Shown here: positions 1 through 64,000 of the stretch, piece by piece | Layout: each line of letters begins with the position of its first letter | How positions within the stretch are numbered: position 1 is the first letter of the stretch | NCBI GenBank assembly: GCA_035363095.1 | Contig: DAOSEK010000003.1 | Location: 8,597-72,596 of the forward strand | Length of the DNA: 64,000 nucleotides | DNA from: Candidatus Woesearchaeota archaeon | GTDB taxonomy: Archaea; Nanobdellota; Nanobdellia; Woesearchaeales; UBA119 | Reading direction: 5' to 3' | Made by a program: the position numbers and the translations under genes | The notes under the pieces: generated by a model | Databases searched by the model: none | The model's input: only the letters and a program-made list of their open reading frames with translations | What the model was told of the DNA's origin: nothing

Positions 1-473
1 TCATCTGATGTGACAATAGTTTTGAAAAACCTATCAATTTTTAGCTTTTTCACTCTTTTAATTTTATATTCTTTTTTTCCATCAGAATCAGAAACTAATC
101 CTAAAGGAACTTTACGATAAAGATATTCAAGTATGTCTTTTGCATCAGAGTAAAGCCTTACATTGTTTTCAAGTTCTGACCAAAAAAGCCTTTCAAAATA
201 GATTATTCTCCTCAAAGAGATATGTGAATTAAGTGTATCTAGTGCTTTTTTTACCCAAAGAGTTCTTGAAAAAAATGCAGGTGTTTTTCCTTCTAAAAGG
301 AAACCTTTCTTTGTTTTATCAAATACTTTTCTAAACTTATTGTAAGGCAGTTTTGCTTCAAGGGCAATAGCTCTTAGTACTTTATTTTCAGATTTAATCT
401 CAGCACTTACAAAGTACTCCAGTGTGTTATCAAAGTCAAAAATAACCGCTTTGATCTCTTTATCTTCTTTCAT
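1..473 (-). CDS. HAD-superfamily hydrolase, N-terminal part; ORF runs off the window start
   Basis: Minus-strand translation starts MKEDKEIKAVIFDFDNTLEYF... and continues to ...GLVSDSDGKKEYK. DxDxT and SDSDG are HAD motifs I and II. The ATG is the reverse complement of cat at 471-473. Not in the ORF track because it is truncated by the window edge. Confidence 0.5.
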   Translation of the reverse strand, partial: MKEDKEIKAVIFDFDNTLEYFVSAEIKSENKVLRAIALEAKLPYNKFRKVFDKTKKGFLLEGKTPAFFSRTLWVKKALDTLNSHISLRRIIYFERLFWSELENNVRLYSDAKDILEYLYRKVPLGLVSDSDGKKEYKIKRVKKLKIDRFFKTIVTSD

Positions 474-561
474 AGCAACCACTCTTTATTACTTATTTTT
501 TTAGTTTTTATTCAAGATTAAATGAAAAACTATTATTCCATTGATACCTTAATTACCTTGC

Positions 562-839
562 TAGATAGTCAAAGTATCTTGGTAGATAGTCTAACTATCT
601 TGTTAGATAGTCTAAGGTTAATCAATTTATGCATTTTTTTGTTTACCTGTTTCTTTTTCCTTCGACCTCAAGACCAAAGTATGCAAAAGACGGATTCATG
701 AGATCGACAACCTCACCATAAAAGGCGAGGTATGTTGGTAATATAAAAGCATACCCTGCATTCAGCGAGGTTGTTGATTACAAGAAAGCATACCGAATCC
801 TCGTATTTAAACACAAGGTATGCTTTTCTATTAATCAAT
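562..839. repeat. Modular hairpin repeat family, copy 1: three 21-22 bp tandem units (tagatagtc...) followed by core palindrome and arm module
   Basis: Contains caacaacctcaccataaaaggcgaggtatgttggtaatataaaagcataccctgcattcagcgaggttgttgattacaagaaagcataccgaatcctcgtatttaaacacaaggtatgcttttctattaatcaa, which matches copies at 10341, 14230, 29033 and 56049. Confidence 0.85.
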
Positions 840-961
840 TAAAATTCTTTAACAAAGTTGCAAAAGGATTAAAATCCTTTGCAAATCCGTGCAAGAATCT
901 TTTAGTTAAAAAAATAGCTTTGAAAAATATACAAAAATATACAAAAACAAAAAAAATACTA

Positions 962-1210
962 TTAGATCATTTCATCTATTGGCTTTTTTGCAATCTTTGG
1001 TTTTTCCTTAGAAGTTTTTTCTTCTGATTCCTTTGTTAAATCCACACCTAAATCGGAAAGAGCTTTTACATGAAGTTGCATAAGCTGTTCGACTACTGAA
1101 TTCATTCTTAAAAGTTCTGAGCGTTCCTTAGCTAACGTAGATAAAGACCCTTTATGAAAACCTATTTGCTCTTCTTTTGACATATCTTGTGTTTGTTCTT
1201 TTTCACTCAT
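962..1210 (-). CDS. Hypothetical small charged, coiled-coil-like protein (82 aa)
   Basis: ORF track; K/E-rich; no recognisable family. Confidence 0.3.
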   Translation of the reverse strand: MSEKEQTQDMSKEEQIGFHKGSLSTLAKERSELLRMNSVVEQLMQLHVKALSDLGVDLTKESEEKTSKEKPKIAKKPIDEMI

Positions 1211-1295
1211 TTAAATCCCCAATGCCTGTGGTTTGCACAGTATTTAAAAAGGTTTCCAAAAGTTTTAAATAGATATCACAAAACACTTTTTGTAA

Positions 1296-1724
1296 TTGGT
1301 GATTAACATGGTGGTATTTGGAATCAATGTCAACAAGATGTTTATTGAGAAGAAAAAGAACCTAGAGAAAGGAATGCAGGTCAATACGAATATTAAGATC
1401 CTCAATGTAATGGATGCAAAAATAAAGACTTCAGAAAGTAATGGCAAAACAGGTCTTTTGGTTTCTTTTGAGGTTAAAACATCATATAATCCAGAGATTG
1501 GAGAAATTCTTTTAAATGGAAACCTTGTATATTCAAAAGAGGATGAAAAGCAAATTTCAAAGATTTTAGAAACTTGGAAAAAGGAACAAAAAGTGCCTGA
1601 AGAAGATTCTTTAGAAATTTACAATGCAATACTTGCAAAAACAAATGTTGAAGCAGTGATCCTTGCAGATAGAATGGGACTGCCTGTTCCTTTCAAGATG
1701 CCCAAATTCAAGAAGGCAGAGTGA
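1296..1724 (+). CDS. Hypothetical protein (142 aa; true start may be the internal MFIEKKKN)
   Basis: ORF track only; no recognisable motifs. Confidence 0.3.
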   Translation: MVINMVVFGINVNKMFIEKKKNLEKGMQVNTNIKILNVMDAKIKTSESNGKTGLLVSFEVKTSYNPEIGEILLNGNLVYSKEDEKQISKILETWKKEQKVPEEDSLEIYNAILAKTNVEAVILADRMGLPVPFKMPKFKKAE

Positions 1725-1910
1725 ATATCTACACCTTGAAATAATTCTTAATTTTTTCTTTAGTTTAATAAAGGATTAATTAGAGATAGAAAATTATTAC
1801 TGAGCTTAAGGCCCATTAAGGCTATTTACATTACATTTGATAGATTAATGATACATATAATCAATGCAAGCCGAGGGGTATTTCAATAAATAAAGGAAAA
1901 AAATCTGTTT

Positions 1911-2129
1911 TTATTTTTTGCTTCCTTTAGTGGTTTCTTTTTTGCCTTGGAAAAATAAAAGGTAAATTATTGGAAGAATCCCTAATGTGTTAAATATCAA
2001 AATACAAATATACCACACTAATTGATTTCTTCTTGCAGACTTCCATAATCCAATACCCTTCCAAACCACTTCCCATACTAGCAAAGGCAAGGTTAATATC
2101 CAAATCCAATTTGCAATTTCAGTTATCAT
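1911..2129 (-). CDS. Small two-TM membrane protein, PLDc_N/DUF-like (72 aa)
   Basis: WIWILTLPLLVWEVVW...LVWYICILIFNTLGILPIIYLLFF resembles the short cardiolipin-synthase N-terminal-type membrane domain proteins. Confidence 0.35.
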   Translation of the reverse strand: MITEIANWIWILTLPLLVWEVVWKGIGLWKSARRNQLVWYICILIFNTLGILPIIYLLFFQGKKETTKGSKK

Positions 2130-2244
2130 TTTAATGGATTGTGAGGTATTGACTTTATAAATTTTACTTAAATTGGGCTAAAGATAACAAAAATTATTGT
2201 AATACTAACACGGCTACTAAATAATTAAAATTTATCCTCTTGAT

Positions 2245-2390
2245 TGTTTGTCCTGCCCCAAGCATAAAGGTTTGGAGTATCTACGGACTCACTGGCAGGG
2301 GATATTTTGAAATTGAAAATCTCACACTAAAGTGCGGGGTATTAAACCCCTAACAAATCTCACATTGTGAGATTTTCAATAAATGATTAA
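2245..2390. other. Nested perfect inverted repeats; candidate structured ncRNA or regulatory element upstream of helicase gene
   Basis: CCTGCCCC...(about 35 nt)...GGCAGGGG hairpin, then a 12-bp perfect IR gaaaatctcaca/tgtgagattttc that encloses ggggtattaaacccc. Confidence 0.3.
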
Positions 2391-2815
2391 TTTAACTAAA
2401 TACACTTTTACTAGACATTATTTAAAAAGCAAATGAATAAACCAAAAGTAATATATACCCTTTAAAAATTCCTTATATAAACCAAATGTGAAATAATCCA
2501 TTAAGATTTTTGAGTAATTTATGTCATTATTGACTGTTTAAAGGATTAAAATAACAATTTAATTAAGGGCGTTTGAAAGATTTTTTAATTAAGTCGCCTT
2601 TTGGTGTATAAGAGAATCGTTTGGTCTTGCTTTTAATTAAAGCAAAAGCAGTTCTTGGATGATTTTCTTAGATATGAAAACAAAATAACAATGCTAGATG
2701 CATTAGGAATAAAGGAATAACATTTGTAGTGATTGTTTTTCAATTTTAATCTGATAATAAAAAAGATAAGATGTTAATCTCCTTTTATAAAAAGAATTTA
2801 AATGAAAAAAAGGTA

Positions 2816-4045
2816 ATGAATATGAAAAGTTTTTTAGAATTTAATTTTAGTAGTGAACTACAAAAAGCAATAGATAGACTTGGTTTTAAAAACCCTACAT
2901 CTATTCAGGAAAAGTCAATTAGAATGATTTTAGATGGAAAGGATGTTATTGGAGAATCAGAAACTGGTTCTGGAAAAACACTTGCCTTTGGAAGCGGAGT
3001 AATAGAAAATTGCTTTCCAGGTAAAGGAATTCAATCAATAATTCTTACTCCCACAAGAGAACTTGCTGAACAGGTTAAAAAGATGCTTTGCGACCTTTCA
3101 GTATATAAACCTTTGAGGATTACTGCGATTTACGGAGGAGTATCAATAAATCCTCAGATACATGCTCTTGAAAGAAGCGATGTTGTTGTAGCAACACCCG
3201 GCAGATTCTTAGACCATATGTTTAGAAATACTATTGATACAACAAAAGTTAAAATTGTTATTTTAGACGAAGCCGACAGGATGTTTGATATGGGGTTTAT
3301 TGATGATGTGGAAAAAATAATAAAAGAATGCCCAAATAGATCGCAGACAATTTTCTTTTCAGCAACGATATCAAAAAAGATTAAAGAACTTGCAAAAAAA
3401 TATATGACAAAACCTGAATACGTTTTGACAAATAACCAAGTTGATCCTAGTAAGCTTAAGCAATACTACTATGATGTTTCTGGGAATTTGAAATTATCAC
3501 TACTTTTGCATTTAATTAAACAAGAGACTTCAGGATTGATTATGGTTTTTTGCAACACAAGAAAAAATACTGATTTTGTAGTTAAGTTTTTAAGACAAAA
3601 CAGAATAGATGCAATAGCAATTCATGGTGGATTTACTCAAGATAAAAGAACTAAAACTCTTGATATGTTTAACAAAGGAAAAATGGAAGTTATGGTTTGC
3701 ACAGATGTTGCTGCAAGAGGGCTTCATATAAACAACGTTTCCCATGTTTACAATTACGATTTGCCAAAAGACCCAACAGATTATGTGCACAGGATAGGAA
3801 GGACTGCAAGGGCTGGCGAGAGTGGCAAAGTGATAAACCTTCTTTCTAATTTTGATTATGATAATTTCTCTAAAATAATGAATGAATTTAGAGATTTTAG
3901 GATTGAAAAATTGCAAAAGCCAAGTTTTCCCAAAATAATGTTTAAAATGGAAAACGATTACAACAGAAACAAAGGCCCTTATAGAACCAGATCTAATAGT
4001 CCACCTAGACAAAGAGGTCGAGGTCAAGGGTATAAAAGACAATAA
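2816..4045 (+). CDS. DEAD-box ATP-dependent RNA helicase
   Basis: Q-motif region (FKNPTSIQ), Walker A ETGSGKT, PTRELA, DEAD-type ILDEADRM, SAT, HRIGRTAR(AG), and a C-terminal RG-rich tail. The ORF begins at 2771, but the conserved N-terminus fits the Met at 2816 or 2822. Confidence 0.9.
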   Translation: MNMKSFLEFNFSSELQKAIDRLGFKNPTSIQEKSIRMILDGKDVIGESETGSGKTLAFGSGVIENCFPGKGIQSIILTPTRELAEQVKKMLCDLSVYKPLRITAIYGGVSINPQIHALERSDVVVATPGRFLDHMFRNTIDTTKVKIVILDEADRMFDMGFIDDVEKIIKECPNRSQTIFFSATISKKIKELAKKYMTKPEYVLTNNQVDPSKLKQYYYDVSGNLKLSLLLHLIKQETSGLIMVFCNTRKNTDFVVKFLRQNRIDAIAIHGGFTQDKRTKTLDMFNKGKMEVMVCTDVAARGLHINNVSHVYNYDLPKDPTDYVHRIGRTARAGESGKVINLLSNFDYDNFSKIMNEFRDFRIEKLQKPSFPKIMFKMENDYNRNKGPYRTRSNSPPRQRGRGQGYKRQ

Positions 4046-4062
4046 AGTCTAAACAAAATATT

Positions 4063-4131
4063 ATTTGATGATTTGTACACTTTTGCGTTGTGCTTTTTTT
4101 AAAAAATAATATATTTATTTTTTTTATTTTC
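4063..4131 (+). terminator. T-tract-rich putative archaeal termination region after helicase gene
   Basis: gctttttttaaaaaataatatatttattttttttattttcgg: multiple runs of 7 or more T directly downstream of the stop. Confidence 0.3.
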
Positions 4132-4461
4132 GGATTATTTAAATTATATTTTTTTCTTGTGTTTTTGAAGGTGAAATAATACAAAATAGAGATTTTTGTA
4201 ATAATACATTTTTTAGTATGGACTTTTAGCGAAATATAGAAAGATTAAAATAGTTAAATAGAAAATAATTTATAGTGATTGAATTAAAAATAATTTTATC
4301 GAATTAAGAATTAATCTACAAAATAATTTTAATAATCAGAGTTAAGAATTAAAAGTAATTACAAAGTACATATTGATAAGGCAATTGAATAAGCATAGTC
4401 TTTTTGACAGGTTTTTTCAAGAGTAACATATTTATAAAGTTTAAATTAAATACTGATTTTT

Positions 4462-4762
4462 GATTTCATGAAATCCAGCATCATTTCGCATACTTTGGCA
4501 AATAGAAAAGCATACCTCGTGTTTTAACAAGAGTACTCGGTACACTTTTCAGTAATCAACAACCTATTTGAATACAGCGCATGCTTTTATATTACCAATA
4601 TGCCTTGCCTGTTAGGGTGAGGTTGTTGATTTTTCAAGCCTAAGTAAGAGTATACGGATTCACGGACGAAAAACCTCGACTATTCACAAGATACCTCGGC
4701 AGTTATACCGAGGTTTTTCATTTTTCAAACCGAAAGTTTGAAAAGACGGATTCAGTAAACGC
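4462..4762. repeat. Modular hairpin repeat family, copy 2 (arm + core + hairpin/T-tract module)
   Basis: atgaaatccagcatcatttcgcatactttggcaaatagaaaagcatacctcgtgtttt...caacaacct...aggttgttga...gatacctcggcagttataccgaggtttttcatttttc...gacggattcag. Confidence 0.9.
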
Positions 4763-4941
4763 TTAACAGCGACTATTGGAGAGATACCAAAGATACTTAT
4801 CCTGAGATTTTTCGTTTAAATAAATGTTTGAGGCTAGCTTTTTAAAGTGGAATTTAAAAGAATCATATTATTGTTTTAAAATAAATGATGTATTGGTCTA
4901 ATGTTTGATTTATGATGCTTAATAAGAGGTGTTTTAAAAAA

Positions 4942-5928
4942 ATGATAAATGTGGCTATAAATGGTTTTGGAAGGATTGGAAGGATGGTTTTTAGGGCGTG
5001 TGATTTTAAAGGTATTAATATTGTTGGTATTAATGATTTAACCACTACTCAAAATCTTGCGTATTTACTAAAATATGATTCTGCCCATAAGAAGTTTGAT
5101 AAGGATATCGGTTATAACAGCGATTCATTAGTTATAGATGGAAGGAAAATAAAAGTGTTTAATCAAAGCGATCCACAATTAATTCCGTGGGGCAAACTTA
5201 ATGTTGATGTTGTTATTGAAAGCACAGGTTTATTTAGAACTAAAGAAGCTATTATGAAACATATTAGTGCAGGAGCTAAAAAGGTTTTACTTTCAGCGCC
5301 TCCAAAGGATGATATTAAAACCATTGTTATTGGTGTAAACGATAAAGAGATTAAAAAAAGTGATATTTTGTTGTCAAATGCATCATGTACAACTAATTGC
5401 CTTGCGCCAATAGCAAAGATTTTAGAGGATAACTACAAGATTAAAAGTGCGTTTATGACGACAACTCATGCTTATACTGCAGATCAAAGACTTGTTGATT
5501 CGCCCCATGAAGATTTTAGAAGGGGTAGGAGTGCAGGCGTGAATATTATACCGACAAGCACAGGAGCAACCAAATCAGTTGCCCAAGTAATTCCTTCACT
5601 AAAGGGTAAGATGAGTGGGATTGCTTTAAGGGTGCCTGTAGTTACAGGCTCAGTTGTTGATTTTGTCGCATTAGTTAATCAAAAAGTAGATGAAAAAGAT
5701 CTAAAAAGTACGTTTTTAAAGTACGCAAAGGGCACAATGAAGGGTATTTTGGAATTTTCGGAAGAAAAGATTGTATCAAGTGATATAATAGATAATTGTG
5801 CATCTTCAATTATAGATTGGGAATTTTGTAGTGTGAATGGAAATCTTATTAAAATTGTCTCTTGGTATGATAACGAATGGGGCTACTCGAAGAGAATGAT
5901 AGATATTGTACAGAAGTGGTGCAACTAA
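4942..5928 (+). CDS. gap: Glyceraldehyde-3-phosphate dehydrogenase, type I (bacterial/eukaryotic type)
   Basis: MINVAINGFGRIGR (Rossmann), active-site SNASCTTNCLAP, and C-terminal WYDNEWGYS. The ORF opens at 4912; the Met at 4942 gives the canonical N-terminus. Confidence 0.9.
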   Translation: MINVAINGFGRIGRMVFRACDFKGINIVGINDLTTTQNLAYLLKYDSAHKKFDKDIGYNSDSLVIDGRKIKVFNQSDPQLIPWGKLNVDVVIESTGLFRTKEAIMKHISAGAKKVLLSAPPKDDIKTIVIGVNDKEIKKSDILLSNASCTTNCLAPIAKILEDNYKIKSAFMTTTHAYTADQRLVDSPHEDFRRGRSAGVNIIPTSTGATKSVAQVIPSLKGKMSGIALRVPVVTGSVVDFVALVNQKVDEKDLKSTFLKYAKGTMKGILEFSEEKIVSSDIIDNCASSIIDWEFCSVNGNLIKIVSWYDNEWGYSKRMIDIVQKWCN

Positions 5929-7203
5929 ATGAGTTTTGATAAAGAAAGCCTAAAGAAAATTAAGGAGATTTTTAAGATTGTTGAAGAGAAGGTTAGACCC
6001 AGAGGTGACTATCTTAAAATTATTAAAGAGGTTACAAAAAGAATTTCTCAAATAATAAAGGATAAAAATATCAAAGCTGATTGTTTTTTAGGTGGCTCTA
6101 TTGGTAAGGGCACTGAAATTTTAAGTGATTTTGATTGTGATATTTTTTTAAGATTTGATAAATCTTATTCAGAGATTGATATGCAAAAACTTTCAAGAGA
6201 AGTTTTAGCATCTTTTAAACCTGATAGATTAAAGGGCTCTAGAGAGTATTACCAGTTTAGAACCAAAGGGATTGATTTTGAGGTTGTTCCAGTACACAAA
6301 ATTAGGAGTAACCAGAGATCGAATAATTCTTCAGATTATTCAGTTCATCATGTAGCATGGGTGAAATCACACAATGAATTTGCATCAGATATAAGAGTGG
6401 CAAAGGCTTTTTGTAAAGGACAAAGAGTATATGGCGCGGAGTCTTATACAAATGGCATTTCAGGGTATGCTCTGGAGATATTAACAATCCACTATAAAGG
6501 TTTTATAAATCTTTTAAAACATGTTTCAACATGGAAGGAAAGAACAATTATCGACACAGAGAATAAATTGGATGGATTAAACCCTTTGATTGTGTTAAAC
6601 AAATCAAAGTTAGGTCCACTCATTTTAATCGACCCAATAACTCCTGGTAGAAATGCAGGGTCTGCACTTAGTGAAAGCAAATATCTGGACTTTAAAAATA
6701 GTTGTAAGAAGTTTATAAAAAAGCCAGATATTAAATTTTTTGAACGGATTTATTTAACTGAAGAAATAGTTGAAAAAAAGATTCATAAAAAAGGTGTTGT
6801 AACAATTCTTTTTTCACAAACACCTATTAAAGACCCATCCCAAGATAAAAGGGGAACAAGGATGCATAGACAATATCTTCAAATTCTTAATAATTTAAAG
6901 TCTTCTGATTTTGAAATTATTAAGAATGATTGGGATTGGGATACAAAAAATAATGCGCTTTTTTTCTTGCAATTTGATAATAAACTTCTTCCAAAAGATA
7001 CGATAGTTAAAGGGCCACCTATTGGGTTTGAAAGTTTTTGCAAAGAATTTAAAAGAAAATATTCATCTTGCTATGAAAAGAATGGAATGTTTTATTCTAA
7101 AATCAAAAGAAAGTATAGAGAGCCTGTTTCTTATATTAGAGAAGAGTTATTCCCAAAACTCTCTTTTGGAAATGAGATTAAAATAACAAGGATTCTTAAA
7201 TAG
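5929..7203 (+). CDS. cca: CCA-adding tRNA nucleotidyltransferase, archaeal class I (tentative)
   Basis: N-terminal GGSIGKGTEILSDFDCDIFLRF fits the class-I polymerase-beta-type GS-x-ARGT-x-L-x-SD-x-D-x-F motif. The length of 424 aa is typical. Its ATG directly abuts the gap stop (TAAATG). Confidence 0.55.
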   Translation: MSFDKESLKKIKEIFKIVEEKVRPRGDYLKIIKEVTKRISQIIKDKNIKADCFLGGSIGKGTEILSDFDCDIFLRFDKSYSEIDMQKLSREVLASFKPDRLKGSREYYQFRTKGIDFEVVPVHKIRSNQRSNNSSDYSVHHVAWVKSHNEFASDIRVAKAFCKGQRVYGAESYTNGISGYALEILTIHYKGFINLLKHVSTWKERTIIDTENKLDGLNPLIVLNKSKLGPLILIDPITPGRNAGSALSESKYLDFKNSCKKFIKKPDIKFFERIYLTEEIVEKKIHKKGVVTILFSQTPIKDPSQDKRGTRMHRQYLQILNNLKSSDFEIIKNDWDWDTKNNALFFLQFDNKLLPKDTIVKGPPIGFESFCKEFKRKYSSCYEKNGMFYSKIKRKYREPVSYIREELFPKLSFGNEIKITRILK

Positions 7204-7426
7204 AATTTTTGAAGTAATGACTTTGTCCTATATTTTTAGATAGGAGTTTTAGATTTTTTTTGTTTATATTTAATTTATTATAAGTTGTGTTTTTTTAATT
7301 GTTTTTTTGAAATCATTATTTAGTTTAACTCATTTTTATTAAAGTATTTTTGATAAAATGATAATTTTTTGATAAAGTAATGGGTATTGATTATTATATC
7401 AAAAAGATTTTTCCTAAATAGCTTTA

Positions 7427-7712
7427 TTTCATGAAATCCTGCTAATTCGCATACTTTTGTCAATAGAAAAGCATACCTCATGTTTTAACATGTGGACTTG
7501 GTACGCTTTTTTGTAATCAACAACCTCGCTGAATGTATTGTATACTTTTATATTACCAACATGCCTTGCCCTTTAGGGTAAGATTGTTGATTTTTTAAGC
7601 CAAAGTGAGAATAGACGGATTTATGCAAGGATTAACCTCGACTATCCAAGAGATACCTCGCCATTTATGCTGAGGTTTTTCATTTTTCAAGCCAAAAGTT
7701 TGAAGAGAGAGA
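7427..7712. repeat. Modular hairpin repeat family, copy 3
   Basis: atgaaatcctgctaattcgcatacttttgtcaatagaaaagcatacctcatgtttt...caacaacctcgctgaatgtattgtatacttttatattaccaacatgcc...agattgttga...gatacctcgccatttatgctgaggtttttcatttttc. Confidence 0.9.
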
Positions 7713-7876
7713 ATCAAAGGTTTAATTAAAAAAAAAGATATTCATAAAACTATTAATATTTAACTTTCTAGTTCTGATATATTCCGGTACTATCTAGTTA
7801 AGATGCATTCTAATATAAGCTTGAAGGTTTTTCGTTTTTAGTATAATTACAACCTATGTTACGATATATTTTATAA

Positions 7877-8521
7877 ATGTATAAGAATTCTTACAATTTT
7901 ATGAAATGTGAGGAGAAAGAGCTTAAAAAAAAGCTTGTTTTCGAGATAAAGAGAAAGATTGTTCATATATTTTTAGGGGTACTAATAATATACTTTTTAA
8001 GTGCAGGAGTAATTGATGATTTTACTCTTTTTGTGGTTTTGGTGTGCTCTATTTTTGTATCTATTTGTTCTAAATACATTCACGTTCCTATTTGGGATCA
8101 GATTCTTCAAAGATTTGATAGACCTGAATCCCGTAGAAACTTTCCGGGCAGGGGGTTTATATATTTTATTGCAGGTGCTCTTTTATCGATAAAGCTTTTC
8201 CCCCAAGATATTGCTTTTGCAAGCATAATGATTGTAACTATTGGAGATAGTGCTTCTTGTATTTTTGGAATGAGTTATAAGCTTATTACTAGGAAAAATG
8301 GGAATAAAAAGGAATTATTTGGCACGTTTTCAGCGTTATTACTTTCTTTAGGATTTGCAATGATATTTGTTGGTTTTAAAGAAGCTTTGATTGCAAGTGC
8401 TATTGCTCTTTTTGCTGAATTTGCTGAGTTTAGGTTAAATAAACAAAAGATTGATGATAATTTAGTAGTTCCGCTTGTTGCAGGTACCACGATTCTTTTG
8501 ATAAGAAAGTTCTTTTTGTAA
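7877..8521 (+). CDS. Polytopic membrane protein, CdsA/dolichol-kinase (CTP-transferase) family-like
   Basis: RKIVH early, then a GDSASCIFG (GD-x-AS-x-x-G) motif, with multiple TM segments. Confidence 0.4.
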   Translation: MYKNSYNFMKCEEKELKKKLVFEIKRKIVHIFLGVLIIYFLSAGVIDDFTLFVVLVCSIFVSICSKYIHVPIWDQILQRFDRPESRRNFPGRGFIYFIAGALLSIKLFPQDIAFASIMIVTIGDSASCIFGMSYKLITRKNGNKKELFGTFSALLLSLGFAMIFVGFKEALIASAIALFAEFAEFRLNKQKIDDNLVVPLVAGTTILLIRKFFL

Positions 8522-8635
8522 GGGTTATTTTTATTTTTAATTTCTTTTTTTCTCAGATATTATTCTCATTATTGTTGTTATTATTACATTATTATTTGAG
8601 TATATTATTTTTTTATATTTCTTTGTTATTAGTTT

Positions 8636-8785
8636 ATTTTATGAAATCCTCGCTCATTTTGCATACTTTGTTCTTTTGAGGTATGTAATAAAGAATAACT
8701 TGAGAAAAGAAGTATTCACATAACGTTTAACTTAGAATATCCTAAAGATATCTAAGACATTTATGCCGAGGTTTTTCATTGAATA
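8636..8785. repeat. Modular hairpin repeat family, copy 4 (single module; inverted partner at 14230-14372)
   Basis: Near-identical reverse complement of 14230-14372 (atgaaatcctcgctcattttgcatactttg...gacatttatgccgaggtttttc). Confidence 0.9.
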
Positions 8786-8889
8786 ATTCAAGTTTAATTC
8801 GAGTTTTTATACAGGATTTATACTTTCAAAAACTTTTAAACAAAGGTTAAAAACAAGATTGTTGTGCAAAGATTATGCTTTCAAACAAA

Positions 8890-9888
8890 TTAAGATACTA
8901 AGAATAGTTTGTCTTTTGCGATGATTACTTCTATTTGCTCACCAATTTTTAATTTTGAGATCATGGTTTTTGAAAGATTTCCTTCTAATTGAGTCTCTTC
9001 AAAGGTTTTGGGATGTAGAACAGATATGTTTGGATATGTTTTGATTACCTGAGCGTTTATAGGAGAGATTATTTCATATTTGTCTTTAAAAGGGTCTATG
9101 TGAAGTTGGATTTTTTGATTAGAAAATAGTTCTTTAACAATTATTTTATTTTTAGTAGAGATAATTTTATAGAAATCGTTCTCTAATCTGATAACTTCAC
9201 CTTTATAAAAAGAGGGTGCGTTATACCTTATGTTTGTTCTAAGAATATCTTTTGAGGTTAGTCGGTTTCTTGAGAACAGCTGAGTGGAAAAATCATAATC
9301 GCCTCCAAAAGTGTCAATAAATTGAGTTATGTCTTTTCTTACTTTTTGGATTGAGCGAAATTTTACATCGAACCCAAATTGAGTTAAACCAATGCTTTTT
9401 ATGTCATAATTTTCTGGTTTTGTTATTATTTCTTCTCTTATGAGGGAAATTATTTTATCTTTTCTCCCTCTTACCTGCAAGATTCCTTCAAAATATCCGC
9501 TAGTTTTTTGGCTACAGTTTAGGCACAATTCTTTGTTTAGTGGTGCTGTATAGATAAGTTCTTGTGAGAATTTCTTTTTTTTAAATAATGAGTTTAGTAA
9601 GAAAACTATCTCATAGGTATTTTTATTGGGCTGAAGTTGTTTGATTTTTATACTTATTTCATACATAGGATTTTTCTTAATTGAATTAAAAAGCAGTTCT
9701 TCAGCCACTTTTTTTATCTCTTTAGTTTCCCATTTCCCTTTGATAAGATATGAATTACATTTGGGACAGGTAACTATTGAAAACTGATTAATTCCAAAAA
9801 TTGGAGGATTTAATTCATAATAACATTTAAGGCAAAGAAATTCTTCCTCTCTTTTTTTCTTTCCACACTTGATACACTTATCGTTCAT
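8890..9888 (-). CDS. NMD3-like zinc-ribbon protein (archaeal homolog of the 60S export adaptor), tentative
   Basis: N-terminus has CIKCGKK...CLKCYYE followed by CPKCNSYL and CLNCSQK Cys pairs. Size 332 aa. Confidence 0.4.
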   Translation of the reverse strand: MNDKCIKCGKKKREEEFLCLKCYYELNPPIFGINQFSIVTCPKCNSYLIKGKWETKEIKKVAEELLFNSIKKNPMYEISIKIKQLQPNKNTYEIVFLLNSLFKKKKFSQELIYTAPLNKELCLNCSQKTSGYFEGILQVRGRKDKIISLIREEIITKPENYDIKSIGLTQFGFDVKFRSIQKVRKDITQFIDTFGGDYDFSTQLFSRNRLTSKDILRTNIRYNAPSFYKGEVIRLENDFYKIISTKNKIIVKELFSNQKIQLHIDPFKDKYEIISPINAQVIKTYPNISVLHPKTFEETQLEGNLSKTMISKLKIGEQIEVIIAKDKLFLVS

Positions 9889-10340
9889 TAAGTTTAGTTT
9901 TAGTTTTTCCTTTAAATAGATTGCTTTAAAAACGGGCTAATTACAGCAAAAAAGAAAGATTAAAAAACCCCAAGATTTAAATAATCAATCTAAATCAATT
10001 AGCAAATTGCTGTTTTGGATGGTTTTTCATGAAATTCGTTTTTTTTTCCAAACTGTGGCATTAATGAGAAAGTAAGAAGAGTATAAAAGAGTTAAGAGGA
10101 AAGTATTTTACTTATGAATAATATGAACTTTTTGCCAGATATCTTGTGGTATTTATGCTTGAGTGGTTTTTCATTTATTTTGAATATTAATTTCGCGGAT
10201 TTCAACAAAATTACTCCAAAATATATAAAGTATCAAATAAAGTTTGCACAAGTATCATATGGTTTTTGGGTATTTTCACAAAATCATAATTGTATTAGAA
10301 TTGGATAAAAAAAACTTGATATAAACGTTGAGAACCTATA

Positions 10341-10610
10341 ATGAAAGACCTCAGCCTAAATGCCAAGATTTTTCGTGAATAATCGAGGTTAATCCTTGCA
10401 TGGATCCGTATATTCAAACTTTTGGCTTGAAAAATCAACAACCTCACCCTAAAGGACGAGGTATGTTGGTAATATAAAAGCATGCGCTGTATTCAGCTAG
10501 GTTGTTGATTACAAAAAAGTGTACCGAGTCCTCTTGTTGAAACACGAGGTATGCTTTTCTATTGGCCAAAGTATGCGAATGAACTGGATTTCATGAAATG
10601 AAAACATACC
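10341..10610. repeat. Modular hairpin repeat family, copy 5 (H1-type module + core palindrome + arm)
   Basis: ...tcaacaacctcaccctaaaggacgaggtatgttggtaatataaaagcatgcgctgtattcagctaggttgttgattacaaaaaagtgtaccgagtcctcttgttgaaacacgaggtatgcttttctattggccaaagtatgcgaatgaactggatttcatgaaatgaaaa. Confidence 0.9.
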
Positions 10611-10637
10611 TGATTTAAATTAATGTAAATATACAAA

Positions 10638-13600
10638 GTGTTTGTTCAAATGACTCAGATAAAAAAGCTTGTAATGAATGGTTTTAAGTCCTTCGCGAAA
10701 AGAACAGAGCTTAATTTTGGAAACAATTTTAATGTAATCTTAGGACCAAATGGCTCTGGGAAATCTAATGTTTTAGATGCTATATGCTTTGTTTTAGGTA
10801 GAATGAGTGCTAAGAGTATGAGGGTTGAAAGGGGCTCAAATTTAATCTATAATGGAGGACCTAAGGGCAAAACACTTGAGAAAGCAGAGGTTTCTATTGA
10901 GTTTGATAACTCCAAAAAAGAGTTCCCCTTAGAAGGAGATGTAAAGATTTCAAGAATAATACATCAAAGTGGACAAAGCGATTATAGAATAAATAACAAG
11001 AGAACTACAAGACAAAATGTAATTGATTTACTGAGTGCGGCAAAGATTAATCCTGAGGGGTATAACATAACTTTGCAAGGGGATATTACTAAGTTTATTG
11101 AGATGTCTAGTAATGAGAAACGCCAGATTATAGAGGAGATCTCAGGAATTTCAATATATCAGGAAAAAAAAGCAAAAGCTGAATCTGAACTATCAAAAGT
11201 AGAAGAAAAACTTAAAGAAGCTGATATTATTTTAAATGAGAGAAAAAATTATCTTAAGGACCTTAAAAAAGAAAGGGATCAAGCTTTAAAATACAAGGAA
11301 ATGAAAGATAAGATTGATCAAAATAGAGCTACATATCTAAATATTCAATTAACTAAGAAAAATGTGGAGTTAGAAGAAATTAAATCCAAAGCTACAAAGA
11401 TAAATGTCGAGGTTGAAAAGGCAAATTCTAAGATAGAACAATACAAAAAGAAAATTTCAGATAATAAGAACAAAAGTGAGGAAATTTCAAAACATATTGA
11501 AGAAAAAGGCCAAAAGGAACAGATTGAACTAAATAGAGAGATTGAAGGACTCAAAGTAGATTTTGAGAAGAATAAAATTATTCTTGAAAATCATAAAAGG
11601 GAGAAAGAAAAGCTCTCTGAGAGAAAGATAGCTATTGAAAATGAGATTTCAGATATTGAATCTAAAATATTATTATCACAATCACTTGTAAAGGAAAATG
11701 AATCCATTCTACTAGCTAAGAATAAAGATATAGAATTAATTAAAACAAAGGTTCAAAAAATAAAAAAAGACTATAATCTTGAAAATATTGGCGATATTGA
11801 AAGCTCATTGGAAAAAAATGATAAAGAGATCGAAGAGCTATCAGCAGAAGCAAATTCTTTAAGGGAGATTCAGCAGTCCCTTTTGAGAGAAAAGGATAGA
11901 CTTGCTTTAGAGCTTGAGATGATTTCAAAGGAAGCCGAAAAGATTGAAGGACTTAAAAAAGAACATAAAAAGGAGATTAGTGAACTTGAATCTAAAAAGG
12001 ATGAATTTAAAAAGGCTACTTTACTTTTGAATAATTTATTAAATGATGATTCTAAGATTTCGCTTGAAATTGGAGAGCTTAAAAAGAAGTCGATTTCTTT
12101 AAGAGAAAGACTTGAATCGCTCAAAATAAAAAGCGAGTCAATTAAGCAATCTCAGGCTTTTGATGTTTCGTTAAAGAAGATTCTTGAACTAAAATCTAAA
12201 TACTCAGGGATTTATGGGAAGATTTCAGATCTTGGTACCACACAGGCAAAATACTCTTCAGCCCTTGATGCTACAGCAGGAGGTTCTATGAATTATATTG
12301 TTGTTGATAACGATCAGACAGCAACTATTTGCATTAAATACCTTAAAGAAAATAAACTTGGGAGTGCTGTTTTTATTCCCTTGAATAAGATAAGATATAG
12401 CGATCCTACTCCTGAACAAAAGAAACTATTGGCAACAACTGGAGCAATTGATTTTGCAATAAACCTTGTGAAGTGTGATCCAAAGTTTAGGAATGCTTTC
12501 AAATTTGTCTTTGGCTCAACAATTGTTGTGAATGATATTGATGTTTCTAGAAGGATTGGTATTGGCAAAATAAGAATGGTTACACTTGATGGAGATTTGA
12601 CAGAAACTAGTGGACTTATGAGAGGAGGTTTTAACAAAACTAAAAGGGTTTCAGGATTTAAAAGCGAAGAGTTCTCAAAAGAGATGGAAGAGCTTGAGAT
12701 TAGTGTACAAAAGAGTGATTCCCAGATTTCTAAGCTTGCAAGGGAAAAAGACGAGATAGAATCTAAGATTTCGGAATTAAGAAATAAAAAGGCATCTTTG
12801 GAAGGAGAAATAATTAAGCTTAGTAAAGGTCTTTATCTTGATGAGAATACACTTGATGTGTCTTCAACTAAGGTCGATATTCTTAAAAAGGAATCTGGCA
12901 GAGTTGATAATGAATTATCAAAGATTGTAAGTAAGATAAGTGAGTTAAACAAGAAATTAGCAGGATTAAAGATTGATAAACAAAAGCTAAAAGAAAGTAT
13001 TTCAAAGATGAAAGACCCTGCTAAGGTTGCAGAGCTTACAACATATGAGGAGACCTTAAGAAAGCTTGAAAGGGATATATTTGAAAAGGAACCTATTATA
13101 AAGCTTGAAAAAGATAAAATTGAGTCATATAAAAAGGAAGTTGATGATTCAAAGCAAGCTATTAAAGAACTTGATAAGGAAGATTTAAAGATTACAAAGG
13201 AGATAAATGAACTTTGTAAAAGAATTGAAAACATAAATAAGGAAATTACGCAAAAAGAAGGGAAGGCTGAGAAGTTTTACGTTGAATTTAAAGAACTTTT
13301 TGAAAAGAGAAGTAAGCTTGAAAAGGAAAACCAAGTAATTGATAATGAGATTAATTCTATTTTCTCAGAGTCAAGAACTCTTGAGCAGAAATATAATCTC
13401 TTATCACTTCAGATTGTTCAGGCTGAAGGTGAGAAATCTAATCTGTGTAAACAGCTTGAACCATATGTTAAGGTAGAGCTTATTAAAAATCCTGATGAGG
13501 AACAAATTAAAAAGGAAATTGCACGATTTGAAATGCTTGTAGAGAGTATTGGTACTGTTAATATGAAGGCTTTGGAGATATATGACCTTGCCGAAGGAGA

Positions 13601-14144
13601 GTATAATAAGTTTTTGGATAAAAAGAAAACGCTTGAATCTGAAAGAGAGGAAGTGTTAAAACTTATTAAGAGTCTTGAACATAAAAAGAAGGAAAAGTTC
13701 TTTGATATTTTTGAGAAGACAAATGATAATTTTAAGAAGATGTTTAGTGAGTTATCTACAAAAGATAGCAGTGCCTACCTTGAGCTTGAGAATCCAGAAT
13801 CTCCTTTTGAAGGAGGAATGAATTTGAAGGTTAAGATTAGTGGCAATAGATATCTTGATTTAAGAAGCCTTTCAGGAGGAGAAAAATCATTAACGGCATT
13901 GGCATTTATTTTTTCAGTTCAGGAGTTTGAACCTGCATCATTTTATGTTCTTGATGAGGTTGATTCTGCACTTGATAAAAAGAATAGCGAAAAACTTGCT
14001 CAGCTCATTAAAAAATATTCAAAGCGAGCTCAGTATGTTGTAATCAGCCATAATGATGAGATGATTTCTGAGGGAGATTTGCTATTTGGAGCAAGCATGG
14101 ATAAGGCTACCTTGATTAGTAAGATTATTTCTGTTAGAGTTTAA
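10638..14144 (+). CDS. smc: Chromosome segregation protein SMC
   Basis: N-terminal Walker A GPNGSGKSN, about 1,168 aa with long coiled coils, a hinge, and C-terminal signature LSGGEKSLTALAFIFS plus Walker B VLDEVD. The functional start is probably the Met at 10650 (MTQIKKLVMNGFKSF). Confidence 0.9.
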   Translation: MFVQMTQIKKLVMNGFKSFAKRTELNFGNNFNVILGPNGSGKSNVLDAICFVLGRMSAKSMRVERGSNLIYNGGPKGKTLEKAEVSIEFDNSKKEFPLEGDVKISRIIHQSGQSDYRINNKRTTRQNVIDLLSAAKINPEGYNITLQGDITKFIEMSSNEKRQIIEEISGISIYQEKKAKAESELSKVEEKLKEADIILNERKNYLKDLKKERDQALKYKEMKDKIDQNRATYLNIQLTKKNVELEEIKSKATKINVEVEKANSKIEQYKKKISDNKNKSEEISKHIEEKGQKEQIELNREIEGLKVDFEKNKIILENHKREKEKLSERKIAIENEISDIESKILLSQSLVKENESILLAKNKDIELIKTKVQKIKKDYNLENIGDIESSLEKNDKEIEELSAEANSLREIQQSLLREKDRLALELEMISKEAEKIEGLKKEHKKEISELESKKDEFKKATLLLNNLLNDDSKISLEIGELKKKSISLRERLESLKIKSESIKQSQAFDVSLKKILELKSKYSGIYGKISDLGTTQAKYSSALDATAGGSMNYIVVDNDQTATICIKYLKENKLGSAVFIPLNKIRYSDPTPEQKKLLATTGAIDFAINLVKCDPKFRNAFKFVFGSTIVVNDIDVSRRIGIGKIRMVTLDGDLTETSGLMRGGFNKTKRVSGFKSEEFSKEMEELEISVQKSDSQISKLAREKDEIESKISELRNKKASLEGEIIKLSKGLYLDENTLDVSSTKVDILKKESGRVDNELSKIVSKISELNKKLAGLKIDKQKLKESISKMKDPAKVAELTTYEETLRKLERDIFEKEPIIKLEKDKIESYKKEVDDSKQAIKELDKEDLKITKEINELCKRIENINKEITQKEGKAEKFYVEFKELFEKRSKLEKENQVIDNEINSIFSESRTLEQKYNLLSLQIVQAEGEKSNLCKQLEPYVKVELIKNPDEEQIKKEIARFEMLVESIGTVNMKALEIYDLAEGEYNKFLDKKKTLESEREEVLKLIKSLEHKKKEKFFDIFEKTNDNFKKMFSELSTKDSSAYLELENPESPFEGGMNLKVKISGNRYLDLRSLSGGEKSLTALAFIFSVQEFEPASFYVLDEVDSALDKKNSEKLAQLIKKYSKRAQYVVISHNDEMISEGDLLFGASMDKATLISKIISVRV

Positions 14145-14229
14145 GTTACTTTATATATTGTTTTGGTGATCATAGTTTTATTTTTTTCTTGGCTTTTAGC
14201 AATATGTTTAATAGCTGTAAATAAGAGAA

Positions 14230-14628
14230 ATGAAAAAACTCGGCATAAATGTCTTAGATATCTTTAGGATATTCTAAGTTAAACGTTATGTGAATACTTC
14301 TTTTCTCAAGTTATTCTTTATTACATACCTCAAATGACCAAAGTATGCAAAATGAGCGAGGATTCCATGAAATGAAAAACCTCGGCATAAATGCCGAGGT
14401 ATCTTTAGGATAGTCAAGGTTAATCCTTGCATGAATCCGTCTATTCTGACTTTGGCTTGAAAAATCAACAACCTCGCTCTAAAGGGCGAGGTATGTTGGT
14501 AATATCAAGGCATGTTGGTAATATAAAAGCATCCGCTGTATTAAAGCGAGGTTGTTGATTACAAAAAAGCGTACCGAGTCCTCTTGTTGAAACATGAGAT
14601 ATGCTTTTCTAGTAATCAAGAAAAGAGA
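14230..14628. repeat. Modular hairpin repeat family, copy 6 (longest: extra module + H1 module + core + arm)
   Basis: Contains H1 cctcggcataaatgccgagg (14380-14399), H2 cctcgctctaaagggcgagg (14472-14491), a 13-bp outer palindrome tcaacaacctcgc/gcgaggttgttga, and an internal duplication of gcatgttggtaatat. Confidence 0.9.
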
Positions 14629-14814
14629 TAGAGTAGATAAATAAGAGATCTAACTCAGAGATATAGATAATAGATGTTAAGAGTAAATATAAAGAATATA
14701 TATAGAGAAAATATATAGATAAGACGTATGAAAAATTGATAAGGAAGATTTATACATAGAACTGATATTGATAATTTATATGAGTAAATAGTAAATGAAT
14801 ATAAAGAGTTTGAA

Positions 14815-15975
14815 TTATTGAGTGTTTTCTAGATAAGTGTCCATTAAATCTGATATTGATGTAGTGGTATTCTCCCAACTAAACCTATTGTGTATTAATT
14901 CCATTCCAGCTTTGCCTATTTTTTCTCTAATTTCGGTTTCAAGGGATAGTTTTTTGAGAATTTTGTATAGTTCATAATCAGAATAAGGGTCAAAAAGATA
15001 GCCGTTCTTACCATTTTTTATTATTTCTGAAGCAATGCCTACTTTTGAAGATATTACAGGGATCTGAGAAGCCATTGCTTCTAAAAGCACAAGACCTGTT
15101 GTTTCGGTAAATGATGGCAAAACAAAGATATCCATTGCTTGATAGTAATCTTGTGGATTATCAACTGATCCGACTAGAATTGTATCAGGAAGTTTTGAGA
15201 ATTGTTCTTTTATATCTAAAATACCATCACCTACAATCAAAAGTTTTGGATTTTTGTGTTTTATATCCATTTTTAACCTTCTAAATGCCCTGTATAGAAC
15301 TTTAAGATTTTTTTCTCTTGCTAAACGACCACAAAAACCGATTACTATGCTATTTTTATCAATACCTAGTTTTTGTTTTGCCTCTTCTTTATTGATTGCA
15401 GGATGAAAATTTTTTAGGTTAACCCCAAGGCGTATTGCAACTTTATTTGATTTTACACCAAGACTTGATATTTTTTCTCCTACTTCATTTGAAGGTACCA
15501 TGATTAAATCAACTCGATTTAAGAGAAATCTTTGAATTAATCTAGTTATGAATCTTACAAATCTTTTCTTGATTAAACAACCTTTTATACTTAGTTGGAA
15601 TAGTTCCCAATCAATTGAGTGAACATAGTATAAGAGAGGTTTTTTCATAAGTTTTGAGAGTAAGATTGAACATATTCCTATTGAACCAGATGTGTTTACC
15701 CAGACTAAATCTGCTTTTGAAATGGCTTTTGATATTACTCTGAATTTGAATTTTGGAATACTATAATCTCCTGCTTTTAAATTAGTCAGTGGAATTCTTA
15801 ATGTATGAACATTTTCAAAAATTCTACTTTGCCCAGAAAAATTTGGTGCGATAACTAACACATTGTATTTTTTTGAGAGCATAGGGATTATTTCAAATAA
15901 AAATCTTGATATGCCATCCCATCTTGGAAGGTATGAGTCCGATGCTATTACTATGGTTTTCATTTGAATAAGCAA
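14815..15975 (-). CDS. Glycosyltransferase, GT4 (GT-B fold) family
   Basis: C-terminal EAMASQIPVISSKVGIASEII..GKNGYLF matches the GT4 E-x7-E region. 386 aa. Confidence 0.75.
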   Translation of the reverse strand: MLIQMKTIVIASDSYLPRWDGISRFLFEIIPMLSKKYNVLVIAPNFSGQSRIFENVHTLRIPLTNLKAGDYSIPKFKFRVISKAISKADLVWVNTSGSIGICSILLSKLMKKPLLYYVHSIDWELFQLSIKGCLIKKRFVRFITRLIQRFLLNRVDLIMVPSNEVGEKISSLGVKSNKVAIRLGVNLKNFHPAINKEEAKQKLGIDKNSIVIGFCGRLAREKNLKVLYRAFRRLKMDIKHKNPKLLIVGDGILDIKEQFSKLPDTILVGSVDNPQDYYQAMDIFVLPSFTETTGLVLLEAMASQIPVISSKVGIASEIIKNGKNGYLFDPYSDYELYKILKKLSLETEIREKIGKAGMELIHNRFSWENTTTSISDLMDTYLENTQ

Positions 15976-16057
15976 TATTTGTTAGTTTGTGCAGATTATT
16001 TTGGTTTCTTGTTTTGGTTCCTTGTTTGAGTTTAATGCTTGAGGAAATTTTATGTGT

Positions 16058-16130
16058 TTGTTATATTAGTTTATTGTTTGAGTATACTGTTTGAGTATGT
16101 TGCTTGAGTATGTTGTGAGTGTATTGTCAG
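16058..16130. repeat. Short tandem repeat (about 11-12 bp unit tgtttgagtat(g)) in glycosyltransferase upstream region
   Basis: gtttgagtatactgtttgagtatgttgcttgagtatgttgtgagtgtattg. Confidence 0.7.
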
Positions 16131-16289
16131 ATCATTATTGTAATATCATAATACATATTTCTTGAATTTATTTTTTAATTCTGTTTGTTGCATTTATTAG
16201 TTGATGCTTATGTCTTTTAGTGAATTCTGTTAATTGATAATTAGGTTGCATGAAATTGATGATGAAGTTGCATGAAATTGATGATTGTG

Positions 16290-17048
16290 TTACATGATTT
16301 TGTAAAATTTTTCAGCAAATAAAGTTCCTGTTTTAATCCCGTTAAATAACATTTCCAAATACATTTTTGCAAGTAAAGATATCATTGAGATTTTTTGACT
16401 TTTAAAGCAAGATATTGCCTGAGATTTTTTTCTTATTTGTTTTGAGATATTTATATATATTACAGGATAACTATTTGATTTTAGGTTAAATATGTTCCAA
16501 ACATCAAATGAAAATACATCTGGTTTATAATCATCTCCTAATGAATTGATAATGTCTAAAAGTATTGTAAGTGAGTTACGATGGTCTATATGTACATCAT
16601 CAGGAGCATGTGTAAATATTTTTACAGGTTTGTATTCTCTTAATATCTTTACAAGCTTTGAGAATGTATCTTTTAGTTTGTATTCCAAAAGAAATTTGCC
16701 TTCGGATAAATCAAAAAAAAATAATTCTTTTGCTTTGATTATTTCGTTAGCTTTTAATGATTCATCTCTTCTGGTTTTTATTGTGAATTTTGTTTTTGTC
16801 AAAGGATTTGCTTTTTGACCAGCCGACAAAACAATTACATAAACATCGTATCCTTCTTCGGATAGTTTTGCAAGGCTTCCACCAGCTCCAAGTATTTGGT
16901 CATCTGAATGAGCACAAAAGGCAAAAACATTTCCTTTTGTTTTTGGGATAAGTGAACCTACTTTATTGTTTTGAGAATCTTTCTTGTTTTCGGCCATATT
17001 AGTTTTAGATGTTTGTGACATGATGTTATTCACCTTTAAAGCATACAA
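16290..17048 (-). CDS. PIG-L/LmbE family N-acetylglucosaminyl deacetylase
   Basis: AHSDDQILGAGG (AHPDDE-like zinc motif) and HIDHRN. Confidence 0.7.
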   Translation of the reverse strand: MYALKVNNIMSQTSKTNMAENKKDSQNNKVGSLIPKTKGNVFAFCAHSDDQILGAGGSLAKLSEEGYDVYVIVLSAGQKANPLTKTKFTIKTRRDESLKANEIIKAKELFFFDLSEGKFLLEYKLKDTFSKLVKILREYKPVKIFTHAPDDVHIDHRNSLTILLDIINSLGDDYKPDVFSFDVWNIFNLKSNSYPVIYINISKQIRKKSQAISCFKSQKISMISLLAKMYLEMLFNGIKTGTLFAEKFYKIM

Positions 17049-17408
17049 TTTTTATTTGTTTTGTTTTTAAATATTAAATTATTCCTGTTAATATCTCTTT
17101 TAGGATATGTATTTTTGCATTTTGAATGGATAACTTTGTGAATTTGTTTTTTTAGGTTAAGTTTTGTGTGTTTAGATATAATTTTTGTGTATGAAAGGAT
17201 TATATATTAAGCTATTGAGCATGGTTTTAAACGAATGTTTGAATTTATTGGTTGAAAGTAAATTTTATTGTTTGAAAGCAATTTTTTAAAGTATAACTTT
17301 TAAAGCATGTATTTCAAAGGAGTATGAATAAAATGTTCATTTAAAGAGTTAACCAAAAAGGTATTGATTAACCTTGTTTGTTGGATGTAATTTAGTAGAT
17401 CTTGTTTA

Positions 17409-18368
17409 TTACATAGTATCAAGTATCTCATGAGGGTTTTGTCTTTCTATTAGATTTTTTGAAAGGAAATATTTAGAATATAGATAAGATTTTTCTTCAT
17501 TTTTAACTCGAGCAAGCTTATCTGCAATTATTAAACCATAGGGATAACCTAAAAAAGTGCCATCTAAAGAGTTTGTTGAAAGTCTGGATAGTGCTTCTAA
17601 AGGATTTGATAGGTGATCAATTCTAAAGGAAAAGTTTGATAAAGGATGTAAATAGGCAAAAGAGGTGGTTATTTTTAATGCACTATCTGCAAATGTAGAA
17701 TCTGAAAAAACGTCAAGGCAGACCCAACGTTTGAAATCAAGAGATTTTGAAAATGTCAATATTTCTTCGTTTAAAATGGCACCTGATTGGGATTTTAATT
17801 GAGAATTTTTTGAAAAGCCTATTAGATTTATCTTTTTTTGGTTTGATATATTGATTAGTTGTTTTAATTCTTCTAAATCATATTCTGTTGGACAAAGAGA
17901 GCCATCAAGGACTAAAAGTTCCCCTTGATTCATATTTTGGGCGATATGGATGGCTAGTTTTAATTCAAATATTCTTCTAATTTGGGATATGAATGTTTCT
18001 TTAGGATTGTCCTTTGCAGAAATGATATGTTTATTTTGAAAAAATGGAAGTTCGTTTGATATCTCACATTCTAAAGGTTGTAAGTTTTTAGTTTTGATAA
18101 ATGTTTGAAAAATCTCATGACTTAGTCTTTTTTCATTTTTAAATTTTACATATGCAAATCTAAGAAGATAAAAGGACTGATTGTAAGTTGAGAATATCTC
18201 TTGAATGCCCCCATCTAAAAAATATGCTGAACCTAATGAAGTGGGGCTTATTTCTATAAAATTCTGGATGTTTAGTTCTTTTGGCTTTAGATTCCCACAG
18301 ATTTTTCCATCTATTTTTGTTAGTTGCTTATTTTCTTTTGAAATATTAAAAAATTCCATTTTATTCAT
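17409..18368 (-). CDS. Hypothetical protein; weak resemblance to NurA-type nuclease domain (DGS motifs)
   Basis: FLDGG at about residue 50 and LVLDGSL at about residue 150. No partner HerA is seen, so the call is speculative. Confidence 0.2.
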   Translation of the reverse strand: MNKMEFFNISKENKQLTKIDGKICGNLKPKELNIQNFIEISPTSLGSAYFLDGGIQEIFSTYNQSFYLLRFAYVKFKNEKRLSHEIFQTFIKTKNLQPLECEISNELPFFQNKHIISAKDNPKETFISQIRRIFELKLAIHIAQNMNQGELLVLDGSLCPTEYDLEELKQLINISNQKKINLIGFSKNSQLKSQSGAILNEEILTFSKSLDFKRWVCLDVFSDSTFADSALKITTSFAYLHPLSNFSFRIDHLSNPLEALSRLSTNSLDGTFLGYPYGLIIADKLARVKNEEKSYLYSKYFLSKNLIERQNPHEILDTM

Positions 18369-18439
18369 TGATAATTTAAGACTTTATAAATAATTTTGTG
18401 AAAGATTTATAAATAGATAATCTATTCATCTTTAGACAT

Positions 18440-19600
18440 ATGCACCACATAAAAGCTTTAGGGATATTATTGGTTTTATTACTTTTTTTGCAATCTCTTA
18501 ACGTGTATTCGCAAGAGGAGAGAGTTTTCAAGATAGACTTTGGTGTTTATGATTTATATGATAGAGAGGAAATTAAATCTAATTTTGCGAAGATTACTGC
18601 AAATTTAAAAGAGAATGGTTCTCAACAAGAATTTATGTTTCAGAATAGGAATTCTTCTGAGTTTAATATAAGCTTTTTTCTAAATGAGGGCAAATGGGAT
18701 TTTAAGGTTGAGATTGATGACCTTAGGACACCGGTTCTTGATTACTACATAATACATTCACTTAATGTAGATAAGGATATTACGCAAAATATCTACCTTT
18801 TAAGGGTTGGAAGTATTAAAGGGTTAGTTAAGGATAATTCAGGAAAGCTTGTAAGCAACGCTAAGGTTAAGTTTGAATGCGAAAGGGATAATTTCATTGG
18901 AATTTTAGAAAGTGATCTTTTTGGAACCTTTTCTACAAGGATTGTTCCTGAAGGCAACTGTAAGGTATACGCAACATATGGGGATTCTGTTGGAATTAGT
19001 GAGATTTTTGTAAAACAAGGCAATGCACATGAGGCAATTGTAGTTCTTGATCAAAAAGTTGTTTTTTTTGATATAAATAACATTATTACTATTTTATCAA
19101 TGTCTTTAGCCGGATTTATTCTTCTGATTTTTATTTTTAAGTTCTCTAAATCAAAAGGAAATAATATTCATGAAAAAGATATAAGAACAGATAATCCTGT
19201 TGAAGAGATAGATCCATTAAACAAAGAAGAAAAAAGCGAAGTGGAGATCTCTTCATATGAACCTGAACACAAGGAAAGTATAAAAAATGATCCTATTCAA
19301 GGGAAAAATGAAGATATTGTTGAGATAGATTATTCTTTTAGCGGAGAAAAACATCATCTGTCCAAAAGGAGTCTTGATATTTTAAATAGTCTTTCAAATG
19401 GACAAAAGAAAGTTGTGGAGTTTTTATTAGAGGAAGGAAACCATTCAACACAGGCAAGAATAAGTAGAGTTGGAAAGATTCCAAAATCAACTCTGCATAG
19501 ATATTTAACTGATCTAGAGGAAAAAAGGATCATAACTAAAAAAGAAGATTTTAACCAGAATAAAGTATTTTTAACCGATTATTTCCTTTCTGAGAAGTAA
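18440..19600 (+). CDS. Membrane-anchored transcriptional regulator: signal peptide + extracytoplasmic domain + TM + C-terminal winged-HTH
   Basis: N-terminal ILLVLLLFLQSLNVYS, mid TM ITILSMSLAGFILLIFIF, and C-terminal VVEFLLEEGNHSTQARISRVGKIPKSTLHRYLTDLEEKRII. Confidence 0.5.
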   Translation: MHHIKALGILLVLLLFLQSLNVYSQEERVFKIDFGVYDLYDREEIKSNFAKITANLKENGSQQEFMFQNRNSSEFNISFFLNEGKWDFKVEIDDLRTPVLDYYIIHSLNVDKDITQNIYLLRVGSIKGLVKDNSGKLVSNAKVKFECERDNFIGILESDLFGTFSTRIVPEGNCKVYATYGDSVGISEIFVKQGNAHEAIVVLDQKVVFFDINNIITILSMSLAGFILLIFIFKFSKSKGNNIHEKDIRTDNPVEEIDPLNKEEKSEVEISSYEPEHKESIKNDPIQGKNEDIVEIDYSFSGEKHHLSKRSLDILNSLSNGQKKVVEFLLEEGNHSTQARISRVGKIPKSTLHRYLTDLEEKRIITKKEDFNQNKVFLTDYFLSEK

Positions 19601-19996
19601 AAAGAGAAAAATAACGCCTTTGAGCTAGAATAGAACTAAAAAGAACTTCAAAAGGCATGTTGTTCTAGATAACATTTATAAATGAGCACCTACTTATCAT
19701 AATTGCGTTTGGTTGTTAGAAAAGATTTTGGTTTTTTTATTTTTATTAAAATTTTTTTAACACCAAAAAATTCTACTAATTCTCTTGGATTCAAATAATA
19801 ATTTAACGATTCAGGGTTAATTTGAATTTTATTCATACACTATCTATTTAATTCGTACAACCATTAAATATTATAGCTATTATAGCTTGAGTAATTAGAT
19901 TTAATAGCTAGCATATATTGTTACTATATTATTTTTCAAACTATAAAATAATATAAACAGATAAATTTCTACAATCGTTATAAGGAGGGGATTTAC

Positions 19997-20299
19997 GTGA
20001 AATGGAAATTAAGAAACATTGCATGGGTATTTTTTGCATTCCTTGTTTTAGGAAATGTTAGTGCATATTCACATTATGCTTTTAATCAAAACCTTGTTAT
20101 TGATAATTCAAGGATTATAACTCCCAATATTTATACAGATGGAATAGTAGGGGTACTAAATACAGGAAAAACAAATATCCTAAGGATTTCCAACCAAGAA
20201 TTTTTAATGCCTCGGAATACTTATTTAGTATTTTGGTTTGAAGAAGGGAATTATCAGTTATTTAATGGAAAAGATAAGGCTTTAGTTTTTTCTAAATAG
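19997..20299 (+). CDS. Small secreted hypothetical protein (100 aa)
   Basis: N-terminal signal-like IAWVFFAFLVLGNVSA. Confidence 0.3.
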   Translation: MKWKLRNIAWVFFAFLVLGNVSAYSHYAFNQNLVIDNSRIITPNIYTDGIVGVLNTGKTNILRISNQEFLMPRNTYLVFWFEEGNYQLFNGKDKALVFSK

Positions 20300-20302
20300 T
20301 AC

Positions 20303-21490
20303 TTAATTTGTTTGATTAATCCATTCAGAATATAAGTGCTCAAAATTTTTTTCTTTTATTGATTTTCTGATTTGTGCCATTATGTCTAGATAAAAGAATA
20401 TGTTGTGATATGAAGCAATTTTGTACGCTAAGAATTCTTGCGATCGAAATAAATGACACAGATAAGCTTTTGTGTATCGCCTACACATCTCACAACTGCA
20501 AAAAGGGTCTAATTTTGAGTTGTCGTGTATGTATTTAGCACCTGATATTCGTATTCTATATTTGTTTTTAAGATTGCCTCCAGATTTAGGATGAATATGA
20601 ATATAACCTGCTCTTGCGATTCTTGTGGGACCTGCACAATCAAAGGTATCAATGCCTTGTAAAACTGAATTGAAAATGTCTTCCACAGTACCAATTCCAA
20701 GTAGATGTCTTGGTTTTTTTTCATCTAAAAACGGAGTTATCCAAAATAGAGTTTCATACATTTGTTTTTTGCCAAATGAGCCTCCAATTGCATACCCATC
20801 AAAGCCAATCTTATTGATTTCTTGTGCTGATTCCTCTCTTAAATCCTTGAACAATCCTCCTTGTATGATGCCATATAGTGCCTGTTGTTTTTTATTGTTA
20901 TTTTTGTGGTAATCAAAACATTCTTTTGCCCAGAGATGTGTTCTGATGTTGGCTTCTTTTGTTGTTTTATAATCAGAAGAAGGAGCGGAGCATTCGTCTA
21001 GTGCAAGTATTATGTCTGCACCAATTTTATGTTGTGTCTGAATTGAAAGTTTAGGAGTTAAAAGGTGTTTTGATTGGTCATATATTGAGCGAAAACTAAC
21101 ACCTTCATCAGTAATATATGCAATTCTTTCCTGTTTTTGTTTTGATTCTTTTACTTTATAATCGAATTTTGATTTTCCCAGTTGAGTTCCAATCCCTAAG
21201 CTAAATGCTTGAAAGCCACCACTATCTGTCATAAAGGGGGTATTTATGCTTGAGAATTCATTTATTCCCCCAAGTTTATCTAAAACTTGCGCTCCTGGTT
21301 TAAGCATTAGATGATATGTATTTGTAATTAAAAGATCTACTTTAAGCTTTTCTAAATCTTCGCTTGATAAGGCTTTTACTGTTGCTTTTGTGGCCACTGG
21401 AACAAATGCAGGGGTGTTAACAATTCCATGTTTTAGTTTTAATTCCCCAAGTCTTAATCCCTTGTAAGTTTTAAGTATTTTAAACTCCAT
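20303..21490 (-). CDS. tgt: tRNA-guanine transglycosylase, queuine-type (bacterial-like, no PUA extension)
   Basis: N-terminal GIVNTPAFVPVAT...NTYHLMLKPG, catalytic LALDEC, and zinc site CSCEMC...H. The 395 aa length is that of Q-type TGT rather than archaeosine TGT. Confidence 0.8.
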   Translation of the reverse strand: MEFKILKTYKGLRLGELKLKHGIVNTPAFVPVATKATVKALSSEDLEKLKVDLLITNTYHLMLKPGAQVLDKLGGINEFSSINTPFMTDSGGFQAFSLGIGTQLGKSKFDYKVKESKQKQERIAYITDEGVSFRSIYDQSKHLLTPKLSIQTQHKIGADIILALDECSAPSSDYKTTKEANIRTHLWAKECFDYHKNNNKKQQALYGIIQGGLFKDLREESAQEINKIGFDGYAIGGSFGKKQMYETLFWITPFLDEKKPRHLLGIGTVEDIFNSVLQGIDTFDCAGPTRIARAGYIHIHPKSGGNLKNKYRIRISGAKYIHDNSKLDPFCSCEMCRRYTKAYLCHLFRSQEFLAYKIASYHNIFFYLDIMAQIRKSIKEKNFEHLYSEWINQTN

Positions 21491-21683
21491 ATGATTCTAC
21501 CAGATTTTTTTTAAGATAATCAATTTGTTTATAAATTTATAGCTGATTTTAGGTTTTAGAGAATAAATGTTGTTTTGAATTGAGAATTATTTTAAAAAAA
21601 CTAGACTCTGTTCGGAATTGTACAATTGAGTATAGTAGCACTAGATGAGACACATAAGTTCACTAAGTGAGATTATGTATGGT

Positions 21684-21838
21684 ATCTTGTCTGAGTGAGG
21701 TTCTATGTTTGAGTGAGATTCTATGTTAGAGTGCAGTTCAGTGTTTGAGCGAGGTTCTATGTTAGAGTGCAGTTCAGTATTAGAATACTGTTCAGTATTA
21801 CAGTGCAGTTCAGTGTCTGAGCGAGGTTGGGTGTTCTA
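21684..21838. repeat. Degenerate tandem repeat, about 18-bp unit (gagtgaggttctatgttt / gagtgcagttcagtgttt), about 8 copies
   Basis: Read directly; it lies in the divergent region between tgt (-) and a small membrane gene (+). Confidence 0.8.
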
Positions 21839-21947
21839 ATTTACATATTATTTCTATTTCAGAAATATTTAAGAAATATTTAAGAACTATTTCAAAGCGA
21901 GCTAAAAATTGCAAAATAATATATATTAGCTTTGTTAGTTTAATACA

Positions 21948-22190
21948 ATGAAAAATAACGTGTTTGATGAAGTAGTAGGCTGGATTGGCATGTCAATAAT
22001 ACTTTTTGCCTATATTCTGATCAGTTTTGGTGTTTTGATGCCTTCTTCAGTGTTGTATCAATTTATTAATATTATTGGTTCAACGGGGATATTATACATT
22101 TCCTTTAAGAAGAAAGCTTATCAACCGGCTTTACTGAATTTGATATGGATTATTGTTGCTTTAGTGGCCATTTTAGCAATTATCATCTAA
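21948..22190 (+). CDS. Small hydrophobic membrane protein (80 aa)
   Basis: ORF track; three predicted TM stretches. Confidence 0.3.
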   Translation: MKNNVFDEVVGWIGMSIILFAYILISFGVLMPSSVLYQFINIIGSTGILYISFKKKAYQPALLNLIWIIVALVAILAIII

Positions 22191-22335
22191 AAAAAATTTC
22201 TAAGAATTTCTGAAAGATTAAAATTTTATTCGATTCATAGATATTAGAATAAGGAGTATAAAAGTAATATATGTAAAAGTAATGTATATACGAATGATAT
22301 ATGCATAAAAAATAGAAAAAAATAGAAAAAAAAAA

Positions 22336-22866
22336 TTAATTTCTCACTCTTTGGCAAAGTTGACAGTTAAATCCTTGAGATTTAAACCCTAGAGAGTTTA
22401 ACCCAAGGTCTGCAACGGAATTTCTTTGTTTTCCTTGAGCGATTGAACCATCTATACCTTTTTTCATTTGCCCAACGCCTAAACCTAACTCTTTTTTTAG
22501 ATTGTTAGCAGTCTCAAAATCTCCTTGTAAGTTTGCATTATGGAGTTCTTTGTATTTCTCAAAGTTATCTTTATTTATCACTTGAAACATCTTACCATGA
22601 GTTGGCAGGTTGTTTTCTTCTCTTATTTTAATCCACTGCTCATAATCATTTGATTTTATGGCTTCTATTAATTGGTCATGGACAACTTGGTCGTAGTTTG
22701 GATTGTTTTCTTTTGGACTACCAATCTGAGCGTAGGTAAATCCTGCAATTGTTAAACTAATCATTAATGTAGTCAGGATAATTCCAAAAATAGCTTTTTG
22801 TTTCAAATTGTTTTTAATTTGGCTGTTGGCATTTATTTTCATATTTTTCTTCTCATTGTTCTTCAT
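22336..22866 (-). CDS. Secreted or anchored hypothetical protein (176 aa)
   Basis: N-terminal TM/signal FGIILTTLMISLTIAGFTYA and a C-terminal CQLC. Confidence 0.35.
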   Translation of the reverse strand: MKNNEKKNMKINANSQIKNNLKQKAIFGIILTTLMISLTIAGFTYAQIGSPKENNPNYDQVVHDQLIEAIKSNDYEQWIKIREENNLPTHGKMFQVINKDNFEKYKELHNANLQGDFETANNLKKELGLGVGQMKKGIDGSIAQGKQRNSVADLGLNSLGFKSQGFNCQLCQRVRN

Positions 22867-23066
22867 ATTCTTTTACCTCTTTTTTTATTTTTTGAAAAAC
22901 CCACTTTTCTTTGGATTATGTTTTTTTAACAAATCCCGTTTTTCATATTGTTTCGAATGTATGAAACCATACAACTATCTTGTTGAAACTGTGGTTAGTA
23001 TCTAAGAAACTATACACAAAGTTAAGTTCATAAGTTTTAAATATAGAGATATTTTCTTTAATTGTT

Positions 23067-23606
23067 ATGAAACTAAAAAAGATTATGATTATTGGTGTGA
23101 TTATACTTAGTTTTATGATTGTAATATTGGGATTTTTATTTTACATTGAACAATCAAAGATTAATAAAAGGCTTAATCCTTTAGAACTTGAAATTATGAC
23201 AAAGGAGCAGATTATACAAATGGTATATTTAAGACAAGAAAAGACAAGTTCTCCGATGTATTATTTTATTCCTATATTTAGCTTTTTTGGACTAGGGATA
23301 GGTGCTACTCTTTATTATGTTCTTAGTAGCAATATTGAAAAGAAGGATAAATTAATCAAGCATAATTCTGATGTTATATTAAAACTATTGAATAATGATG
23401 AGAGAAGGGTTATAAAAAAGATTGTGGAAAATAATGGAAAAGTTCAACAACTTGAGATTACTTACATGCAAGGTTTTAGTAAGGTTAAAGCACATAGAAT
23501 AGTAGAGTCTTTAGTTAATAAAGATATAGTTACAAAAGAAGCGTTAGGTAAAATAAGGTTGATTAGGCTTGATAAAGAATTATATGATATTTTAAGGAAG
23601 AATTAG
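23067..23606 (+). CDS. Membrane-tethered winged-HTH (MarR/TrmB-like) regulator
   Basis: Two TM segments, then ERRVIKKIVENNGKVQQLEITYMQGFSKVKAHRIVESLVNKDIV. Confidence 0.45.
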   Translation: MKLKKIMIIGVIILSFMIVILGFLFYIEQSKINKRLNPLELEIMTKEQIIQMVYLRQEKTSSPMYYFIPIFSFFGLGIGATLYYVLSSNIEKKDKLIKHNSDVILKLLNNDERRVIKKIVENNGKVQQLEITYMQGFSKVKAHRIVESLVNKDIVTKEALGKIRLIRLDKELYDILRKN

Positions 23607-23619
23607 ACTGCAATTTTTT

Positions 23620-23925
23620 TTATTTCATGAATCCGTCATTTACATACTTTGGTTTTGGGGTTTGGTCGCAAGCCCTAAAATTTGAAGAAGCGGATTCACA
23701 TAACGATTAATCTAGAAACAATCTAGCAAGATATCTCCTAGTGTTTATGCTTTAAAGATTTTTTATTTTTGTGAGGCAATTAATCATTTTGCATACTTTG
23801 GTGCATAATACAGTAAGTAAGAACGGATAGATTTAAGATGTGTTTAAAAAAGAGAGATTTAAAAATAATAACCTTGAATTATAAATCTGATACCCAAAGA
23901 ATTTATGCTTAGGTTTTTCATCTTG
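23620..23925. repeat. Degenerate, decayed copy of the modular repeat family (copy 7)
   Basis: Contains fragments catgaatccgtc, catactttgg, ggattcac, ttttgcatactttggtg and tatgcttaggtttttcat shared with intact copies. Confidence 0.5.
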
Positions 23926-23964
23926 TCATATAGATGTTAAAAATTATTTTAAAGTGGATTTTTT

Positions 23965-25224
23965 ATGAAAACTAGTGGAAAAAAAGTTGAGATAATGAGC
24001 CCCGCAGGCTCTTTTGAATCGCTTATTGCAGCAATAAAAGCTGGGGCTGATTCCATATACTTTGGGGCAGGAGAACTTAATATGCGCTCTGGTTCTATTA
24101 GGTTTTCTGTGAGTGATTTAGTAAGGATAGTAAGGATTTGCAAAAAAAACAATGTTCGGTGTTATCTTACACTCAATAGTGTTATGTTTGATGATGATTT
24201 AAATCAAATGAAAAAAATATGTATTAAAGCAAAAAAAGCAGGTGTTGATTCTATTATTGCCTGTGATTTTTCAGTTATTGAATTTGCGAACCAAATAGGA
24301 CTAAAGGTACATCTTTCTACACAGGCTAATGTTTCAAATTTTGAAGCAGTAAGATTTTTTTCAAGATATGCAGATACTATTGTTTTGGCTAGAGAGCTTT
24401 CCTTAGCTCAAATTGATTATATTTGTAAAATGATTCAAAAAAACAAGCTTAAAGGACCATCTGGAAAACTTGTTGAAATAGAGGTTTTTGTACATGGTGC
24501 TCTTTGCGTTGCAGTGTCTGGTAAGTGTTATATGAGTTTAGCACAATATAATAGCTCTGCAAATAGGGGAAAATGCCTTCAGGCTTGCAGAAGAAGATAT
24601 AGGATTATTGATGATGAGACTAATGATGAGTTAGTTGTTGATAATAATTTTATTATGTCACCTAAGGATTTATGCACTATTGCAATGATAGATAAGCTGA
24701 TTGAGTCAGGTGTTAGTGTATTTAAGATTGAAGGAAGGGCAAGAGCCCCTGAGTATGTATATACTGTTACTAAAATATACAAAGAGGCTGTTTTAGCTGT
24801 TGAAAATAAAAGCTATTCTCCTTTCAAGGTCGCAAAGTGGAAAAAAGAGCTAAATAAGGTTTTTAACAGAGGATTTTGGGAAAATGGATATTATCTAGGA
24901 AAGAAAAATGGAGAATGGGCAAACGCCTATGGATCAGTTGCTACAACGGAGAAACTAAAAATTGGAAAGGTTATTCACTTTTATGGTAAGAATAAAATTG
25001 CTCAGATATATATAGAAAGTAATGGTTTGTCTTTAAACGATAAGATAATGATTTCAGGAAAGACTACAGGACCTGTTTTCTTAAAAGTAGAAAACATTGT
25101 TGATTTTTCTGGGAAAGTAGTAAATGTTGCATCTAAGGGAATGAAGGTTACTATTCCTATTAAAGAAAAGGTAAGAATAAATGATGAGGTATTTTTGTTT
25201 AGAGATAGAATTTCTTATCAATGA
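23965..25224 (+). CDS. Peptidase U32 family protein (collagenase-like / RNA hydroxylase family)
   Basis: N-terminal EIMSPAGSFESLIAAIKAGADSIYFG and central CxxxxxxC...C cysteines, typical of U32. Start may be Met at 23995. Confidence 0.75.
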   Translation: MKTSGKKVEIMSPAGSFESLIAAIKAGADSIYFGAGELNMRSGSIRFSVSDLVRIVRICKKNNVRCYLTLNSVMFDDDLNQMKKICIKAKKAGVDSIIACDFSVIEFANQIGLKVHLSTQANVSNFEAVRFFSRYADTIVLARELSLAQIDYICKMIQKNKLKGPSGKLVEIEVFVHGALCVAVSGKCYMSLAQYNSSANRGKCLQACRRRYRIIDDETNDELVVDNNFIMSPKDLCTIAMIDKLIESGVSVFKIEGRARAPEYVYTVTKIYKEAVLAVENKSYSPFKVAKWKKELNKVFNRGFWENGYYLGKKNGEWANAYGSVATTEKLKIGKVIHFYGKNKIAQIYIESNGLSLNDKIMISGKTTGPVFLKVENIVDFSGKVVNVASKGMKVTIPIKEKVRINDEVFLFRDRISYQ

Positions 25225-25732
25225 AGTTTTCTGTATTGCTTATAATGCCCTGAGAGAAAGTTTTTGAATAGTATGTCTTGATTGCAAATTGGGAATATTA
25301 ACACCTAATTTTTCAATTTATTTTGTTTTTGTGAACTCTTGTTCTTTCTGCTAGTCTGATTCTTTGAAATATCAAAGAAGAGTAGAATGAATGAATTAAT
25401 TGATATCCTCATAATATCATCAAATATTGAGAAGATATCTATGGGATTTATGCCCAGTTAATTCAATCATATTTTTGTTTCCTTCATACCGCTTTCTATA
25501 CTATATTTCTTTAAGAGTATCTGTTTTTTTATTTTTGCAAAAGATTAATTCAATAATTTATTAATTAGTGTGATTTTATAATTATAATGAGTTAAAAAAT
25601 TTTATAAAAATTTTATTATAATTCTGTATAATTTACAGTAAAAAAGAAAAGATTTAAATATAAGTTCTTACAAGGATTGTAATAGGATACAAAAAAGTAT
25701 GCTGATTACGACAATACGTTGTTTTCCACACT

Positions 25733-26377
25733 TTGAATATCCGAGATAGAGTTGGTATGCAAATGGAGCAAGAAACGCTTTTCACAGCGGCCAAATGGAG
25801 TGTTCTAAAATCACTCTCATTTGAAAAGAAATCACCTTTAGAGCTTGCACAAGCAAATAATACCTCTATGTCAAATATTAGTCAGGCATTACGATTTTTA
25901 GAACTTGCAGGTCTTGTGAAAAGTGAACGTGTCTCAAATAGAGATAAAGGACAACCAAGAATAATATATTCTATTGCTAAAGACAATGCGTATTTAATTC
26001 TTACATCTAAATCATTTGTGGATAAAAGACTAATAGATTTAGATGAACACAAAAAAGCAATAGTTCGAATATGGTTTTTTGAAAATTCTTCGATGCACTT
26101 CTTTTTGGAGAAAGCATTTGAAATAATTGAAAAAAATTTAGAGAAATATGAAGCAATCTATGTAGATAAAAATACACTTACTGAAGTTAAGCTTCTTGTT
26201 GTTTTGAAAAAAAGCGATTCGAAAATTGATTTGAAAGATTTCAATGTGACAAACAATGGGATCTCAAAAAAAGTTTCTTACAAGGCTGTTACAAAGGAGT
26301 TTGTGAAAAAAGAAAATAATTCACTATATGCAATTTACGATCCTCAAAATCTCATAGAGGAAAAAATACATGTTTGA
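25733..26377 (+). CDS. Winged-HTH transcriptional regulator (ArsR/TrmB-like) immediately upstream of secreted paralog cluster
   Basis: WSVLKSLSFEKKSPLELAQANNTSMSNISQALRFLELAGLVKS. Confidence 0.5.
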   Translation: MNIRDRVGMQMEQETLFTAAKWSVLKSLSFEKKSPLELAQANNTSMSNISQALRFLELAGLVKSERVSNRDKGQPRIIYSIAKDNAYLILTSKSFVDKRLIDLDEHKKAIVRIWFFENSSMHFFLEKAFEIIEKNLEKYEAIYVDKNTLTEVKLLVVLKKSDSKIDLKDFNVTNNGISKKVSYKAVTKEFVKKENNSLYAIYDPQNLIEEKIHV

Positions 26378-26397
26378 AAATATAGGGAGGGTTTAAT

Positions 26398-27114
26398 ATG
26401 AAAAAAATAGAAAAGATATTTGTGTTTTTGGTGGTGGCAGTGGCCTTTTGCACTGTGTTTGCGTTGGCAGAACCTTATGGAGCAGATGATGTAAGTTATG
26501 TTACATCTTCAAGATATAATACCAGTGCAATCTCTCCAGATTCTATTGAGGCAATAGCTGGAAATGTTACAGAAATAACACTTAATGCAACAACAGTAAC
26601 AACATCTTGGCAGGGTTTTTACGGAAATGTTACGGGAAACATAATATTAGCAGATTCCAGCGGGAATAATTTTTATGATTGGAACCTAACAAATCCATCA
26701 GGACAGGTATATGCAAGCAGATCAAATGCTGTTACGTGGGCAAGTATCGCTTGTATAACTCCAGTATTACTTTCTGGAGAGGAAACCTATCTAGGACAAA
26801 CTTCTGATGATGGAGACAGTGTTACAAATACTTATACCCTGACAAATCATCCTTGGTTTTTATCTGGTACAACCAACATAACTGGTTGCAATGCAACTAA
26901 AGCATATGATTCTACTGGAGGTCCAGGAGCAGATAGTTTTTGGCAGGTTTTATTGAGCGATGGTGTAAATACGGTATATAGCACTATTCTTGAGGATGGC
27001 CTCACAAACGGGTTTAACAATGCTCCTTGGCATTTTGAGTTATTAGTTGGTGAGAATGGAAAAACCGGTAACGAAGGTTCAACACCTTATTACTTTTATG
27101 TAGAATTACAATAA
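26398..27114 (+). CDS. Secreted N-glycosylation-sequon-rich protein, paralog family member A
   Basis: Sec signal VFLVVAVAFCTVFALA and many N-x-S/T sequons. Shares with 27281 and 36629 the blocks W(Q/K)G(F/A)YGNVTG, (F/I)Y(D/N)W, (V)Y(A/S)SR, and a C-terminal YYF(Y/F)VE. Confidence 0.6.
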   Translation: MKKIEKIFVFLVVAVAFCTVFALAEPYGADDVSYVTSSRYNTSAISPDSIEAIAGNVTEITLNATTVTTSWQGFYGNVTGNIILADSSGNNFYDWNLTNPSGQVYASRSNAVTWASIACITPVLLSGEETYLGQTSDDGDSVTNTYTLTNHPWFLSGTTNITGCNATKAYDSTGGPGADSFWQVLLSDGVNTVYSTILEDGLTNGFNNAPWHFELLVGENGKTGNEGSTPYYFYVELQ

Positions 27115-27280
27115 ATTGGTTTTTATTTTTTTATGGTTTTTATTGTTTTTTTAAATTGTATTTTTTTATTTTTTATTGAATGTGTTTGTAGGATTTTATA
27201 ATTTTAAGGGTTTGATTGTTTGGTTAATAATGAATTTGCACTCATGCTTATGATTAATTTAAATTAAAAAAAATAAGGAA

Positions 27281-28021
27281 GTGATTAAAATTAAAGTCAA
27301 AAAAACAAGAATTATTAGATTTTTAACTATGTTTTGTGCGGTGGGTTTTATTTTTATGGTAGCATTATTTACCAAAGCAGACCCTTCAAGTGGAACAACA
27401 ATTAGCAGTAATGTAACTGATAGTGGAAGAACTTATACCCCAGCAAACAGAACGGATCCTGGGGGAACAATTACAACTTTTTCTGTTGATGCTCAACAGC
27501 AAGATACCAGATGGAAGGCTTATGTGGGAAATGTTACAGGAAGTTTAACTTTAGATGATAGTAATGGGATGACAATATATAATTGGACAGTGGGACTTGC
27601 AGATATTACAGGTGAAGTGTATTCTTCACGTGCTTCATCCATATCTTGGAGTCTTATAAGGTGTGCAAACACTACAATTGTTGCTTCAGAACAAACTACC
27701 TTAGGAATGAATTCATCTTCAGCAGATACTATCACAAAGACATTCAATGAAACTACTCATCCTCAATTTGTTACTGCAGGTAAAACCATTAGTTCAGGAT
27801 GTAATGCAACAGCAACCTATGTAAATGACCAAAGACAAGAACAAGCCTCAGCAACATTTCCGATAATTTTGTTAGATGATCAAACTAATTTAGTTTATAC
27901 AACTTTAATGAATCGAAATTCAACAGGTTTTGATAACAGAAGGTATGATTTTCAGATGATTGTTGCAAATAATCCTGCAAGCACCACCACTTATTATTTT
28001 TTCGTAGAACTAGGTAATTAA
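27281..28021 (+). CDS. Secreted N-glycosylation-sequon-rich protein, paralog family member B
   Basis: RWKAYVGNVTGSLTLDDSNGMTIYNWTV...EVYSSRASSISW...YYFFVELGN. Start may be the internal Met at about 27329. Confidence 0.6.
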   Translation: MIKIKVKKTRIIRFLTMFCAVGFIFMVALFTKADPSSGTTISSNVTDSGRTYTPANRTDPGGTITTFSVDAQQQDTRWKAYVGNVTGSLTLDDSNGMTIYNWTVGLADITGEVYSSRASSISWSLIRCANTTIVASEQTTLGMNSSSADTITKTFNETTHPQFVTAGKTISSGCNATATYVNDQRQEQASATFPIILLDDQTNLVYTTLMNRNSTGFDNRRYDFQMIVANNPASTTTYYFFVELGN

Positions 28022-28022
28022 A

Positions 28023-28928
28023 ATGCAAAGTCGTGAAGCAATTAGGAATGTGTATAAGTTAGCATTTTTGTTAATTTTAATTTTCACGTTATTCTTTGCA
28101 TTTTCAGGAATAGTGGCGTCTTATAACTACGAACACGTAAATGTTACATCAAAGGTTAATGTAACTAACGCAGGTCCAGAGATATTAAATACATACATTA
28201 GTTCACCAGTGGTATTAAATGCCGGCACTACAAAAATTGTTTATTGTAATGCAACAATAAGAGATTGGAACGGATTTGGAGATATAGATAATGTTAATGC
28301 TACTTTTTATTATCACTTGAATAATTCACATGATCCTGACGATAATAATGTACATTATACAAACGGTTCTTGTGAAGCAATATCAGATGATGGAGTATAC
28401 ATCGCAAATTATTCGTGTTCATTTGAGGTTTATTATTATGCGAATAACGGAACTTGGAGATGCAATATTTCTGCAAATGATAGTTATTCTTATAATGCCT
28501 CAAACACTACATCAAATGCTACAATAAATGCACTTTATGCTTTGAATGTTACAGATGTAATAGATTACGGAGATCTTTCTGTTACTGATACTAGTGGAAA
28601 TATCACTGCAACAGTAACAAATTTTGGTAATGTTCCAATTAATGTAAGTGTTTTGGGATATGGCGTTACACAAGGTGATGGTGTAGGGTTAGTTTGTGAG
28701 TATGGTTCAAACATAAGTGTTGAGAATCAAAGATTTTCAGGAGCATTAGTCAGTTGGGATGATAAGACATTGCTTGGAACAGAAAATAAGGATGTAGAGA
28801 TTACAATTGGAAAACAAACCGAACCTTTAACTCAGATAACCGCTAATACATATTGGCAACTTTATGTCCCACCAAATCCTTTTGGTCTTTGTACGGGAAC
28901 TATAAGATTCACAGCAACTACACCATAA
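28023..28928 (+). CDS. Secreted sequon-rich surface protein (301 aa)
   Basis: Signal/anchor LAFLLILIFTLFFAFSGIVAS and very many NxT/NxS sites (NVT, NAT, NGS, NYS ...). Confidence 0.5.
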   Translation: MQSREAIRNVYKLAFLLILIFTLFFAFSGIVASYNYEHVNVTSKVNVTNAGPEILNTYISSPVVLNAGTTKIVYCNATIRDWNGFGDIDNVNATFYYHLNNSHDPDDNNVHYTNGSCEAISDDGVYIANYSCSFEVYYYANNGTWRCNISANDSYSYNASNTTSNATINALYALNVTDVIDYGDLSVTDTSGNITATVTNFGNVPINVSVLGYGVTQGDGVGLVCEYGSNISVENQRFSGALVSWDDKTLLGTENKDVEITIGKQTEPLTQITANTYWQLYVPPNPFGLCTGTIRFTATTP

Positions 28929-29032
28929 AAGGTTAGCTATTTTTGTTTTGAAAAGATTGAATCTCACTGGTCTTTGAGGGTCTCTGATTTTTTGTTTTTA
29001 GCTCTTTAATTAATTTGTTACAATATTTTAAA

Positions 29033-29168
29033 TTCAACAACCTCACCTTAAAGGGCGAGGCATGTTGGTAATATAAAAGCATGCACTGTGTTAAAGCAAG
29101 GTTGTTGATTACAAAAAAACGTACCGAGTCATCATGTTGAAACACGAGGTGTGCTTTTCTATTAATAA
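29033..29168. repeat. Modular hairpin repeat family, copy 8 (core + arm only)
   Basis: tcaacaacctcaccttaaagggcgaggcatgttggtaatataaaagcatgcactgtgttaaagcaaggttgttgattacaaaaaaacgtaccgagtcatcatgttgaaacacgaggtgtgcttttctattaataaa. Confidence 0.9.
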
Positions 29169-29199
29169 ATAATCTTACATTAATAGTCAAGGGGATTTT

Positions 29200-30408
29200 A
29201 TGAGCGATAATTATAGGTTTACAAGAATTGTTAATATGCAGATTGTACTAGTGGTTTTTTTGATAATTTTTGCAAACTTTGGAGTATCTGCATTATTAGG
29301 AGTTAATAGGGTTAGTTTGACTTATAATGATGTTTTAAGAGGGGGATATGCACAGGATAATGTAGTTATAACAATTGGAAGTGATGAATTAATACCTGTA
29401 AATTTTGAGGCTAAAGGAGATATTAAAGAATGGATACGTTTTGAGCCTTTGGATGGCCCTTTACTTGTAAATAAAGATAATAGTGGCATGCTAAAAATAA
29501 TTGTAGAGCCCCCTATTGATTCTAGAGTAGGAGCTTATGAAGGGAAGGTGCTCATTACTACGGGTTCATTAGGCCGAGTTGAATCCGAGATGGGCTCAAG
29601 TGTCGAGGTTGCCTTTGAATTGAAGATTGTAGTGATTATATCTGATACTCAGATCTTATCATGCAACTCTGGCGGATTTGAGATAAAAGACTCTGAGATT
29701 GGACAACCTAATGAATTTTTTGCAACAATTATGAATAATGGCAATGTGAGAATTAAACCATTTATTGAATTTAAAATTTTTGACCAATTGCAAGAACAAG
29801 AGATACTAAGTACGTCATATTTATCTAAAAATGAAATATTACCCACTACATCTCAAGAGATTATTGATTTTATAGAGTTAAATCTTTCAAAAGGACAGTA
29901 CTGGGTTGAGATTAAAAGTTCTGAATGCAGTGGAGATGGTGCACTTAGAACTTTTTCTATACTTGAGAAAGGAGAAATTGGTGATGTTGGCGAGTTTGTG
30001 AGAATAGATAATTTGCCTTGGGCAAGTACTAAAGAGTTAATCCCTATTGTCGCTCATTTCAGAAATAGAGGAGAGAGAAGTGTGTCTGCACAATTTAAAG
30101 GAACTATTAGTAAGGATGGTAAAATTGTCCAAGTTTTAGAATCTGATATTTTAACCGTTGCACCACAGGAAACAGTACCTATTGAAATGTTTTTTAGCCC
30201 AAAAGATATTGGTCAGTACAAAATTAATGGCAGGGTATACTACAACAACAAAATTACCTTTCAAAAGGGTTCTATTATTAATGTTAATCCATCTAATTCA
30301 TTGGAAGAATCAAATGGGGAATTTATGTTAAGTATAATTTTATCGGTAATAATTGTAATTATAGCAGTATTTGTTTTCTTGATAATAAAAAGGAAAAAAA
30401 ATAAATGA
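29200..30408 (+). CDS. Large surface protein with N-terminal signal anchor and C-terminal TM anchor + basic tail
   Basis: N-terminal VLVVFLIIFANFGVSA; C-terminal ILSVIIVIIAVFVFLIIKRKKNK. Confidence 0.5.
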   Translation: MSDNYRFTRIVNMQIVLVVFLIIFANFGVSALLGVNRVSLTYNDVLRGGYAQDNVVITIGSDELIPVNFEAKGDIKEWIRFEPLDGPLLVNKDNSGMLKIIVEPPIDSRVGAYEGKVLITTGSLGRVESEMGSSVEVAFELKIVVIISDTQILSCNSGGFEIKDSEIGQPNEFFATIMNNGNVRIKPFIEFKIFDQLQEQEILSTSYLSKNEILPTTSQEIIDFIELNLSKGQYWVEIKSSECSGDGALRTFSILEKGEIGDVGEFVRIDNLPWASTKELIPIVAHFRNRGERSVSAQFKGTISKDGKIVQVLESDILTVAPQETVPIEMFFSPKDIGQYKINGRVYYNNKITFQKGSIINVNPSNSLEESNGEFMLSIILSVIIVIIAVFVFLIIKRKKNK

Positions 30409-30535
30409 AGCCTTTAAAGCATAAATGTCCTATGCATCTAGCAGATATTAGAGATTTTTCTTTGGGTTAATCTATCTTATATTAGTTTGAATACTTAGTT
30501 TGATCTCAAATACCAACACCCGCGAATAAAGGACT
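30405..30535. repeat. Partial module of the repeat family (cataaatg...cagatattagag variant)
   Basis: ccttaaagcataaatgtcctatgcatctagcagatattagag matches 32942-32985 and 46770-46790. Confidence 0.6.
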
Positions 30536-30600
30536 TCTCTAGATTAAAGTATGTAAATATTAGGATTTTAAAATATAAAATTATTAAAAAAAACATACTT

Positions 30601-32757
30601 TCAGTAAATTTTTATGTTCTCAGGCGTATGTTGTAGTGAAATGTTTTTTACTGAGCTTAGGTCTTCTAATGAGTTAATTCTTAAAAGATTTAATGATTTG
30701 GTATAAAGCAAATCTTCAATGTATAAACTTCTTTCTACACCTGCACCTAAGTATCTATTAGCACCAGTGGAGTGGTCTATTAAACCTCTTAGTGTTATTG
30801 AGTCTTTACTTATATTGTATACTAAAGCACCATTATAATTTTCAGAGGTTTTCTCATAGTTATAGTTATATCCTGGGATTACCAAGAGGTTTTTTTCTCT
30901 TGAAAACAAGAATGCTTTGTGTTCGTAAAGAGCAGTGGAATCTGAGTAACGCTCTTCTGATAAATAACTTGCAATCTCTTTAGGTTGCGATACATCACTT
31001 ACATCAAAAAGCGATATTTTAAGCCCTTTGATTCTGCCGGTTTGTGTTGCATCTTTTCCAATCCCAATTATTGTTGATTCATCATAAGGATGTAGATAGT
31101 TTGAAAACCCTGGAATTTTTAACTGACCTAACTCTTTGATTTCAAAAGGGTCTGATAAATCAATTACAAAGAATGGATCTATTTGCTTAAAGGTAACCAT
31201 ATAGAGCTTATCCGCAATAAACCTTGTTGAATATATTCTTTCATCCTCAGCAAGACCATCTAGTTTATCAAGAATTTTAAGGTTTTTATCAAGTGTATAT
31301 ATTTGATTTGTTGAAACTTTTCTTGAGGTGTCATAACTAGACCATCTAGGGCTTAATGTCGTTGCAATCCTGAATACTTCGTTATATTCATCCATGGAAA
31401 ATTGATTAATTATACTTCCTGCAACCTTATTATTTGCACTAGGAGTTATTTCACCTTTTTCAACTGAGATCTTATTGATTACCGTAAATTCAAAGGCCTC
31501 AAAATCCTGAAGTTTCTTTTTTATTTCTTCTTCAAGCATATCTTCTATTTCTTCTTGTTTATCAGGATCAAGAGAATTGAAATAATCGTTATATACATTA
31601 AGTATCTTATATCTTTTTTCGTAGAGAGTAAGCACATCATTATCAGTAGCCTTTACTTTTTCGATGTATGTTTTTTGTTTATCTGTTAATTTGTCTTTGA
31701 ACAACTCAATTGTCAAGTCTTGCTTTAACTCGTACTCATTGATATATTTGGTATATGTTATATATATGTTTTCTTGGGACATGTATATGTTTTGAGAGCC
31801 TTCAACCAAGAACGATTTTGATTTGATTTGATTGTCTGGTTTTGCTATATTTAGAGAACTAATTGTAACAAAAATAGGGTTATCGTAAGGTATTGGGTAA
31901 TAGTAAAGATTTGATACATCAACCTGTTTTGGTGTCATTCCCTCGTAATATATAGGAATTGGGTAATCTCTTCGATATGAAGGATAAGTCGTTGTTAAAA
32001 AATATATATAACCTTGCGACATCCTTGAATTAAAGTAGTTTCCTTCAAATTTATACTCAGCCGTAAGGACTGGTGCTGACCTATCAGCGATATCATAAAG
32101 TTCAAAAAAACTGAATTGTTGATTTGGAATATATGCATCTATCGATCTTATAAAAGGGTCATTTCTTCCAATGTTTCCAAAGACTGCTAGATTATCTTCA
32201 TAAATGAAAAGACCAGCTGGAGAGTTATTAAATTTAATTGTAGATATTACTTTGGCATCTTCTCCAGGATATGCCTTGATGATATATAGTATGTTTTTTG
32301 AAATGGTGTATATGTAATTGCCATCTGTTTTAAGTATATCTCCTTCATCAATTCCTGTAACCTGCACATTTGTTTCAGAGTAGTCTAAAGATTCTCCTTT
32401 AGCAACACTTGCTTGAGAAAGAACCATTGAACTATCACTTGCAAGTGAATCCATTGAAAAAGAACTTTCCATGTTTCTTAAATATGGATAAGCATAGTAA
32501 TCTTGATTAGAATTTCGATTTAAAAATTCGAAAACTTCTTCAGCAGACTTAAATTGTAGTGCTTTTAGGTCTTTAGATTTTGCTAGATTTTCAAATGTAT
32601 ATTCTTTTGTTAATCCAGATGGATTCTTTGAAATTGTGATGGTGTTTACACAGGAACTAAAAATAAAGCCCCCTATTAAAATTATAGCTAATACAAAAAT
32701 TAGATTTGTTTTTTGAATACTTTTTTCATTCATAATCGTTTTATCCATTAAAATCAC
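30601..32757 (-). CDS. Secreted beta-propeller domain protein (718 aa)
   Basis: N-terminal signal anchor LIFVLAIILIGGFIFSSC, then repeated strand-like segments consistent with a beta-propeller domain family protein. Confidence 0.5.
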   Translation of the reverse strand: MILMDKTIMNEKSIQKTNLIFVLAIILIGGFIFSSCVNTITISKNPSGLTKEYTFENLAKSKDLKALQFKSAEEVFEFLNRNSNQDYYAYPYLRNMESSFSMDSLASDSSMVLSQASVAKGESLDYSETNVQVTGIDEGDILKTDGNYIYTISKNILYIIKAYPGEDAKVISTIKFNNSPAGLFIYEDNLAVFGNIGRNDPFIRSIDAYIPNQQFSFFELYDIADRSAPVLTAEYKFEGNYFNSRMSQGYIYFLTTTYPSYRRDYPIPIYYEGMTPKQVDVSNLYYYPIPYDNPIFVTISSLNIAKPDNQIKSKSFLVEGSQNIYMSQENIYITYTKYINEYELKQDLTIELFKDKLTDKQKTYIEKVKATDNDVLTLYEKRYKILNVYNDYFNSLDPDKQEEIEDMLEEEIKKKLQDFEAFEFTVINKISVEKGEITPSANNKVAGSIINQFSMDEYNEVFRIATTLSPRWSSYDTSRKVSTNQIYTLDKNLKILDKLDGLAEDERIYSTRFIADKLYMVTFKQIDPFFVIDLSDPFEIKELGQLKIPGFSNYLHPYDESTIIGIGKDATQTGRIKGLKISLFDVSDVSQPKEIASYLSEERYSDSTALYEHKAFLFSREKNLLVIPGYNYNYEKTSENYNGALVYNISKDSITLRGLIDHSTGANRYLGAGVERSLYIEDLLYTKSLNLLRINSLEDLSSVKNISLQHTPENIKIY

Positions 32758-32934
32758 CTTTATGCTCTCTTTGATTGGAGCTTATTAAATTTAATGGTTT
32801 AATCAATTATTTGTAATTTAAATATGTGTTGTATAACTTCTAATATCATTGAAGTGATTTTTAGCAAGAAAGTGATATTGGCAGTATTGTGTGGGTTATA
32901 CATTTATCAGGATTACTTCAATCTTTCTATATTA

Positions 32935-33505
32935 ATAATTAATGAGAAACCTTAAAGCATAAATGCCTTAGGTGTCTTGCAGATAGTTAAATGTTTTCCT
33001 TGCTTAAATTTCTAATTGTTAATCGTTAAGTGAACCCATCTCTTCTTACATAGGACCCAAAAGGTCAAGATGTGTAAAATGAGCTAGACTTCGCAATAAT
33101 GAAAACCCTCTGAATAAATGAAAGGTGACTTGCGAATACTCAAGGTTAATCGTTTAGTGAATCCATTTCTTCAAACTTCAGGCCCAAAGACCAAACCTCA
33201 AGACCAAAGTATGGGAATGAACTGGATTTCATGAAATGAAAAACCTCGGCATAAATGCTCCAGTTATCTCGCGAATAGTTGAGGTTAATCCTTGCATGAA
33301 TCCGTCTATTCAAACCTTAGGCCTCAAAACCAAAGTATGCGAAGTGATGCTGGATTTCACGAAATGGAAAATCAACAATCTCTCCCTAAAAGGCGAGCTA
33401 TGTGCTAATATAAAAGCATGCACTATATTTAGCAAGGTTGTTGATTACAAAAAAGCGTACAGAGTCCTCGTGTTTAAACACGATATCTCCTTCTCTATTA
33501 ATCAA
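32935..33505. repeat. Tandem array of three module variants + core + arm of the repeat family (copy 9, about 570 bp)
   Basis: Successive units start at about 32942, 33056 and 33200 (each ...ccaaag..atgaaaa(a)cc..taaatg..gaggttaatc..gaatcc..caaac). They are followed by tcaacaatctctccctaaaaggcgag...aaggttgttgattacaaaaaagcgtacagagtcctcgtgtttaaacacga. Confidence 0.85.
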
Positions 33506-33711
33506 TGTAAATAAAACATACTAGTACAAAAATTAATTATTTTAAAATTATATATTTGAACGCAGAATACAACTTAGAATATTTGGAATCTAATTAATAA
33601 AATCTAAAGGGATATTATTGAAAATGTTAGTTTTTTGCTCATAATTCAACTAAAAAAGAAAATATTTAAAAATAGAAAACACAAACGCTATTTATAAGAG
33701 GTGTTTTTAGT

Positions 33712-34050
33712 ATGGCTAAAAAGAAAGAAAATAATCAAAATGTGCTTGGGATGCTCTCCCATTTGCTGATTTTTGTTGCAGGATTTGTTGTTCCGCTTAT
33801 CTTTTACCTAATATACAAGGAAGATAAAGCCAATAAGTTTGTTTCTGAGAACGCAAGACACGCTTTGAATTTTTGTATAAGTTTATTTATATATTGGATA
33901 GCAGTTTTTGTGTTATCTTTTGTTGTTATAGGTATTTTCCTTATGCCTGTGCTTGGAATATTTGCGTTTGTAGTAGTAATACTTGCAAGTGTTAAATCTT
34001 ACAAAGGCGAGATATATAAATACCCTTTAGAGATTGAATTTATAAAATAA
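33712..34050 (+). CDS. DUF4870-like small membrane protein
   Basis: TM-x-ENARHALNF-x-TM-TM pattern and 112 aa, characteristic of the DUF4870 family. Confidence 0.45.
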   Translation: MAKKKENNQNVLGMLSHLLIFVAGFVVPLIFYLIYKEDKANKFVSENARHALNFCISLFIYWIAVFVLSFVVIGIFLMPVLGIFAFVVVILASVKSYKGEIYKYPLEIEFIK

Positions 34051-34130
34051 GAAAATAATTTTATTTTTTATTTATTTTTTTTAAGCTTCTGTTCATTTAT
34101 AGCTCACATTGAATGCAAGAAATTTTAGTT

Positions 34131-34544
34131 TTATTCACCGATTATGTGGACTAAAACCCTTTTTCTTCTTTGTCCATCAAATTCACCATAAAATATTTGC
34201 TCCCAAGGACCGAATTCCATATTTCCTTCTTTTAGCGCAATTACCACTTCTCTTCCCATTATCATTCTCCAGTGATGGGCATAACCATTTGTCTCTCCGG
34301 TCTTATTGTGTTCGTAGACTGAATCCTTCGAGGCTAAATTCTCAAGCCATTTCTCAAAATCCTTTAAAAGCCCTTTTTCTGCATCATTTATGAAAACTGA
34401 TGCTGTAACGTGCATTGCATTCACTAATACTAACCCATTTTTAATTGAACTTTTCTGGATTATCTCATCAACCTTAGAAGTAATATTAGAGATTTCAATT
34501 TTCTTTTCGCTTGTTACATATATATATTCTGTGTGTGCCTTCAT
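34131..34544 (-). CDS. YjbQ/UPF0047 family protein (secondary thiamine-phosphate synthase family)
   Basis: [20 protein letters not shown]...[17 protein letters not shown]...[12 protein letters not shown]; 137 aa. Confidence 0.7.
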
Positions 34545-34935
34545 ATAAAATCACCTTTTTAATAAGCTATTATTTCCTTCAAATACTTTCTGATTAGTCT
34601 TATATTATAAAACTTATTCTTTTTTGGCGTTATAAGAAATTACTGAATTTTCTATACTTGCGCCTTATACGCTAAATAAGCCCACAAAATGAATTTATTT
34701 ACATTTCTGTCTTCCAAGCAGAAGCATTATTTTAATATGTAGTGTTTCTTTTTGAACAGAGTATAATTTTTAGGATTAAATTAAGTGATAATGCGTCATA
34801 AAACGGCATTTAGAGGTGGTGTTTTCTCATTTTGTTTAGGTAGATAAATGGATAAATTTGTTTAAAATATTATAAAATATGAACAAAAGCAACATAAACC
34901 TATATAAATTATGATTTGACCCCATATTTTAAGAT

Positions 34936-35901
34936 ATGAAGATAAAAAAAAGTCCAGGAATGAGCAGTAACCCGAAAGATAAAAATCGTTCTAAAGGTTT
35001 AATCAAGAGGATTACACTTTTGTCAGCAATAGGGCTTTCTTTTGCTGTTGGTTTTAACTTTATTTACGAAAAAGCAAAGTATGCACATTTTTTACTTAAT
35101 AAGGAGAAATACATACAAGAGTATATACTTACTTCGTTTCATAGTCACTCTCAAACAGGAGGAGGTGATGGTTTTAGAAGTGTTGAATGGATAATAGAGA
35201 ATGCTTATTTGGAGGGTTATGGTATTTATTCTATTACAGACCATGAACAGCCACCAGAATTGAATGCCCACGATACAATGTCTAAACTTGAAGAACTCGC
35301 AGAAACCAACTTTGGGGATTTTGATGTTACCAAAGTTAATGAAACCACTTATAAAGTAACGCATCCAGATAAAGATCATGTGCTTTATGTTTTAAACGGC
35401 GCTGAAATAACTGTTAAACACGAAGGAAGGGACACTCATGTTTTGGGCATAGGAATTAGTAGTGTTCCTGATTCTTCAATGACTCTTGATGAAGTTTTAA
35501 GTAATTTATCAAATCAAGGCGCTTTAATTGGAGCACCTCATCCAACTACAAAAATGGCTTTTGGATTAGGAGAAAATGCAGTAACTCAATACCAAGCATA
35601 TTTTGATTTTTTAGAAGGCAATGGCTCTTTGCCTTTTCCTGTAAATATAATTAAAAATGGTACCGCAGAGAACTTAGCAAAAAAACTAAATATTCCTTAC
35701 CTCACACAAAGTGATGCGCATCTAACTACACTTTATTTTAACAAAGCCCTTGTAATGATTGAAAAAAGCGATACTTTTGATGAGAATAATATAGTTGGAT
35801 TTCTTAAAGAACAAATAAGTGAAGGCAAGTATAAAAATGTATTAATTACTGTTGATAATCTTAAGTTGTATGAGTGGATTTTATTTGGCAAGCGTCAGTA
35901 G
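34936..35901 (+). CDS. PHP-domain metal-dependent phosphoesterase, membrane-anchored
   Basis: FHSHSQTGGGDG...YSITDHEQ histidine motifs typical of PHP; N-terminal TM. Confidence 0.5.
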   Translation: MKIKKSPGMSSNPKDKNRSKGLIKRITLLSAIGLSFAVGFNFIYEKAKYAHFLLNKEKYIQEYILTSFHSHSQTGGGDGFRSVEWIIENAYLEGYGIYSITDHEQPPELNAHDTMSKLEELAETNFGDFDVTKVNETTYKVTHPDKDHVLYVLNGAEITVKHEGRDTHVLGIGISSVPDSSMTLDEVLSNLSNQGALIGAPHPTTKMAFGLGENAVTQYQAYFDFLEGNGSLPFPVNIIKNGTAENLAKKLNIPYLTQSDAHLTTLYFNKALVMIEKSDTFDENNIVGFLKEQISEGKYKNVLITVDNLKLYEWILFGKRQ

Positions 35902-36004
35902 CCAATCTCTGAATTAAGAGAATAAAGTTATTAGATTAAAAGGTTTTTATATATCATTTCTTTTAATACACAATCCTAAGCTAGTTAATTACGATGATAA
36001 TAAT

Positions 36005-36241
36005 TTATCTTATAAACTCAAATCTAGGCAAATTTTTATCTTGATAAACAACAGTTTCTAAAAACATTTCTTTGGGACGAATCCAGATTGCATTTTTACC
36101 AAAATCTTTTGATTCATAAAGCGCCATATATACTACATACTCTTCTAAAGTCTCACTATTTCTCCCAACACCTAATACTGCATAAAAATTGCCTTTATAG
36201 TGCTTGTATATTCCGGTTTTTACATCTTTTGTTTGTGTCAT
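36005..36241 (-). CDS. DUF1653 family protein
   Basis: GIYKHYKGNFYAVLGVGRNSETLEEYVVYMALYES....IWIRPKEMFLETV matches the DUF1653 signature. Confidence 0.6.
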   Translation of the reverse strand: MTQTKDVKTGIYKHYKGNFYAVLGVGRNSETLEEYVVYMALYESKDFGKNAIWIRPKEMFLETVVYQDKNLPRFEFIR

Positions 36242-36628
36242 ACGAGGTTTTTAAATTTTTGAGATATTTAAATCTATTCTTTAACTGTCAAAATACGATT
36301 TAGATATAAGTTAACAAGAACATACTTTGATACAAACCTAAAATTAATAGTTTAGTGTAATTTATTTAATTTAATAAATAATAAATTAGTGTAATTGTTT
36401 ATTTAAAGAAATAACAAAATTATAATAATACTTAATTACAATAACAGAGCAATACAGAATTACAAAAGTACAGCAACACTATAAAAAATTCTTTTTTGAT
36501 TTTTCAAAGAATAAGTCGGTAAAAAACTCAAAATAAGAAAAAAATACAGTATATATACAACTAAAAATTAAAATTTTAAACAACGATTTAGTTAAATATA
36601 AAATTTATAATGTATGCCTAAAACAAAT

Positions 36629-37369
36629 TTAGGATATCTCTGCAAAGAAATAATAGGTACTAGGCGTTGGACTTGTTGGATCCTCAGGAACTATTAACTG
36701 GAAGTTGTAGTTTGCTAAATCATATCCTGCAGTCGAATCCTCAAGTATTGTTGTATAAACAACATTTCCATCTATATCAGATAATAATACCTCTTGGAAA
36801 AATGAATCTTCTGAAACTTCTTGGATACTATCATTTACATAAGTGGATATTGCTCTACAACTACTATTTGATATTTTTACTGTTCCAACATAAAAGGACT
36901 TATGAGTAGTAGTATTAAAAGTATTATTAATACTATCAGATAAAGAGCTATTAATATTGAGAGTACTCTCTTCTGAACTGATATCCGTTGGTTCACTGCA
37001 ATTTATAGTTGACCAATTTATCTGAGAGCTTCTTGATACATATATCTCCCCAGAGATTATTGCAAGGTCCCAGTTATATATTGATTTTCCACTAGCATCA
37101 TCTAAAGTTAATAGCCCTGATATATTACCTACATAGGCCTTCCACCTTTCGGTTTGGAAGCTTCCATTAAGTATCATTGTAGTAAATGAGCCACCAGCCG
37201 TTGTCAGTGAAGCTGCTTGACTAGGAGCAATAGTTTCAGTGACATTATAAGTAATATTAAGACCTGTTGGAATCGCCAATACAATCAAAGGGTTTAATAT
37301 TATACAAAGGCTGATCAGTAATAAAAACAGATATGTGACTTTTATAGATTTAGTTAAAGGAGGTATCAT
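36629..37369 (-). CDS. Secreted N-glycosylation-sequon-rich protein, paralog family member C
   Basis: ERWKAYVGNISGLLTLDDASGKSIYNWDL...EIYVSRSSQINW...YYFFAEIS. Start MIPPLTKS overlaps the upstream stop as ATGA (37366-37369). Confidence 0.55.
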   Translation of the reverse strand: MIPPLTKSIKVTYLFLLLISLCIILNPLIVLAIPTGLNITYNVTETIAPSQAASLTTAGGSFTTMILNGSFQTERWKAYVGNISGLLTLDDASGKSIYNWDLAIISGEIYVSRSSQINWSTINCSEPTDISSEESTLNINSSLSDSINNTFNTTTHKSFYVGTVKISNSSCRAISTYVNDSIQEVSEDSFFQEVLLSDIDGNVVYTTILEDSTAGYDLANYNFQLIVPEDPTSPTPSTYYFFAEIS

Positions 37370-37950
37370 TTTTGAACACCCCCTGATTTTTGATGAGATG
37401 ATTTTTGAGAGTTTAACTTTTTTTGAGCTCTTGATAAAACTGTCCAAATTGTCTTTGGGCTTTTGTTTAGAAGTGATGCGATTTCATTCAAGTTTAGAGA
37501 TTTTTCCTTAAGACTTAGTGAGATACACTCCAAAATAGATAGATTAGAATTTCTAAATACTTCTGTATTTACAAAAAATCCTTTATTTAAGAATAACTCG
37601 GCGGTAAAACGTTTTTGAGTTTTTACAGCGTTATATGTTGACCATATTGTTCTTGGGTCTCTACCTAATAAAACTGCAATCTGAGAAAAAGAAAGGGATT
37701 TCACTTCAATTAAATACTTTACAATTGCTCTAAGTCCACTAATTTTTGTGGAGAAAATTTTAATTGGGAGTTCTACACCTTTTTTTTCAAGTAAATTTTC
37801 TTTTGAAGGCTTTAACAAATCAAAAACAACAGGTCTTCCAAACTCATCAAAACTATCGCCTATATTTACTGAATAAGAAACAGAATACTCGCAATTACCT
37901 GTTTTTTGAAAGAACATATACTTATCATGTAAGAACTTATTTATAAACAT
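37366..37950 (-). CDS. DNA-binding protein with two sigma-70 region-4/LuxR-like HTH repeats
   Basis: LSFSQIAVLLGRDPRTIWSTYNAV and LNLNEIASLLNKSPKTIWTVLSRAQKKL. Stop is translationally coupled (ATGA) to the secreted paralog C. Confidence 0.5.
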   Translation of the reverse strand: MFINKFLHDKYMFFQKTGNCEYSVSYSVNIGDSFDEFGRPVVFDLLKPSKENLLEKKGVELPIKIFSTKISGLRAIVKYLIEVKSLSFSQIAVLLGRDPRTIWSTYNAVKTQKRFTAELFLNKGFFVNTEVFRNSNLSILECISLSLKEKSLNLNEIASLLNKSPKTIWTVLSRAQKKLNSQKSSHQKSGGVQK

Positions 37951-38266
37951 TTCTAAATAAATGATAGATTATACTTATTATGTAAGTGAATATGATAGAT
38001 TTTACTTACTATGTAGGAAATTTAACAATATTTTTGAAAAATGAAAAACCTAGTTATAAACATACAAAAATATCTCAAAAAGTCGATTTTTTTCTTAGTG
38101 ACTCTGTTTTTTGTTGAATGTGTTTTATGTCAGGATTTATTATGTGATATAGGTTTTAAAGATCAAGTTGTGCAAAATGATTGAGTATTTCATAAAAATT
38201 AAGAAATGTAATTATTCCAAATATTTTTAAGCAATTGTTATAAATAAAATAGTTCTTTTTATACTG

Positions 38267-38941
38267 ATGAAAATAAAAGAATTAAGTGAAAGTGATAGGC
38301 CAAGGGAAAGGCTTTCAAAGGTAGGAGTTTCAAATCTATCTGATTCTGAGGTTTTAGCACTTGTACTTCAAATGGGATCTAAAAAAGAGAGTGTGATTGA
38401 ATTAAGTAACAAAATGATCTCACTATTTGGTCTTTTGAATCTTTCAAATGCTACACTTCCAGAGCTTAAACAAATTAACGGTATAGGAGATGCTAAAGCA
38501 ATGAAAATAATTGCTATGTTTGAGATAAATAAAAGAGTTAATAAGTTAAATAGGATAAAAAATACAAAAAAAATTACAATGTCTTGTGATGTCAATGAAA
38601 TATTTTATGAAGAATTAAAGGATGAAAAACAAGAAAATGTATTTTTATTATGTCTTGATAATTCAAATAGTATAATTAGTTCTAGTTTGTTATTCAAAGG
38701 AACTTTAAATGAATCTGTAATACATCCAAGAGAAATTTTTAAAGAGGCTGTAAGATCAAGTGCAAATTCAATAATTCTTGTTCATAACCATCCATCCAAT
38801 AACAAAAATCCGTCTCCAGAAGATATCAAGATCACATCGGTTCTAAATAATGCTGGAGAGATGATGGGAATAAAGCTTTTAGATCATGTAATCATTTCAA
38901 AGGCAGGATTTTTTAGTTTTAAAGACAAAGGAATGCTATGA
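38267..38941 (+). CDS. radC: RadC-like JAB/MPN domain protein
   Basis: N-terminal HhH (RPRERL...LSDSEVLALVL), C-terminal JAB motif ILVHNHPSNN, and a ...SPED... motif. Confidence 0.7.
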   Translation: MKIKELSESDRPRERLSKVGVSNLSDSEVLALVLQMGSKKESVIELSNKMISLFGLLNLSNATLPELKQINGIGDAKAMKIIAMFEINKRVNKLNRIKNTKKITMSCDVNEIFYEELKDEKQENVFLLCLDNSNSIISSSLLFKGTLNESVIHPREIFKEAVRSSANSIILVHNHPSNNKNPSPEDIKITSVLNNAGEMMGIKLLDHVIISKAGFFSFKDKGML

Positions 38942-39381
38942 AATTGATTTTTATAAATATTAATTGTTGTTAAATCAGCCAAAGGATAAAATTATTGTGT
39001 TTTCGTAACTGGCAACAGTGTAGCTAAACACATATGCACTTTTAGAAATGATTATCAGTATAACAGTAAATAAAACCATAAGTATTATACTAACAATGGC
39101 ACTGGTATAAGAATCAAACACTTTCAATTTAAATATTTTCAATCACCTTCAGTTTATATTCTCGCTAAAACCTCATTATCAAGTTGGTTAATTTAGTAAA
39201 AGTTATATTTTGAAGTTATATTTATTTAAATTTGTGTTTATTTCTTAGTGAGAACAAAGATTTATAATAGAGAAAAGATAAAAATGACATGTCTTGTTGT
39301 ATCTCTTATTAATTACAAGTTTAGCAATCTAAAAATTTTAATAAAAAAGGTAGTTTAAACGAAAAGAATAATGGCTTAAAA

Positions 39382-39837
39382 ATGGTTAAACTAAAAAAAA
39401 ATAATAAGGCACAATTTGCAATGGAGTACGTGCTTACTATTGCAATCGTTTTAGCTATTTCAATTCCTGCAATATCCATTGCTTACAGAGAAACAATGGG
39501 AAAAACTAAGGAACTTGAAAAAAATCAGCTACAAACCCTTGCTGAAACGATTGTTACAAATTCCGAGGTTGTTTACTATCACGGTGTTCCAAGCAGGGTT
39601 ACTGCACAAGTTGTTATTCCAACAGATATAACTAGGATAAGAGCAGGAGGCCCTGAGCACGATCACATTATTTTTGATACCCAAAAGTATGGAGAGATTG
39701 CCTTTCCGGGCACAGTTCCTCTAAATTTTTCAATTGTAGGACTTGGAAAAGGAAAAACAAGATTAAAATTTGATTGCGTATATTATACTCTTTCCGATGG
39801 AGGGAAAAAAGCAATTGTTAACATTACTAAATCATAA
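39382..39837 (+). CDS. Archaeal type IV pilin-like protein (class III signal peptide)
   Basis: KA|QFAMEYVLTIAIVLAISIPAI: predicted prepilin peptidase site gives Q+1 and E+5. Confidence 0.55.
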   Translation: MVKLKKNNKAQFAMEYVLTIAIVLAISIPAISIAYRETMGKTKELEKNQLQTLAETIVTNSEVVYYHGVPSRVTAQVVIPTDITRIRAGGPEHDHIIFDTQKYGEIAFPGTVPLNFSIVGLGKGKTRLKFDCVYYTLSDGGKKAIVNITKS

Positions 39838-39876
39838 TAGATCTTAGACTATTTTACGAATATAAATTATTTTAAT

Positions 39877-40323
39877 ATGAAAAAATCACAATCCGCTACT
39901 GAGCTTGCAATAGTAATTGGAATAATGATGGCAGTGATGGTTGTTTTTGTAATGGCCATCTTTTCAAGATACTATGAATTTGCAAAGCTTGAGACACGAA
40001 GAAATTTAGAAGATGTAGCTAGTTATATTGAAAGTGAGATAAAGTTTGCAATAAAAAGCGAAGCAGGCTTTGTTAGAACTTTTTCCCTTCCACAAAATAT
40101 TGCGGGGTTGGGGTATTCCATAACAATTGATAACCCTAAAACTGATTTTTCAGTAATAATTATTAAATATAATAACAACATGGGTTCTGATATAACAATC
40201 CCTTTTGATTATAACATTACAGCAAATAATAATAGGATTAATACAGGTAGCAGTACGAATAAATTAAATAAAAGTACTTCACATCCAAATGTTATCCAAC
40301 TTAATGACCCTCATTTAGAATAG
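39877..40323 (+). CDS. Archaeal type IV pilin-like protein
   Basis: KS|QSATELAIVIGIMMAVMVVFVMAI: Q+1, E+5. Confidence 0.55.
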   Translation: MKKSQSATELAIVIGIMMAVMVVFVMAIFSRYYEFAKLETRRNLEDVASYIESEIKFAIKSEAGFVRTFSLPQNIAGLGYSITIDNPKTDFSVIIIKYNNNMGSDITIPFDYNITANNNRINTGSSTNKLNKSTSHPNVIQLNDPHLE

Positions 40324-40335
40324 TAAAAAGCGTTT

Positions 40336-40773
40336 TTGACAATGGCAAGGAAGAAATCACAAACATGGTCTTTTGATATTGTAGTAGCAACAGTAATCTT
40401 TGTAGGGGTTTTTTTGCTAGTTTTCTTTATTACATCAGAAAAGGTAAATCATCCAACCAACAAGAAAATCTTTGTTCAGCAAGATAGTATTGATAGGGTT
40501 TTCTCAATTAGGACTAACCCTGCACATGGTTTTTTAAATGAACAAAATGTAGTTGACCCCGCAAAACTTCTAAAATTCGCTAAAGACGGCTATGAGAGCT
40601 CAAAAAAATTGCTTGGGGAGAACTATGAGTTTTGCGTAATCTTTGAAGACGAGGAAGGAAAGATTCAACCAATAATTACTCAAGATGGAAAATATTATGT
40701 AGGTATTGGTTCAAACCTTGTGACTATAAAAGGAGATAGCTCGACGACCTATACTTGTGGAGTAGTCATCTAG
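40336..40773 (+). CDS. Archaeal type IV pilin-like protein
   Basis: KS|QTWSFDIVVATVIFVGVFLLVFFI: Q+1, D+6. Confidence 0.45.
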   Translation: MTMARKKSQTWSFDIVVATVIFVGVFLLVFFITSEKVNHPTNKKIFVQQDSIDRVFSIRTNPAHGFLNEQNVVDPAKLLKFAKDGYESSKKLLGENYEFCVIFEDEEGKIQPIITQDGKYYVGIGSNLVTIKGDSSTTYTCGVVI

Positions 40774-40808
40774 TATAAACGTGATGGTTAATAGAAAAAA
40801 CGCTAATT

Positions 40809-42692
40809 TTATGCTCTTCGTTTAAAGAGTTTTTCAAGGTTTTCTTCATCAAATTCAATAATGGTAGGTCTTCCATGAGGGCAAGTGAAAGGATTTACGC
40901 ATTCAAAAAGCTCTTTTAATATATTGTTCATCTGCACAAATGAGAGCTCTTCACCTGCTTTTATTGATTTTTTGCAAGCAATCGTATATAGGATTCTTTG
41001 ATCTATCAAATCAGCTATTGATTTATCTAAGAAATTCTGAGCCAACTCTTCAACTAAAATGTTTGTTTGGTTTTCGTCCATCTCTTTTCCTAAGATAAGG
41101 GGTATTGAACGAATAATCACTTCATTTTCCCCAAACTCTTCTATTTCAAAGCCAATTTTTTTAAAGTAGTTCTTTTTCTCTTTTAGCACTTCTTTATACT
41201 TTTGATTAAGAAAAATTAAGAATGGCTTTAAAAGGACTTGAGAGCTTATTAATCCAGAGTTGTATTCCTTTTCAATCTTTTCAAAATTTATTCTCTCGCA
41301 TGCCGCGTGTTGGTCAATTAATGCAAGCCCTTTTGAGGTTTGAGCAACAATGTATGTTTTATTAACTTGCCCTAAAATTCTGAATATAAGTTTATCTTTT
41401 CCATACAAGACATTTATTTGTGTATTCTCATCTTTAGAGCCAGTTTTAGTAGCGATTATTTCATTTTCTTTTAGATCTAATGATGAGAAATCTTTTTTCA
41501 TGAATTTCTCATTTTTAAGTGTTGTAAGTTTTGATTGATTTAATGAGTATTTTGTCTCTTTCTCATTGGTATAGAATTTATCCTGTGATTTGGTAAGTTC
41601 ATCATTTCTAATTGTTCTATTTTCATCTGCGCTTGGATATGATTTATCTTTATTAAGAAATGGGCTATAATTGGGCTTTTTGATTTCCTGACTCTCAATC
41701 AGATTGTTTTCTTTTAAAGTTTTTTTAATTGCTTCATAAACAGAATAATAAACTAGTTGTTCATTATCAAATTTTACTACGAGCTTAGAAGGATGAACAT
41801 TTACATCTATTCTTTTAGGGTCCAAAGTTATTTTTAGTATCACTATAGGCTTTCTTTTTAAAAAAAGCATTGATTTATAAGAATCTATAATTGAAGAGTT
41901 TATTAAATCTGATTTTACATACCTTCCATTAACAAAAATGCTTATGTAATCATTTGATTCTCTAGCAATAGTGGGTTTTCCGGCAAAACCTTTAATTTTG
42001 ATAAATTCATTTTCAAAACTCACATCACAAAGATTTTTTGCAATAAGATTTCCATAAATATAGCTTATTCTGGAGATTTCATCAATCCCATTTGGAACCT
42101 TTAAAAATGGCTGTTTCTCTTTATATAAAAAAAAGCTTATATTCGGAAATGAGAGAGCATATCTTTGTATTAGATCTGATATATGCGAGAATTCAGTCGC
42201 ATCAGATTTGAGATATTTTTTTCTTGCAGGAGTATTATAAAATAAATCCTTGACAATCACACTTGTTCCTAATGGATGTGATACTTGGGTAATTTTGCTA
42301 TCTTCGGAGTTAATTTGGTATCCAACGCTTGTTTCTTTTGTTCTTGAAGTTACGCTAACTCTACTAATTGAGGCAATTGATGCTAATGCTTCACCTCTAA
42401 AACCCATTGTAGCAATATTATATAAATCCTCTTCGGTGATGATTTTGCTTGTTGCATACCTTTCAAATAACAAAGGCAAATCATCTTTTTGAATTCCTTG
42501 ACCATTATCTGTAATTCGAATCTCTTTTTTCCCAGATGAAAATATTGTTATTTTTATTTCATCAGCATTAGAATCAATTGAATTTTCAACAAGTTCTTTT
42601 ACAACTGAAACAGGTCTTTCAACTACTTCTCCTGCTGCAATTTTTGCAACAATTTTACCATCCAATCGGTTTATTTTTTGCATTTTATTCAA
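40809..42692 (-). CDS. mutL: DNA mismatch repair protein MutL
   Basis: N-terminal GHKL ATPase IAAGEVVERPVSVVKELVENSIDS...DNGQGI; 627 aa. Confidence 0.9.
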   Translation of the reverse strand: MNKMQKINRLDGKIVAKIAAGEVVERPVSVVKELVENSIDSNADEIKITIFSSGKKEIRITDNGQGIQKDDLPLLFERYATSKIITEEDLYNIATMGFRGEALASIASISRVSVTSRTKETSVGYQINSEDSKITQVSHPLGTSVIVKDLFYNTPARKKYLKSDATEFSHISDLIQRYALSFPNISFFLYKEKQPFLKVPNGIDEISRISYIYGNLIAKNLCDVSFENEFIKIKGFAGKPTIARESNDYISIFVNGRYVKSDLINSSIIDSYKSMLFLKRKPIVILKITLDPKRIDVNVHPSKLVVKFDNEQLVYYSVYEAIKKTLKENNLIESQEIKKPNYSPFLNKDKSYPSADENRTIRNDELTKSQDKFYTNEKETKYSLNQSKLTTLKNEKFMKKDFSSLDLKENEIIATKTGSKDENTQINVLYGKDKLIFRILGQVNKTYIVAQTSKGLALIDQHAACERINFEKIEKEYNSGLISSQVLLKPFLIFLNQKYKEVLKEKKNYFKKIGFEIEEFGENEVIIRSIPLILGKEMDENQTNILVEELAQNFLDKSIADLIDQRILYTIACKKSIKAGEELSFVQMNNILKELFECVNPFTCPHGRPTIIEFDEENLEKLFKRRA

Positions 42693-42945
42693 TTATGTGT
42701 CTTTATTAAATTGTAAGGACTTGAATATATTTAATAATTATAGTGATGATTATATTATCAATAATAATCAATGTTAATATTAATAATAACAACATACAAT
42801 CATCATCATAATGATGATAAGTATGATAAAGCCCATTAGTATAATGATGATAATTATAATAACAACCTACAATCATTAATATAATGACAACATTGATAAT
42901 AATAGTAATAATAATATATCACAGGGCATAAATTGTGTTAAATTA

Positions 42946-45510
42946 TTATTTTTCCCAATTTCTAAAAAGCTCTAATTGTTTGGGTTCTTTTTTTCCTGAG
43001 ACCTTATTTAACATATCATTATCTTTAAAAAATTGTTCTTGAATCTCCTTTGAACGCTCTATTATTTCGTTTGGGATTCCTGCTAATTTTGCAACATGAA
43101 TCCCATAGCTTTTATCTGTTGAGCCTCTAACTATTTTTCTTAAAAAAACAATACCTTCTTCTCTTTCTTTTACCAATATGTTGTAATTTGTTATGTTTTT
43201 ATATTCTTCGGTGAGCTTATTTAATACATGGTAATGCGTTGCGAAGATAGTTTTTGCCTTTATATGTTTATATATGTACTCTGCTATTGACCAAGCAAGG
43301 CTTACACCATCATAAGTTGATGTTCCTCTTCCTAACTCATCAATGATTATCAATGAATCGCTTGTTGCATTGTTTAAAATGTTAGCAGTTTCACTCATTT
43401 CAACCATAAATGTGCTTTGTCCTTGGCTTAGGATATCATGTGCTCCAACCCTGGTGAAAATTCTATCAACCACTCCAATTTTTGCGTGTTTACAAGGAAC
43501 AAAAGAACCTAATTGAGCCATTAGAACTATTAGTGCAATCTGTCTCATAAATGTAGATTTTCCAGCCATATTTGGGCCAGTCAATATTATAAGCTCATTT
43601 GAGGATATTAATATATCATTAGTTATGAAATTATCAATGTGTTGTTCAACAATTGGGTGTCTACCCGACTGGATTTCAATGATTTTATCTCTGTTAATTA
43701 GTGGTTTAGTGTAATTATTTTCAATAGCAATTAAAGCTAAATTTGTTAATACATCAATTAAAGCAAGCTGTCTTGCAATTTGCTGTATATCTTCAATAGT
43801 TTTATACACTGCATTTAGTATTTCTAGGAATAACGAATTCTCAAGGTCTAAAATCCGCTCTTCAGCTCCAAGTATTTGGTTTTCTAGTTCTTTTAGCTTT
43901 TGAGTGGAGTATCTGCTCCCAGAGACAAGAGTTTGTTTTACAACATAATCTCTTGGAACAAGATCTTTTTTTGCATTGCCAATACTAATAAAGTAACCTA
44001 TAACCTTATTGTAATTGATTTTAAGTGTTGAGATATTTGATTTTTGTCTTTCTTCATATTCTAATTGCTGGATGAATTTTTTGCTATTTTTTTTAATTTG
44101 TCTTAAATCATCTAGCTCTTTACTATACCCTTCTTTTATTACATTTCCTTCTCCCACTTTCAAGGCAGGCTCATCTGTTATGCTTTGATCTAAAAGATTT
44201 TTTAAATCAGTTAAGAGAGGTAATGTAGAAATATTTTTTAGTAATGAAGAATTGAATGTAGAAAGCAGATTTTTAAGTTGAGGGAGTTTTCCAATAGTAT
44301 GCCTCAGGGAAGCTAAGTCTTTTGGATTTGCAGATTTAAAAGATACCCTACTAGATATTCTTTCAATATCAAAGCATCCTTCTAAAAGGGTAGAAAGTTC
44401 ATCGCAATTGATTTTATTCTTCTTGAGTTCATCAATTGCTTCAAGCCTTTCTTTTATTTTATCTACATCTTTTAAAGGAGATAAGATCATTCTTTTTATT
44501 AGTCTTGAGCCCATTGCAGTTTTAGTTTTGTCTAATACCTCTAATAAAGTGTATTTTTTGGTTTTATCGTATATATTTTCACATAGTTCAAGATTTCTTA
44601 TGCTATATTCATCTAATACCATGTAATCATTGAAATCAACAAATTTTAGGTTTTTTATGTTTGATATTCCCTGCTTTTGAGTTTCTAAAAGATAACCCAA
44701 TAGTGCACCAGCACTCTTTATTGCAATCTCTTTTGATTCAACACCAAAACGAATCAAAGAGCCTACCTGGAAATGCTCTTTTAATGTATCATATGCATAA
44801 TCATATGAAAAAACTTTGTCATGCAGATATGTTATATAGATCTGTTCTTCTTTTATTTTTGAGATTAGTTCTTTATTTATTGCATAGCTTTCAGGGATTA
44901 AGCATTCGGAAGGAATATAGGATTTTAACACGGAAAATAGATTGTTTATTCCAACACCTTCAGATATTATGAACTCACCTGTAGAGATATCACAAAGTGC
45001 TATTCCAAAACCCTGCGCATTGACAAAGAATGATGCTATAAAATTGTTATTTCCTTTTTCTAAAAGCTCATCCTCTATTATTGTTCCAGGGGTTATTATT
45101 CTTACAATATCCCTTTTTACAAGTCTCCCTTTGGCATTTTTTGGATTTTCTATTTGTTCAACTATTACAACCTTATATCCTAATGTAACAAATTTCTTAA
45201 GATATCCATTTAACGAGTGATATGGAATACCGGCAAGTGGTGCTTTTTTTTCTCCTTTGCCCCTTGAAGTCAAGGTAATTTCTAAAACCCTTGAAGAAGT
45301 TATTGCATCCTCATAAAAAGTTTCATAAAAATCTCCCATTCTAAAAAGAACTATACAATCAGGATGTTTTTGTTTTATCTCAACATACTGTTTCATCGCA
45401 GGGGTTAATTGACTATCATCAAATATCCCATCTTGTTGTTTTTGGTCCATAAAAATAAAGAAGGGAATATTCTTTTTTAAATCTTTATATTTAGCTGTTA
45501 TTTTTGGCAC
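42946..45510 (-). CDS. mutS: DNA mismatch repair protein MutS
   Basis: N-terminal mismatch-binding TPAMKQYVEIKQKHPDCIVLFRMGDFYETFYEDA, Walker A TGPNMAGKST, and DELGRGTSTYDG; 854 aa. Confidence 0.9.
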   Translation of the reverse strand: MPKITAKYKDLKKNIPFFIFMDQKQQDGIFDDSQLTPAMKQYVEIKQKHPDCIVLFRMGDFYETFYEDAITSSRVLEITLTSRGKGEKKAPLAGIPYHSLNGYLKKFVTLGYKVVIVEQIENPKNAKGRLVKRDIVRIITPGTIIEDELLEKGNNNFIASFFVNAQGFGIALCDISTGEFIISEGVGINNLFSVLKSYIPSECLIPESYAINKELISKIKEEQIYITYLHDKVFSYDYAYDTLKEHFQVGSLIRFGVESKEIAIKSAGALLGYLLETQKQGISNIKNLKFVDFNDYMVLDEYSIRNLELCENIYDKTKKYTLLEVLDKTKTAMGSRLIKRMILSPLKDVDKIKERLEAIDELKKNKINCDELSTLLEGCFDIERISSRVSFKSANPKDLASLRHTIGKLPQLKNLLSTFNSSLLKNISTLPLLTDLKNLLDQSITDEPALKVGEGNVIKEGYSKELDDLRQIKKNSKKFIQQLEYEERQKSNISTLKINYNKVIGYFISIGNAKKDLVPRDYVVKQTLVSGSRYSTQKLKELENQILGAEERILDLENSLFLEILNAVYKTIEDIQQIARQLALIDVLTNLALIAIENNYTKPLINRDKIIEIQSGRHPIVEQHIDNFITNDILISSNELIILTGPNMAGKSTFMRQIALIVLMAQLGSFVPCKHAKIGVVDRIFTRVGAHDILSQGQSTFMVEMSETANILNNATSDSLIIIDELGRGTSTYDGVSLAWSIAEYIYKHIKAKTIFATHYHVLNKLTEEYKNITNYNILVKEREEGIVFLRKIVRGSTDKSYGIHVAKLAGIPNEIIERSKEIQEQFFKDNDMLNKVSGKKEPKQLELFRNWEK

Positions 45511-45788
45511 ATATTGATAATCCTATTTTGCGTTCGTATTATTTTATCTGGGCATTATTTTGTTTAGAGAATATTTCATTTAAGTGTTTGATATAGTTTT
45601 ATTTTAAGAACATAAATAGATCATATTTTACACCTTGAGAATATACTTATACAAGAATATCTAGACATAAGTATCAATAGAGATATTTTTAAATTTAGGT
45701 TGTAAAAAATCTGTAAGAAATCTATATCTGAAAAAAATTTTGTTTTAGAAAACTTTAATAAGAAAACCACTTAAGCTAAGCTTAGATT

Positions 45789-45862
45789 GGGCCTATAGCA
45801 TAGCCAGGATAGTGCGGTCGGCTTCGGACCGATTGACGGGGGTTCGAATCCCTCTAGGCTCA
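45789..45862 (+). tRNA. tRNA-Arg (anticodon TCG)
   Basis: Cloverleaf folded by hand: acceptor GGGCCTA/TAGGCTC, D-stem GCAT/GTGC, anticodon stem GTCGG/CCGAT with loop CTTCGGA, T-arm GGGGG-TTCGAAT-CCCTC, discriminator A; 74 nt, no intron. Confidence 0.75.
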
Positions 45863-45992
45863 TAATTTTAAATGTAAAAGTATTTGTTTAAGATTTTAAG
45901 TTATGAATGTTTTTTTTAGAGTATATCTTAAAGAATTAGAAATATTTGATAAGAATTAATCAGGTTATCAATAAGATATAATAATTCATTAC

Positions 45993-46652
45993 TTAAGATA
46001 TTTTAATTAACTCTTCTATGTTTGAGAGTGCAATTATTGCAAAGTTAAAGTGTTTATTTTGGGAGTGCACCAAAAATGCCTTTTTGGCTTTTGAGATAGA
46101 GTTAAGTAAGCGTGTTTTCTCTAGGTCTGTTAAAACTTCATCTTCTATTGCTTTTTTTGCTTCGGAGATTAATTTTTCCAAGCCACTTATACTATACTCC
46201 ATAGAAAACTCTTCAAGATAACGGATATATTTATTAAATAAGTCTATTTTTAAGCTTTTACCAGTTTCATTTATAGATTTTTGGCGCAGTTCAAATAGCT
46301 TATTCATAGTTGATATGGCTTTTCTACTTCTACTTTTATAAGATGTTGCTCCCATTATAAACTGAATAATTATAACACAGATAAATATCAAAAATGAATA
46401 GTGTGTTGGAATAGCAAAATTACAATTGGAATTTATATGAAATAAGAAAAAAAGCAGGTTTAAATCAAACCAAAATACTAAAAACCCTTTCAAAAAATAA
46501 AGGAGTGATATATCAAGCAATTCTTCATTTTTCTTTGATTTAATCTCTTTTAATGCAAAATAATAAGATAATGAGAAGAATATTAAACCTATTGCTCCAG
46601 GTAACCAACGGAATTCTAAAATGCAATTCATAAGTATTTTAAATGAGTGCAA
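45993..46652 (-). CDS. Hypothetical membrane protein with C-terminal coiled-coil region
   Basis: ORF track; N-terminal TM segments; no recognisable family. Confidence 0.35.
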   Translation of the reverse strand: MHSFKILMNCILEFRWLPGAIGLIFFSLSYYFALKEIKSKKNEELLDISLLYFLKGFLVFWFDLNLLFFLFHINSNCNFAIPTHYSFLIFICVIIIQFIMGATSYKSRSRKAISTMNKLFELRQKSINETGKSLKIDLFNKYIRYLEEFSMEYSISGLEKLISEAKKAIEDEVLTDLEKTRLLNSISKAKKAFLVHSQNKHFNFAIIALSNIEELIKIS

Positions 46653-46761
46653 CGTATAAAAAACTTATTTATTATTGTTAAATAGTTAAAAAAATACAGT
46701 TAAAAAATATAGTTAATATAGTTAGAATAAATAATAGATAAAAAAACCTTGGACTAATTAC

Positions 46762-46908
46762 CAATGTATCTCGCAGATATTAGAGCTTAATCGTTTAGTA
46801 AATTCATCTCTTTTTACACAGGCACCAAATTCAAAGAGAGGTTGTTGATTTAAAAAAAGAGTACGGAACCCTCGTGTTGAAACACGAGGTATCCTTTTCT
46901 ATCAATGA
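46762..46908. repeat. Modular hairpin repeat family, copy 10 (partial module + arm with perfect H3 hairpin)
   Basis: tctcgcagatattagagcttaatcgtttagt...aggttgttgatttaaaaaaagagtacggaaccctcgtgttgaaacacgaggtatccttttctatcaatg; H3 cctcgtgtt-gaa-aacacgagg at 46870-46889. Confidence 0.85.
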
Positions 46909-46915
46909 AAGATTA

Positions 46916-47839
46916 TTATTTCTTTTTCTTTTTTACCTTCTTTATCTCTTTTTCAAGGTTTAATTTATCCAATAATTCTTTGTATCTATTTCTTATTGTT
47001 ACCTCAGTTACTCCTGCGACATCAGCGACCTCTCTTTGGGTTCTCTTCTCTCCGTTCATGAGTGCAGCAACATACAAAGCAGCTGCTGCGATTCCAGTTG
47101 GACCTCTACCTGATGTCAGTTCTGAATTTTGAGCCATATCTAAAATTTCAACAGCCTTTGATTGTGTCTCGGGAGCAAGTTTTAGAGAAGACGCAAATCT
47201 TGCAATGTAATCTATTGGATTTGAAGGTAATATCTTTATCTCAAGTTCTCTTGTAATGAAACGATACGTTCTTCCAATCTCTTTTTTATCAATTCCTGAT
47301 GCTTCTGAAAGTTCGTCAAGAGTTCTTGGAACCTCATGTCTTCTGCACGCAGCGTATAGCGAACCTGCGACAACTGATTCCATACTCCTGCCTCTTACAA
47401 GCCCTCTTTGAACAGCTTGTGTGTATATCCTTGCAGATTCTTCTTCTACAGAAACTGGAAGCTTTAGATATGAAGAAACTCTTTTTAGTTCTGCTAAAGC
47501 GAGTTTTAGGTTTCTTTCAATAGCAGTACTAATTCTATACTGCCATTTTCTTAATCTAAAAAATTTATTTTTGGTTTTCCCTGAGAATTTTGATATGTCA
47601 GATTTTCTGCCGATTTCAGTTCCTAAACCCATATCGTATTGGGTATAGGTCATTGGAGCACCTGCCCTTTTTATTGTGCCACTTTCGCTATCTTCAAAGT
47701 TTCTCCACTCTTGACTAAAATCAATCATTTTATCTTCTATTACAAGACCGCAGTCTTTACAAATAATTTCTCCTCTTTCCTTATTATGGAAGAGATTAAT
47801 ACTTGAACATTCCGGACATTTTTTTATGAATTGATCCAT
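46916..47839 (-). CDS. tfb: Transcription initiation factor TFIIB (TFB)
   Basis: N-terminal zinc ribbon CPECSS...CKDCG and two cyclin-fold repeats (RTLDELSEASGIDKKEIGRTYRFI / REVADVAGVTEVTIRNRYKEL). Confidence 0.9.
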   Translation of the reverse strand: MDQFIKKCPECSSINLFHNKERGEIICKDCGLVIEDKMIDFSQEWRNFEDSESGTIKRAGAPMTYTQYDMGLGTEIGRKSDISKFSGKTKNKFFRLRKWQYRISTAIERNLKLALAELKRVSSYLKLPVSVEEESARIYTQAVQRGLVRGRSMESVVAGSLYAACRRHEVPRTLDELSEASGIDKKEIGRTYRFITRELEIKILPSNPIDYIARFASSLKLAPETQSKAVEILDMAQNSELTSGRGPTGIAAAALYVAALMNGEKRTQREVADVAGVTEVTIRNRYKELLDKLNLEKEIKKVKKKKK

Positions 47840-48100
47840 TTTGATCTCTCACATTATTATTTTATTGTACTTCGAAGGGTACACATAATTTGTTTTTTTA
47901 ATTGGTTATTTTATATTTTAAGCATCTATTTTTTAAAAAATATTTTAAATTTTGCGATAGATTTATAAAAAGATAAACTTACTCATATATAAAGCTTTGG
48001 GTATTTCTCGTCTCGACGATTAGAAAATATAGCCCAACCAAGAATATTTTTAGAAAAATAATTTAACGATTAAAAACAATGCTTTTTTATTAAGGGGGTT

Positions 48101-48841
48101 CTATATTTTTATTCGTAATTTATCTCCTATTGAAAAATTATAAAAGTTTGATAATCCAGCATTTATTTCAAATACATATTTTGAATTAAATGAATCATTT
48201 TTTAAAGGATTATAAGATGGGCAGGTTAGATTACATAATGGTAGATTTTTTTCGATATGTACAATTTCACTTTTTTCATTGACCCAGATGATATCTATTG
48301 AAAATAACATTCCTTTCATCCAAAAAGAAAGTGAACCTGGTTTTTCAAATACAAATAACATTCCTGAATCATTTGAAATATTATCTCTTAAACCAAGCCC
48401 TTTTTGTCTTGAACTTAATGTATTTGAAATTTCAGTATAAAAACAGGCTTCTTTAATACATAAAATCGGAAGGTTTTCTTTGTCAAGATTAGAATTTAAA
48501 AGCTCTGAAGACACATAATTTTGCAGTTCCACATTTCTTTGGTCCAATAGTCTTAAATCATCTTCAAAAGAAAATTCCTTATTTAATATTTCATTTTCAC
48601 TTGATTGATTTTTAGAATTAAATGAAGAATTAAAAGAGTGATTAGTTGTTGTGTTATATTCTAAATAAATATCTTTTCTACTAAGATTATAATCATTAAT
48701 TTCTTTTTCTTTAGAAAAGGTTAAAAAAGAATTAGCAGAGTATATATTGGAAATAATTAAGTATGTTACAAACAAAAAAATAATAGCTACTCCTAAACCT
48801 AGTAAATTCTTAAAAATATTGTTTTCAAATCTTTTAACCAT
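48101..48841 (-). CDS. DUF192 domain protein with N-terminal membrane anchor
   Basis: GLGLRDNISNDSGMLFVFEKPGSLSFWMKGMLFSIDIIWVNEKSEIVHI...PLCNLTCPSY matches the DUF192 signature. Confidence 0.55.
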   Translation of the reverse strand: MVKRFENNIFKNLLGLGVAIIFLFVTYLIISNIYSANSFLTFSKEKEINDYNLSRKDIYLEYNTTTNHSFNSSFNSKNQSSENEILNKEFSFEDDLRLLDQRNVELQNYVSSELLNSNLDKENLPILCIKEACFYTEISNTLSSRQKGLGLRDNISNDSGMLFVFEKPGSLSFWMKGMLFSIDIIWVNEKSEIVHIEKNLPLCNLTCPSYNPLKNDSFNSKYVFEINAGLSNFYNFSIGDKLRIKI

Positions 48842-48920
48842 TTGTTTTTACTCTTTAATTTTAACAATTTTTTTAACAATTTTTCTAAAAACAAATCTTA
48901 TATGCATTTTTTTGTGGACA

Positions 48921-49205
48921 TACTTTCCAATCTCTATTAATGAAAAACCTCGGGGTAAAGACCTAAGTGTCTCGTATATAATCGAGGCTAATCGCTTAGT
49001 GAATCCGTCTATTCAAACTTTCGGCTTGAAAAATCAACAACCTCACCCTAAAGAGCAAGGTATGTTGGTAATATAAAAGCATGCGCTGTATTCAAATAGT
49101 TTGTTGATTACAAAAAATTTTACCGAGTCCTCTTGTTAAAACACGAGGTATGCTTTTCGATTAACCAAATTATGCAAAATGAGCGAGCATTTCACGAAAT
49201 CATTT
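48921..49205. repeat. Modular hairpin repeat family, copy 11 (H1 module + core + arm + start of next module)
   Basis: tgaaaaacctcggggtaaagacc...gaggctaatcgcttagtgaatccgtctattcaaactttcggcttgaaaaatcaacaacctcaccctaaagagcaaggtatgttggtaatataaaagcatgcgctgtattcaaatagtttgttgattacaaaaaattttaccgagtcctcttgttaaaacacgaggtatgcttttcgattaaccaaattatgcaaaatgagcgagcatttcacgaaat. Confidence 0.9.
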
Positions 49206-49351
49206 GGTTAATATCATTTAGGGGGATAAGTTTTAAAATAAAAACTCTTGGATTAATAAAGCAAGGTAAGTATTGGCTATTAAACCATTTCTAAATGTAT
49301 TTTAAAAATGTTTATATAACAAAATATTAATTATTCTAAATTGAAGATGAG

Positions 49352-50446
49352 ATGAATACTAAAAAGGATTTTTCGGAAACAGATATTTTAGATAAAGGAA
49401 TTAAAGAAGCGAGTTTTTATAAGAGTATTAATATAATCAATAAGATAAATCATTGCAATGAATTCAATAAAAATAATGATGTTATTTGCCTTTTGTGTCC
49501 ACACAAGTGCAAGATTTCTGAAGGCAAGAGGGGAATTTGCAGAGCAAGATTAAATATAGGCGGAAAACTATATGATACGAATTATTCCAATCTTTGTGCT
49601 TTTTTTGTGGACCCTATTGAAAAAAAACCAATGTTTCATTTTATTCCTAGTTCTAAGACTTTATCTGTTGCAATTGCAGGATGCAATCTAAAATGTCTAA
49701 ACTGCCAAAATTTTGAAATATCTTTAGGAGATTCAAAAAAAACAGTTATTATCAAACTTACACCTCATGAGTTGGTAGAAGAAGCAATTAAAAAAGGGGT
49801 AAAGATTATTTCTTACACTTATACTGAACCTACAATATTTTATGATTATATGATTGATACTGCTAAAATAGCAAAGAGAAAGAATATAAAGAATATTATA
49901 GTCAGTAACGGCTATATTAATCCAAAGCCACTTGAAGAGCTTTGTAGTCTTTTGGATGGAGCAAATATAGATTTAAAGTGTTTTGATGAAAAAGGGATGC
50001 AAAGACTTACAAGTGGAAGTATTTATCCTGTTCTTAAGTCTTTAAAGCTCATTAAATCTAAAAAGGTTTTTTTGGAAATAACAAACCTAATAGTGCCACA
50101 ATATTCTGATGATTTGAAGGCAATAAAAGATATGTGTAAATGGATTGTAAAAAATCTTGGAAAAGACACCCCTATCCATTTTTCGGCGTTTTATCCAACA
50201 TATAAACTTTCTAATCTGAATGTAACACCTAATGAATTATTAAAACAAGCAAGAAAAATAGCTGTCGATGTTGGTCTTAATTTTGTATATATTGGAAACA
50301 CAAGAATCTTGGATGCAGAAAACACTTATTGCCCAAGTTGCAAACATATTTTAATTGAGAGAAAGGGATATCAAATTTATAACAACAATATTGATAATGG
50401 AAAATGCAATTTTTGTAAACAGATTATCCCTGGAGTTTGGGATTAG
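49352..50446 (+). CDS. AmmeMemoRadiSam-system radical SAM enzyme (PflA-like activase family)
   Basis: N-terminal CLLCPHKCKISEGKRGICRAR, radical-SAM cluster CNLKCLNCQN, and C-terminal CPSC...C..C; 364 aa. Confidence 0.7.
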   Translation: MNTKKDFSETDILDKGIKEASFYKSINIINKINHCNEFNKNNDVICLLCPHKCKISEGKRGICRARLNIGGKLYDTNYSNLCAFFVDPIEKKPMFHFIPSSKTLSVAIAGCNLKCLNCQNFEISLGDSKKTVIIKLTPHELVEEAIKKGVKIISYTYTEPTIFYDYMIDTAKIAKRKNIKNIIVSNGYINPKPLEELCSLLDGANIDLKCFDEKGMQRLTSGSIYPVLKSLKLIKSKKVFLEITNLIVPQYSDDLKAIKDMCKWIVKNLGKDTPIHFSAFYPTYKLSNLNVTPNELLKQARKIAVDVGLNFVYIGNTRILDAENTYCPSCKHILIERKGYQIYNNNIDNGKCNFCKQIIPGVWD

Positions 50447-50582
50447 AAAATAGGCTTAGTTAAAACCTTGGTTAAAAAAATGATTTGGATTCCTATCTTT
50501 CTAGTTAATGGATAAAAATTGAATATCAGTACCAGATTCATCTTGCCAAGATTTTGAAATATCTAATTCGTTTTTTGTTTAT

Positions 50583-51638
50583 TTATATATCAGATTTATT
50601 GTTTTTGGAGGATTTTTGGCAAGGATATATCAAATAAAATGTCTCAGTTGGAATTTCAAAGGTTTCAAATTGATAAACTAATCGACTTAGCATTCTTTCA
50701 AGCCAACGCTTTTTTGTTACATTCATGTTTTTCCCAGAGATAGTTTTTTTAGGAAAACTAGCAACAATCATTCTCGCATCAATTAGCCTGAATAAAATCT
50801 CAGAATTTTTATGTCCTTTTTCTTCTATTAAATCTATTATTTTAAAAAGTAATGCAATATCACATGAAAAACTGCTGTTTTTAATGAATATATCGGACTC
50901 ACTCTTTTTAAAAGATTTGATTTTACTAAAATCACCTTCAGAACAGACGGTACAAATTTTTATAGGATTTTGTTTTGCAGATTTATCCGAATATTGTTTA
51001 ATAATTTCAAATACATCAAGATTTAAGGTTGTTCCATTCAGTTTTTTTTCTTTAAAGAACATTTCAATAATATTTAAAACCCTTTTATCTACATCAACTG
51101 CAAGGTATTGAGAAGAATTTAAGAAATTTTTTTCAATAAATACATAAGACAAAGGATTAAGTCCACAACCCAAATCAATAAATTTTATTTTTTTATTTTT
51201 ATTCACAGGAAAGTTTGTTTTGAATCTTTTAAATATTGTTTTATATATCAAAGGATAGTATTGAAATCTTTCAAATGACGACTTATGGGTAAGTAAGATT
51301 TTATTGATGTTTTGCACACCAAGGGGTTTTTTACTAGATTCTTTTAAAATTATTTTTTCTTCCTTATTTTTTAGGTACAAGCCAGTTTTTTTTCTTAGTT
51401 TTGACCTGCAGAATTTAACGCAATTTTTAAAATAAGTTGACTTTGAGAAATCAGTAATATTTCTTGATTTAGTAATAGCTTTTTTAAGAAATGTATAATT
51501 TTCATATGAAAAAATTTTTAGTTCTTTTAAAATAATACTATCTAATAAGAGATTAAACTCTTTTTTTTCTTTTACAGATTCAACAAGTTTTTGAGTATAA
51601 TTTTTTGGAATTTCCAATCCGTTTATGTTTAGATCCAT
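50583..51638 (-). CDS. Class I SAM-dependent methyltransferase-like protein
   Basis: Motif I KFIDLGCGLNPLSY, then an acidic YLAVDVD motif II-like segment. Confidence 0.45.
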   Translation of the reverse strand: MDLNINGLEIPKNYTQKLVESVKEKKEFNLLLDSIILKELKIFSYENYTFLKKAITKSRNITDFSKSTYFKNCVKFCRSKLRKKTGLYLKNKEEKIILKESSKKPLGVQNINKILLTHKSSFERFQYYPLIYKTIFKRFKTNFPVNKNKKIKFIDLGCGLNPLSYVFIEKNFLNSSQYLAVDVDKRVLNIIEMFFKEKKLNGTTLNLDVFEIIKQYSDKSAKQNPIKICTVCSEGDFSKIKSFKKSESDIFIKNSSFSCDIALLFKIIDLIEEKGHKNSEILFRLIDARMIVASFPKKTISGKNMNVTKKRWLERMLSRLVYQFETFEIPTETFYLIYPCQKSSKNNKSDI

Positions 51639-51797
51639 TTTTTATAACTATTGATGTAATAGTTTTTTGGCTTTTCTTTGTGGTTTTTGTTGTTTTTTAT
51701 TTTAATCATTATTTGCTAGTTTTTTTGATACAAAGCTTTTAAACATTACGTTTAGACATTAGTCTTTAAACATTTGTGTTTTTAATTCAATAAAAAA

Positions 51798-51831
51798 ACT
51801 TTCAAGCTTCTTTCAAGCTTCTTTCAAGCTT
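51798..51831. repeat. 11-bp tandem repeat x3 (ctttcaagctt)
   Basis: actttcaagcttctttcaagcttctttcaagctt. Confidence 0.8.
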
Positions 51832-51948
51832 AAATATTTAAGGTTAAAGCGTAGGTCTTAAGGGCAGGTATAATTTATGATTCTATCAAGTGCGTTTATT
51901 TAAGCATTTAAAAACGAAAGGTTTAAATATATTCTCATCAAAAAAAGA

Positions 51949-52530
51949 TTGATGACACAAACAAGTTCACTTAGAGGGACAATAGAATTCTTAACAGCTT
52001 TAGGAGCTTTTGATGTAGTTTTTCCATTTTTGCTTGTATTCACTTTGGTATATGCAGTATTAGAAAGATCAAAAGTATTAGGTGAAGCAAATAATGAATC
52101 TAAGCACAACCTAAATTCTATGGTTGCTTTTGTTTTGGCATTTTTTACTATAGCATCTGCTTATATGGTTGAAATCATAACCTACCTCTCTCAATGGGTA
52201 GTACTTTTTGTAGTAATCGGAGTCTTTTTTGTGTTTTTGATAGTAACTTTTAATCCAGGAGCAGACTCAAAAAACATATTGAATAGCACTCCTGCAAAAA
52301 TTATTGGAGCGATACTTTCAATTGTTATTATGCTAATTTTATTCCTCACAGCAGTTTTAAAAGATTCAGATCTTCAGGGAGTAGCCAACTTCTTTGATTG
52401 GTTTGCTGGTTTGTTCAGCGAACAAACACTAATGACTTTAGGTTTTTTAGCGTTCATATTATTTTTCATAATGATTGTAACAAAAGGAGGAGGCGGAGGA
52501 AAACGTACTTCAGGAAGCAAAACAGAATGA
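51949..52530 (+). CDS. Polytopic membrane protein, tandem paralog 1 of 4 (unknown family), Gly-rich basic tail
   Basis: Shares N-terminal (L)..FGV.EV.LPF.LIFT.LY..L and a P(G/A)I.G..V.I.L...VLA.VMP block with the next three ORFs. Confidence 0.5.
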   Translation: MMTQTSSLRGTIEFLTALGAFDVVFPFLLVFTLVYAVLERSKVLGEANNESKHNLNSMVAFVLAFFTIASAYMVEIITYLSQWVVLFVVIGVFFVFLIVTFNPGADSKNILNSTPAKIIGAILSIVIMLILFLTAVLKDSDLQGVANFFDWFAGLFSEQTLMTLGFLAFILFFIMIVTKGGGGGKRTSGSKTE

Positions 52531-52641
52531 TGTATTAATAATGATAATCTGGATGCTCTTTTTGTTTAATCATAAAAAAATATAGTAAATTAAGTTAATT
52601 GACATTGTTTTATAAAAATTGAAAATTGAGGTGTATTAATA

Positions 52642-53292
52642 ATGGGTCTTGTAGAAATATTGGAAAATCTTGACAAGTTTGGAGTGGTCGAAGTAATGCT
52701 TCCTTTTATACTGATATTTACAGTTTTATACTCTTTACTTAACAGCATAAAATTTCTATCAAAAGATCCAGAGGATAATAAAAGATATTCTGTTGTAATT
52801 GCGCTTGTAATGAGTTTGCTTGTTATTTTTGGACATGTTGCAGGAGTCACAGTTGCAGGTATAGATATAGTTGATTTTATTAATCAATCTTTACCAGGGA
52901 TAGCCGGTCTTGTAGTAGCCATTGTTTTATTCTTTATTGTACTAGCTTTAGTTATGCCAACCATGTTTGAAGAAGGAAAGAGTTTTCCAAGGATAATAAT
53001 TATTGTGGCTGTGATAATATCAATTTACATATTTGGTAATGCACTAGGCTGGTTTAAATTTTCACCAAATGTAAACATAGAAGGAACTTGGTTAGGAGAA
53101 TCAAGTAACCAAGCAATTCTCTTAGTATTATTTGGTTTCATCGTATTCATAAGGATTATTATTGGTGGTAAGCAAAAAGATCCAAGTACGAACAATAGTG
53201 CCCTGGGAAATATAGGCAAATTCATAGGATGGTTATTTGAAAACTCAGAATATGCGAATACTAAAGGCCCTCCTCCTAATACAAGTGGTTAA
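52642..53292 (+). CDS. Polytopic membrane protein, tandem paralog 2 of 4
   Basis: MGLVEILENLDKFGVVEVMLPFILIFTVLY...LPGIAGLVVAIVLFFIVLALVMP. Confidence 0.5.
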   Translation: MGLVEILENLDKFGVVEVMLPFILIFTVLYSLLNSIKFLSKDPEDNKRYSVVIALVMSLLVIFGHVAGVTVAGIDIVDFINQSLPGIAGLVVAIVLFFIVLALVMPTMFEEGKSFPRIIIIVAVIISIYIFGNALGWFKFSPNVNIEGTWLGESSNQAILLVLFGFIVFIRIIIGGKQKDPSTNNSALGNIGKFIGWLFENSEYANTKGPPPNTSG

Positions 53293-53339
53293 AAAACCCT
53301 TATTGAACCTAAACTTATCATTTAAAATTTAGATTAAAA

Positions 53340-53906
53340 ATGGCAACACTGCTAGATTTTGGATTCATTGCAAATTTTAGTCCGTTATTCACCTTCATAA
53401 TAGTATTTGTGCTTACCTATGTAGTATTAGGGCTATTAAAGGTAGGAGACAAGGCAATTTTAGAAGGCAAATCAGGATTAACCGCAATTATTGCATTCAC
53501 ATTAGCGATTTTGTTTTCAATATCTCCTAACATGTCAAAGCTTATAGAACAAATGGCTCCAGGATTTGTGCTTTTTATTGTATTTTTGATGTTTGTCTTA
53601 ATAACAATGAGTACAATAGGTTTGGGCAAGTCTGATTTAATAGGGCTTTTTGGTTCTGATGGTTCCACTAAAGGAATGACCTGGCTTGTCATAATAGTAT
53701 GCCTTGTAATAGCAATAGGTGCTGTAAGTAGCATATTTGGTGACCAGTTGTTAGGAGAGGAAAGTGCAAATGGAGATGAGAGTGCTTTTCAAAAGAACCT
53801 AAAGAGCGCCTTTTTTAGCCCAAAGGTTTTAGGAATGGTTTTCATTTTTTTCATTGCAATGTTCACAATTTTGTTTGTAGGTCCAAAGGCAGTTGGAAAA
53901 AAATAA
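53340..53906 (+). CDS. Polytopic membrane protein, tandem paralog 3 of 4 (most divergent)
   Basis: FSPLFTFIIVFVLTYVVLGLLKVGDK... and similar TM topology. Confidence 0.45.
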   Translation: MATLLDFGFIANFSPLFTFIIVFVLTYVVLGLLKVGDKAILEGKSGLTAIIAFTLAILFSISPNMSKLIEQMAPGFVLFIVFLMFVLITMSTIGLGKSDLIGLFGSDGSTKGMTWLVIIVCLVIAIGAVSSIFGDQLLGEESANGDESAFQKNLKSAFFSPKVLGMVFIFFIAMFTILFVGPKAVGKK

Positions 53907-53940
53907 TTTCGATTAAAGCTTTTTAAAATAATAAGGAGAT

Positions 53941-54591
53941 GTGATTATATTGGATTTGATGCAAATTATAACTAATTTAAATGAACTGGGCATTAGAGAA
54001 GTATTTTTGCCTTTTGTACTTATTTTTACAATTTTGTTCACTATTTTAGACAAGACAAGAATCTTTGTAAGAATAGCATCTAATGAATCAGAAGAAGATA
54101 GAAATAGGAAAATTGCAGAAAATAAGAAATTCGCTACAATTATATCTCTTGCTATCTCTCTGACAGCTATATTTATGCACATTAGAGGAACAACAATTGG
54201 AGGGTTTGATATTGTCAATTTTATAAATTCTGCAGTTCCAGGTATTACCGGTTTAATTGTAGCAATCTTTGCATTATTCGTGGTACTTGCCTTGGTTATG
54301 CCTTCCTTATTTCCAGAAACTGCAAGGCTTAATATGCCAGTTGGTTTTATCATAATAGTTGTAGCGCTTGTTATATACCTCTATGCAGCGTCTCTTGGAT
54401 GGATGGGACCTTCTGCAAACCTTGGTTTTGTTAATACTTGGCTTGAAAATGAAACATTAGTGTCACTAGGGATTGTATTCTTAGTTGGCGGAGCAGTGAT
54501 ATTTTGGATAATATCATCAAAAAAACCTCCTAAGACAAAATCTCACTTAGGTGAAATGTGGAAACATATATTTAGAAGACCAGAGTATTAA
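53941..54591 (+). CDS. Polytopic membrane protein, tandem paralog 4 of 4
   Basis: LNELGIREVFLPFVLIFTILFTIL...VPGITGLIVAIFALFVVLALVMP, closest to paralog 2. Confidence 0.5.
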   Translation: MIILDLMQIITNLNELGIREVFLPFVLIFTILFTILDKTRIFVRIASNESEEDRNRKIAENKKFATIISLAISLTAIFMHIRGTTIGGFDIVNFINSAVPGITGLIVAIFALFVVLALVMPSLFPETARLNMPVGFIIIVVALVIYLYAASLGWMGPSANLGFVNTWLENETLVSLGIVFLVGGAVIFWIISSKKPPKTKSHLGEMWKHIFRRPEY

Positions 54592-54750
54592 TCCTTTGAT
54601 TGTTATTATTTCAATTTTTTTATTCAAGAAAAATGTTAAGTAATTGAATATTTGTTTAGATTGTTCTGATAAACAAATTCATTGAAGAATAGAATTAAAC
54701 AATTTTTGTTATTTTAGTATTAATTTATTTTAACTTAGGAGGGAGAATAA

Positions 54751-56064
54751 ATGATAAAAAGAATATATGCAAGACAGGTATTTGATTCAAGAGGAAACCC
54801 TACTATTGAAGGAGAAGTTACAACTGAGCAAGGGATTTTTAGTTCTATGGTCCCTTCAGGCGCTTCAACTGGACTTTATGAAGCAGTGGAGCTAAGAGAC
54901 CAAGAAAAAGATTACTTAGGAAAGGGAGTTTTTAAGGCTATTGGAAATGTTAATTCTATTATATCAAATAAGATAGTAGGACTTGATGAAACAAAACAAT
55001 TTGAGATTGATGAGATAATGATTAGGTTAGATGGAACAAAAAACAAGTCTAATTTAGGAGCTAATGCGGTTCTTGCAGTTTCAATGGCTGTTGCAAGAGC
55101 AGGAGCAAAAACACTTAATCTTGAGCTTTTTGAATACCTTAAGATACTTTATGATTCATTATCTACAGAAAAAAACATTGATAAAAGCAATATCAAAAAA
55201 AAGGAATTTGTTATGCCTTGTCCTTGTTTTAATGTAATAAATGGTGGAGAGCATGCAGGAAATGATCTTGATATTCAAGAATACATGATTGTTCCCCTAA
55301 ATGCCAAAAACTTTTCAGAAGCCATGAAAATTGGAACAGAGATTTATCATACCCTTAAAAAGATTCTTAAAGAAAAATACGGTCCACAAGCTGTTAATGT
55401 GGGTGATGAAGGTGGGTTTGCTCCACCTTTGAAATCTGCTAAAGAACCGCTTTATTTAATTATGGATGCAATTAAGAGAACAGGCTACATTGATAAAGTA
55501 AGTATCGCTTTAGATGTTGCAGCTTCAGAGTTTTTTGATAATGGCTCGTATATGTTTGAAGGAAAAAAGCTATCTGGCGATGAATTATTGGATTTTTACA
55601 AAGAGATCGTATCAGAATTTCCAATATGCTCAATTGAGGACCCTTTTGAGCAAAATGACTTTGAATCTTACTCAAGGCTTACAGATCAACTTAAAGGAAT
55701 TCAGGTTGTAGGAGATGACCTTTTGGTAACAAACATTGAAAGAATTAAAATTGCAATTGAGAAAAAAGCCTGTAATTCGCTTTTATTAAAGTTAAACCAA
55801 ATTGGTACATTAAAAGAAGCTTTAGAAGCTGCTAACCTTTCAAGTAAATCTAATTGGGGAGTAATGATATCTCATAGAAGCGGTGAAACAGAGGACTCAT
55901 TTATTGCTGACCTTGCCTGTGCACTTTGTTTAGGACAGATAAAAAGCGGAGCGCCTGCTAGAAGCGAAAGACTTGCTAAGTATAATAGAATCTTAAGAAT
56001 TGAAGAGAAGTTAAAGGAAAGAGCTTCTTTTTCAAGGGTTTTAAAATCAAAAACCTCGGTCTAA
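54751..56064 (+). CDS. eno: Enolase (phosphopyruvate hydratase)
   Basis: N-terminal IYARQVFDSRGNPTIE, and VGDDL / SHRSGETED / LKLNQIGT active-site blocks. The last about 17 nt including the stop lie inside repeat copy 12. Confidence 0.9.
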   Translation: MIKRIYARQVFDSRGNPTIEGEVTTEQGIFSSMVPSGASTGLYEAVELRDQEKDYLGKGVFKAIGNVNSIISNKIVGLDETKQFEIDEIMIRLDGTKNKSNLGANAVLAVSMAVARAGAKTLNLELFEYLKILYDSLSTEKNIDKSNIKKKEFVMPCPCFNVINGGEHAGNDLDIQEYMIVPLNAKNFSEAMKIGTEIYHTLKKILKEKYGPQAVNVGDEGGFAPPLKSAKEPLYLIMDAIKRTGYIDKVSIALDVAASEFFDNGSYMFEGKKLSGDELLDFYKEIVSEFPICSIEDPFEQNDFESYSRLTDQLKGIQVVGDDLLVTNIERIKIAIEKKACNSLLLKLNQIGTLKEALEAANLSSKSNWGVMISHRSGETEDSFIADLACALCLGQIKSGAPARSERLAKYNRILRIEEKLKERASFSRVLKSKTSV

Positions 56065-56180
56065 AGGGCGAAGAGTTGGTAATATAAAAGCATGCGCTGT
56101 GTTAAAGCGAGGTTGTTGATTACAAAAAAGCGTACCAAGTCCTCGTTTTTAAACACGAGGTATGCTTTTCTATTAATCAA
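56049..56180. repeat. Modular hairpin repeat family, copy 12 (core + arm), overlapping enolase 3' end
   Basis: aaaacctcggtctaaagggcgaagagttggtaatataaaagcatgcgctgtgttaaagcgaggttgttgattacaaaaaagcgtaccaagtcctcgtttttaaacacgaggtatgcttttctattaatcaa. Confidence 0.9.
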
Positions 56181-56257
56181 TATTTGAAGTTCTAAGCGGT
56201 ATTTAAAATTTGTTTAAATTAGATATGAAGATTAAATATCACAATTAGATATAAAGA

Positions 56258-56923
56258 TTATATATCCATTATATCAAAAAGATTCACTATCGGTTTTTGA
56301 ATCACATCAAAATCATCTACACCAATCCTTGGACAAGCAGTGTTCACAAAACAATCAATAAACCTAAAATCTTCAAGCTCTGAAAAATTATAGCTATCAT
56401 TTATTAAGGGATAAAACTTTTTATCCTTGAATTTTTTTTTTAATATATCTAACTTAAAATCCTTAAATTGACCAGGTTTTACTGTAAAAAGAACACCTAT
56501 GTTTTCTGAGAAGAGAAATTTGGCAATCTTTGCATTTTTTATTTTTGTTGATTGAGAATCATATTTAATTGTATTATATTTTAAAGCAATGGGATCAAAA
56601 CAAAAGACATCTTTTTTATTAGCATAAGTAAGCGCTTTTGGATGAAATTTTCCTTCACCTATATATAAGAACGCTTCAAAATCCCCTTTTATTTCTAAGA
56701 TATTACATCCAAGTATTTGTCCTTTTATATTTGTATGATTCAATTTTTTTAATAAAACTATTTTACCGTTTTGTTCCAACTGATTCTTGATAGAACTAAT
56801 TTGATTAACGTATTGTGCTGTTGTAAATAACATTACCTTTAAAGGCAAATTATACATAAGTTTTTTTGGAATTACAATCTTTCTTTTGTAAAAGAATGGA
56901 ATATTGATAAGCTTCATTTTCAA
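56258..56923 (-). CDS. Dph2-like protein (diphthamide synthesis radical-SAM family), short form; tentative
   Basis: C-terminal FVNTACPRIGVDD and internal conserved Cys. The 221 aa length is shorter than the typical archaeal Dph2 of about 340 aa. Confidence 0.4.
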   Translation of the reverse strand: MKMKLINIPFFYKRKIVIPKKLMYNLPLKVMLFTTAQYVNQISSIKNQLEQNGKIVLLKKLNHTNIKGQILGCNILEIKGDFEAFLYIGEGKFHPKALTYANKKDVFCFDPIALKYNTIKYDSQSTKIKNAKIAKFLFSENIGVLFTVKPGQFKDFKLDILKKKFKDKKFYPLINDSYNFSELEDFRFIDCFVNTACPRIGVDDFDVIQKPIVNLFDIMDI

Positions 56924-56995
56924 GATACACTTATTAAATTTAATATTTTCATTTCAAAGAGTTATAACTTTCAAAAAGAGATATTTAACTCCTTT

Positions 56996-57526
56996 TTATG
57001 GACAGGCCAATGGTCTTTTTTGAGATAAGGAGTAAGCACTACACACAATCTCTTTCCCACCGTTTTTAATTATTGGAATAAATGTTACATCTAAAATTTC
57101 TCCAATATCTTCTTTACTATAAGAAACTGGCTCTTTTCTTTTATCTAAGGTGTTTCCAGGAGCCCAAGAGTCTAAAACAACTGTTGAGTCAAGAATCCCT
57201 TTTGATCCAAGTATTGAAACCTTTAAGGAAGTAATTTGCTTATCACCTATGTTTTTTAGGACATACAATAAAGAGTTAGTTGAATCATCTAAAGATTTAT
57301 AACATACATAGGGTATCTCTAAAACCACTATATTCATATCAACACCAAAGCACAATCTTTTTGATAATTGCTCTTCATTATTTGTTTGGTTATATCCTGC
57401 AGGTTGTGGGATTACCATTACATTTATTACAACTACTGCCAAAGATACCGCAAAGGCTATCAAAAATACTGTTGCTAAAAGAGGTGAGATTGCCTTTTTA
57501 TTTTTCATTTTTACCATAATAATCAT
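56996..57526 (-). CDS. Archaeal class III signal peptide (type IV pilin-like / DUF361-like) protein
   Basis: MKNKKAISPLLATVFLIAFAVSLAVVVI is the canonical archaeal pilin/archaellin-type N-terminus. Confidence 0.6.
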   Translation of the reverse strand: MIIMVKMKNKKAISPLLATVFLIAFAVSLAVVVINVMVIPQPAGYNQTNNEEQLSKRLCFGVDMNIVVLEIPYVCYKSLDDSTNSLLYVLKNIGDKQITSLKVSILGSKGILDSTVVLDSWAPGNTLDKRKEPVSYSKEDIGEILDVTFIPIIKNGGKEIVCSAYSLSQKRPLACP

Positions 57527-57598
57527 TTTTATATTTTAAACCTTTGTTTTCAGCGACCGTAAGTCTTAAAATTCTATTTTGTTAATTATTTATATTAA

Positions 57599-57725
57599 TA
57601 ATGAAAAACCTCTGCATAAATGGGAGGTATCTCGTGGATAGTCAAGGTTAAAGGTTTAGTGAATCCGTCTCTTCAAACTTTAGACCTTAAGACCAAAGTA
57701 TGCAAAATGAGCTGGATTTCACAAA
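57599..57725. repeat. Modular hairpin repeat family, copy 13 (H1-type module only)
   Basis: atgaaaaacctctgcataaatgggaggtatctcgtggatagtcaaggttaaaggtttagtgaatccgtctcttcaaactttagaccttaagaccaaagtatgcaaaatgagctggatttcac. Confidence 0.85.
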
Positions 57726-57811
57726 AATCTAAATAACTTAGACTCGGTTGTTTTCTTAGTATGTTATTTTCTTAGTATGTTGTTTTCTTATTATATTGTT
57801 TTTTGTATAAT

Positions 57812-59251
57812 TCATATAACTATTTTTCGAGTACTTTCGATTACTAGCAGTGCAAAGTACATTGGAACTACTACAAAGGCAATCAGTATCGAAATTGATA
57901 TAAAAAGTATTTGTATTCCAAAAAATTGCGCTATTAGTGCTCCTAATGCCACAAAAATTATTGATGGGATGGATACAATAAAGCTTGAGGATTTAAAGTA
58001 AGCTAATCTTTTTTCTGTTGATATCATATCCATAAAAGCCATTCCAAGTGCGCTTTCAGCAATTGAAGAGCCTAAAATACCCAAAAGTGTAGCTATTGCT
58101 AAAGACATAAGTCCTCTATTAAAATATACTGCAAAAGGAAGTATTGCGCTTAAAAGTGTTCCAAATATTAAAAGCGGAAGCTTTCCAATATAACGTGAAT
58201 TGCTCCTTACAATGTATGGGCCTAACATAGAGGAAAATAATGCTATAATAAAAATCAATGCAACATTTCTAAACGCCCCAAAACCAGTATTACTTAAAGA
58301 GGTGTATATGAAGATTCCAAGGTATGCATTAACTAATATGTTAGCGATAAAAGATATAATGGAGCCAATTGATAAAATCATAAGTTTTTTGTCTGAGAAT
58401 ATTTCTTTTAAGGTTTTTATCGCGTAACTAATCTTTGTAAAAATATCTATTCTTGGGATAGGCTCATCTTCAGTAGTTTTAGATCTAAAAAAAAGCATTA
58501 TCAAAAAAGCCATAAAAAGCATTAGTGCGCTAGAAAAATAGATTATTGCAGGGGAGTTTATACTGAATTGAAATATTTGGATTTTACCAAAAAGATCTTG
58601 TGCAAAAGAAAAATAATCTAAAATCCAAGCGGATAAAAAAATACCAATTGCTGTGAAAATAAGCCCTGTTAGTGCTATGTGTCTTATAAAAAAACCTCTG
58701 TTTTCACTCTTTAATAAAATGTATGATACCTTGTTGTATTTTATTGAATAAATCAGGATAAATGATGAGTAAAACAAAAACGATATAAGTAATCCTAATT
58801 TATTTGAGGTTATAGAAAACACACCCATTGCTAAAACAAAAACTATACTTAAAAACTTTGTAAATAGCGATAGTGTTTTATTTTTAAGTCTTCTTCGTCC
58901 TTCAAATAAAAATGATACAATTAGTTGAATGAATAAATTGATACCATGTATTAATCCTATTATAAAAAGATTTATTCCAAATAAAAAAAAGAATATGTTG
59001 GTGTATTGAATAGAACTTAATCCAAACCCAATTCTATCAAAGAGCTCTAGACCAAAAATTCCAAGTCTGCCTCTCATCACTTTATTTTTGTTTTCCCTTT
59101 TAATCTGAGATAATGCTTCATCAATTGCAATCTGAGCATCGTTTGGAAGGTAGCCTTTTTGGATCAGAATTTGAAATGCAACTTCACTATCCATCATCTC
59201 GATCAATTTGCCCTTTGCAATTTCTATAGCGTTCTTATCTATCATAAGCAT
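57812..59251 (-). CDS. Polytopic membrane protein, possible transporter (MFS-like), with soluble N-terminal domain
   Basis: About 12 predicted TM helices after a roughly 60-aa N-terminal domain; no definitive motifs. Confidence 0.35.
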   Translation of the reverse strand: MLMIDKNAIEIAKGKLIEMMDSEVAFQILIQKGYLPNDAQIAIDEALSQIKRENKNKVMRGRLGIFGLELFDRIGFGLSSIQYTNIFFFLFGINLFIIGLIHGINLFIQLIVSFLFEGRRRLKNKTLSLFTKFLSIVFVLAMGVFSITSNKLGLLISFLFYSSFILIYSIKYNKVSYILLKSENRGFFIRHIALTGLIFTAIGIFLSAWILDYFSFAQDLFGKIQIFQFSINSPAIIYFSSALMLFMAFLIMLFFRSKTTEDEPIPRIDIFTKISYAIKTLKEIFSDKKLMILSIGSIISFIANILVNAYLGIFIYTSLSNTGFGAFRNVALIFIIALFSSMLGPYIVRSNSRYIGKLPLLIFGTLLSAILPFAVYFNRGLMSLAIATLLGILGSSIAESALGMAFMDMISTEKRLAYFKSSSFIVSIPSIIFVALGALIAQFFGIQILFISISILIAFVVVPMYFALLVIESTRKIVI

Positions 59252-59457
59252 TTAATTCTTTTAAGAAGATATATAAACGTTTCGATGAAGTCTTTAATTT
59301 GTGCCATACATTATAAAAACAAATGAGATTTCGATTAGGATTTGCTAACTAATTAAAAATTCACACACTAAAAATTCACACACTGGACGTGTTTATCTAA
59401 ATTTCACAAGGTAATTTTAGGATAATTTCAGGATAATAATCAATTTGCTTATTTGTT

Positions 59458-59554
59458 GATATCATGAAATCCTGCATCATTTCGCATACTTTGGTCAATA
59501 GAAAAGCATACCTCGTTTTGAAAAACGAGGACTCGGTACGCTTTTCTATAAATC
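59458..59554. repeat. Modular hairpin repeat family, copy 14 (arm module only)
   Basis: atgaaatcctgcatcatttcgcatactttggtcaatagaaaagcatacctcgttttgaaaaacgaggactcggtacgcttttctataaatca. Confidence 0.9.
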
Positions 59555-59676
59555 AGGGCTTAAAAGACTTATAGGACTTTTTTAATAATTTGTTAAAAAC
59601 CTGTTAAAAAAAGTTGTTAAACTATTTAAGAGTAGTAAATTAACTATTTAAAGGAGGATTTCTACTATTTGGATAG

Positions 59677-60936
59677 ATGGCTTTTGAAAACGTGTTTGGC
59701 AAAGGAAAGAAGGAATTGATTGAGGAATGGAGATTTAATTCAAAAAATCCAATTGTCTCCTCATTAGTTGCTTCCAATCTCTCAAATAATGGAGAAAATT
59801 TAATCATATTTGGCACTAAAAGTGGTCAGGTTTTCGCAATAAGTGATAAGTCTGAAATAAAATGGTTATACAAAATCAAAAGGAATATTGATAAAATTCA
59901 AGCGTTCTTCGTTGATGAAACAAGGGATAATTCTATATATGTAAAACCATTTGCATACGACATTAATAATGATGGGAAAAAAGAGATTTTAATTGGCTCA
60001 GATTCAGGAGAGGTTATATGCCTTGATATTAATGGAAAAGAGCTATGGAAGTTTGAAACCCAAGGCAAGATTAGAGGAATGCCCTTTGTTGCAGAAACAT
60101 CAAAGGGACTTATGGTGGTTGTAACCTCAACAAAAGGCAAGATTTTTTGGCTTGATGTGAACGGAAATATAGTTGATGAAAGACAAGTTGAATCAGGGAT
60201 TGAATCCACTCCACTGTTTTTTAAAGATAATGGAAAAGATAGGTTAGTATTCGGATCAAATGATGGTTATATATATTGCTTTAATGAGCAAAAAGAAGTA
60301 TTATGGAGATATAAAACACAAGGAAAGGTAAGTGCAAGACCTGTTATCACAAATCTTGATACGAAAGATAAGATATTCATAATCATTGGTTCTCATGATG
60401 GTTTTTTGTATGCTTTAGATTCTTTTGGAAACTTTCACTGGAAGTTTAAAACTCAGGATAAGATAGTAAACGAAATTGCACTTGCTGATTTTAATAAAGA
60501 TGGAATTCCAGAAATTGTGTTTTGTTCTTATGATTCAAATATCTATGCACTTAATGCAAGTGGGGATTTAATTTGGAACTATCAAACAGATTTCTGGATT
60601 GAAGAAAGACCAATTATTGAAGATATTGATAATGATGGAAATCAAGAAGTGATTGTAGGTTCATATGACCATTCATTGTATATTTTAGATGCACAAGGCT
60701 CATTTTTACTTAACTACGTTCCAGGTATATCAAAGTTATCTAACCAAGCAGGTCATTTTAGTGATTTTGTAACAAGTGATCCGGGACAATATAAAGGAAA
60801 AAAATTGGCAAAAGAAGACCTTGGTGGAATTGTAATTGGAACAGATCTTATAATCGATAAAAACAAAAAAAAATGGATTATTGTTGCCGTGAAGAATGGT
60901 GACATTCAAAAATTTGAATTCAAAACAAAAGGTTAA
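59677..60936 (+). CDS. PQQ-like beta-propeller repeat protein (cytoplasmic; no signal peptide)
   Basis: Repeated SDSGEVICLD..GKELWKF / SNDGYIYCF..KEVLWRY / SHDGFLYALD / SYDSNIYALN / SYDHSLYILD blades. Confidence 0.7.
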   Translation: MAFENVFGKGKKELIEEWRFNSKNPIVSSLVASNLSNNGENLIIFGTKSGQVFAISDKSEIKWLYKIKRNIDKIQAFFVDETRDNSIYVKPFAYDINNDGKKEILIGSDSGEVICLDINGKELWKFETQGKIRGMPFVAETSKGLMVVVTSTKGKIFWLDVNGNIVDERQVESGIESTPLFFKDNGKDRLVFGSNDGYIYCFNEQKEVLWRYKTQGKVSARPVITNLDTKDKIFIIIGSHDGFLYALDSFGNFHWKFKTQDKIVNEIALADFNKDGIPEIVFCSYDSNIYALNASGDLIWNYQTDFWIEERPIIEDIDNDGNQEVIVGSYDHSLYILDAQGSFLLNYVPGISKLSNQAGHFSDFVTSDPGQYKGKKLAKEDLGGIVIGTDLIIDKNKKKWIIVAVKNGDIQKFEFKTKG

Positions 60937-60938
60937 AG

Positions 60939-61763
60939 GTGAAAATCATGGGAATTCCTTTAGTAAGTGATAAAAATGAGATCATAAGGGTCAAGACGTA
61001 TGTCGAAGGTTTGGATGAGGTTATGCAGGGAGGTATTCCTAAGGGGCATGTAATTTTAGTTTCAGGAACTAGTGGTACTATGAAATCTTCTCTTTCTTTT
61101 GTAACACTTTATTATAATGCACTTGAAAAGCGAAATTGCGTTTATCTTTCACTTGAACAATCCTACATCTCACTTATCAATCACATGGTAAATCTTGATT
61201 TGGACCTATCAAAAATTAATATGATCATTACAACAGATATTTCAAAGCTTGAAACTAGGTCTCAAGAGGCAAAAAACTCAAAAAAAGGGAATTTGTTTGT
61301 AATAGATCTTGCAGCCTTAAGAAAAGAGATTAAGGACACAAAAACCGGAGAGAGCGGGAATTGGGTAAATGTTATACGAAATGTGATTAAAAAGGTCAAG
61401 GAATATATAACTTTAGATATACTTGTAATAGATTCTTTATCAGCACTTTATGTTCTTTCAAACTTCGTGAATCCAAGAGTTGAGTTATTCCACGTATTTG
61501 AATTCTTAAGAGATGAAGGCATCACAACGTTTCTAATATCAGAAATGCCCCTTGACAAATCAAAGTTTGGTGATTATGAGATTGAGGACTATTTATCTGA
61601 TGGAATCATTCTTGTAGAAAGAACAGAAAAGTATAGAAAGGTAGTAAGGTCTATTTCAATTGTAAAGATGAGGGCAACTAAATGTGATTTGGATGTGTAT
61701 TCACTTGAATATACTGATCGAAAATTCAGAGCTCTTTACGGAGGTCAGCCACCACTCGTATAA
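60939..61763 (+). CDS. RecA-superfamily ATPase, KaiC/RadA-like single domain
   Basis: GIPKGHVILVSGTSGTMKSSLS (Walker A) ...LDILVIDSLSAL (Walker B); starts 3 nt after the PQQ gene stop. Confidence 0.65.
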   Translation: MKIMGIPLVSDKNEIIRVKTYVEGLDEVMQGGIPKGHVILVSGTSGTMKSSLSFVTLYYNALEKRNCVYLSLEQSYISLINHMVNLDLDLSKINMIITTDISKLETRSQEAKNSKKGNLFVIDLAALRKEIKDTKTGESGNWVNVIRNVIKKVKEYITLDILVIDSLSALYVLSNFVNPRVELFHVFEFLRDEGITTFLISEMPLDKSKFGDYEIEDYLSDGIILVERTEKYRKVVRSISIVKMRATKCDLDVYSLEYTDRKFRALYGGQPPLV

Positions 61764-61930
61764 TCCCTCATTGTTTTTTTGTTATATTAATTCTTATTAG
61801 ACTACAATGCTTAGATTGTAGGAGTATTTTTCAAATAGAATTTTTTTGAGTATAATGTATAGATCTGTTTAACTTGGATGATTTGTTATTCGATTTATTC
61901 TTAATATCATCGTCATCGCTACTTTTTATC

Positions 61931-61984
<54 letters not shown>

Positions 61985-62073
61985 GCCACAATATGGTTGA
62001 ACAATAATTAGTTTTTATACTACATAAATAGGTATTAGGTAACTTTTTAAATAGAAAAGATTTATGATTTAAT

Positions 62074-62712
62074 ATGGTTCAAAATAAAAAGAAAGACACT
62101 ATAAAAAAGAAAGGCACAAAGACTCCTTTTGAAAAGTCATCAATAAATTCCTCATTAATTGACCCTCAAGAGATAATGGAAGATAAAAATTCTTTAAAAG
62201 ATATTCAAGATAAACTAACAAAGCCTAAAAGTCTTTTAGGTACAAATGCTTTAATTTCTAAGCGAGTATTAGCCTTTTTAATAGATATAATCATTATTTC
62301 ACTATTGATTTTACCTGCATATCTTCCAGTCGCAAATGATTATCAAGGACTTAGTTTTGAGCAAATAGGCCAAAAGGTGGAAAGTGATCAATATCTTTTG
62401 ATGCTTCCATTTTATGCAGGGCTTATTGCTTTTTTTTACTTCACGCTTTTGGAGTATAGTTTCTCTCAAACCTTTGGAAAAAAAGCATTTGGAATTTATG
62501 TAGTCAATCTTGAAGGTAAAATGACTTTTGGCAAAGCATTATTACGTTCTGTTCTATTTTTAGATATCCCTTTTTTTGGTTTATTAAGGGCATTTGATTT
62601 TGGGTATGCATTGTTTAATCCAAACAACCAAAGGCTTTTAGAGCAATTTTCAAAAACAAAATCTATCCAATTTTATACATTAAACAAAGAGCAAGTAAAT
62701 TTAGGAGCATAA
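62074..62712 (+). CDS. RDD-family membrane protein
   Basis: ISKRVLAFLIDIIIISLLILP (R-x-x-A-x-x-ID) followed by TM segments. Confidence 0.45.
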   Translation: MVQNKKKDTIKKKGTKTPFEKSSINSSLIDPQEIMEDKNSLKDIQDKLTKPKSLLGTNALISKRVLAFLIDIIIISLLILPAYLPVANDYQGLSFEQIGQKVESDQYLLMLPFYAGLIAFFYFTLLEYSFSQTFGKKAFGIYVVNLEGKMTFGKALLRSVLFLDIPFFGLLRAFDFGYALFNPNNQRLLEQFSKTKSIQFYTLNKEQVNLGA

Positions 62713-62715
62713 TAT

Positions 62716-63639
62716 TTATTCTTTCATTATTCTGCAAAACCTGCAGACCTCTGTTGAAGTTGGAAATCCACAACTTTTGCAGAGAATCAGGGTTCCAGAG
62801 GTTTTTTGTTTTTGTTTCACATTGGAAATAGGGATTGACTCAAGAGATTTCAGAAAGCCTTCTTTTAATTTATTAACACTTTTTAGAAAGGCTAGCTTTT
62901 TATCCTTGGAATCTAAAAGGTAGGATATCTTTTTTTTCATAATCACTTGTGTGCTTTCTTTAGAATAAGGACATTCGTCCATATAATGTGGCAAGTTATT
63001 TATTAAACAATATATTGTACTTTCTTTCTCAGTTAGATTATAAAGTGGCTTGGCCCTGCCAATCAATCTTTTTTCTTTTTCAGTTTTTGTGATTTTTCCA
63101 CTCCTTAAGAAATAATCAAGATGCTGGTTTGAAAGGTTGTTTATAGTAAAATATAGTTCATCATCAAGATTATGCCCTGTTAACACATAATCAAAATCAT
63201 TATCAAACGCAAATCTATTCATAATGTATCTTTTTATTGTACCACAAACAGAACATACATTCTTTGTTGATTTTGCAATGTTATCAATGTCTTTTGGGTA
63301 ATCTGATAATCTTACAAGGTTTAGTTTAACATCACACATAGAGCAAAGCTTTTGGATACTGGAAATTGATTTTTCAGAGTAATTCATTATTCCAAGGTCT
63401 ATATAAAATGCTTCCGTTTCAAAAGGCACCTTTTTTTCTATTTGAGATAATGAATACATTAGAGCAGTTGAGTCTTTTCCGCCACTAATAGCAACTAGAA
63501 GTTTTTTATCCCTAAATAACACACTATCCATTACTTTTTTTACTTTTTTTTCAAAATAACTCTTAAAATGCTTCTTGCAAAGCCTTTTATCTGAATAGAT
63601 TGAATTTGACTTACAAAGCGAACATCTCATACTTATCAC
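62716..63639 (-). CDS. tRNA thiolation PP-loop ATPase, TtuA/Ncs6(NcsA) family
   Basis: N-terminal zinc finger CSLCKS...CKKHF, PP-loop LVAISGGKDSTAL, CSVCG, and C-terminal CKSCGFPTS..CRFC. Confidence 0.7.
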   Translation of the reverse strand: MISMRCSLCKSNSIYSDKRLCKKHFKSYFEKKVKKVMDSVLFRDKKLLVAISGGKDSTALMYSLSQIEKKVPFETEAFYIDLGIMNYSEKSISSIQKLCSMCDVKLNLVRLSDYPKDIDNIAKSTKNVCSVCGTIKRYIMNRFAFDNDFDYVLTGHNLDDELYFTINNLSNQHLDYFLRSGKITKTEKEKRLIGRAKPLYNLTEKESTIYCLINNLPHYMDECPYSKESTQVIMKKKISYLLDSKDKKLAFLKSVNKLKEGFLKSLESIPISNVKQKQKTSGTLILCKSCGFPTSTEVCRFCRIMKE

Positions 63640-63863
63640 AACATAAGAATTTTCTTATTGAATTTAAAATTAACTAAAAGAAAAGATATAACGTGTCTAC
63701 ATGTAAAAGGCCCCATGTAAAAGGCCCCACATAAAAGACCTTTAATCTAAAAAAATAGCGCAACCACATTTAATTGCATAAAACACAAAAATTTTGCAGG
63801 TGATTTTTATATTTGAAAATATAAATACATTTCCAAACAACTAAAAACCACTTTTTTATTTTT

Positions 63864-64000
63864 TACTTTCTACCAAGGGTTATTTCTATTGTAGAGACTC
63901 TAACGTCTTTACCTTCAGTATTTTGAAAGCCTTCAGAATCGATCTTAATGGATTTAACCTCAACTTGTCCATCCAAAAATCTCTTTGAAGCCACTTCTGA
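63864..64000 (-). CDS. C-terminal end of an unidentified protein (ORF continues beyond window)
   Basis: Minus-strand frame reads ...SEVASKRFLDGQVEVKSIKIDSEGFQNTEGKDVRVSTIEITLGRK* with stop at 63864-63866. Confidence 0.3.

What the first reader, a model, noticed from the sequence alone, without database searches (positions are those of the whole stretch)
10341..10610. Each element encodes three near-identical stem-loops CCTCG-N3-TAAA-N3-CGAGG, each followed by GTATG, plus a TATA-box-like AATATAAAAG in the palindrome centre
Within single copies there are three hairpins: H1 cctcggca-taaa-tgccgagg, H2 cctcgccc/cctcgctc-taaa-gggcgagg, and H3 cctcgtgtt-(t)aaa-cacgagg. Examples are 14380-14399, 14472-14491 and 46870-46889. 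All share the CCTCG...CGAGG clamp, and each is followed by gtatct, gtatgttgg or gtatgctttt. H2 sits inside a 13-bp outer inverted repeat, tcaacaacctcgc / gcgaggttgttga. The loop region ggtaatataaaagcatgcgc (10468-10487) reads TTTTATATTA on the other strand, which is a good match to an archaeal TATA box. In one orientation H1 is followed by TTTTTCATTTTTC, as in 4700-4730 and 7660-7695, the shape of a hairpin plus oligo-T terminator. Some copies carry paired base differences in the N3 positions that keep the stem, for example cctcgctc...gggcgagg with a G-U pair. Others, such as cctcaccc...ggacgagg, have mismatches, so RNA-level selection is unproven. A thrice-repeated protein or RNA recognition hairpin combined with a promoter-like core suggests the elements are functional units rather than inert repeats. 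They could be small RNAs driven from their own TATA box, binding sites for a single structure-specific protein, or orientation-dependent terminators.
Basis: partly seen in the sequence, partly recalled or inferred. Interest (0 to 1): 0.75.

Follow-up and report, generated by a model that had tools for sequence, protein, structure and literature searches.

The report
Hairpin-ended mobile repeats in a Woesearchaeon
The three look-alike hairpins belong to a very abundant family of small, gene-less mobile DNA elements in a tiny DPANN archaeon, built like cut-down IS200/IS605 insertion sequences; this kind of element is known, though this family has not been described.

Summary
Window 10341-10597 is one full copy of a ~257-265 nt modular repeat (A-B-C-T). 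It occupies 14 intergenic spacers, 5.1% of the window. I found 207 distinct copies in 783 kb of related Woesearchaeota (DPANN) contigs. The family consensus carries three CCTCG-N3-TAAA-N3-CGAGG hairpins, each followed by TAT.

Individual copies show no compensatory change, and RNAalifold predicts no conserved structure. Stems decay at the same rate as non-stem positions.

Read on the opposite strand, the element has IS200/IS605 (PATE-like) anatomy. There are no terminal inverted repeats. Two right ends are hairpin + 8 nt (TTGTTGAT| and TTTTTCAT|), and one left end has a hairpin 15 nt inside. The left flank is TTGAT/TTNAT in 33/61 and 44/50 copies. Two occupied-versus-empty site pairs are consistent with clean insertion 3' of T(N)AT.

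New copies land after the TTNAT that ends older copies, which explains the nested and tandem mosaics. The TATA-like core is one arm of an internal inverted repeat and lacks a BRE. Terminator-type placement is not seen.

No Y1 transposase was found in the sampled DNA, so the mobilising enzyme is inferred. Verdict: a new member of a known kind, of moderate interest.

The parts
10341..10597 (+). Index copy: full composite element A-B-C-T, given in consensus orientation. The proposed transposon 'top strand' is the minus strand.
   Evidence: nhmmer hit to the family HMM, model positions 1-264, E=2e-82. Boundaries follow the two occupied/empty comparisons.
10598..10602 (-). TTCAT on the minus strand: target-type pentanucleotide flanking the proposed left end
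   Evidence: Direct reading. Family statistics give TTGAT in 33/61 copies and TTNAT in 44/50.
10341..10433 (+). Module A. On the minus strand it is a right end: hairpin H1 followed by TTTTTCAT. In this copy H1 (10349-10368) is decayed.
10434..10509 (+). Module B: 15-bp outer inverted repeat (10434-10448 / 10495-10509) enclosing H2 (10442-10461). On the minus strand it is a right end: H2 followed by TTGTTGAT.
   Evidence: Weak Rfam HEARO match at 10434-10559, 20.9 bits.
10468..10487 (.). TATA-like core ggtaatataaaagcatgcgc; inverted partner of the C end (atgcttttctatt)
   Evidence: Fold of the consensus. No BRE when compared with the window's own promoters.
10510..10564 (+). Module C with H3 (10530-10549). 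On the minus strand it is the left end of unit C-B, with the hairpin 15 nt from the end.
10565..10597 (+). Module T (…CCAAAGTATGCGAA…GGATTTCATGAA). It is the left end of the composite on the minus strand and the inverted partner of A positions 60-86.
588..838 (+). Copy: degenerate A, then T, then B-C
4461..4816 (-). Copy: extra A followed by full A-B-C-T. The same spacer is occupied in the related species (L030).
7424..7723 (-). Copy: partial A followed by full A-B-C-T. The spacer is empty in L030.
8636..8780 (-). Copy: short A-T form. The spacer is empty in L030.
14229..14619 (+). Copies: A-T followed by A-B-C, with H1 and H2 intact
23669..23921 (-). Two diverged A-T copies
29027..29169 (+). 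Stand-alone B-C unit
32941..33509 (+). Array: A-T, A-T, A-T, then B-C
46742..46911 (+). A fused to half of B plus C; H3 intact
48939..49202 (+). Full A-B-C-T copy
56025..56204 (+). B-C unit overlapping the last 40 nt of the enolase ORF
57600..57724 (+). Short A-T copy
59457..59551 (-). C-T fragment

Best explanation
The hairpins are the end structures of a family of small, protein-less mobile elements of the IS200/IS605 superfamily type (PATE-like).

Anatomy, shown from sequence.

- Unit C-B (~140 nt). Its left end is TAATAGAAAAGCATA followed by hairpin H3. Its right end is ATA, hairpin H2, then TTGTTGAT.
- Unit T-A (~145 nt). Its right end is ATA, hairpin H1, then TTTTTCAT.
- The 257-265 nt 'full' element is C-B nested inside T-A. 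That composite then spread as a unit.

Mechanism, inferred.

- A Y1 (HUH) transposase supplied in trans binds the CCTCG...CGAGG hairpins in single-stranded DNA.
- It cuts after the T(N)AT at each boundary.
- It re-inserts the circle 3' of a TTGAT/TTNAT target, without a target duplication.
- Every element ends in TTGAT or TTCAT, so each copy creates a new target. This would give the tandem A arrays and the T>A, T>B and nested mosaics.

After insertion, copies are not maintained. They decay under the genome's GC-to-AT and CpG mutation bias.
For: 1. Dispersed, strictly intergenic and in both orientations. It occupies 14 spacers, 5.1% of the window. There are 207 distinct loci in 783 kb of related contigs.

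2. Mobility. Three of four window spacers that hold copies are empty in the syntenic region of a related species, L030.

3. Two occupied/empty pairs in close relatives.
- L110 vs L063/L070. Empty (minus strand) CCCTTGAT|TTTTTAGG; occupied CCCTTGAT|TTCATGAATCC...GGTTTTTCAT|TTTTTAGG.
- L116 vs L010. Empty GAATTAT|TTTTATAC; occupied GAATCAT|TAATAGAAAAGG...GGTTGTTGAT|TTTTATAC.

4. Flanks. The left flank is TTGAT in 33/61 T ends and TTNAT in 44/50 C ends, against a pentamer background of about 0.3%. The right flank is variable.

5. Ends. No terminal inverted repeats bound the insertion units. The hairpins lie on one strand, 15 nt from the left end and 8 nt from both right ends, each preceded by (C/G)ATA.

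6. Junctions. T>A (..GGTTTTTCAT|TTCATG..) and T>B (..GGTTGTTGAT|TTCATG..) recur at many loci. Tandem A copy number varies between strains.

7. The hairpin matters to the family. The three inner stems differ but are each complementary.

8. Copies are not constrained afterwards.

9. Literature. ISDra2 inserts 3' of TTGAT with subterminal hairpins bound by TnpA on ssDNA (PMC2806898). ISC/IS605B elements have 5'-GTCA termini and N|ATGA, ATCA or ATAA targets, which is the same as our plus-strand reading ...|ATCA/ATGA/ATAA. PATEs are their protein-less derivatives (PMC4810608; 10.1101/2023.03.14.532601).

10. Module B gives a weak Rfam match to the 5' domain of the HEARO/IscB omega-RNA, starting at the element boundary: 20.9 bits, E=0.014.

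11. Orientation bias. The hairpin-bearing strand lies in the sense of flanking co-directional genes in 41 vs 18 spacers, p=0.004. This is compatible with insertion into exposed single strands.
Against: - No Y1 transposase, TnpB or IscB was found. There was none among ~50 window ORFs by Pfam. There was none among 10 candidate ORFs next to atypical copies. No HUH-Y, DxNAAxNI or HNH motif occurs in any ORF of 70 aa or more in the 783 kb. No multi-copy ORF family was found.
- The left end of unit T-A has no CCTCG-type hairpin near its tip, only a long imperfect palindrome with A.
- Both empty sites leave a 3-4 nt ambiguity (AT/ATT/AAAT), so a 2-4 bp target duplication cannot be excluded.
- The TTGAT flank is as conserved as the element. 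Only the two empty sites show that it belongs to the target.
- The HEARO match is far below the gathering score (83 bits). Hairpin-rich miRNA models score as high on other copies.
- Element orientation inside the window is 9:5. This does not show a single replication-linked strand preference.
Confidence: 0.6

Rival explanations
1. The repeats are a mobile or recombination-spread family (MITE/BOX/Correia-like) moved by some mechanism other than a Y1 transposase. Candidates are a DDE transposase making a 2-bp AT duplication, or spread by recombination and slippage between AT-rich microhomologies. On this reading the hairpins are incidental, or serve another protein.
For: - Module B on its own has a perfect 15-bp terminal inverted repeat and occurs alone at several loci.
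- Both empty sites are compatible with an AT or AAAT duplication.
- No Y1 transposase was found.
- A MITE census reports a Woesearchaeal genome with 105 MITEs per Mb (PMC11602168).
- Tandem A copy-number change between strains looks like slippage.
Against: - The units shown to insert (T..A composite, C-B) have no terminal inverted repeats.
- The flank on one side only is a fixed pentanucleotide, while the other side varies.
- No DDE transposase or multi-copy ORF was found either.
- The inner stems of the three hairpins are complementary, which a double-strand-binding dimer would not require.
Confidence: 0.2
2. Host-useful cis elements (REP-like roles). On the minus strand, hairpin plus T5 would act as an orientation-dependent transcription terminator or mRNA stabiliser, and/or the conserved core would be a promoter or protein-binding site.
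For: - Every A module reads CCGAGG-TTTTTCAT on the minus strand.
- In spacers between co-directional genes, this strand is in the mRNA sense 41 vs 18 times, p=0.004.
- The core GGTAATATAAAAGCAT is the best-kept part of B in the unbiased window sample, 8 of 9 copies.
Against: - There is no enrichment in convergent spacers (18% vs 19% background). Enrichment is in divergent spacers, where no terminator is needed.
- Orthologous spacers in a related species function without the element.
- Hairpins decay freely. In one search only 9-15% of distinct stem variants were fully paired, and stems are no better conserved than non-stems.
- The core lacks the A-rich BRE of this organism's promoters.
Confidence: 0.1
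3. Small structured RNA genes: elements transcribed from their own TATA box. One form would be miniature omega-RNA-like guides for an IscB/TnpB-type nuclease.
For: - Weak HEARO (IscB omega-RNA) similarity of module B, starting exactly at the element boundary.
- PATEs are reported to often carry omega-RNAs (10.1101/2023.03.14.532601).
- The consensus folds far better than shuffles, z = -7.8.
Against: - Nothing in the window except the tRNA reaches an Rfam gathering score.
- The HEARO score is 20.9 against 83, with the middle 135 model positions missing. Similar scores to miRNA hairpin models occur on other copies.
- No covariation.
- No IscB or TnpB found.
- T5 runs lie just beyond the putative start sites.
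Confidence: 0.08

Closest known systems
PATEs (palindrome-associated transposable elements): protein-less derivatives of IS200/IS605 elements. Described in Haloquadratum walsbyi (PMC3119063) and Geobacillus stearothermophilus (10.1101/2023.03.14.532601).
   Same: Short and non-coding. No terminal inverted repeats. Subterminal hairpins on one strand. A fixed short target on the left side only. Many copies in spacers. Dependent on a transposase in trans.
   Different: No parent IS or TnpA was identified here. The host is a DPANN archaeon. The elements form nested and tandem mosaics of two related units, and density is unusually high (5% of the window). The left end of one unit lacks the family hairpin.
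ISDra2 of Deinococcus radiodurans (IS200/IS605 family)
   Same: Insertion 3' of the pentanucleotide TTGAT. Subterminal secondary structures at both ends (PMC2806898).
   Different: ISDra2 is 1.7 kb and encodes TnpA and TnpB. No sequence similarity was tested or seen. Here the target is looser (TTNAT).
ISC / IscB transposons and their HEARO omega-RNA (RF02033; PMC4810608)
   Same: In the same orientation, the 5' terminus is GTCA.. (here ATCAAC..) and the targets are N|ATGA/ATCA/ATAA (here |ATCA, |ATGA, |ATAA). The HEARO 5' domain has an outer stem UCAAC.A/U.GUUGA around a CCCUAAAGG hairpin, resembling module B.
   Different: There is no iscB gene. The Rfam score is 20.9 against a threshold of 83, and most of the RNA model is absent. 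The similarity may be chance.
REP / BIME / REPIN elements with RAYT transposases (PMC2817692, PMC3116915, PMC3733652)
   Same: Abundant extragenic hairpins with a conserved short tag at the hairpin foot. Mosaic arrangements. Thought to be moved by a Y1 HUH enzyme.
   Different: REPs are 20-40 nt, tagged GTAG or CGTC, paired in inverted orientation, and flank a single-copy RAYT gene. Here the hairpins are co-oriented, tagged (C/G)ATA, and embedded in 140-265 nt units with distinct left and right ends. RAYT-type subclasses are reported only from bacteria (PMC6006769).
Modular bacterial repeats (pneumococcal BOX, Neisseria Correia elements, Rickettsia RPEs); comparison from my own knowledge
   Same: Modular build, stable predicted folds, spacer location, occasional insertion into genes.
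   Different: Correia elements have terminal inverted repeats and a TA duplication. None has the one-sided TTGAT target.

Membership tests
IS200/IS605 superfamily, non-autonomous (PATE) | No terminal inverted repeats at the ends of the unit that inserts | tested here: met
   The ends defined by the occupied/empty pairs are not complementary: TTCATGAATCC.. vs ..GGTTTTTCAT, and TAATAGAAAAGG.. vs ..GGTTGTTGAT.
IS200/IS605 superfamily, non-autonomous (PATE) | Subterminal imperfect hairpins on the same strand at both ends | tested here: met
   Unit C-B has H3 15 nt from the left end and H2 8 nt from the right end. Unit T-A has H1 8 nt from the right end, but its left end has only a long palindrome with A.
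IS200/IS605 superfamily, non-autonomous (PATE) | Insertion 3' of a specific 4-5 nt target that flanks the left end only | tested here: met
   TTGAT in 33/61 copies and TTNAT in 44/50; the right flank is variable. Both empty sites carry T(N)AT at the junction.
IS200/IS605 superfamily, non-autonomous (PATE) | No target-site duplication | tested here: inconclusive
   The two empty sites leave 3-4 nt of ambiguity (ATT, AAAT). This fits either no duplication with target and element both ending in AT, or a short duplication.
IS200/IS605 superfamily, non-autonomous (PATE) | A Y1 (HUH) TnpA in the same genome able to act in trans | tested here: inconclusive
   None was found in the window by Pfam. None was found by motif scan of 783 kb or among 10 candidate ORFs. 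The genomes are only partly sampled.
IS200/IS605 superfamily, non-autonomous (PATE) | Single-strand mechanism with a lagging-strand-template bias | not testable with these tools
   The replication origin and direction are unknown. Only a 41:18 bias relative to gene direction was measured.
HEARO / IscB omega-RNA (RF02033) | Score at or above the Rfam gathering threshold, with an adjacent iscB ORF | tested here: not met
   Scores are 20.9, 17.2 and 19.5 bits against 83. No HNH/RuvC ORF was found.
REP / REPIN with RAYT | 20-40 nt palindromes tagged GTAG or CGTC, in inverted pairs, flanking a single-copy RAYT gene | tested here: not met
   The tag at the hairpin foot is (C/G)ATA. All hairpins are co-oriented inside larger units. 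No HUH protein was found.
Classical MITE (DDE transposase derived) | Terminal inverted repeats plus a variable-sequence target-site duplication | tested here: not met
   Only module B has terminal inverted repeats. The units that insert do not, and the flanks are not direct repeats of variable sequence.
Structured non-coding RNA gene | Compensatory base changes that keep the helices across copies | tested here: not met
   RNAalifold on 85 A modules predicts 0 pairs. Paired fractions versus shuffle are H1 0.726 vs 0.732, H3 0.822 vs 0.820, and H2 0.800 vs 0.780. Double changes are not above shuffle.
Archaeal promoter (BRE + TATA) | TATA box preceded by a purine/A-rich BRE, about 25 nt upstream of a start site | tested here: inconclusive
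   TTTTATATTA is present, but it is preceded by GCATGC. The window's own promoters read (C)GAAAnG-TTTAWATA. No transcript data are available.
Transcription terminator | Hairpin or T-run placed at gene 3' ends, so enriched in convergent and tandem spacers in the correct orientation | tested here: inconclusive
   The sequence is present. Orientation bias is 41:18 in tandem spacers. There is no convergent-spacer enrichment, but there is divergent-spacer enrichment.

The most novel reading that the evidence does not exclude
The elements are not only parasites. The conserved TATA-like core just upstream of the right-end hairpin would drive short outward transcripts (hairpin + TTGTTGAT + flanking sequence) that act as minimal guide RNAs for an unrecognised IscB/TnpB-like or other nuclease. 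Alternatively, an archaeal, domesticated Y1 enzyme maintains them as a REPIN-like system in a DPANN genome. In that case the hairpin-T5 side has been co-opted for termination, and the stop and ATG at the termini allow genes to be split rather than destroyed.
Probability: 0.08. Interest if true: 0.75.

Novelty: new member of a known kind. Interest (0 to 1): 0.4.

Why it matters
DPANN archaea have tiny, streamlined genomes, yet about 5% of this window is one repeat family. That makes these elements a major and so far undescribed force shaping spacer length, gene boundaries and strain differences in Woesearchaeota.

Practical uses:

- The family gives a sharp sequence marker for assigning contigs to these organisms. 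It exposes probable mis-binned contigs filed under Elusimicrobia, Saccharibacteria and Methanosarcinales.
- It gives a defined substrate (ATA-CCTCG..CGAGG-TTGTTGAT, target TTGAT) for finding and testing the cognate single-strand transposase.
- If that transposase proves absent, the family becomes more interesting.

Tried and rejected
- **Rfam.** At gathering thresholds only tRNA-Arg was found. Permissive scans gave only weak hits: HEARO at 17-21 bits and miRNA hairpin models up to 27.5 bits.
- **Structured RNA.** Rejected on covariation tests and on equal decay of stems and non-stems.
- **Terminator as primary role.** Rejected on spacer-type distribution.
- **Promoter.** Not supported. There is no BRE, and the core is an arm of an inverted repeat.
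- **Autonomous partner searches, all negative.**
  - Pfam on ~50 window ORFs.
  - All-against-all clustering of 634 ORFs for multi-copy genes.
  - A-only and B-only copies with ORFs inside.
  - The hairpin motif outside known copies, only 3 sites.
  - Motif scan for HUH-Y1, TnpB and HNH.
  - Two scans of viral contigs, 0 hits.
- **Element ends routinely supplying stop and start codons to split genes.** Only one clear case, not above other reading frames.
- **Orthologous-copy constraint test, window 4461-4722 vs L030 235-490.** Within-element identity is about 87-88% (estimated by eye from the alignment), with unalignable flanks. This is ambiguous between an ancient insertion under constraint and two independent insertions.
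- **Automated search for more occupied/empty pairs.** Apart from the two pairs already reported (L110, L116), its hits were element-to-element artefacts.
- **First 18-mer scan of genome contigs.** Mostly chance hits in AT-rich bacteria.
- **The search for homologous proteins.** I ran no further search on a remembered TnpA sequence, because hits could not be tied to this organism.

Full report
**What is there.**
- The window is ~30% G+C. It encodes archaeal housekeeping genes: TFB, NMD3, archaeal CCA-adding enzyme, NurA, SMC, diphthamide synthase, plus MutS/MutL, enolase and GAPDH.
- Exact protein look-ups name the source as a Candidatus Woesearchaeota (DPANN) MAG.
- The finding's interval is one full copy (10341-10597) of a dispersed repeat.
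- Iterated nhmmer finds the family in 14 intergenic spacers of the window, as 17 blocks totalling 3,238 nt, or 5.1%. No copy sits inside a gene, apart from a 40-nt overlap with the enolase 3' end.
The hairpin motif occurs 13 times against 0 expected.

**Modular build.**
- The consensus (264 positions) has four modules:
  - A (1-94), with hairpin H1 and a weaker fourth hairpin TCTCG-N8-CGAGG.
  - B (95-171), a 15-bp outer inverted repeat around H2.
  - C (172-226), with H3.
  - T (227-260).
- Observed forms are A-B-C-T, A-T, B-C, B alone, A-T-B-C, tandem A arrays and fragments.

**More copies.**
- Pattern scans of public genomes and metagenomes gave 97 further loci, for 783 kb in total with the window. 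Their sample codes point to related environmental metagenomes, and one record name (ADurb.Bin231) suggests anaerobic digesters; sample origin was not checked further.
- These hold 257 unique pieces at 207 distinct loci.
- One related species (contig CAZTMQ010000006, labelled Methanosarcinales) is syntenic with window 4681-13718 at 70-79% nucleotide identity in aligned segments.

**Is the hairpin conserved as structure?**
- At the family level, yes. H1, H2 and H3 share the clamp CCTCG/CGAGG and the 3' TAT. Their inner three base pairs differ (GCA/TGC, CCC/GGG, TGT/ACA) and are complementary in each.
- At the level of copies, no.
  - RNAalifold on 85 A modules predicts no pair at all.
  - The fraction of paired cells equals column-shuffle expectation: H1 0.726 vs 0.732, H3 0.822 vs 0.820, outer B 0.897 vs 0.893.
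  - H2 is 0.800 vs 0.780, a margin that shared ancestry can give.
  - Double changes are not in excess. Most departures are single transitions such as A.C or T.C.
  - Column identity depends on base type and hardly on stem membership: A/T 0.915, non-CpG G/C 0.828, CpG 0.715, with a stem/non-stem difference of only 0.02-0.04.
- So the hairpins matter when a copy is made, not afterwards.

**They are mobile.**
- Three of the four window spacers in the syntenic block that hold copies are short and empty in the related species.
- Two occupied/empty pairs in closer relatives fix the boundaries to within 3-4 nt.
  - A full composite in L110 vs L063/L070, with flanks about 90-94% identical.
  - A B-C unit in L116 vs L010.
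- Tandem A modules differ in number (2 vs 3) between strains 93-97% identical.

**Anatomy on the other strand.** Reading the minus strand of the consensus gives the following.
- Unit C-B is [T(N)AT]|TAATAGAAAAGCATA-CCTCGTGTTTCAACACGAGG ... ACATA-CCTCGCCCTTTAGGGCGAGG-TTGTTGAT|.
- Unit T-A ends ...GAGATA-CCTCGGCATTTATGCCGAGG-TTTTTCAT|.
- The empty sites are CCCTTGAT|TTTTTAGG and GAATTAT|TTTTATAC. The inserts start right after T(N)AT and end in TTCAT or TTGAT.
- Across distinct loci the pentamer left of T ends is TTGAT in 33/61. Left of stand-alone C ends it is TTNAT in 44/50. The background is about 0.3% per pentamer, and the other flank is variable.
- There are no terminal inverted repeats at these boundaries.
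- The recurring junctions GGTTTTTCAT|TTCATG (T after A) and GGTTGTTGAT|TTCATG (T-A after B) are what is expected if new copies land 3' of the TTNAT that ends an older copy. So is C-B lying after TTGGT inside T-A.
From my own knowledge of IS608, this is where IS200/IS605 ends carry their guide nucleotides.

**Comparison with the known.**
- ISDra2 inserts 3' of TTGAT and has subterminal structures bound by TnpA on single strands (PMC2806898).
- ISC/IS605B transposons have 5'-GTCA termini, no inverted repeats, no duplications and N|ATGA/ATCA/ATAA targets. PATEs are listed as protein-less relatives (PMC4810608).
- In our plus-strand reading the elements begin ATCAAC and are followed by ATCA, ATGA or ATAA.
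- PATE-like elements sharing IS ends are also described in Geobacillus (10.1101/2023.03.14.532601).
- A permissive Rfam scan matches module B to the 5' domain of HEARO, the IscB omega-RNA, starting at the boundary: 20.9 bits, E=0.014 for that small search.
- The score is far below threshold, and hairpin-rich miRNA models score as well on other copies. I treat the HEARO match as a lead only.
- RAYT-type Y1 enzymes are reported only from bacteria, whereas typical IS200 TnpA occurs in archaea (PMC6006769).
- A MITE census already noted a Woesearchaeal genome among the most MITE-dense archaea, at 105 per Mb (PMC11602168).

**What is missing.**
- No transposase was found. This covers Pfam on the window ORFs, 10 candidate ORFs, ORF clustering, motif scans of all ORFs in 783 kb, the hairpin motif outside known copies, and viral contigs.
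- The genomes are only partly sampled, so this is inconclusive. It is the main reason confidence stays at 0.6.

- TATA box.
  - The core is well kept, but it lacks the A-rich BRE seen upstream of this organism's genes and tRNA.
  - It pairs with the end of C in the predicted fold of the consensus, z = -7.8.
  - On the minus strand, this means the left tip of unit C-B is complementary to the stretch just before its right-end hairpin.
- Terminators.
  - Hairpin plus T5 exists on the minus strand of every A.
  - However, elements are not enriched in convergent spacers (21 of 114, against 100 of 534 in the background). They are enriched in divergent spacers (34 of 114, against 92 of 534).
- Orientation.
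  - In spacers between co-directional genes the hairpin strand is in the gene sense 41 vs 18 times, p=0.004.
  - This fits either a mild terminator-related filter or insertion into exposed single strands.

**Verdict.** This is a real, non-random feature. It is best read as a new family of PATE-like IS200/IS605-type elements, nested and tandem, in Woesearchaeota. The hairpins are transposase recognition structures, not maintained RNA structures.

Noticed in passing
L110:1003-1259 versus L063:8479-9222 and L070:4870-5613: One full copy is inserted inside an ORF that is intact in two relatives (247 aa, weak AP_endonuc_2 hit). The element start supplies an in-frame TGA and its end an in-frame ATG. 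Both halves remain open (131 and 118 codons), so the gene may be split rather than destroyed. No other clear case was found.
   Followed up: partly
All element copies; whole window: CpG positions in the copies are the most variable (identity 0.715, against 0.828 for other G/C and 0.915 for A/T), mostly by transitions. CpG is depleted in the window (observed/expected 0.49). This suggests CpG hypermutability, for example through cytosine methylation.
   Followed up: partly
L008 (MWCF01000041.1), L060 (CAZQHF010000014.1), L010-L059 (CAZTMQ01): Element-bearing contigs are filed in MAGs labelled Elusimicrobia, Candidatus Saccharibacteria and Methanosarcinales. The 'Methanosarcinales' contig L030 is syntenic with this Woesearchaeota window. 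Mis-binning or mislabelling is likely.
   Followed up: partly
window 21688-21831: An intergenic array of about 8 copies of an 18-nt unit (TGTTTGAGTGAGGTTCTA, also readable as 36- or 54-nt periods). Many other spacers hold 13-26 nt tandem repeats, for example 16049-16297, 17143-17286 and 57747-57802.
   Followed up: no
L086:~5340-5460 versus L132: Two otherwise identical strains differ by expansion of a ~14-nt tandem repeat (TCTAACTCAAATTA, about 2 vs about 11 copies) just downstream of an element.
   Followed up: no
window 26398-27114, 27281-28021, 36629-37447 and 37366-37950: Three paralogous ORFs with no Pfam family (31-43% identity, also present in L060). One overlaps a small HTH_38/HTH_23 protein. 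A 78-nt inverted repeat links 27509-27586 and 37070-37147.
   Followed up: no
window 40809-45510 and 4912-5928: Full-length bacterial-type MutL and MutS, and a Gp_dh-type GAPDH, in a DPANN archaeon. These are possibly horizontally acquired.
   Followed up: no
Consensus positions 125-145 versus 211-232; window 10466-10486 versus 10549-10567: The left tip of unit C-B (TAATAGAAAAGCAT on the minus strand) is complementary to the stretch just 5' of its right-end hairpin. In a single strand this would bring the two ends together. In the two right ends, the third base of the terminal pentamer (TTGAT vs TTCAT) co-varies with the base before ATA at the hairpin foot (C vs G). This rests on two data points only.
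   Followed up: no

Follow-up and report, generated by a model that had tools for sequence, protein, structure and literature searches.

What kind of element fills the intergenic DNA at positions 14230-14628, and why does it recur so densely along the window (i.e. the whole 64,000-nt stretch that was analysed)? The first-pass annotation had left three readings side by side: a non-autonomous mobile element, a small-RNA family, or a set of terminator/insulator cassettes. By self-comparison, blastn and nhmmer we recovered a single repeat family at every one of the 15 intervals listed there, together with a decayed 16th site at 38033-38198. Taken together, the 15 intervals occupy 3574 nt and make up 5.6% of the window (about 5% had been estimated), the copies are present in both orientations as described, and a 24-base core pattern produced 9 matches in the window against none in 100 shuffles. 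The copies (Table 1) sit among housekeeping genes (DEAD helicase, GAPDH, CCA-adding enzyme, NMD3, SMC, TFB, enolase, MutS/MutL and others). The reported absence of an accompanying transposase ORF held: none occurs among the 28 Pfam-scanned ORFs that flank most copies in the window, no transposase domain was found in the 402-aa ORF at 29200-30408 between flanking copies, and tblastn with IS200 and IS608 TnpA detected no TnpA gene in the window. The units themselves (~135, 130-150 and 265 nt) are too short for a transposase, and the reading frames inside them, already suspected of being translation artefacts, are not conserved from copy to copy.

Table 1. Copies of the repeat family in the window, with their constituent units and flanking targets (- is the top strand in the focal cluster).
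Feature	Positions	Strand	Evidence or remarks
Focal cluster	14220-14650	- (top)	sequence, nhmmer, end motifs; 96% identity to 8633-8780
Focal cluster, TTGAT target	14615-14619	-	
Focal cluster, C unit	14464-14614	-	left-end hairpin CTCATGTTTCAACAAGAG; internal 19-nt duplication
Focal cluster, C right end ...GAGCGAGGTTGTTGAT	14464-14479	-	
Focal cluster, S 3' half	14372-14463	-	terminates in GCCGAGGTTTTTCAT
Focal cluster, complete 148-nt S variant	14230-14371	-	directly after TTCAT of S 3' half
C unit (703-833), TTGAT flank (834-838), then S remnant (590-702)	590-845	-	nhmmer, end motifs
Composite (4465-4721) after TTGAT target (4460-4464)	4450-4825	+	S left end, C at 4500-4630, S right end ...ACCGAGGTTTTTCAT
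Second S 3' half, stacked past the composite right end	4722-4825	+	
Composite (7428-7683), TTTAT target (7423-7427), short S fragment after	7410-7730	+	
148-nt S variant (8638-8779), TTTAT target (8633-8637)	8633-8794	+	
Composite (10341-10597)	10326-10620	-	45 nt upstream of SMC start codon; decayed fragments nearby at ~10020-10330
Decayed fragments	23616-23924	both	S left-end-like 23620-23631; S right-end-like 23907-23921
Standalone C unit (29033-29164), TTTAT flank (29165-29169)	29030-29172	-	
Divergent S-type fragment	30397-30535	-	self-comparison, blastn
Stack: C (33371-33505), S (33236-33363), two S right-end halves	32930-33529	-	second S half begins directly after TTCAT end of S 33236-33363
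S right-end halves of this stack	33099-33190 and 32938-33068	-	
Decayed S copy	38033-38198	-	missing from the first-pass list
C left-end part (46885-46904, TTCAT flank) fused to S right-end half	46742-46911	-	5 nt from TFB stop codon
Composite (48940-49198)	48915-49215	-	nhmmer, end motifs
Standalone C unit (56046-56175), TTGAT flank (56176-56180)	56035-56186	-	runs over last codons of enolase ORF
S unit (57601-57725)	57596-57728	-	nhmmer, end motifs
3'-truncated composite: TTGAT (59456-59460), S left end, C left end	59448-59551	+	

The three modules quoted by the first-pass annotation (M1, M2 and M3, at HMM positions 14-112, 108-250 and 234-283) are real, but their boundaries were misplaced, the true units being S, C and a composite of the two. 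On the top strand (the reverse complement of the earlier consensus, on which S and C are described here), S equals M3+M1 on the opposite strand and C equals M2 ('core + arm'), and both are complete elements. Unit S (~130-150 nt; TTCATGAATCC...CCGAGGTTTTTCAT) is laid out as 5'-TTCATGAATCC...GCATAC[TTTGG-loop-CCAAA]...GAGATAC[CTCGGCATTTATGCCGAG]GTTTTTCAT-3', and unit C (~135 nt; TAATAGAAAAGC...GAGGTTGTTGAT) as 5'-TAATAGAAAAGCATAC[CTCGTGTTTCAACACGAG]...CAACATAC[CTCGCCCTTTAGGGTGAG]GTTGTTGAT-3'. In the composite (265 nt) C is lodged in the apical loop of the S left-end hairpin, where it is preceded by CTTTGG and not by the TTNAT described below, and the composite propagates as one unit. Alignments of 13 full copies and 27 C copies have sharp ends, reveal no terminal inverted repeats (the S ends share only the 5 nt ATGAA/TTCAT, the C ends share nothing) and contain no detectable target duplication. 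Imperfect palindromes are subterminal at both ends, nearer the right end than the left, and ATAC stands 5' of every subterminal hairpin. The left-end hairpin starts 16 nt from the left end of C and ~27 nt from that of S, the S hairpin (TTTGG/CCAAA) being unlike the CTCG-type ones. As single-stranded DNA, the C consensus folds at -32.6 kcal/mol (z=-9.5).

Both units lie directly 3' of TTNAT. Among 51 distinct S/composite left ends (mostly TTGAT) the flank counts are T43 T47 G40 A49 T50, with no conservation upstream of the pentanucleotide, and among 53 standalone C left ends they are T49 T48 N(G17/C15/T12/A9) A51 T52; the conserved flank is found on the left side only. A comparison of orthologous regions in related genomes, as the first-pass annotation had proposed, yielded two precise insertions with no detectable target duplication. 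In locus L077 a 266-nt composite occupies a site that is uninterrupted in the orthologous L027 (flanks 90-94% identical) and splits a 247-aa ORF, with residues 1-131 and 131-247 on opposite sides. In L023 an S copy lies between SMC and NMD3, where L025, L007 and the window have none. On the top strand the empty sites read CCCTAGAT^TTTTTAGG and CTTTGGT^TTTTCTC, and the filled counterpart CCCTTGAT[TTCATG...TTTTTCAT]TTTTTAGG; in both cross-species pairs the TTNAT-like motif is single before insertion and not duplicated after it. Because of T/A runs the boundaries are ambiguous by 1-4 nt, and given this ambiguity a very short target duplication is formally possible. Two other comparisons were set aside: the intergenic regions of the window and of MAG L007 are too diverged for clean empty sites, and an apparent empty site at ~4360 (L006 vs L051) is a decayed copy. 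Furthermore, copies abut one another at junctions of the type GTTGAT^TTCATGAATCC (C then S, in the 33215 copy and in L023), TTCAT^TTCATGG (14371/14372) and TTCAT^TAATAG. Since each right end is itself a TTNAT, it offers a fresh target, which leads to head-to-tail stacking and hence to mosaics.

A candidate source of the transposition machinery was found outside the window. The tblastn queries with IS200 and IS608 TnpA identified at L037:8320-8769 a gene of 149 aa (Pfam Y1_Tnp, E=5e-32) that carries the HUH motif HVH and a C-terminal Tyr, on a 38 kb contig (29% GC) with three copies of the family. It has 379 homologs at E<=1e-20, with near-identical copies in several genomic contexts, and therefore belongs to a real insertion sequence, which we delimit as a candidate parent IS of ~630 bp (L037:8165-8797) with this one Y1_Tnp gene. 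Its right end consists of ACGAGATAC, TCCGCCCTTTAGGGCGGA and GAGGTTCAT, to be compared with CACGAGATAC, CTCGGCATTTATGCCGAG and GTTTTTCAT in S and with CAACATAC, CTCGCCCTTTAGGGTGAG and GTTGTTGAT in C; in all three the foot of the hairpin is 9 nt from the right end. Local alignments of the IS right end and hairpin-plus-ATAC modules with S and C score 3.3-5.6 sd above shuffles, and on this basis the ends of the family are homologous to those of the IS. The match at the left end is partial, the hairpin type and the TAATA.AAA start being common to the IS and C and different from the left end of S. Across S, C and two IS variants, guide and target go together: ATTC with TTTTT, ATAC with TTNAT. The IS has 41% GC inside its 29% GC contig, and copies 98% identical to it occur in contigs of 38% GC from which the repeat family is missing; it may have arrived recently and be no more than related to the actual driver. 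Apart from the L037 gene, no tnpA was detected, either in the window or in the other loci that carry the family (~770 kb), and clustering of 644 ORFs from all loci retrieved no multi-copy transposase (the top clusters are radical SAM enzymes and ABC transporters).

We therefore consider it highly probable that the repeats are non-autonomous derivatives of the IS200/IS605 family, i.e. palindrome-associated transposable elements (PATEs), because as short, gene-less elements without terminal inverted repeats, with a one-sided motif and subterminal palindromes, they match the published definition (PMC3119063). Of the three initial readings, the mobile-element one is thus supported by precise insertions, a TTNAT target and ends homologous to those of an IS200-type element with a Y1 transposase. 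The family had been reported as not recognised, which remains true of the sequence (it has no Rfam match) but not of the kind of element, which is already described (PMC3119063) and constitutes no new class. In such a scheme, a Y1 (HUH) TnpA supplied in trans would bind the subterminal hairpins on single-stranded DNA and use the ATAC just 5' of them to locate the cleavage sites (TTNAT at the left flank, TTCAT or TTGAT at the right end), whereupon the top strand would be excised and re-inserted 3' of another TTNAT. The right end of every copy would act as a new target, generating head-to-tail pile-ups and mosaics, and the right-end hairpins with their T-runs would be a by-product that resembles terminators on the top strand.

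The first-pass annotation had remarked that confinement to the window would indicate a local duplication. The family is not so confined but is spread throughout the genome of the same organism and those of at least two sister species. Among 80 metagenome loci that do not overlap the window ~73 carry it, as do 12 contigs of the GTDB-representative genome collection (11 from one MAG, and L010, which is filed under a Saccharibacteria bin and is probably misbinned). Scans with the core and end patterns gave no match in viral contigs. The host lineage is isolated, low-GC (~30%) and uncultured, stems from anaerobic digesters, and bears the NCBI label Methanosarcinales. The family is 85-93% identical between species whose NMD3 proteins share only 62-67%, and copies are missing from orthologous intergenic regions of sister species; the intergenic region that holds the 10341-10597 composite measures 762 nt in the window vs 134 nt in a sister MAG. 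Strains at least 99.6% identical have the same repeat content, with no insertion polymorphism among them, which indicates that recent activity is low. Indels between near-identical loci were considered as insertions and rejected, as they represent tandem-repeat copy-number changes, a replacement, or recombination/assembly collapse between two C units.

Unit C has features that may go beyond those of a deletion derivative. It contains three nearly invariant non-hairpin blocks (column identity 0.95-0.97, the first two being inflated by the scan pattern that retrieved the copies), which are only partly accounted for by guide or left-end functions. The blocks include a TATA-like TAATATAAAAG and a central ATCAACAACC; the latter is predicted to be capable of base-pairing with the right-end cleavage site GGTTGTTGAT and so of masking it. 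In addition, the unit is >90% conserved across species with proteins diverged to 62-67% identity. On account of these blocks, of TAATATAAAAG, of the masking by ATCAACAACC and of the cross-species conservation, C might have a second function, either as a transposon-borne regulatory/guide RNA (which could be omega-RNA-like and act with an unseen TnpB or IscB) or as a host-exapted transcription boundary element. We regard this as unlikely; if true, it would make a PATE a genome-wide functional module in an archaeon.

Several properties of the family recall REP/BIME elements, in which hairpins are kept and spread by a single-copy domesticated Y1 transposase (RAYT), possibly to the benefit of the host. 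The chemistry would not differ, with Y1/HUH, hairpins and neither inverted repeats nor a duplication, the clusters are mosaic, of mixed orientation and very dense in intergenic DNA, the family is conserved across the diverged species mentioned above, and almost no copy adjoins a tnpA. Nevertheless, we judge this origin quite unlikely, since the units measure 130-265 nt and have a left end that differs from the right one, unlike REPs of 20-40 nt, the right end is homologous over >30 nt to that of a tnpA-bearing IS found in several contexts, a repeat-flanked RAYT was not found in the loci searched, and one insertion lies inside a gene.

The hairpins could also have been exapted by the host as terminator or insulator cassettes, a hairpin plus T-run being kept to stop read-through between packed genes. 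Of the 13 terminator-like sites in 1-20000, 8 are right-end hairpins of the elements, all on the top strand, with T-runs TTTTTCAT or TGTTGATTTT after the hairpin (in the focal cluster they lie on the - strand at 14400-14379 and 14492-14471). Among de-duplicated sites between tandem genes, the top strand is codirectional with the genes in 33 cases and opposed to them in 16 (p=0.02), and there are copies that reach right up to a stop codon (46911/46916 and 56064). Replication direction, tried as the cause of this bias, is unsupported in the window, where orientation tracks local gene direction even where that is flipped. Yet 24 of 94 site clusters separate divergent genes, a position that calls for no terminator, the hairpin stems (66-89% Watson-Crick) erode and are not restored by compensatory substitutions, the corresponding intergenic regions of sister species do without copies, the bias is only ~2:1, and archaeal termination relies mainly on oligo-T tracts. 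A terminator origin is accordingly very unlikely to our mind: what stands of it is the terminator-like character on one strand and the ~2:1 bias, and it survives only as a side-effect of PATE anatomy, a resemblance that may account for the excess of gene-codirectional copies.

The proposal that the repeats are copies of structured small-RNA genes (omega-RNA-like/HEARO-like scaffolds or regulatory sRNAs) draws on the fold of the forward strand (z=-4.2), on the invariant blocks and TATA-like TAATATAAAAG of C, on a weak HEARO (RF02033) match at 10434-10559 (20.9 bits, E=0.02), and on the frequent occurrence of PATEs with omega-RNAs elsewhere (PMC10055086). However, only a tRNA reaches the Rfam gathering threshold in the whole window, and for the repeats permissive E-values added nothing but the HEARO match. 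The HEARO match, on the strand opposite the top strand, compares with a gathering score of 83 and falls to 12.5 bits on the focal copy; we judge it a chance similarity, weak and inconsistent between copies. For 35 full copies the RNAalifold covariation term was -0.74 kcal/mol on the forward strand and -0.9 kcal/mol on the reverse, only 2-3 pairs being compensated, and in pair counts from 195 copies G-U mismatches are no commoner than A-C ones, so that no meaningful covariation (i.e. compensatory substitutions keeping the helices) was found on either strand; nor was a TnpB or IscB present among the ORFs scanned or clustered. These results speak against the small-RNA reading of the first-pass annotation, which we hold to be highly improbable. 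Finally, we hold it extremely improbable that the family is a classical DDE-type MITE, which like Correia/RUP would be bounded by short inverted terminal repeats and flanked by an AAT/AAAT target duplication of 3-4 bp: the ends ATGAA...TTCAT do form a 5-nt inverted repeat and AAT does occur on both sides of the modules in the earlier orientation, but the 3' GAAAT is part of the element and not duplicated target, given that its conserved G is lacking in the 5' flank, the AAT duplication was dropped given the strand and the one-sided TTNAT flank with its variable middle base, the TTNAT-like motif occurs once in empty sites and is not duplicated in filled ones, neither inverted repeats of at least 10 bp nor a fixed-length target duplication appear in the alignments or empty/filled pairs, and no DDE transposase with matching ends was found, the only rve fragment (L023:16631-17544), rejected as a partner, having unrelated ends.

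With the PATE reading, an unexplained repeat over >5% of the region becomes an annotated mobile-element family with units, ends, strand and a TTNAT target. Such repeats break the short-read contigs of the clade (e.g. at 8741 and 10440) and give rise to spurious ORFs, and their mosaic arrays illustrate the outcome of a right end that regenerates its own target. The guide-target rules of IS608 are known, and the hairpin, ATAC guide and TTNAT sets of S, C and the two IS variants represent natural guide/target pairs. Furthermore, the range of PATEs (mainly haloarchaea, plus a few bacteria) is extended to an isolated low-GC archaeal lineage of anaerobic digesters.

Among the four families to which the repeats had initially been likened (BOX, BIME, Correia, RUP), BOX, Correia (CREE) and RUP are likewise short, abundant and intergenic, and BOX is modular, but none has the anatomy of a TTNAT flank with subterminal hairpins; Correia and RUP imply the wrong mechanism, being DDE-type elements bounded by inverted terminal repeats and a TA duplication, and BOX is not known to have a transposase. 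BIME is the nearest of the four because the proteobacterial REP/BIME (with their RAYT) similarly depend on Y1 transposases; they too consist of hairpin repeats in mosaic intergenic clusters and are possible terminators. The conserved tetranucleotide 5' of the hairpin is GTAG in REP/BIME and ATAC here, and single hairpins of 20-40 nt with a domesticated single-copy RAYT contrast with our units, whose separate ends are homologous to those of a mobile IS. The L037 IS resembles IS200 (Salmonella/E. coli) in having tnpA only, with a terminator-like hairpin upstream and another one immediately ahead of the start codon; its TnpA is only ~32% identical to that of IS200, and the end sequences are unrelated. 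ISDra2 (IS200/IS605, Deinococcus radiodurans) inserts 3' of TTGAT (PMC2806898) and shares with the family the TTGAT adjacent to the left end, the subterminal hairpins and, presumably, the strand-specific single-stranded-DNA mechanism of a Y1 TnpA; it is autonomous (tnpA plus tnpB) and bacterial, whereas the elements described here are gene-less with a target relaxed to TTNAT.

The closest counterparts are the haloarchaeal PATEs (e.g. HqIRS46 and HqIRS56 of Haloquadratum walsbyi; Dyall-Smith et al. 2011, PMC3119063), which are likewise of transposase-less length, lack inverted terminal repeats and target duplications, have near-terminal palindromes whose distance to the end is greater at 5' than at 3', a short conserved targeting oligonucleotide flanking them on the 5' side and ends akin to those of IS200/IS605-type transposons, and number hundreds of copies, with elements in or beside other elements. 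The two groups have no detectable sequence relation, and the host here is a low-GC (~30%) uncultured anaerobic-digester archaeon. Moreover, the related IS is tnpA-only (IS200-type), in contrast to the mostly IS1341/TnpB-type parents of haloarchaeal PATEs; the family here retains 85-93% identity among species with proteins at 62-67%, and two of its units are stably joined in a composite, which is propagated as a single element.

Self-comparison, blastn and nhmmer searches showed that the 15 intervals of the window which the first-pass annotation had assigned to a single repeat family (i.e. the focal copy, 14230-14628, and all 14 others) do belong together: self-comparison recovered families of as many as 9 direct copies, along with numerous inverted pairs (79-96% identity), an nhmmer profile built from six long copies gave 20 matches, and the 24-base core pattern gave 9 (0 in 100 shuffles). 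Merged blastn matches of six query copies covered 3574 nt, or 5.6% of the window (GC ~30%; the earlier estimate was ~5%), and a decayed copy absent from the first list was recovered (see table). The proposed mosaic of two or three modules (M1 to M3) was likewise borne out, in that alignments with sharp element ends (13 and then 35 full copies, 27 isolated core copies) revealed three dominant arrangements, namely M1-M2-M3 (~265 nt, the composite), M1-M3 (~130-150 nt, unit S) and M2 alone (~135 nt, unit C), together with M1-M3-M2 and M2-M1 junctions. The sole Rfam match in the window was a tRNA-Arg, and the family is absent from that catalogue.

A metagenome scan returned at least 80 loci (0 overlapping the window), and as ~73 of the 80 carry copies, which also occur on contigs of a sister MAG, the family is genome-wide and clade-wide rather than a local duplication; the viral contigs scanned gave no match. 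Within the GTDB-representative genome collection, the core pattern was confined to 11 contigs of one MAG ('uncultured Methanosarcinales archaeon binchicken_co27_466') and one contig of a Saccharibacteria bin. The latter (L010, CAZQHF010000014.1, 'Candidatus Saccharibacteria' bin co27_102) stems from the same co-assembly and combines a C unit with the beginning of an S unit; its ORFs include paralogs of those at window 26398-28021 and 36629-37369, and the contig is probably archaeal, having been placed in a bacterial MAG by misbinning. The binchicken MAG represents a species other than that of the window (SMC 79% nucleotide identity, GC 34%), and L023 a third syntenic species, also with the family. 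The window is >=99.6% identical to contigs of many metagenomes (e.g. JGI Ga0116194_1000190, Ga0334885_1000064, and NCBI GCA_964620695.1), and for its NMD3 only five relatives reach 60-67% identity, the next falling to 32%, which indicates a small and isolated clade. Short-read assemblies of the window organism were observed to break inside repeat copies, and such breaks may explain why, among the GTDB-representative genomes, the core pattern picked out none that belongs to the species of the window. The gene content is archaeal (CCA-adding enzyme, NMD3, SMC, TFB) and includes MutS/MutL as well; adjoining bacterial-type MutL and MutS are seldom found in archaea other than Halobacteria and Methanosarcinales-like lineages, and the pair fits the name under which NCBI lists the sister MAG (Methanosarcinales).

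When the flanks of every copy were compared with all other loci, two clean empty/filled pairs were found between sister species (L027/L077 and L025/L023), in both of which insertion was precise, left no target-site duplication and lay at a TTGAT-like pentamer already present; the element in L077 splits a 247-aa ORF that is whole in L027. These empty sites, which the first-pass annotation had proposed to seek in related genomes, together with a one-sided target motif and IS-like ends, decide in favour of its mobile-element option. The 5' flank of 51 distinct S or composite left ends (top strand, i.e. the reverse complement of the first-pass consensus) reads T43 T47 G40 A49 T50, conservation ending one base further upstream, and that of 53 isolated C copies reads T49 T48 N A51 T52 (N = G17/C15/T12/A9). 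As the motif is one-sided and its middle base free, TTNAT is the target and not part of the element. The S and composite left ends share this flank in kind with ISDra2, an IS200/IS605 member that inserts 3' of TTGAT (PMC2806898). No insertion polymorphism was seen among near-identical strains, which points to low current activity.

As to the suggestion that the repeats are terminators, of the 13 terminator-like sites in window 1-20000 (7.1 +/- 3.0 in shuffles), 8 are element right-end hairpins, all 8 on the top strand; termination is at most a side-effect. At tandem intergenic sites the top strand runs along the genes in 62 copies and against them in 24 (33 vs 16 with orthologous sites collapsed, p=0.02), the site types (52 tandem, 24 divergent, 18 convergent) being unremarkable. 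Since copy orientation within the window tracks local gene direction and not one DNA strand, we tentatively ascribe this bias to selection on how copies affect transcription, or to insertion into single strands that transcription exposes, rather than to the direction of replication.

The small-RNA option is unsupported, given that RNAalifold detected no convincing covariation on either strand (-26.4 kcal/mol forward, -15.5 kcal/mol reverse; covariation terms -0.74 and -0.9; only 2-3 compensated pairs), that stems in 195 distinct copies are 66-89% Watson-Crick with G-U not in excess of A-C mismatches (81 vs 117 in stem H1, 40 vs 72 in P3), a pattern of neutral decay rather than of selection on an RNA, and that scores for the Rfam family HEARO (20.9 bits for one copy and 12.5 for the focal one) lie below its gathering score of 83 and are most likely chance. 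Folded as single-stranded DNA, the C consensus gave z=-9.5; its column identity is 0.95-0.97 in three blocks, part of which is inflated by the scan pattern used to find copies, and guide or left-end functions account for it only partly.

As regards the mobile element, both right ends (TTCAT in S, TTGAT in C) are themselves TTNAT motifs, so that each copy offers a fresh target just downstream, at which new copies would insert and build mosaic arrays; three kinds of junction fit such stacking at regenerated targets. In the composite, C lies within the loop of the left-end hairpin of S, after CTTTGG (a non-canonical target), and we infer that it would have arisen by one atypical insertion and then spread via the outer S ends. 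Separately, short tandem repeats were seen to abut element ends, their copy number varying between strains ~99% identical, and two further pairs of related loci differ in content; the 271-nt difference between L064 and L071 could reflect either recombination between two C units or a collapsed assembly.

The claim that no transposase ORF accompanies the repeats agrees with our searches of the window: tblastn with IS200 and IS608 TnpA (Y1 transposase) sequences found none, and the 28 Pfam-scanned ORFs flanking most copies are housekeeping genes or lack a domain match. Across all compared loci the same queries gave one significant match (E=7e-15), i.e. a 149-aa protein (Pfam Y1_Tnp E=5e-32, HUH motif HVH, C-terminal Tyr) on a 38-kb contig (L037, 29% GC, three family copies), the only tnpA in ~770 kb. 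Its homologs at E<=1e-20 number 379, most of them on contigs <3 kb, and the differing genomic contexts of 98%- and 80%-identical IS copies from other metagenomes define the ends of the IS. The distance from hairpin foot to right end is 9 nt in IS, S and C, local alignments of the ends score 3.3-5.6 sd above shuffles, and ATAC, placed where IS608-type elements carry their guide tetranucleotide, stands directly 5' of every compared hairpin, with the one exception of the 80%-group left end (L110/L112/L116), where ATTC precedes the hairpin and the left flanks in all three contexts are T-rich (TTTTT-like). The S left-end hairpin is unlike the CTCG-type hairpins. We also observed an apparent co-variation of guide and target across IS and family left ends, the ATTC hairpin occurring with TTTTT-like flanks and all ATAC-type hairpins with TTNAT, TTCAT or TTGAT. 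The L037 IS has near-identical copies in other, higher-GC contigs devoid of the family; it may be related to the real driver and have arrived only recently. It occurs at 98% identity in both 29% GC and 38% GC backgrounds and at 80% in archaeal contigs from groundwater (a homolog bears the annotation Candidatus Woesearchaeota), which suggests a recent spread between lineages.

Coordinates and boundary sequences of the features discussed (^, insertion point or element boundary; square brackets enclose elements; slashes separate segments of an end; empty/filled pairs on the reverse complement of the first-pass consensus)
Feature	Location	Sequence or content
Case 1, empty	L027	AACCCTAGAT^TTTTTAGGC
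Case 1, filled	L077	AACCCTTGAT[TTCATGAATCC...CTGAGGTTTTTCAT]TTTTTAGGC
Case 2, empty	L025	AAACTTTGGT^TTTTCTCAA
Case 2, filled	L023	AAACTTTGAT[TTCATGAATCC...GCCGAGGTTTTTTAT]TTTTCTCAA
Focal region, - strand	window	TTGAT^[C 14614-14464][S 3' half 14463-14372]^[S variant 14371-14230]
Junction, C then S	window 33363/33371; L023	GTTGAT^TTCATGAATCC
Junction	window 14371/14372	TTCAT^TTCATGG
Junction, S then C	L010; L057	TTCAT^TAATAG
Decayed copy	window 38033-38198	
IS200-type element	L037:8165-8797 (also L107-L117)	tnpA only, ~630 bp, 41% GC
tnpA	L037:8320-8769	
IS right end		ACGAGATAC/TCCGCCCTTTAGGGCGGA/GAGGTTCAT^
S right end		CACGAGATAC/CTCGGCATTTATGCCGAG/GTTTTTCAT^
C right end		CAACATAC/CTCGCCCTTTAGGGTGAG/GTTGTTGAT^
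IS left end, 98% group		...TAAATAC/CTCGGTCTTTAGGCCGAG/GGCTTGTCTTTTTT
C left end		TAATAGAAAAGCATAC/CTCGTGTTTCAACACGAG/GACTCGGTACGCTTTTTT
IS left end, 80% group		starts TAATAAAAAC, as C does
Tandem repeats abutting element ends	L051:5350-5460 vs L097; L053:8110-8160 vs L086	13-nt AAATTATCTAACTC; 12-nt GAGAGAGTTTTT
Motif also found after focal cluster	window (compare 14640-14700)	ATCTAACTCA
Near-identical loci	L064:843-1017 vs L071:1328-1775	C-S in one vs C, composite in the other
Strains 96-99% identical	L032:6022-7152 vs L082:7129-7331	1.1-kb segment (S copy, small lipoprotein-like ORF) swapped for 200 nt of unrelated sequence
Assembly breaks	window 8741 and 10440	ends of Logan contigs L018-L022
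Tandem array, unrelated to the hairpin family	window 21670-21831	~9 units x 18 nt (TGTTTGAGTGAGGTTCTA-like), intergenic after ORF 20303-21490
Long microsatellite	window 61923-61979	(TTA)n
MutL and MutS, - strand	window 40809-45510	bacterial-type

Taken together, although the sequence family itself is new to Rfam, its kind is already described: it shares all the published defining features of PATEs (palindrome-associated transposable elements, gene-less derivatives of IS200/IS605-type insertion sequences; see also PMC10055086) and is assigned to them on this basis, these features being the lack of inverted terminal repeats, of target duplication and of a transposase, near-terminal palindromes, a short targeting oligonucleotide, ends related to the IS605 type, and frequent insertion into or beside other elements (PMC3119063).

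Follow-up and report, generated by a model that had tools for sequence, protein, structure and literature searches.

A lineage-restricted family of sequon-rich proteins in Woesearchaeota-type archaea as candidate subunits of a cell-surface assembly

The DNA that we analysed is a 64,000-nucleotide stretch from a Candidatus Woesearchaeota archaeon (contig DAOSEK010000003.1), referred to below as the window. It carries three paralogous genes for sequon-rich proteins with Sec-type N-termini, which we call P1, P2 and P3, together with two genes for helix-turn-helix (HTH) proteins and two genes for membrane proteins, C and D (Table 1). The open reading frames (ORFs) are present where the initial annotation of this DNA had placed them, and independent gene calls in further assemblies of this organism predict the same products of 238 aa (P1), 246 aa (P2) and 301 aa (C). 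HTH1 is called there as a 206 aa product, so that the true start of this gene is probably the ATG at position 25757. The P2 stop codon lies 1 nt from the start of C.

Table 1. Coordinates of the P gene cluster in the window.
Feature	Position	Strand	Description
HTH1 (h)	25733..26377	+	ArsR/SmtB-like winged-HTH candidate with a C-terminal extension of ~120 aa; heads the h->P1 unit
P1	26398..27114	+	Alpha-clade member of the P family; 7 sequons
T-rich spacer after P1	27115..27205	+	Several T5-T7 runs, read from the sequence
P2	27281..28021	+	Beta-clade member of the P family; 9 sequons; AAGGAAG ahead of a GTG start
C	28023..28928	+	301 aa; 17 sequons; N-terminal transmembrane (TM) helix or signal anchor and a pair of beta-sandwich (Ig-like) domains
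D	29200..30408	+	402 aa type I membrane protein: signal peptide, beta-rich ectodomain, C-terminal TM helix, KRKKNK
P3	36629..37369	-	Second beta-clade member; 11 sequons; ATG overlaps the HTH2 stop codon (ATGA)
HTH2 (s)	37366..37950	-	194 aa; two sigma-70-region-4/HTH_38-like HTH repeats; translationally coupled to P3

That the three P proteins form one paralogous family, as had been proposed, is clear from pairwise BLASTP, in which P1 and P2 share 34% identity (E = 1e-35), P2 and P3 share 46% (E = 8e-60), and P1 and P3 share 38% (E = 4e-38). A six-frame scan of the window with a family HMM recovers exactly these three members. The 246 aa ORF at 48101-48841, which has 10 sequons and was considered as a fourth paralogue, aligns with the family at an hhalign probability of 0.8% and is a DUF192 protein. 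The shared sequence blocks listed in the initial annotation were found, except that P3 carries SSCRAIS rather than GCNAT and ends in YYFFAE. Positions that are invariant throughout the family hold W, G, L, C, T or F. The family is split into two old clades, alpha (including P1) and beta (including P2 and P3), and both cysteines are invariant in each.

The P family is large, unannotated and lineage-specific, occurring almost only in Woesearchaeota-type DPANN archaea. It comprises approximately 1,379 clusters at 50% identity and gives 421 matches in species-representative genomes; among the matches listed, nearly all of the best loci are labelled Woesearchaeota, Pacearchaeota or Nanoarchaeota. 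Neither P1 nor P3 has a match in Pfam, and the only one obtained for P2 is to DUF6550, at E = 0.061 and 14 bits against a cut-off of 27. The P proteins match nothing in NCBIfam, PHROGs or PADLOC, none of the listed homologues has a precomputed Pfam domain, and a profile search against PDB sequences gave only noise at E <= 10. When the AF2 model of P1 was compared by Foldseek with PDB and BFVD, nothing was returned at E <= 0.001 (best E values 0.75 and 0.058, TM <= 0.27), and literature searches found no description of the family. The earlier view that the shared domain cannot be assigned to a known family is thus borne out by profile and fold searches, and no clear match to a well-known domain such as an Ig-like family appeared in Pfam, in NCBIfam or in Foldseek with the P1 model. 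As judged from this model, the P fold is apparently new.

P1 consists of a Sec-type signal peptide, a conserved x-P-x-G N-terminal segment, an S/T-rich linker and ~180 aa of beta-rich core containing a single cysteine pair. In the AF2 model, pLDDT is mostly above 85 in the core and below 50 for residues 23-58. Family members begin with a hydrophobic stretch followed by A-x-P-x-G, in which the three named positions are conserved at 77%, 97% and 82% respectively. The conserved N-terminal segment is also kept upstream of internal P domains, and this persistence rules out its being merely a signal peptidase site. The N-termini do not have the form of the class III signal peptides of type IV pilins and archaellins; their A-x-P-x-G junction follows the hydrophobic stretch, as in Sec/SPI substrates. 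Three other ORFs of the window, at 39382-40773, do show a class III-like arrangement, with K-(A/S)-Q ahead of a hydrophobic helix.

The description of the P proteins as rich in sequons was also confirmed. P1, P2 and P3 contain 2.9, 3.7 and 4.5 sequons per 100 aa, compared with 0.81 for the 41 other ORFs of the window, a density 3.6-5.5 times that of the background. The excess over shuffled sequences of the same composition is clear for P2 (P = 0.0075) and P3 (P = 0.0005) and marginal for P1 (P = 0.10). Some of the sites are conserved by position: the GN(V/I)(T/S)G sequon is kept at the same place in 86-97% of the family, and the AGNVT site in 97% of the alpha clade. The Sec-type N-termini, the two conserved cysteines and the enriched, position-conserved sequons are consistent with the P proteins being exported N-glycoproteins.

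The initial annotation had placed an HTH regulator ahead of every P gene and directly upstream of the P1-P2 tandem. This holds for P1 and for P3, which lie directly behind such genes, but P2 lies behind P1, past the T-rich spacer. The spacer resembles the oligo-T terminators or attenuators of archaea and would divide the h-P1 unit from the P2-C unit, and spacers of ~100-290 nt between two P genes recur in many related loci. A promoter scan returned 30 sites where 27.6 were expected, a result that is uninformative as the models are bacterial and the organism is archaeal. The assignment of HTH1 as a winged-HTH protein draws on matches that all fall below the curated cut-offs, namely HTH_34 (19.4 bits against 27) and HTH_5 (18.5 against 22, E = 0.0019) in Pfam, and ArsR/SmtB (E = 1.4e-6, 28.1 bits against 55) and Lrs14 in NCBIfam, together with an unmarked precomputed HTH_5 match for the equivalently placed gene of a related locus (L001). 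HTH2 exceeds the Pfam cut-offs for HTH_38, in two stretches (E = 4.8e-9, 36.3 bits against 27), and for Sigma70_r4_2 (E = 1.1e-6, 28.7 bits against 25.7). These matches show a DNA-binding fold and do not make the protein a sigma factor.

Comparison of about 80 related loci shows that the cluster is built from recurring units, [h->alpha], [alpha beta C (D)] and [s->beta], often with 4 nt gene overlaps. Clade follows operon position. Alpha genes follow the ArsR-like h gene, which is directly upstream in 71 of 120 cases, and beta genes precede C (49 of 113 cases) or are paired with s (34 of 113), the latter arrangement being seen also in L003, L004 and many other loci. This correspondence, and the existence of the two clades itself, had gone unnoticed in the initial annotation; it argues for two distinct, co-operating subunit types. 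A single locus can hold up to eight P copies; the window, with one alpha and two beta genes, does not hold a balanced set. The h->alpha and s->beta units each begin with a dedicated HTH gene and are probably under separate control by these genes.

Proteins of unassigned family, small HTH genes and overlapping genes are common in archaeal viruses, and the cluster might on these grounds belong to a virus, a provirus or another mobile element, with the P proteins as virion or accessory components. The genes that flank it are housekeeping genes, however (those for a U32 peptidase, TGT, NurA, RadC, MutL/MutS and TFB), no integrase, capsid or terminase gene is found nearby, and the same synteny is repeated at about 80 chromosomal loci of different species. 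P, C and D also lack any match in PHROGs. The GC content of the cluster shows no contrast that would speak for or against a mobile origin. On the strength of the housekeeping context and the absence of PHROGs matches we rejected such an origin, which we regard as exceedingly improbable.

C and D belong to the conserved module with the P genes, a connection that was overlooked in the initial annotation. C is the most conserved gene of the cluster, at 45-75% identity among selected family members, and has 416 homologues. Its AF2 model (pLDDT 92.4) predicts a generic tandem Ig-like fold, for which the best two-domain matches are CsuE, tapasin, FimH and RbmA, none with TM above 0.40. D follows C in the window and in fully sampled loci of the same type (for example L001, L005-L009, L011, L012, L014 and L015), and is recognisable in only 16 ORFs, from 15 loci and the window. 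The C-terminal TM anchor that had been noted in D is real. Of the two downstream proteins described earlier as sequon-rich, C fits the description; D, whose single sequon corresponds to 0.25 per 100 aa, does not. Scans of Pfam, NCBIfam, PHROGs and PADLOC assigned neither protein to a family; D gives a weak CARDB match.

Such a combination of genes brings to mind the SlaA/SlaB S-layers, in which a glycosylated outer component is held by a membrane-anchored stalk of beta-sandwich domains with a C-terminal TM helix. By analogy, the alpha and beta proteins could form the glycosylated canopy of an S-layer or S-layer-like two-dimensional lattice in Woesearchaeota-type cells, with C and D as its membrane stalks, much as SlaB serves SlaA in Sulfolobales. 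The layout of D, with its beta-rich ectodomain and C-terminal TM helix, resembles that of SlaB, and the co-occurrence of sequon-rich, Sec-type P proteins with TM-anchored, Ig-like-domain proteins is in keeping with the proposal. So is the conservation across the lineage of a cluster with two obligate subunit types. However, scans of Pfam and NCBIfam detected no homology of P, C or D to SlaA or SlaB and no match of P to any S-layer family. The ~210 residues of mature P are few for an archaeal S-layer protein, and P is much smaller than SlaA. As many as eight paralogous copies at a locus, each unit with its own regulator, would also be unusual for an S-layer gene, which is constitutive and very highly expressed. 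Moreover, separately annotated 'S-layer protein genes' are reported among the top transcripts in a Woesearchaeota transcriptome study (PMC11606122). We consider a lattice of this kind unlikely.

Further information on the function of P comes from proteins in which the domain is joined to others. In all 26 of the long proteins (350-2,359 aa) that carry a P domain at the C-terminus and could be clearly classified, this domain is of the alpha type, and the passengers in those scanned are Beta_helix/NosD, Big_7, Big_13, DUF2341, FN3-like, LamG-like or S59-like domains. The initial annotation had suggested a surface, S-layer or adhesin module, and the adhesin-like link gains support from these long proteins with beta-helix, Ig-like or lectin-like passengers. 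Insertion of large surface proteins into a lattice through a C-terminal alpha domain would also be compatible with the S-layer proposal. Another possibility is that P is an anchoring module and nothing else, which docks proteins on C, D or another envelope component, with the stand-alone copies acting as regulators or competitors of this docking. Its C-terminal position in 26 diverse long proteins favours this, as does the presence in the cluster of the membrane-anchored and highly conserved C. However, of 149 classified representatives 125 are stand-alone copies and only 24 are fusions, the stand-alone copies are conserved as two clades across the whole lineage, and the beta-type domains never carry passengers, yet are as conserved as the alpha type. 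We judge a role confined to anchoring to be very unlikely.

Alternatively, P may be a soluble or surface-tethered binding or catalytic module, such as a lectin, a binder of nutrients or of the host envelope, or a small hydrolase, which does not polymerise and which serves as the C-terminal functional domain of the long proteins. In the beta clade, conservation of R108, E128 and H151 reaches 96-99%, and D140 and T145 hardly vary in either clade. Lectin-like and beta-helix passengers are typical of carbohydrate-active surface proteins, and a fold that matches nothing known leaves room for a new binding site. In the alpha clade, however, the R/E/H trio is relaxed to 56, 64 and 78%, and we found no similarity to an enzyme in Pfam or PDB, even at E <= 10. 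That the two clades keep a fixed operon order and are tightly coupled to membrane-anchored proteins of the Ig-like type is suggestive of a complex, and the invariable placement of the domain at the very C-terminus of long proteins is typical of anchoring or assembly modules. A function of this type is in our view unlikely. The overall pattern of residue conservation argues for a structural rather than a catalytic role, although the near-invariance of the trio in the beta clade counts against a purely structural subunit and could mark a ligand-binding or catalytic site.

In general, these features suggest that the most likely product of the cluster is a structure on the cell surface to which large adhesin-like proteins can be attached. 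Our preferred explanation, which we hold with moderate confidence, is that P1 (alpha) and P2 and P3 (beta) are exported, N-glycosylated structural subunits of a surface assembly of Woesearchaeota/Pacearchaeota-type DPANN archaea that is anchored by C and D and acts as a display scaffold. The P precursors would cross the membrane by the Sec route and lose their signal peptides, the cysteine pair would form a disulphide, and the conserved sequons would be glycosylated. Alpha and beta subunits would then associate with one another and with the N-terminally anchored, tandem Ig-like C and the C-terminally anchored D, which would hold the assembly at the cell. Since long proteins with adhesin-like passengers also terminate in an alpha-type domain, the same assembly may double as a scaffold on which these proteins are displayed. 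Its likeliest form would be a short fibre or stalk, in which the N-terminal segment (P-x-G-A-N-V-T-x-I...) might pair with a neighbouring subunit, like the donor strands of archaeal threads, TasA/Abp fibres and cannulae. The suggestion of donor-strand pairing derives from the conservation of this segment and its disorder in the monomer model. Speaking against the explanation are the unbalanced set of P genes in the window, the small number of ORFs in which D could be recognised and the negative search for assembly genes described below.

The thread subunit of Sulfolobus acidocaldarius, Saci_0406, is an all-beta protein of ~206 aa, heavily N-glycosylated at N-x-S/T sites, with a Sec/SPI signal peptide and an N-terminal tail; the small cluster that encodes it also contains its paralogue Saci_0405, and threads have no known assembly ATPase (10.1101/2022.04.26.489512). 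P is similar in its Sec-type N-terminus, its beta-rich mature form of ~210 aa, its 7-11 sequons, its disordered N-terminal segment and its alpha and beta paralogues, but the Sec/SPI-type N-terminus, tail and sequons are best taken as shared properties rather than as proof of membership. P shows no similarity to the thread subunit in the PDB profile search or in Foldseek, neither of which returned a thread entry, and the P cluster adds two Ig-like membrane proteins and dedicated HTH genes. Threads are found in Crenarchaea and are held together by donor-strand exchange and isopeptide bonds, whereas the P cluster is known from sequence and models. As Foldseek gave no match to threads, TasA, Abp, CanA or chaperone-usher pilins, the analogy to all of these systems would be functional and not homologous.

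Chaperone-free donor-strand fibres are also formed by TasA of Bacillus, AbpA bundling pili and CanA cannulae, in which secreted, beta-rich subunits of ~200 aa polymerise extracellularly through an N-terminal strand and accessory paralogues nucleate or anchor the fibre. P differs in having no Peptidase_M73/TasA match in Pfam and no sequence or fold similarity to TasA or AbpA, and CanA appears in the P fold search only as noise (rank 32, E = 2.7, TM 0.18). In contrast to the TasA operon, the P cluster (h, P, P, C, D; s, P) and its scanned neighbours lack a SipW-type signal peptidase and a TapA-like gene. In chaperone-usher pili, as in the P family, a shared assembly domain stands alone in the shaft and is C-terminal in adhesins such as FimH and CsuE, which carry an N-terminal receptor-binding passenger; every clearly classified passenger-bearing P copy likewise has its alpha-type domain at the C-terminus. 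The resemblance of C to CsuE and FimH (TM 0.29-0.40) is of the generic tandem Ig-like kind. An outer membrane, an usher and a PapD-like chaperone are all missing from the P system, its P fold cannot be recognised as that of an Ig-like pilin, and FimA is returned by the fold search at noise level (E = 1.5-2.3; TM on the query <= 0.15). In family scans of the window's cluster and its neighbours, genes for an ATPase, a chaperone, an usher, a sortase or a dedicated signal peptidase did not appear.

To our knowledge, and as literature searches suggest, few DPANN archaea are as widespread as the Woesearchaeota and Pacearchaeota, neither group has a well-studied cultured member, and how these cells touch a host or a surface is not known. 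The P cluster provides a concrete candidate for such contact that can be traced by sequence. It comprises two conserved subunit types whose fold is apparently new, a pair of membrane anchors and regulators of its own, and it is linked to long adhesin-like proteins that end in the P domain and, in some lineages, to a membrane ATPase. If P does assemble, it would add a new family to the few archaeal surface structures that are not of the type IV kind (threads, bundling pili, cannulae and hami). The genes would then serve as markers for host-contact machinery in metagenomes, and their products as targets for cryo-ET, glycoproteomics and heterologous assembly.

The ATPase link, which also lends support to our preferred explanation, is seen in six loci, where a divergent P-like domain forms the outer end of a membrane HerA/DUF87 (HerA/FtsK-type) ATPase. 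A bolder proposal is that the cluster encodes a hitherto unrecognised host-contact organelle of the whole Woesearchaeota/Pacearchaeota-type lineage, made of alpha and beta glycoproteins of new fold, and that in the lineages with ATPase fusions this organelle is a fibre or conduit, coupled to ATP, through which DNA or other macromolecules pass between symbiont and host; we think this distinctly unlikely. A homology search with the ATPase-fused P-like domain gave only four matches, and in Pacearchaeota-type loci two small unannotated genes separate the ATPase fusion from the P genes. A search of the window for the fused HerA ATPase, or for its middle part, as a separate protein gave nothing, and an ORF of 1,168 aa that was considered as an ATPase fusion is SMC. 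In the HerA fusions the ATPase part is predicted to be cytoplasmic, and the fusion genes are co-directional with the P and h genes.

The open reading frames that the initial annotation assigned to three putative secreted proteins, P1, P2 and P3, are present where it placed them (see table), and the paralogy proposed for them holds, as the three align over their full length by BLASTP with 34-46% identity (E = 1e-35 to 8e-60). Searching all six frames of the window with a family HMM reveals exactly these three members. P2 is also found, identical in sequence, on 17 contigs of several metagenomes, and the gene calls on those contigs match the ORFs used here. The reported richness in N-x-S/T sequons, the targets of archaeal N-glycosylation, is borne out for P1, P2 and P3 (2.9, 3.7 and 4.5 per 100 aa, with 0.81 across 41 other window ORFs), and P2 and P3 exceed shuffles of their own composition. 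It extends to the 301-aa protein C encoded downstream (17 sites) but not to the 402-aa protein D (one site). The GCNAT block described as shared is absent from P3, and a position directly behind an HTH regulator, claimed for all three genes, applies to P1 and P3 but not to P2.

Coordinates of the features discussed
Feature	Location	Coordinates	Strand	Clade
P1	window	26398-27114	+	alpha
P2	window	27281-28021	+	beta
P3	window	36629-37369	-	beta
HTH1 (h)	window	25733-26377	+	
HTH2 (s)	window	37366-37950	-	
C	window	28023-28928	+	
D	window	29200-30408	+	
AT-rich intergenic region	window	25225-25732		
GT4 and PIG-L genes	window	14815-17048	-	
PF09826 gene	window	30601-32757	-	
Three tandem ORFs	window	39382-40773	+	
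DUF192 gene	window	48101-48841	-	
FG-GAP/PQQ and KaiC-like genes	window	59677-61763	+	
S59-related long protein	L041	7145-8953		alpha
S59-related long protein	L067	6161-8443		alpha
P-like/ATPase fusion	L034	1642-5214		
P-like/ATPase fusion	L045	3742-7140		
P-like/ATPase fusion	L047	3772-7134		
P-like/ATPase fusion	L057	3640-7284		
P-like/ATPase fusion	L073	3839-7300		
P-like/ATPase fusion	L080	4097-7744		

A profile of the three paralogs matches at least 1,364 proteins in a collection of 5.8 billion sequences, all unnamed or 'hypothetical' and none with a Pfam domain; where a source is named, it is Woesearchaeota, Nanoarchaeota or Nanoarchaeia. When 1.84 billion representatives were searched exhaustively by HMM, 1,379 clusters passed E <= 0.001 and 484 passed E <= 1e-30, and one-genome-per-species data gave 421 confirmed matches. 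Among the best 80 of these 421, labels are almost all Woesearchaeota, Pacearchaeota or Nanoarchaeota, and we read the 'Methanosarcinales' binchicken titles as wrong labels, given a gene content that matches the other loci. The P proteins have no match in Pfam, NCBIfam, PHROGs, PADLOC or PDB sequences. The P family is real, statistically solid, previously unannotated and outside every known family, and the genomic system around it is much richer and more conserved than the initial annotation could see.

The putative ArsR/SmtB-like winged-HTH gene (HTH1, or h) is followed in the window by P1 and P2 and then by C and D, while a double-HTH gene (HTH2, or s) precedes P3 six kilobases away on the opposite strand. 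L001 and L005-L015 share this arrangement, and many other genomes carry an expanded version, a supercluster of the form [P P C]-[s P]-[h P]-[h P P C]. A 4-nt overlap between HTH and P genes is very common, and in the window the HTH2 stop and P3 start share ATGA. The spacer 3' of P1 is full of T5-T7 runs and looks like an archaeal terminator, and P2 and C are separated by 1 nt. Given these overlaps, the T-run spacer and the P2-C gap, the likely transcription units are [h-P1], [P2-C], [D] and [s-P3]. The 508-nt AT-rich region upstream of HTH1, with several TATA-like stretches (e.g. TTTAAATATAAG near 25655), is likely to be the control region of the h-P1 unit.

When 233 stand-alone members were clustered by core identity, they fell into two deep clades that track operon position. 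In the alpha clade (120 members, including P1), h lies directly before 71, or the member is the first gene of a pair; the 113 beta members, P2 and P3 included, are second in the pair, with C next in 49 and s before 34. The paralogs are therefore old, sub-functionalised partners, as opposed to copies that arose by recent duplication or that vary.

The AlphaFold2 model of P1, based on 62 sequences, has a confident beta-rich core (mostly pLDDT 85-97 from residue ~71 onward) and contains 13 strands along with two short helices. The helix at the N-terminus is the predicted signal peptide, and residues 23-58 fall below pLDDT 50. Across 230 distinct members, a hydrophobic stretch is followed by A(77%)-x-P(97%)-x-G(82%)-(P/A)-x-(I/V), a variable S/T-rich linker of ~18 residues, and a core opening with G(97%)-x-(V/I)-T(90%)-x-(L/I)-x-(L/I). 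Many proteins with an internal P domain keep a P-x-G-A-N-(V/I)-T-x-(I/L)-x-S-E-R segment, so this N-terminal element belongs to the domain and is more than a peptidase site. Sequons average 8-9 per protein, some at conserved positions: GN(V/I)(T/S)G is present in 86-97% of members, and AGNVT in 97% of alpha members. Residues W71, G76, L84, W95, G102, C119, T145, C164 and F213 are invariant in both clades, a predicted structural signature with one Cys pair. By P1 numbering in the family alignment, R108, E128 and H151 are kept in 96-99% of beta members, and in 56, 64 and 78% of alpha members. This relaxation argues against a family-wide catalytic site and leaves room for a clade-specific binding site; that the P domain is in essence a binding or catalytic module seems unlikely. 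The beta conservation itself hints at a possible beta-specific binding or interface site.

P domains also terminate much larger proteins. Among the best 150 representatives, 24 proteins of 350-2,359 aa carry the domain at the extreme C-terminus, and with two more from the loci all 26 are of alpha type. A Pfam scan of 10 of the 26 gave matches in eight, the passengers being Beta_helix/NosD, DUF2341, Big_7, Big_13, FN3-like and LamG-like. Several (P0294, P0318, P0319, P0343 and others) contain an S59 (Nup98-type) autopeptidase-like domain, P0294 scoring 31 bits against PF04096 (cut-off 28.4), and 15 of the 26 have a V-x-H-F-(S/T)-x-Y-S motif some 150 aa before the P domain begins. Domain and motif together suggest a predicted self-cleavage at HF/S, as in Nup98. 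Such a terminal position would suit a purely anchoring module, an explanation that we regard as improbable; the domain also makes up the stand-alone proteins.

In six loci, two of them labelled Pacearchaeota, a divergent P-like domain forms the extracellular N-terminus of a 1,120-1,215-aa protein; next come CarboxypepD_reg repeats, a TM helix and, on the cytoplasmic side, an ATPase of the HerA/DUF87 (FtsK-like) type. At the four loci inspected (L034, L045, L047 and L057), this gene precedes two unannotated genes (~108 and 285 aa) and, beyond them, P, h and P, all co-directional. The window holds no counterpart of the ATPase or of its middle part.

For protein C there are 416 homologues; the 44 that were aligned show 45-75% identity, a conservation exceeding that of the P proteins. 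Its very confident model (pLDDT 92.4) comprises an N-terminal TM helix and two beta-sandwich domains. In fold it matches tandem Ig-like proteins generically, with CsuE and FimH (both pilus tip adhesins), tapasin and RbmA giving the best matches over two domains (TM <= 0.40). D combines a signal peptide and a beta-rich ectodomain, which matches CARDB weakly, with a TM helix at the C-terminus and basic residues after it.

We give about an even chance to an assembly at the cell surface that would be built of alpha and beta subunits, be held in place by C and D, and display large adhesin-like proteins, roughly half of that chance belonging to a fibre form. This reading is favoured because the small proteins are predicted to be exported, disulfide-bonded and sequon-rich, because two obligate subunit types occur in fixed order and are tightly coupled to two membrane-anchored Ig-like proteins, and because one subunit type is the C-terminal module of long adhesin-like proteins. 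A donor-strand-like contact through the N-terminal segment would be the most attractive mechanism, since that segment is conserved but disordered. In kind, the family is most like the non-type-IV surface fibres of archaea or S-layer systems; a true S-layer is a minor possibility. The closest functional analogue is the Sulfolobus thread, which is Sec/SPI-processed and ~206 aa long, bears five N-glycans, possesses an N-terminal tail and shares its cluster with a paralog. The P family has no detectable homology to thread, TasA, Abp, CanA or chaperone-usher pilins.

The window (GC ~30%) is archaeal, as the TFB that it encodes shows, and the neighbours of the cluster are ordinary chromosomal genes (SMC, GT4, PIG-L, NurA, TGT, U32 peptidase, RadC, MutL, MutS, enolase and GAPDH); that the cluster is a mobile element is highly implausible. 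The GT4 glycosyltransferase and PIG-L family de-N-acetylase, ~9-11 kb upstream, are possible glycan-synthesis genes. The gene that comes right after D, on the other strand, encodes a 718-aa protein that has a hydrophobic N-terminal stretch and matches PF09826 'Beta_propel' over its full length (E = 4e-143); this gene lies beside the cluster elsewhere only in the closest relative, L005, and is therefore probably outside the conserved module. Three tandem ORFs (151, 148 and 145 aa), 1.4 kb from HTH2-P3 with RadC between, have no Pfam match. Their products begin K-(A/S)-Q and then a hydrophobic helix (KAQ/FAMEYVL, KSQ/SATELAI, KSQ/TWSFDIV), an arrangement resembling the class III (type IV pilin-like) signal peptides of archaea; neither a pilus ATPase nor a platform gene was seen in the window. 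A 246-aa DUF192 protein carries a TM helix at its N-terminus and a linker rich in sequons (10 sequons, 4.1 per 100 aa), and hhalign (probability 0.8%) rules it out as a P-family relative. Finally, an FG-GAP/PQQ-type beta-propeller protein (419 aa) is followed after one base by a KaiC-like ATPase (274 aa), a pair without evident link to the cluster.
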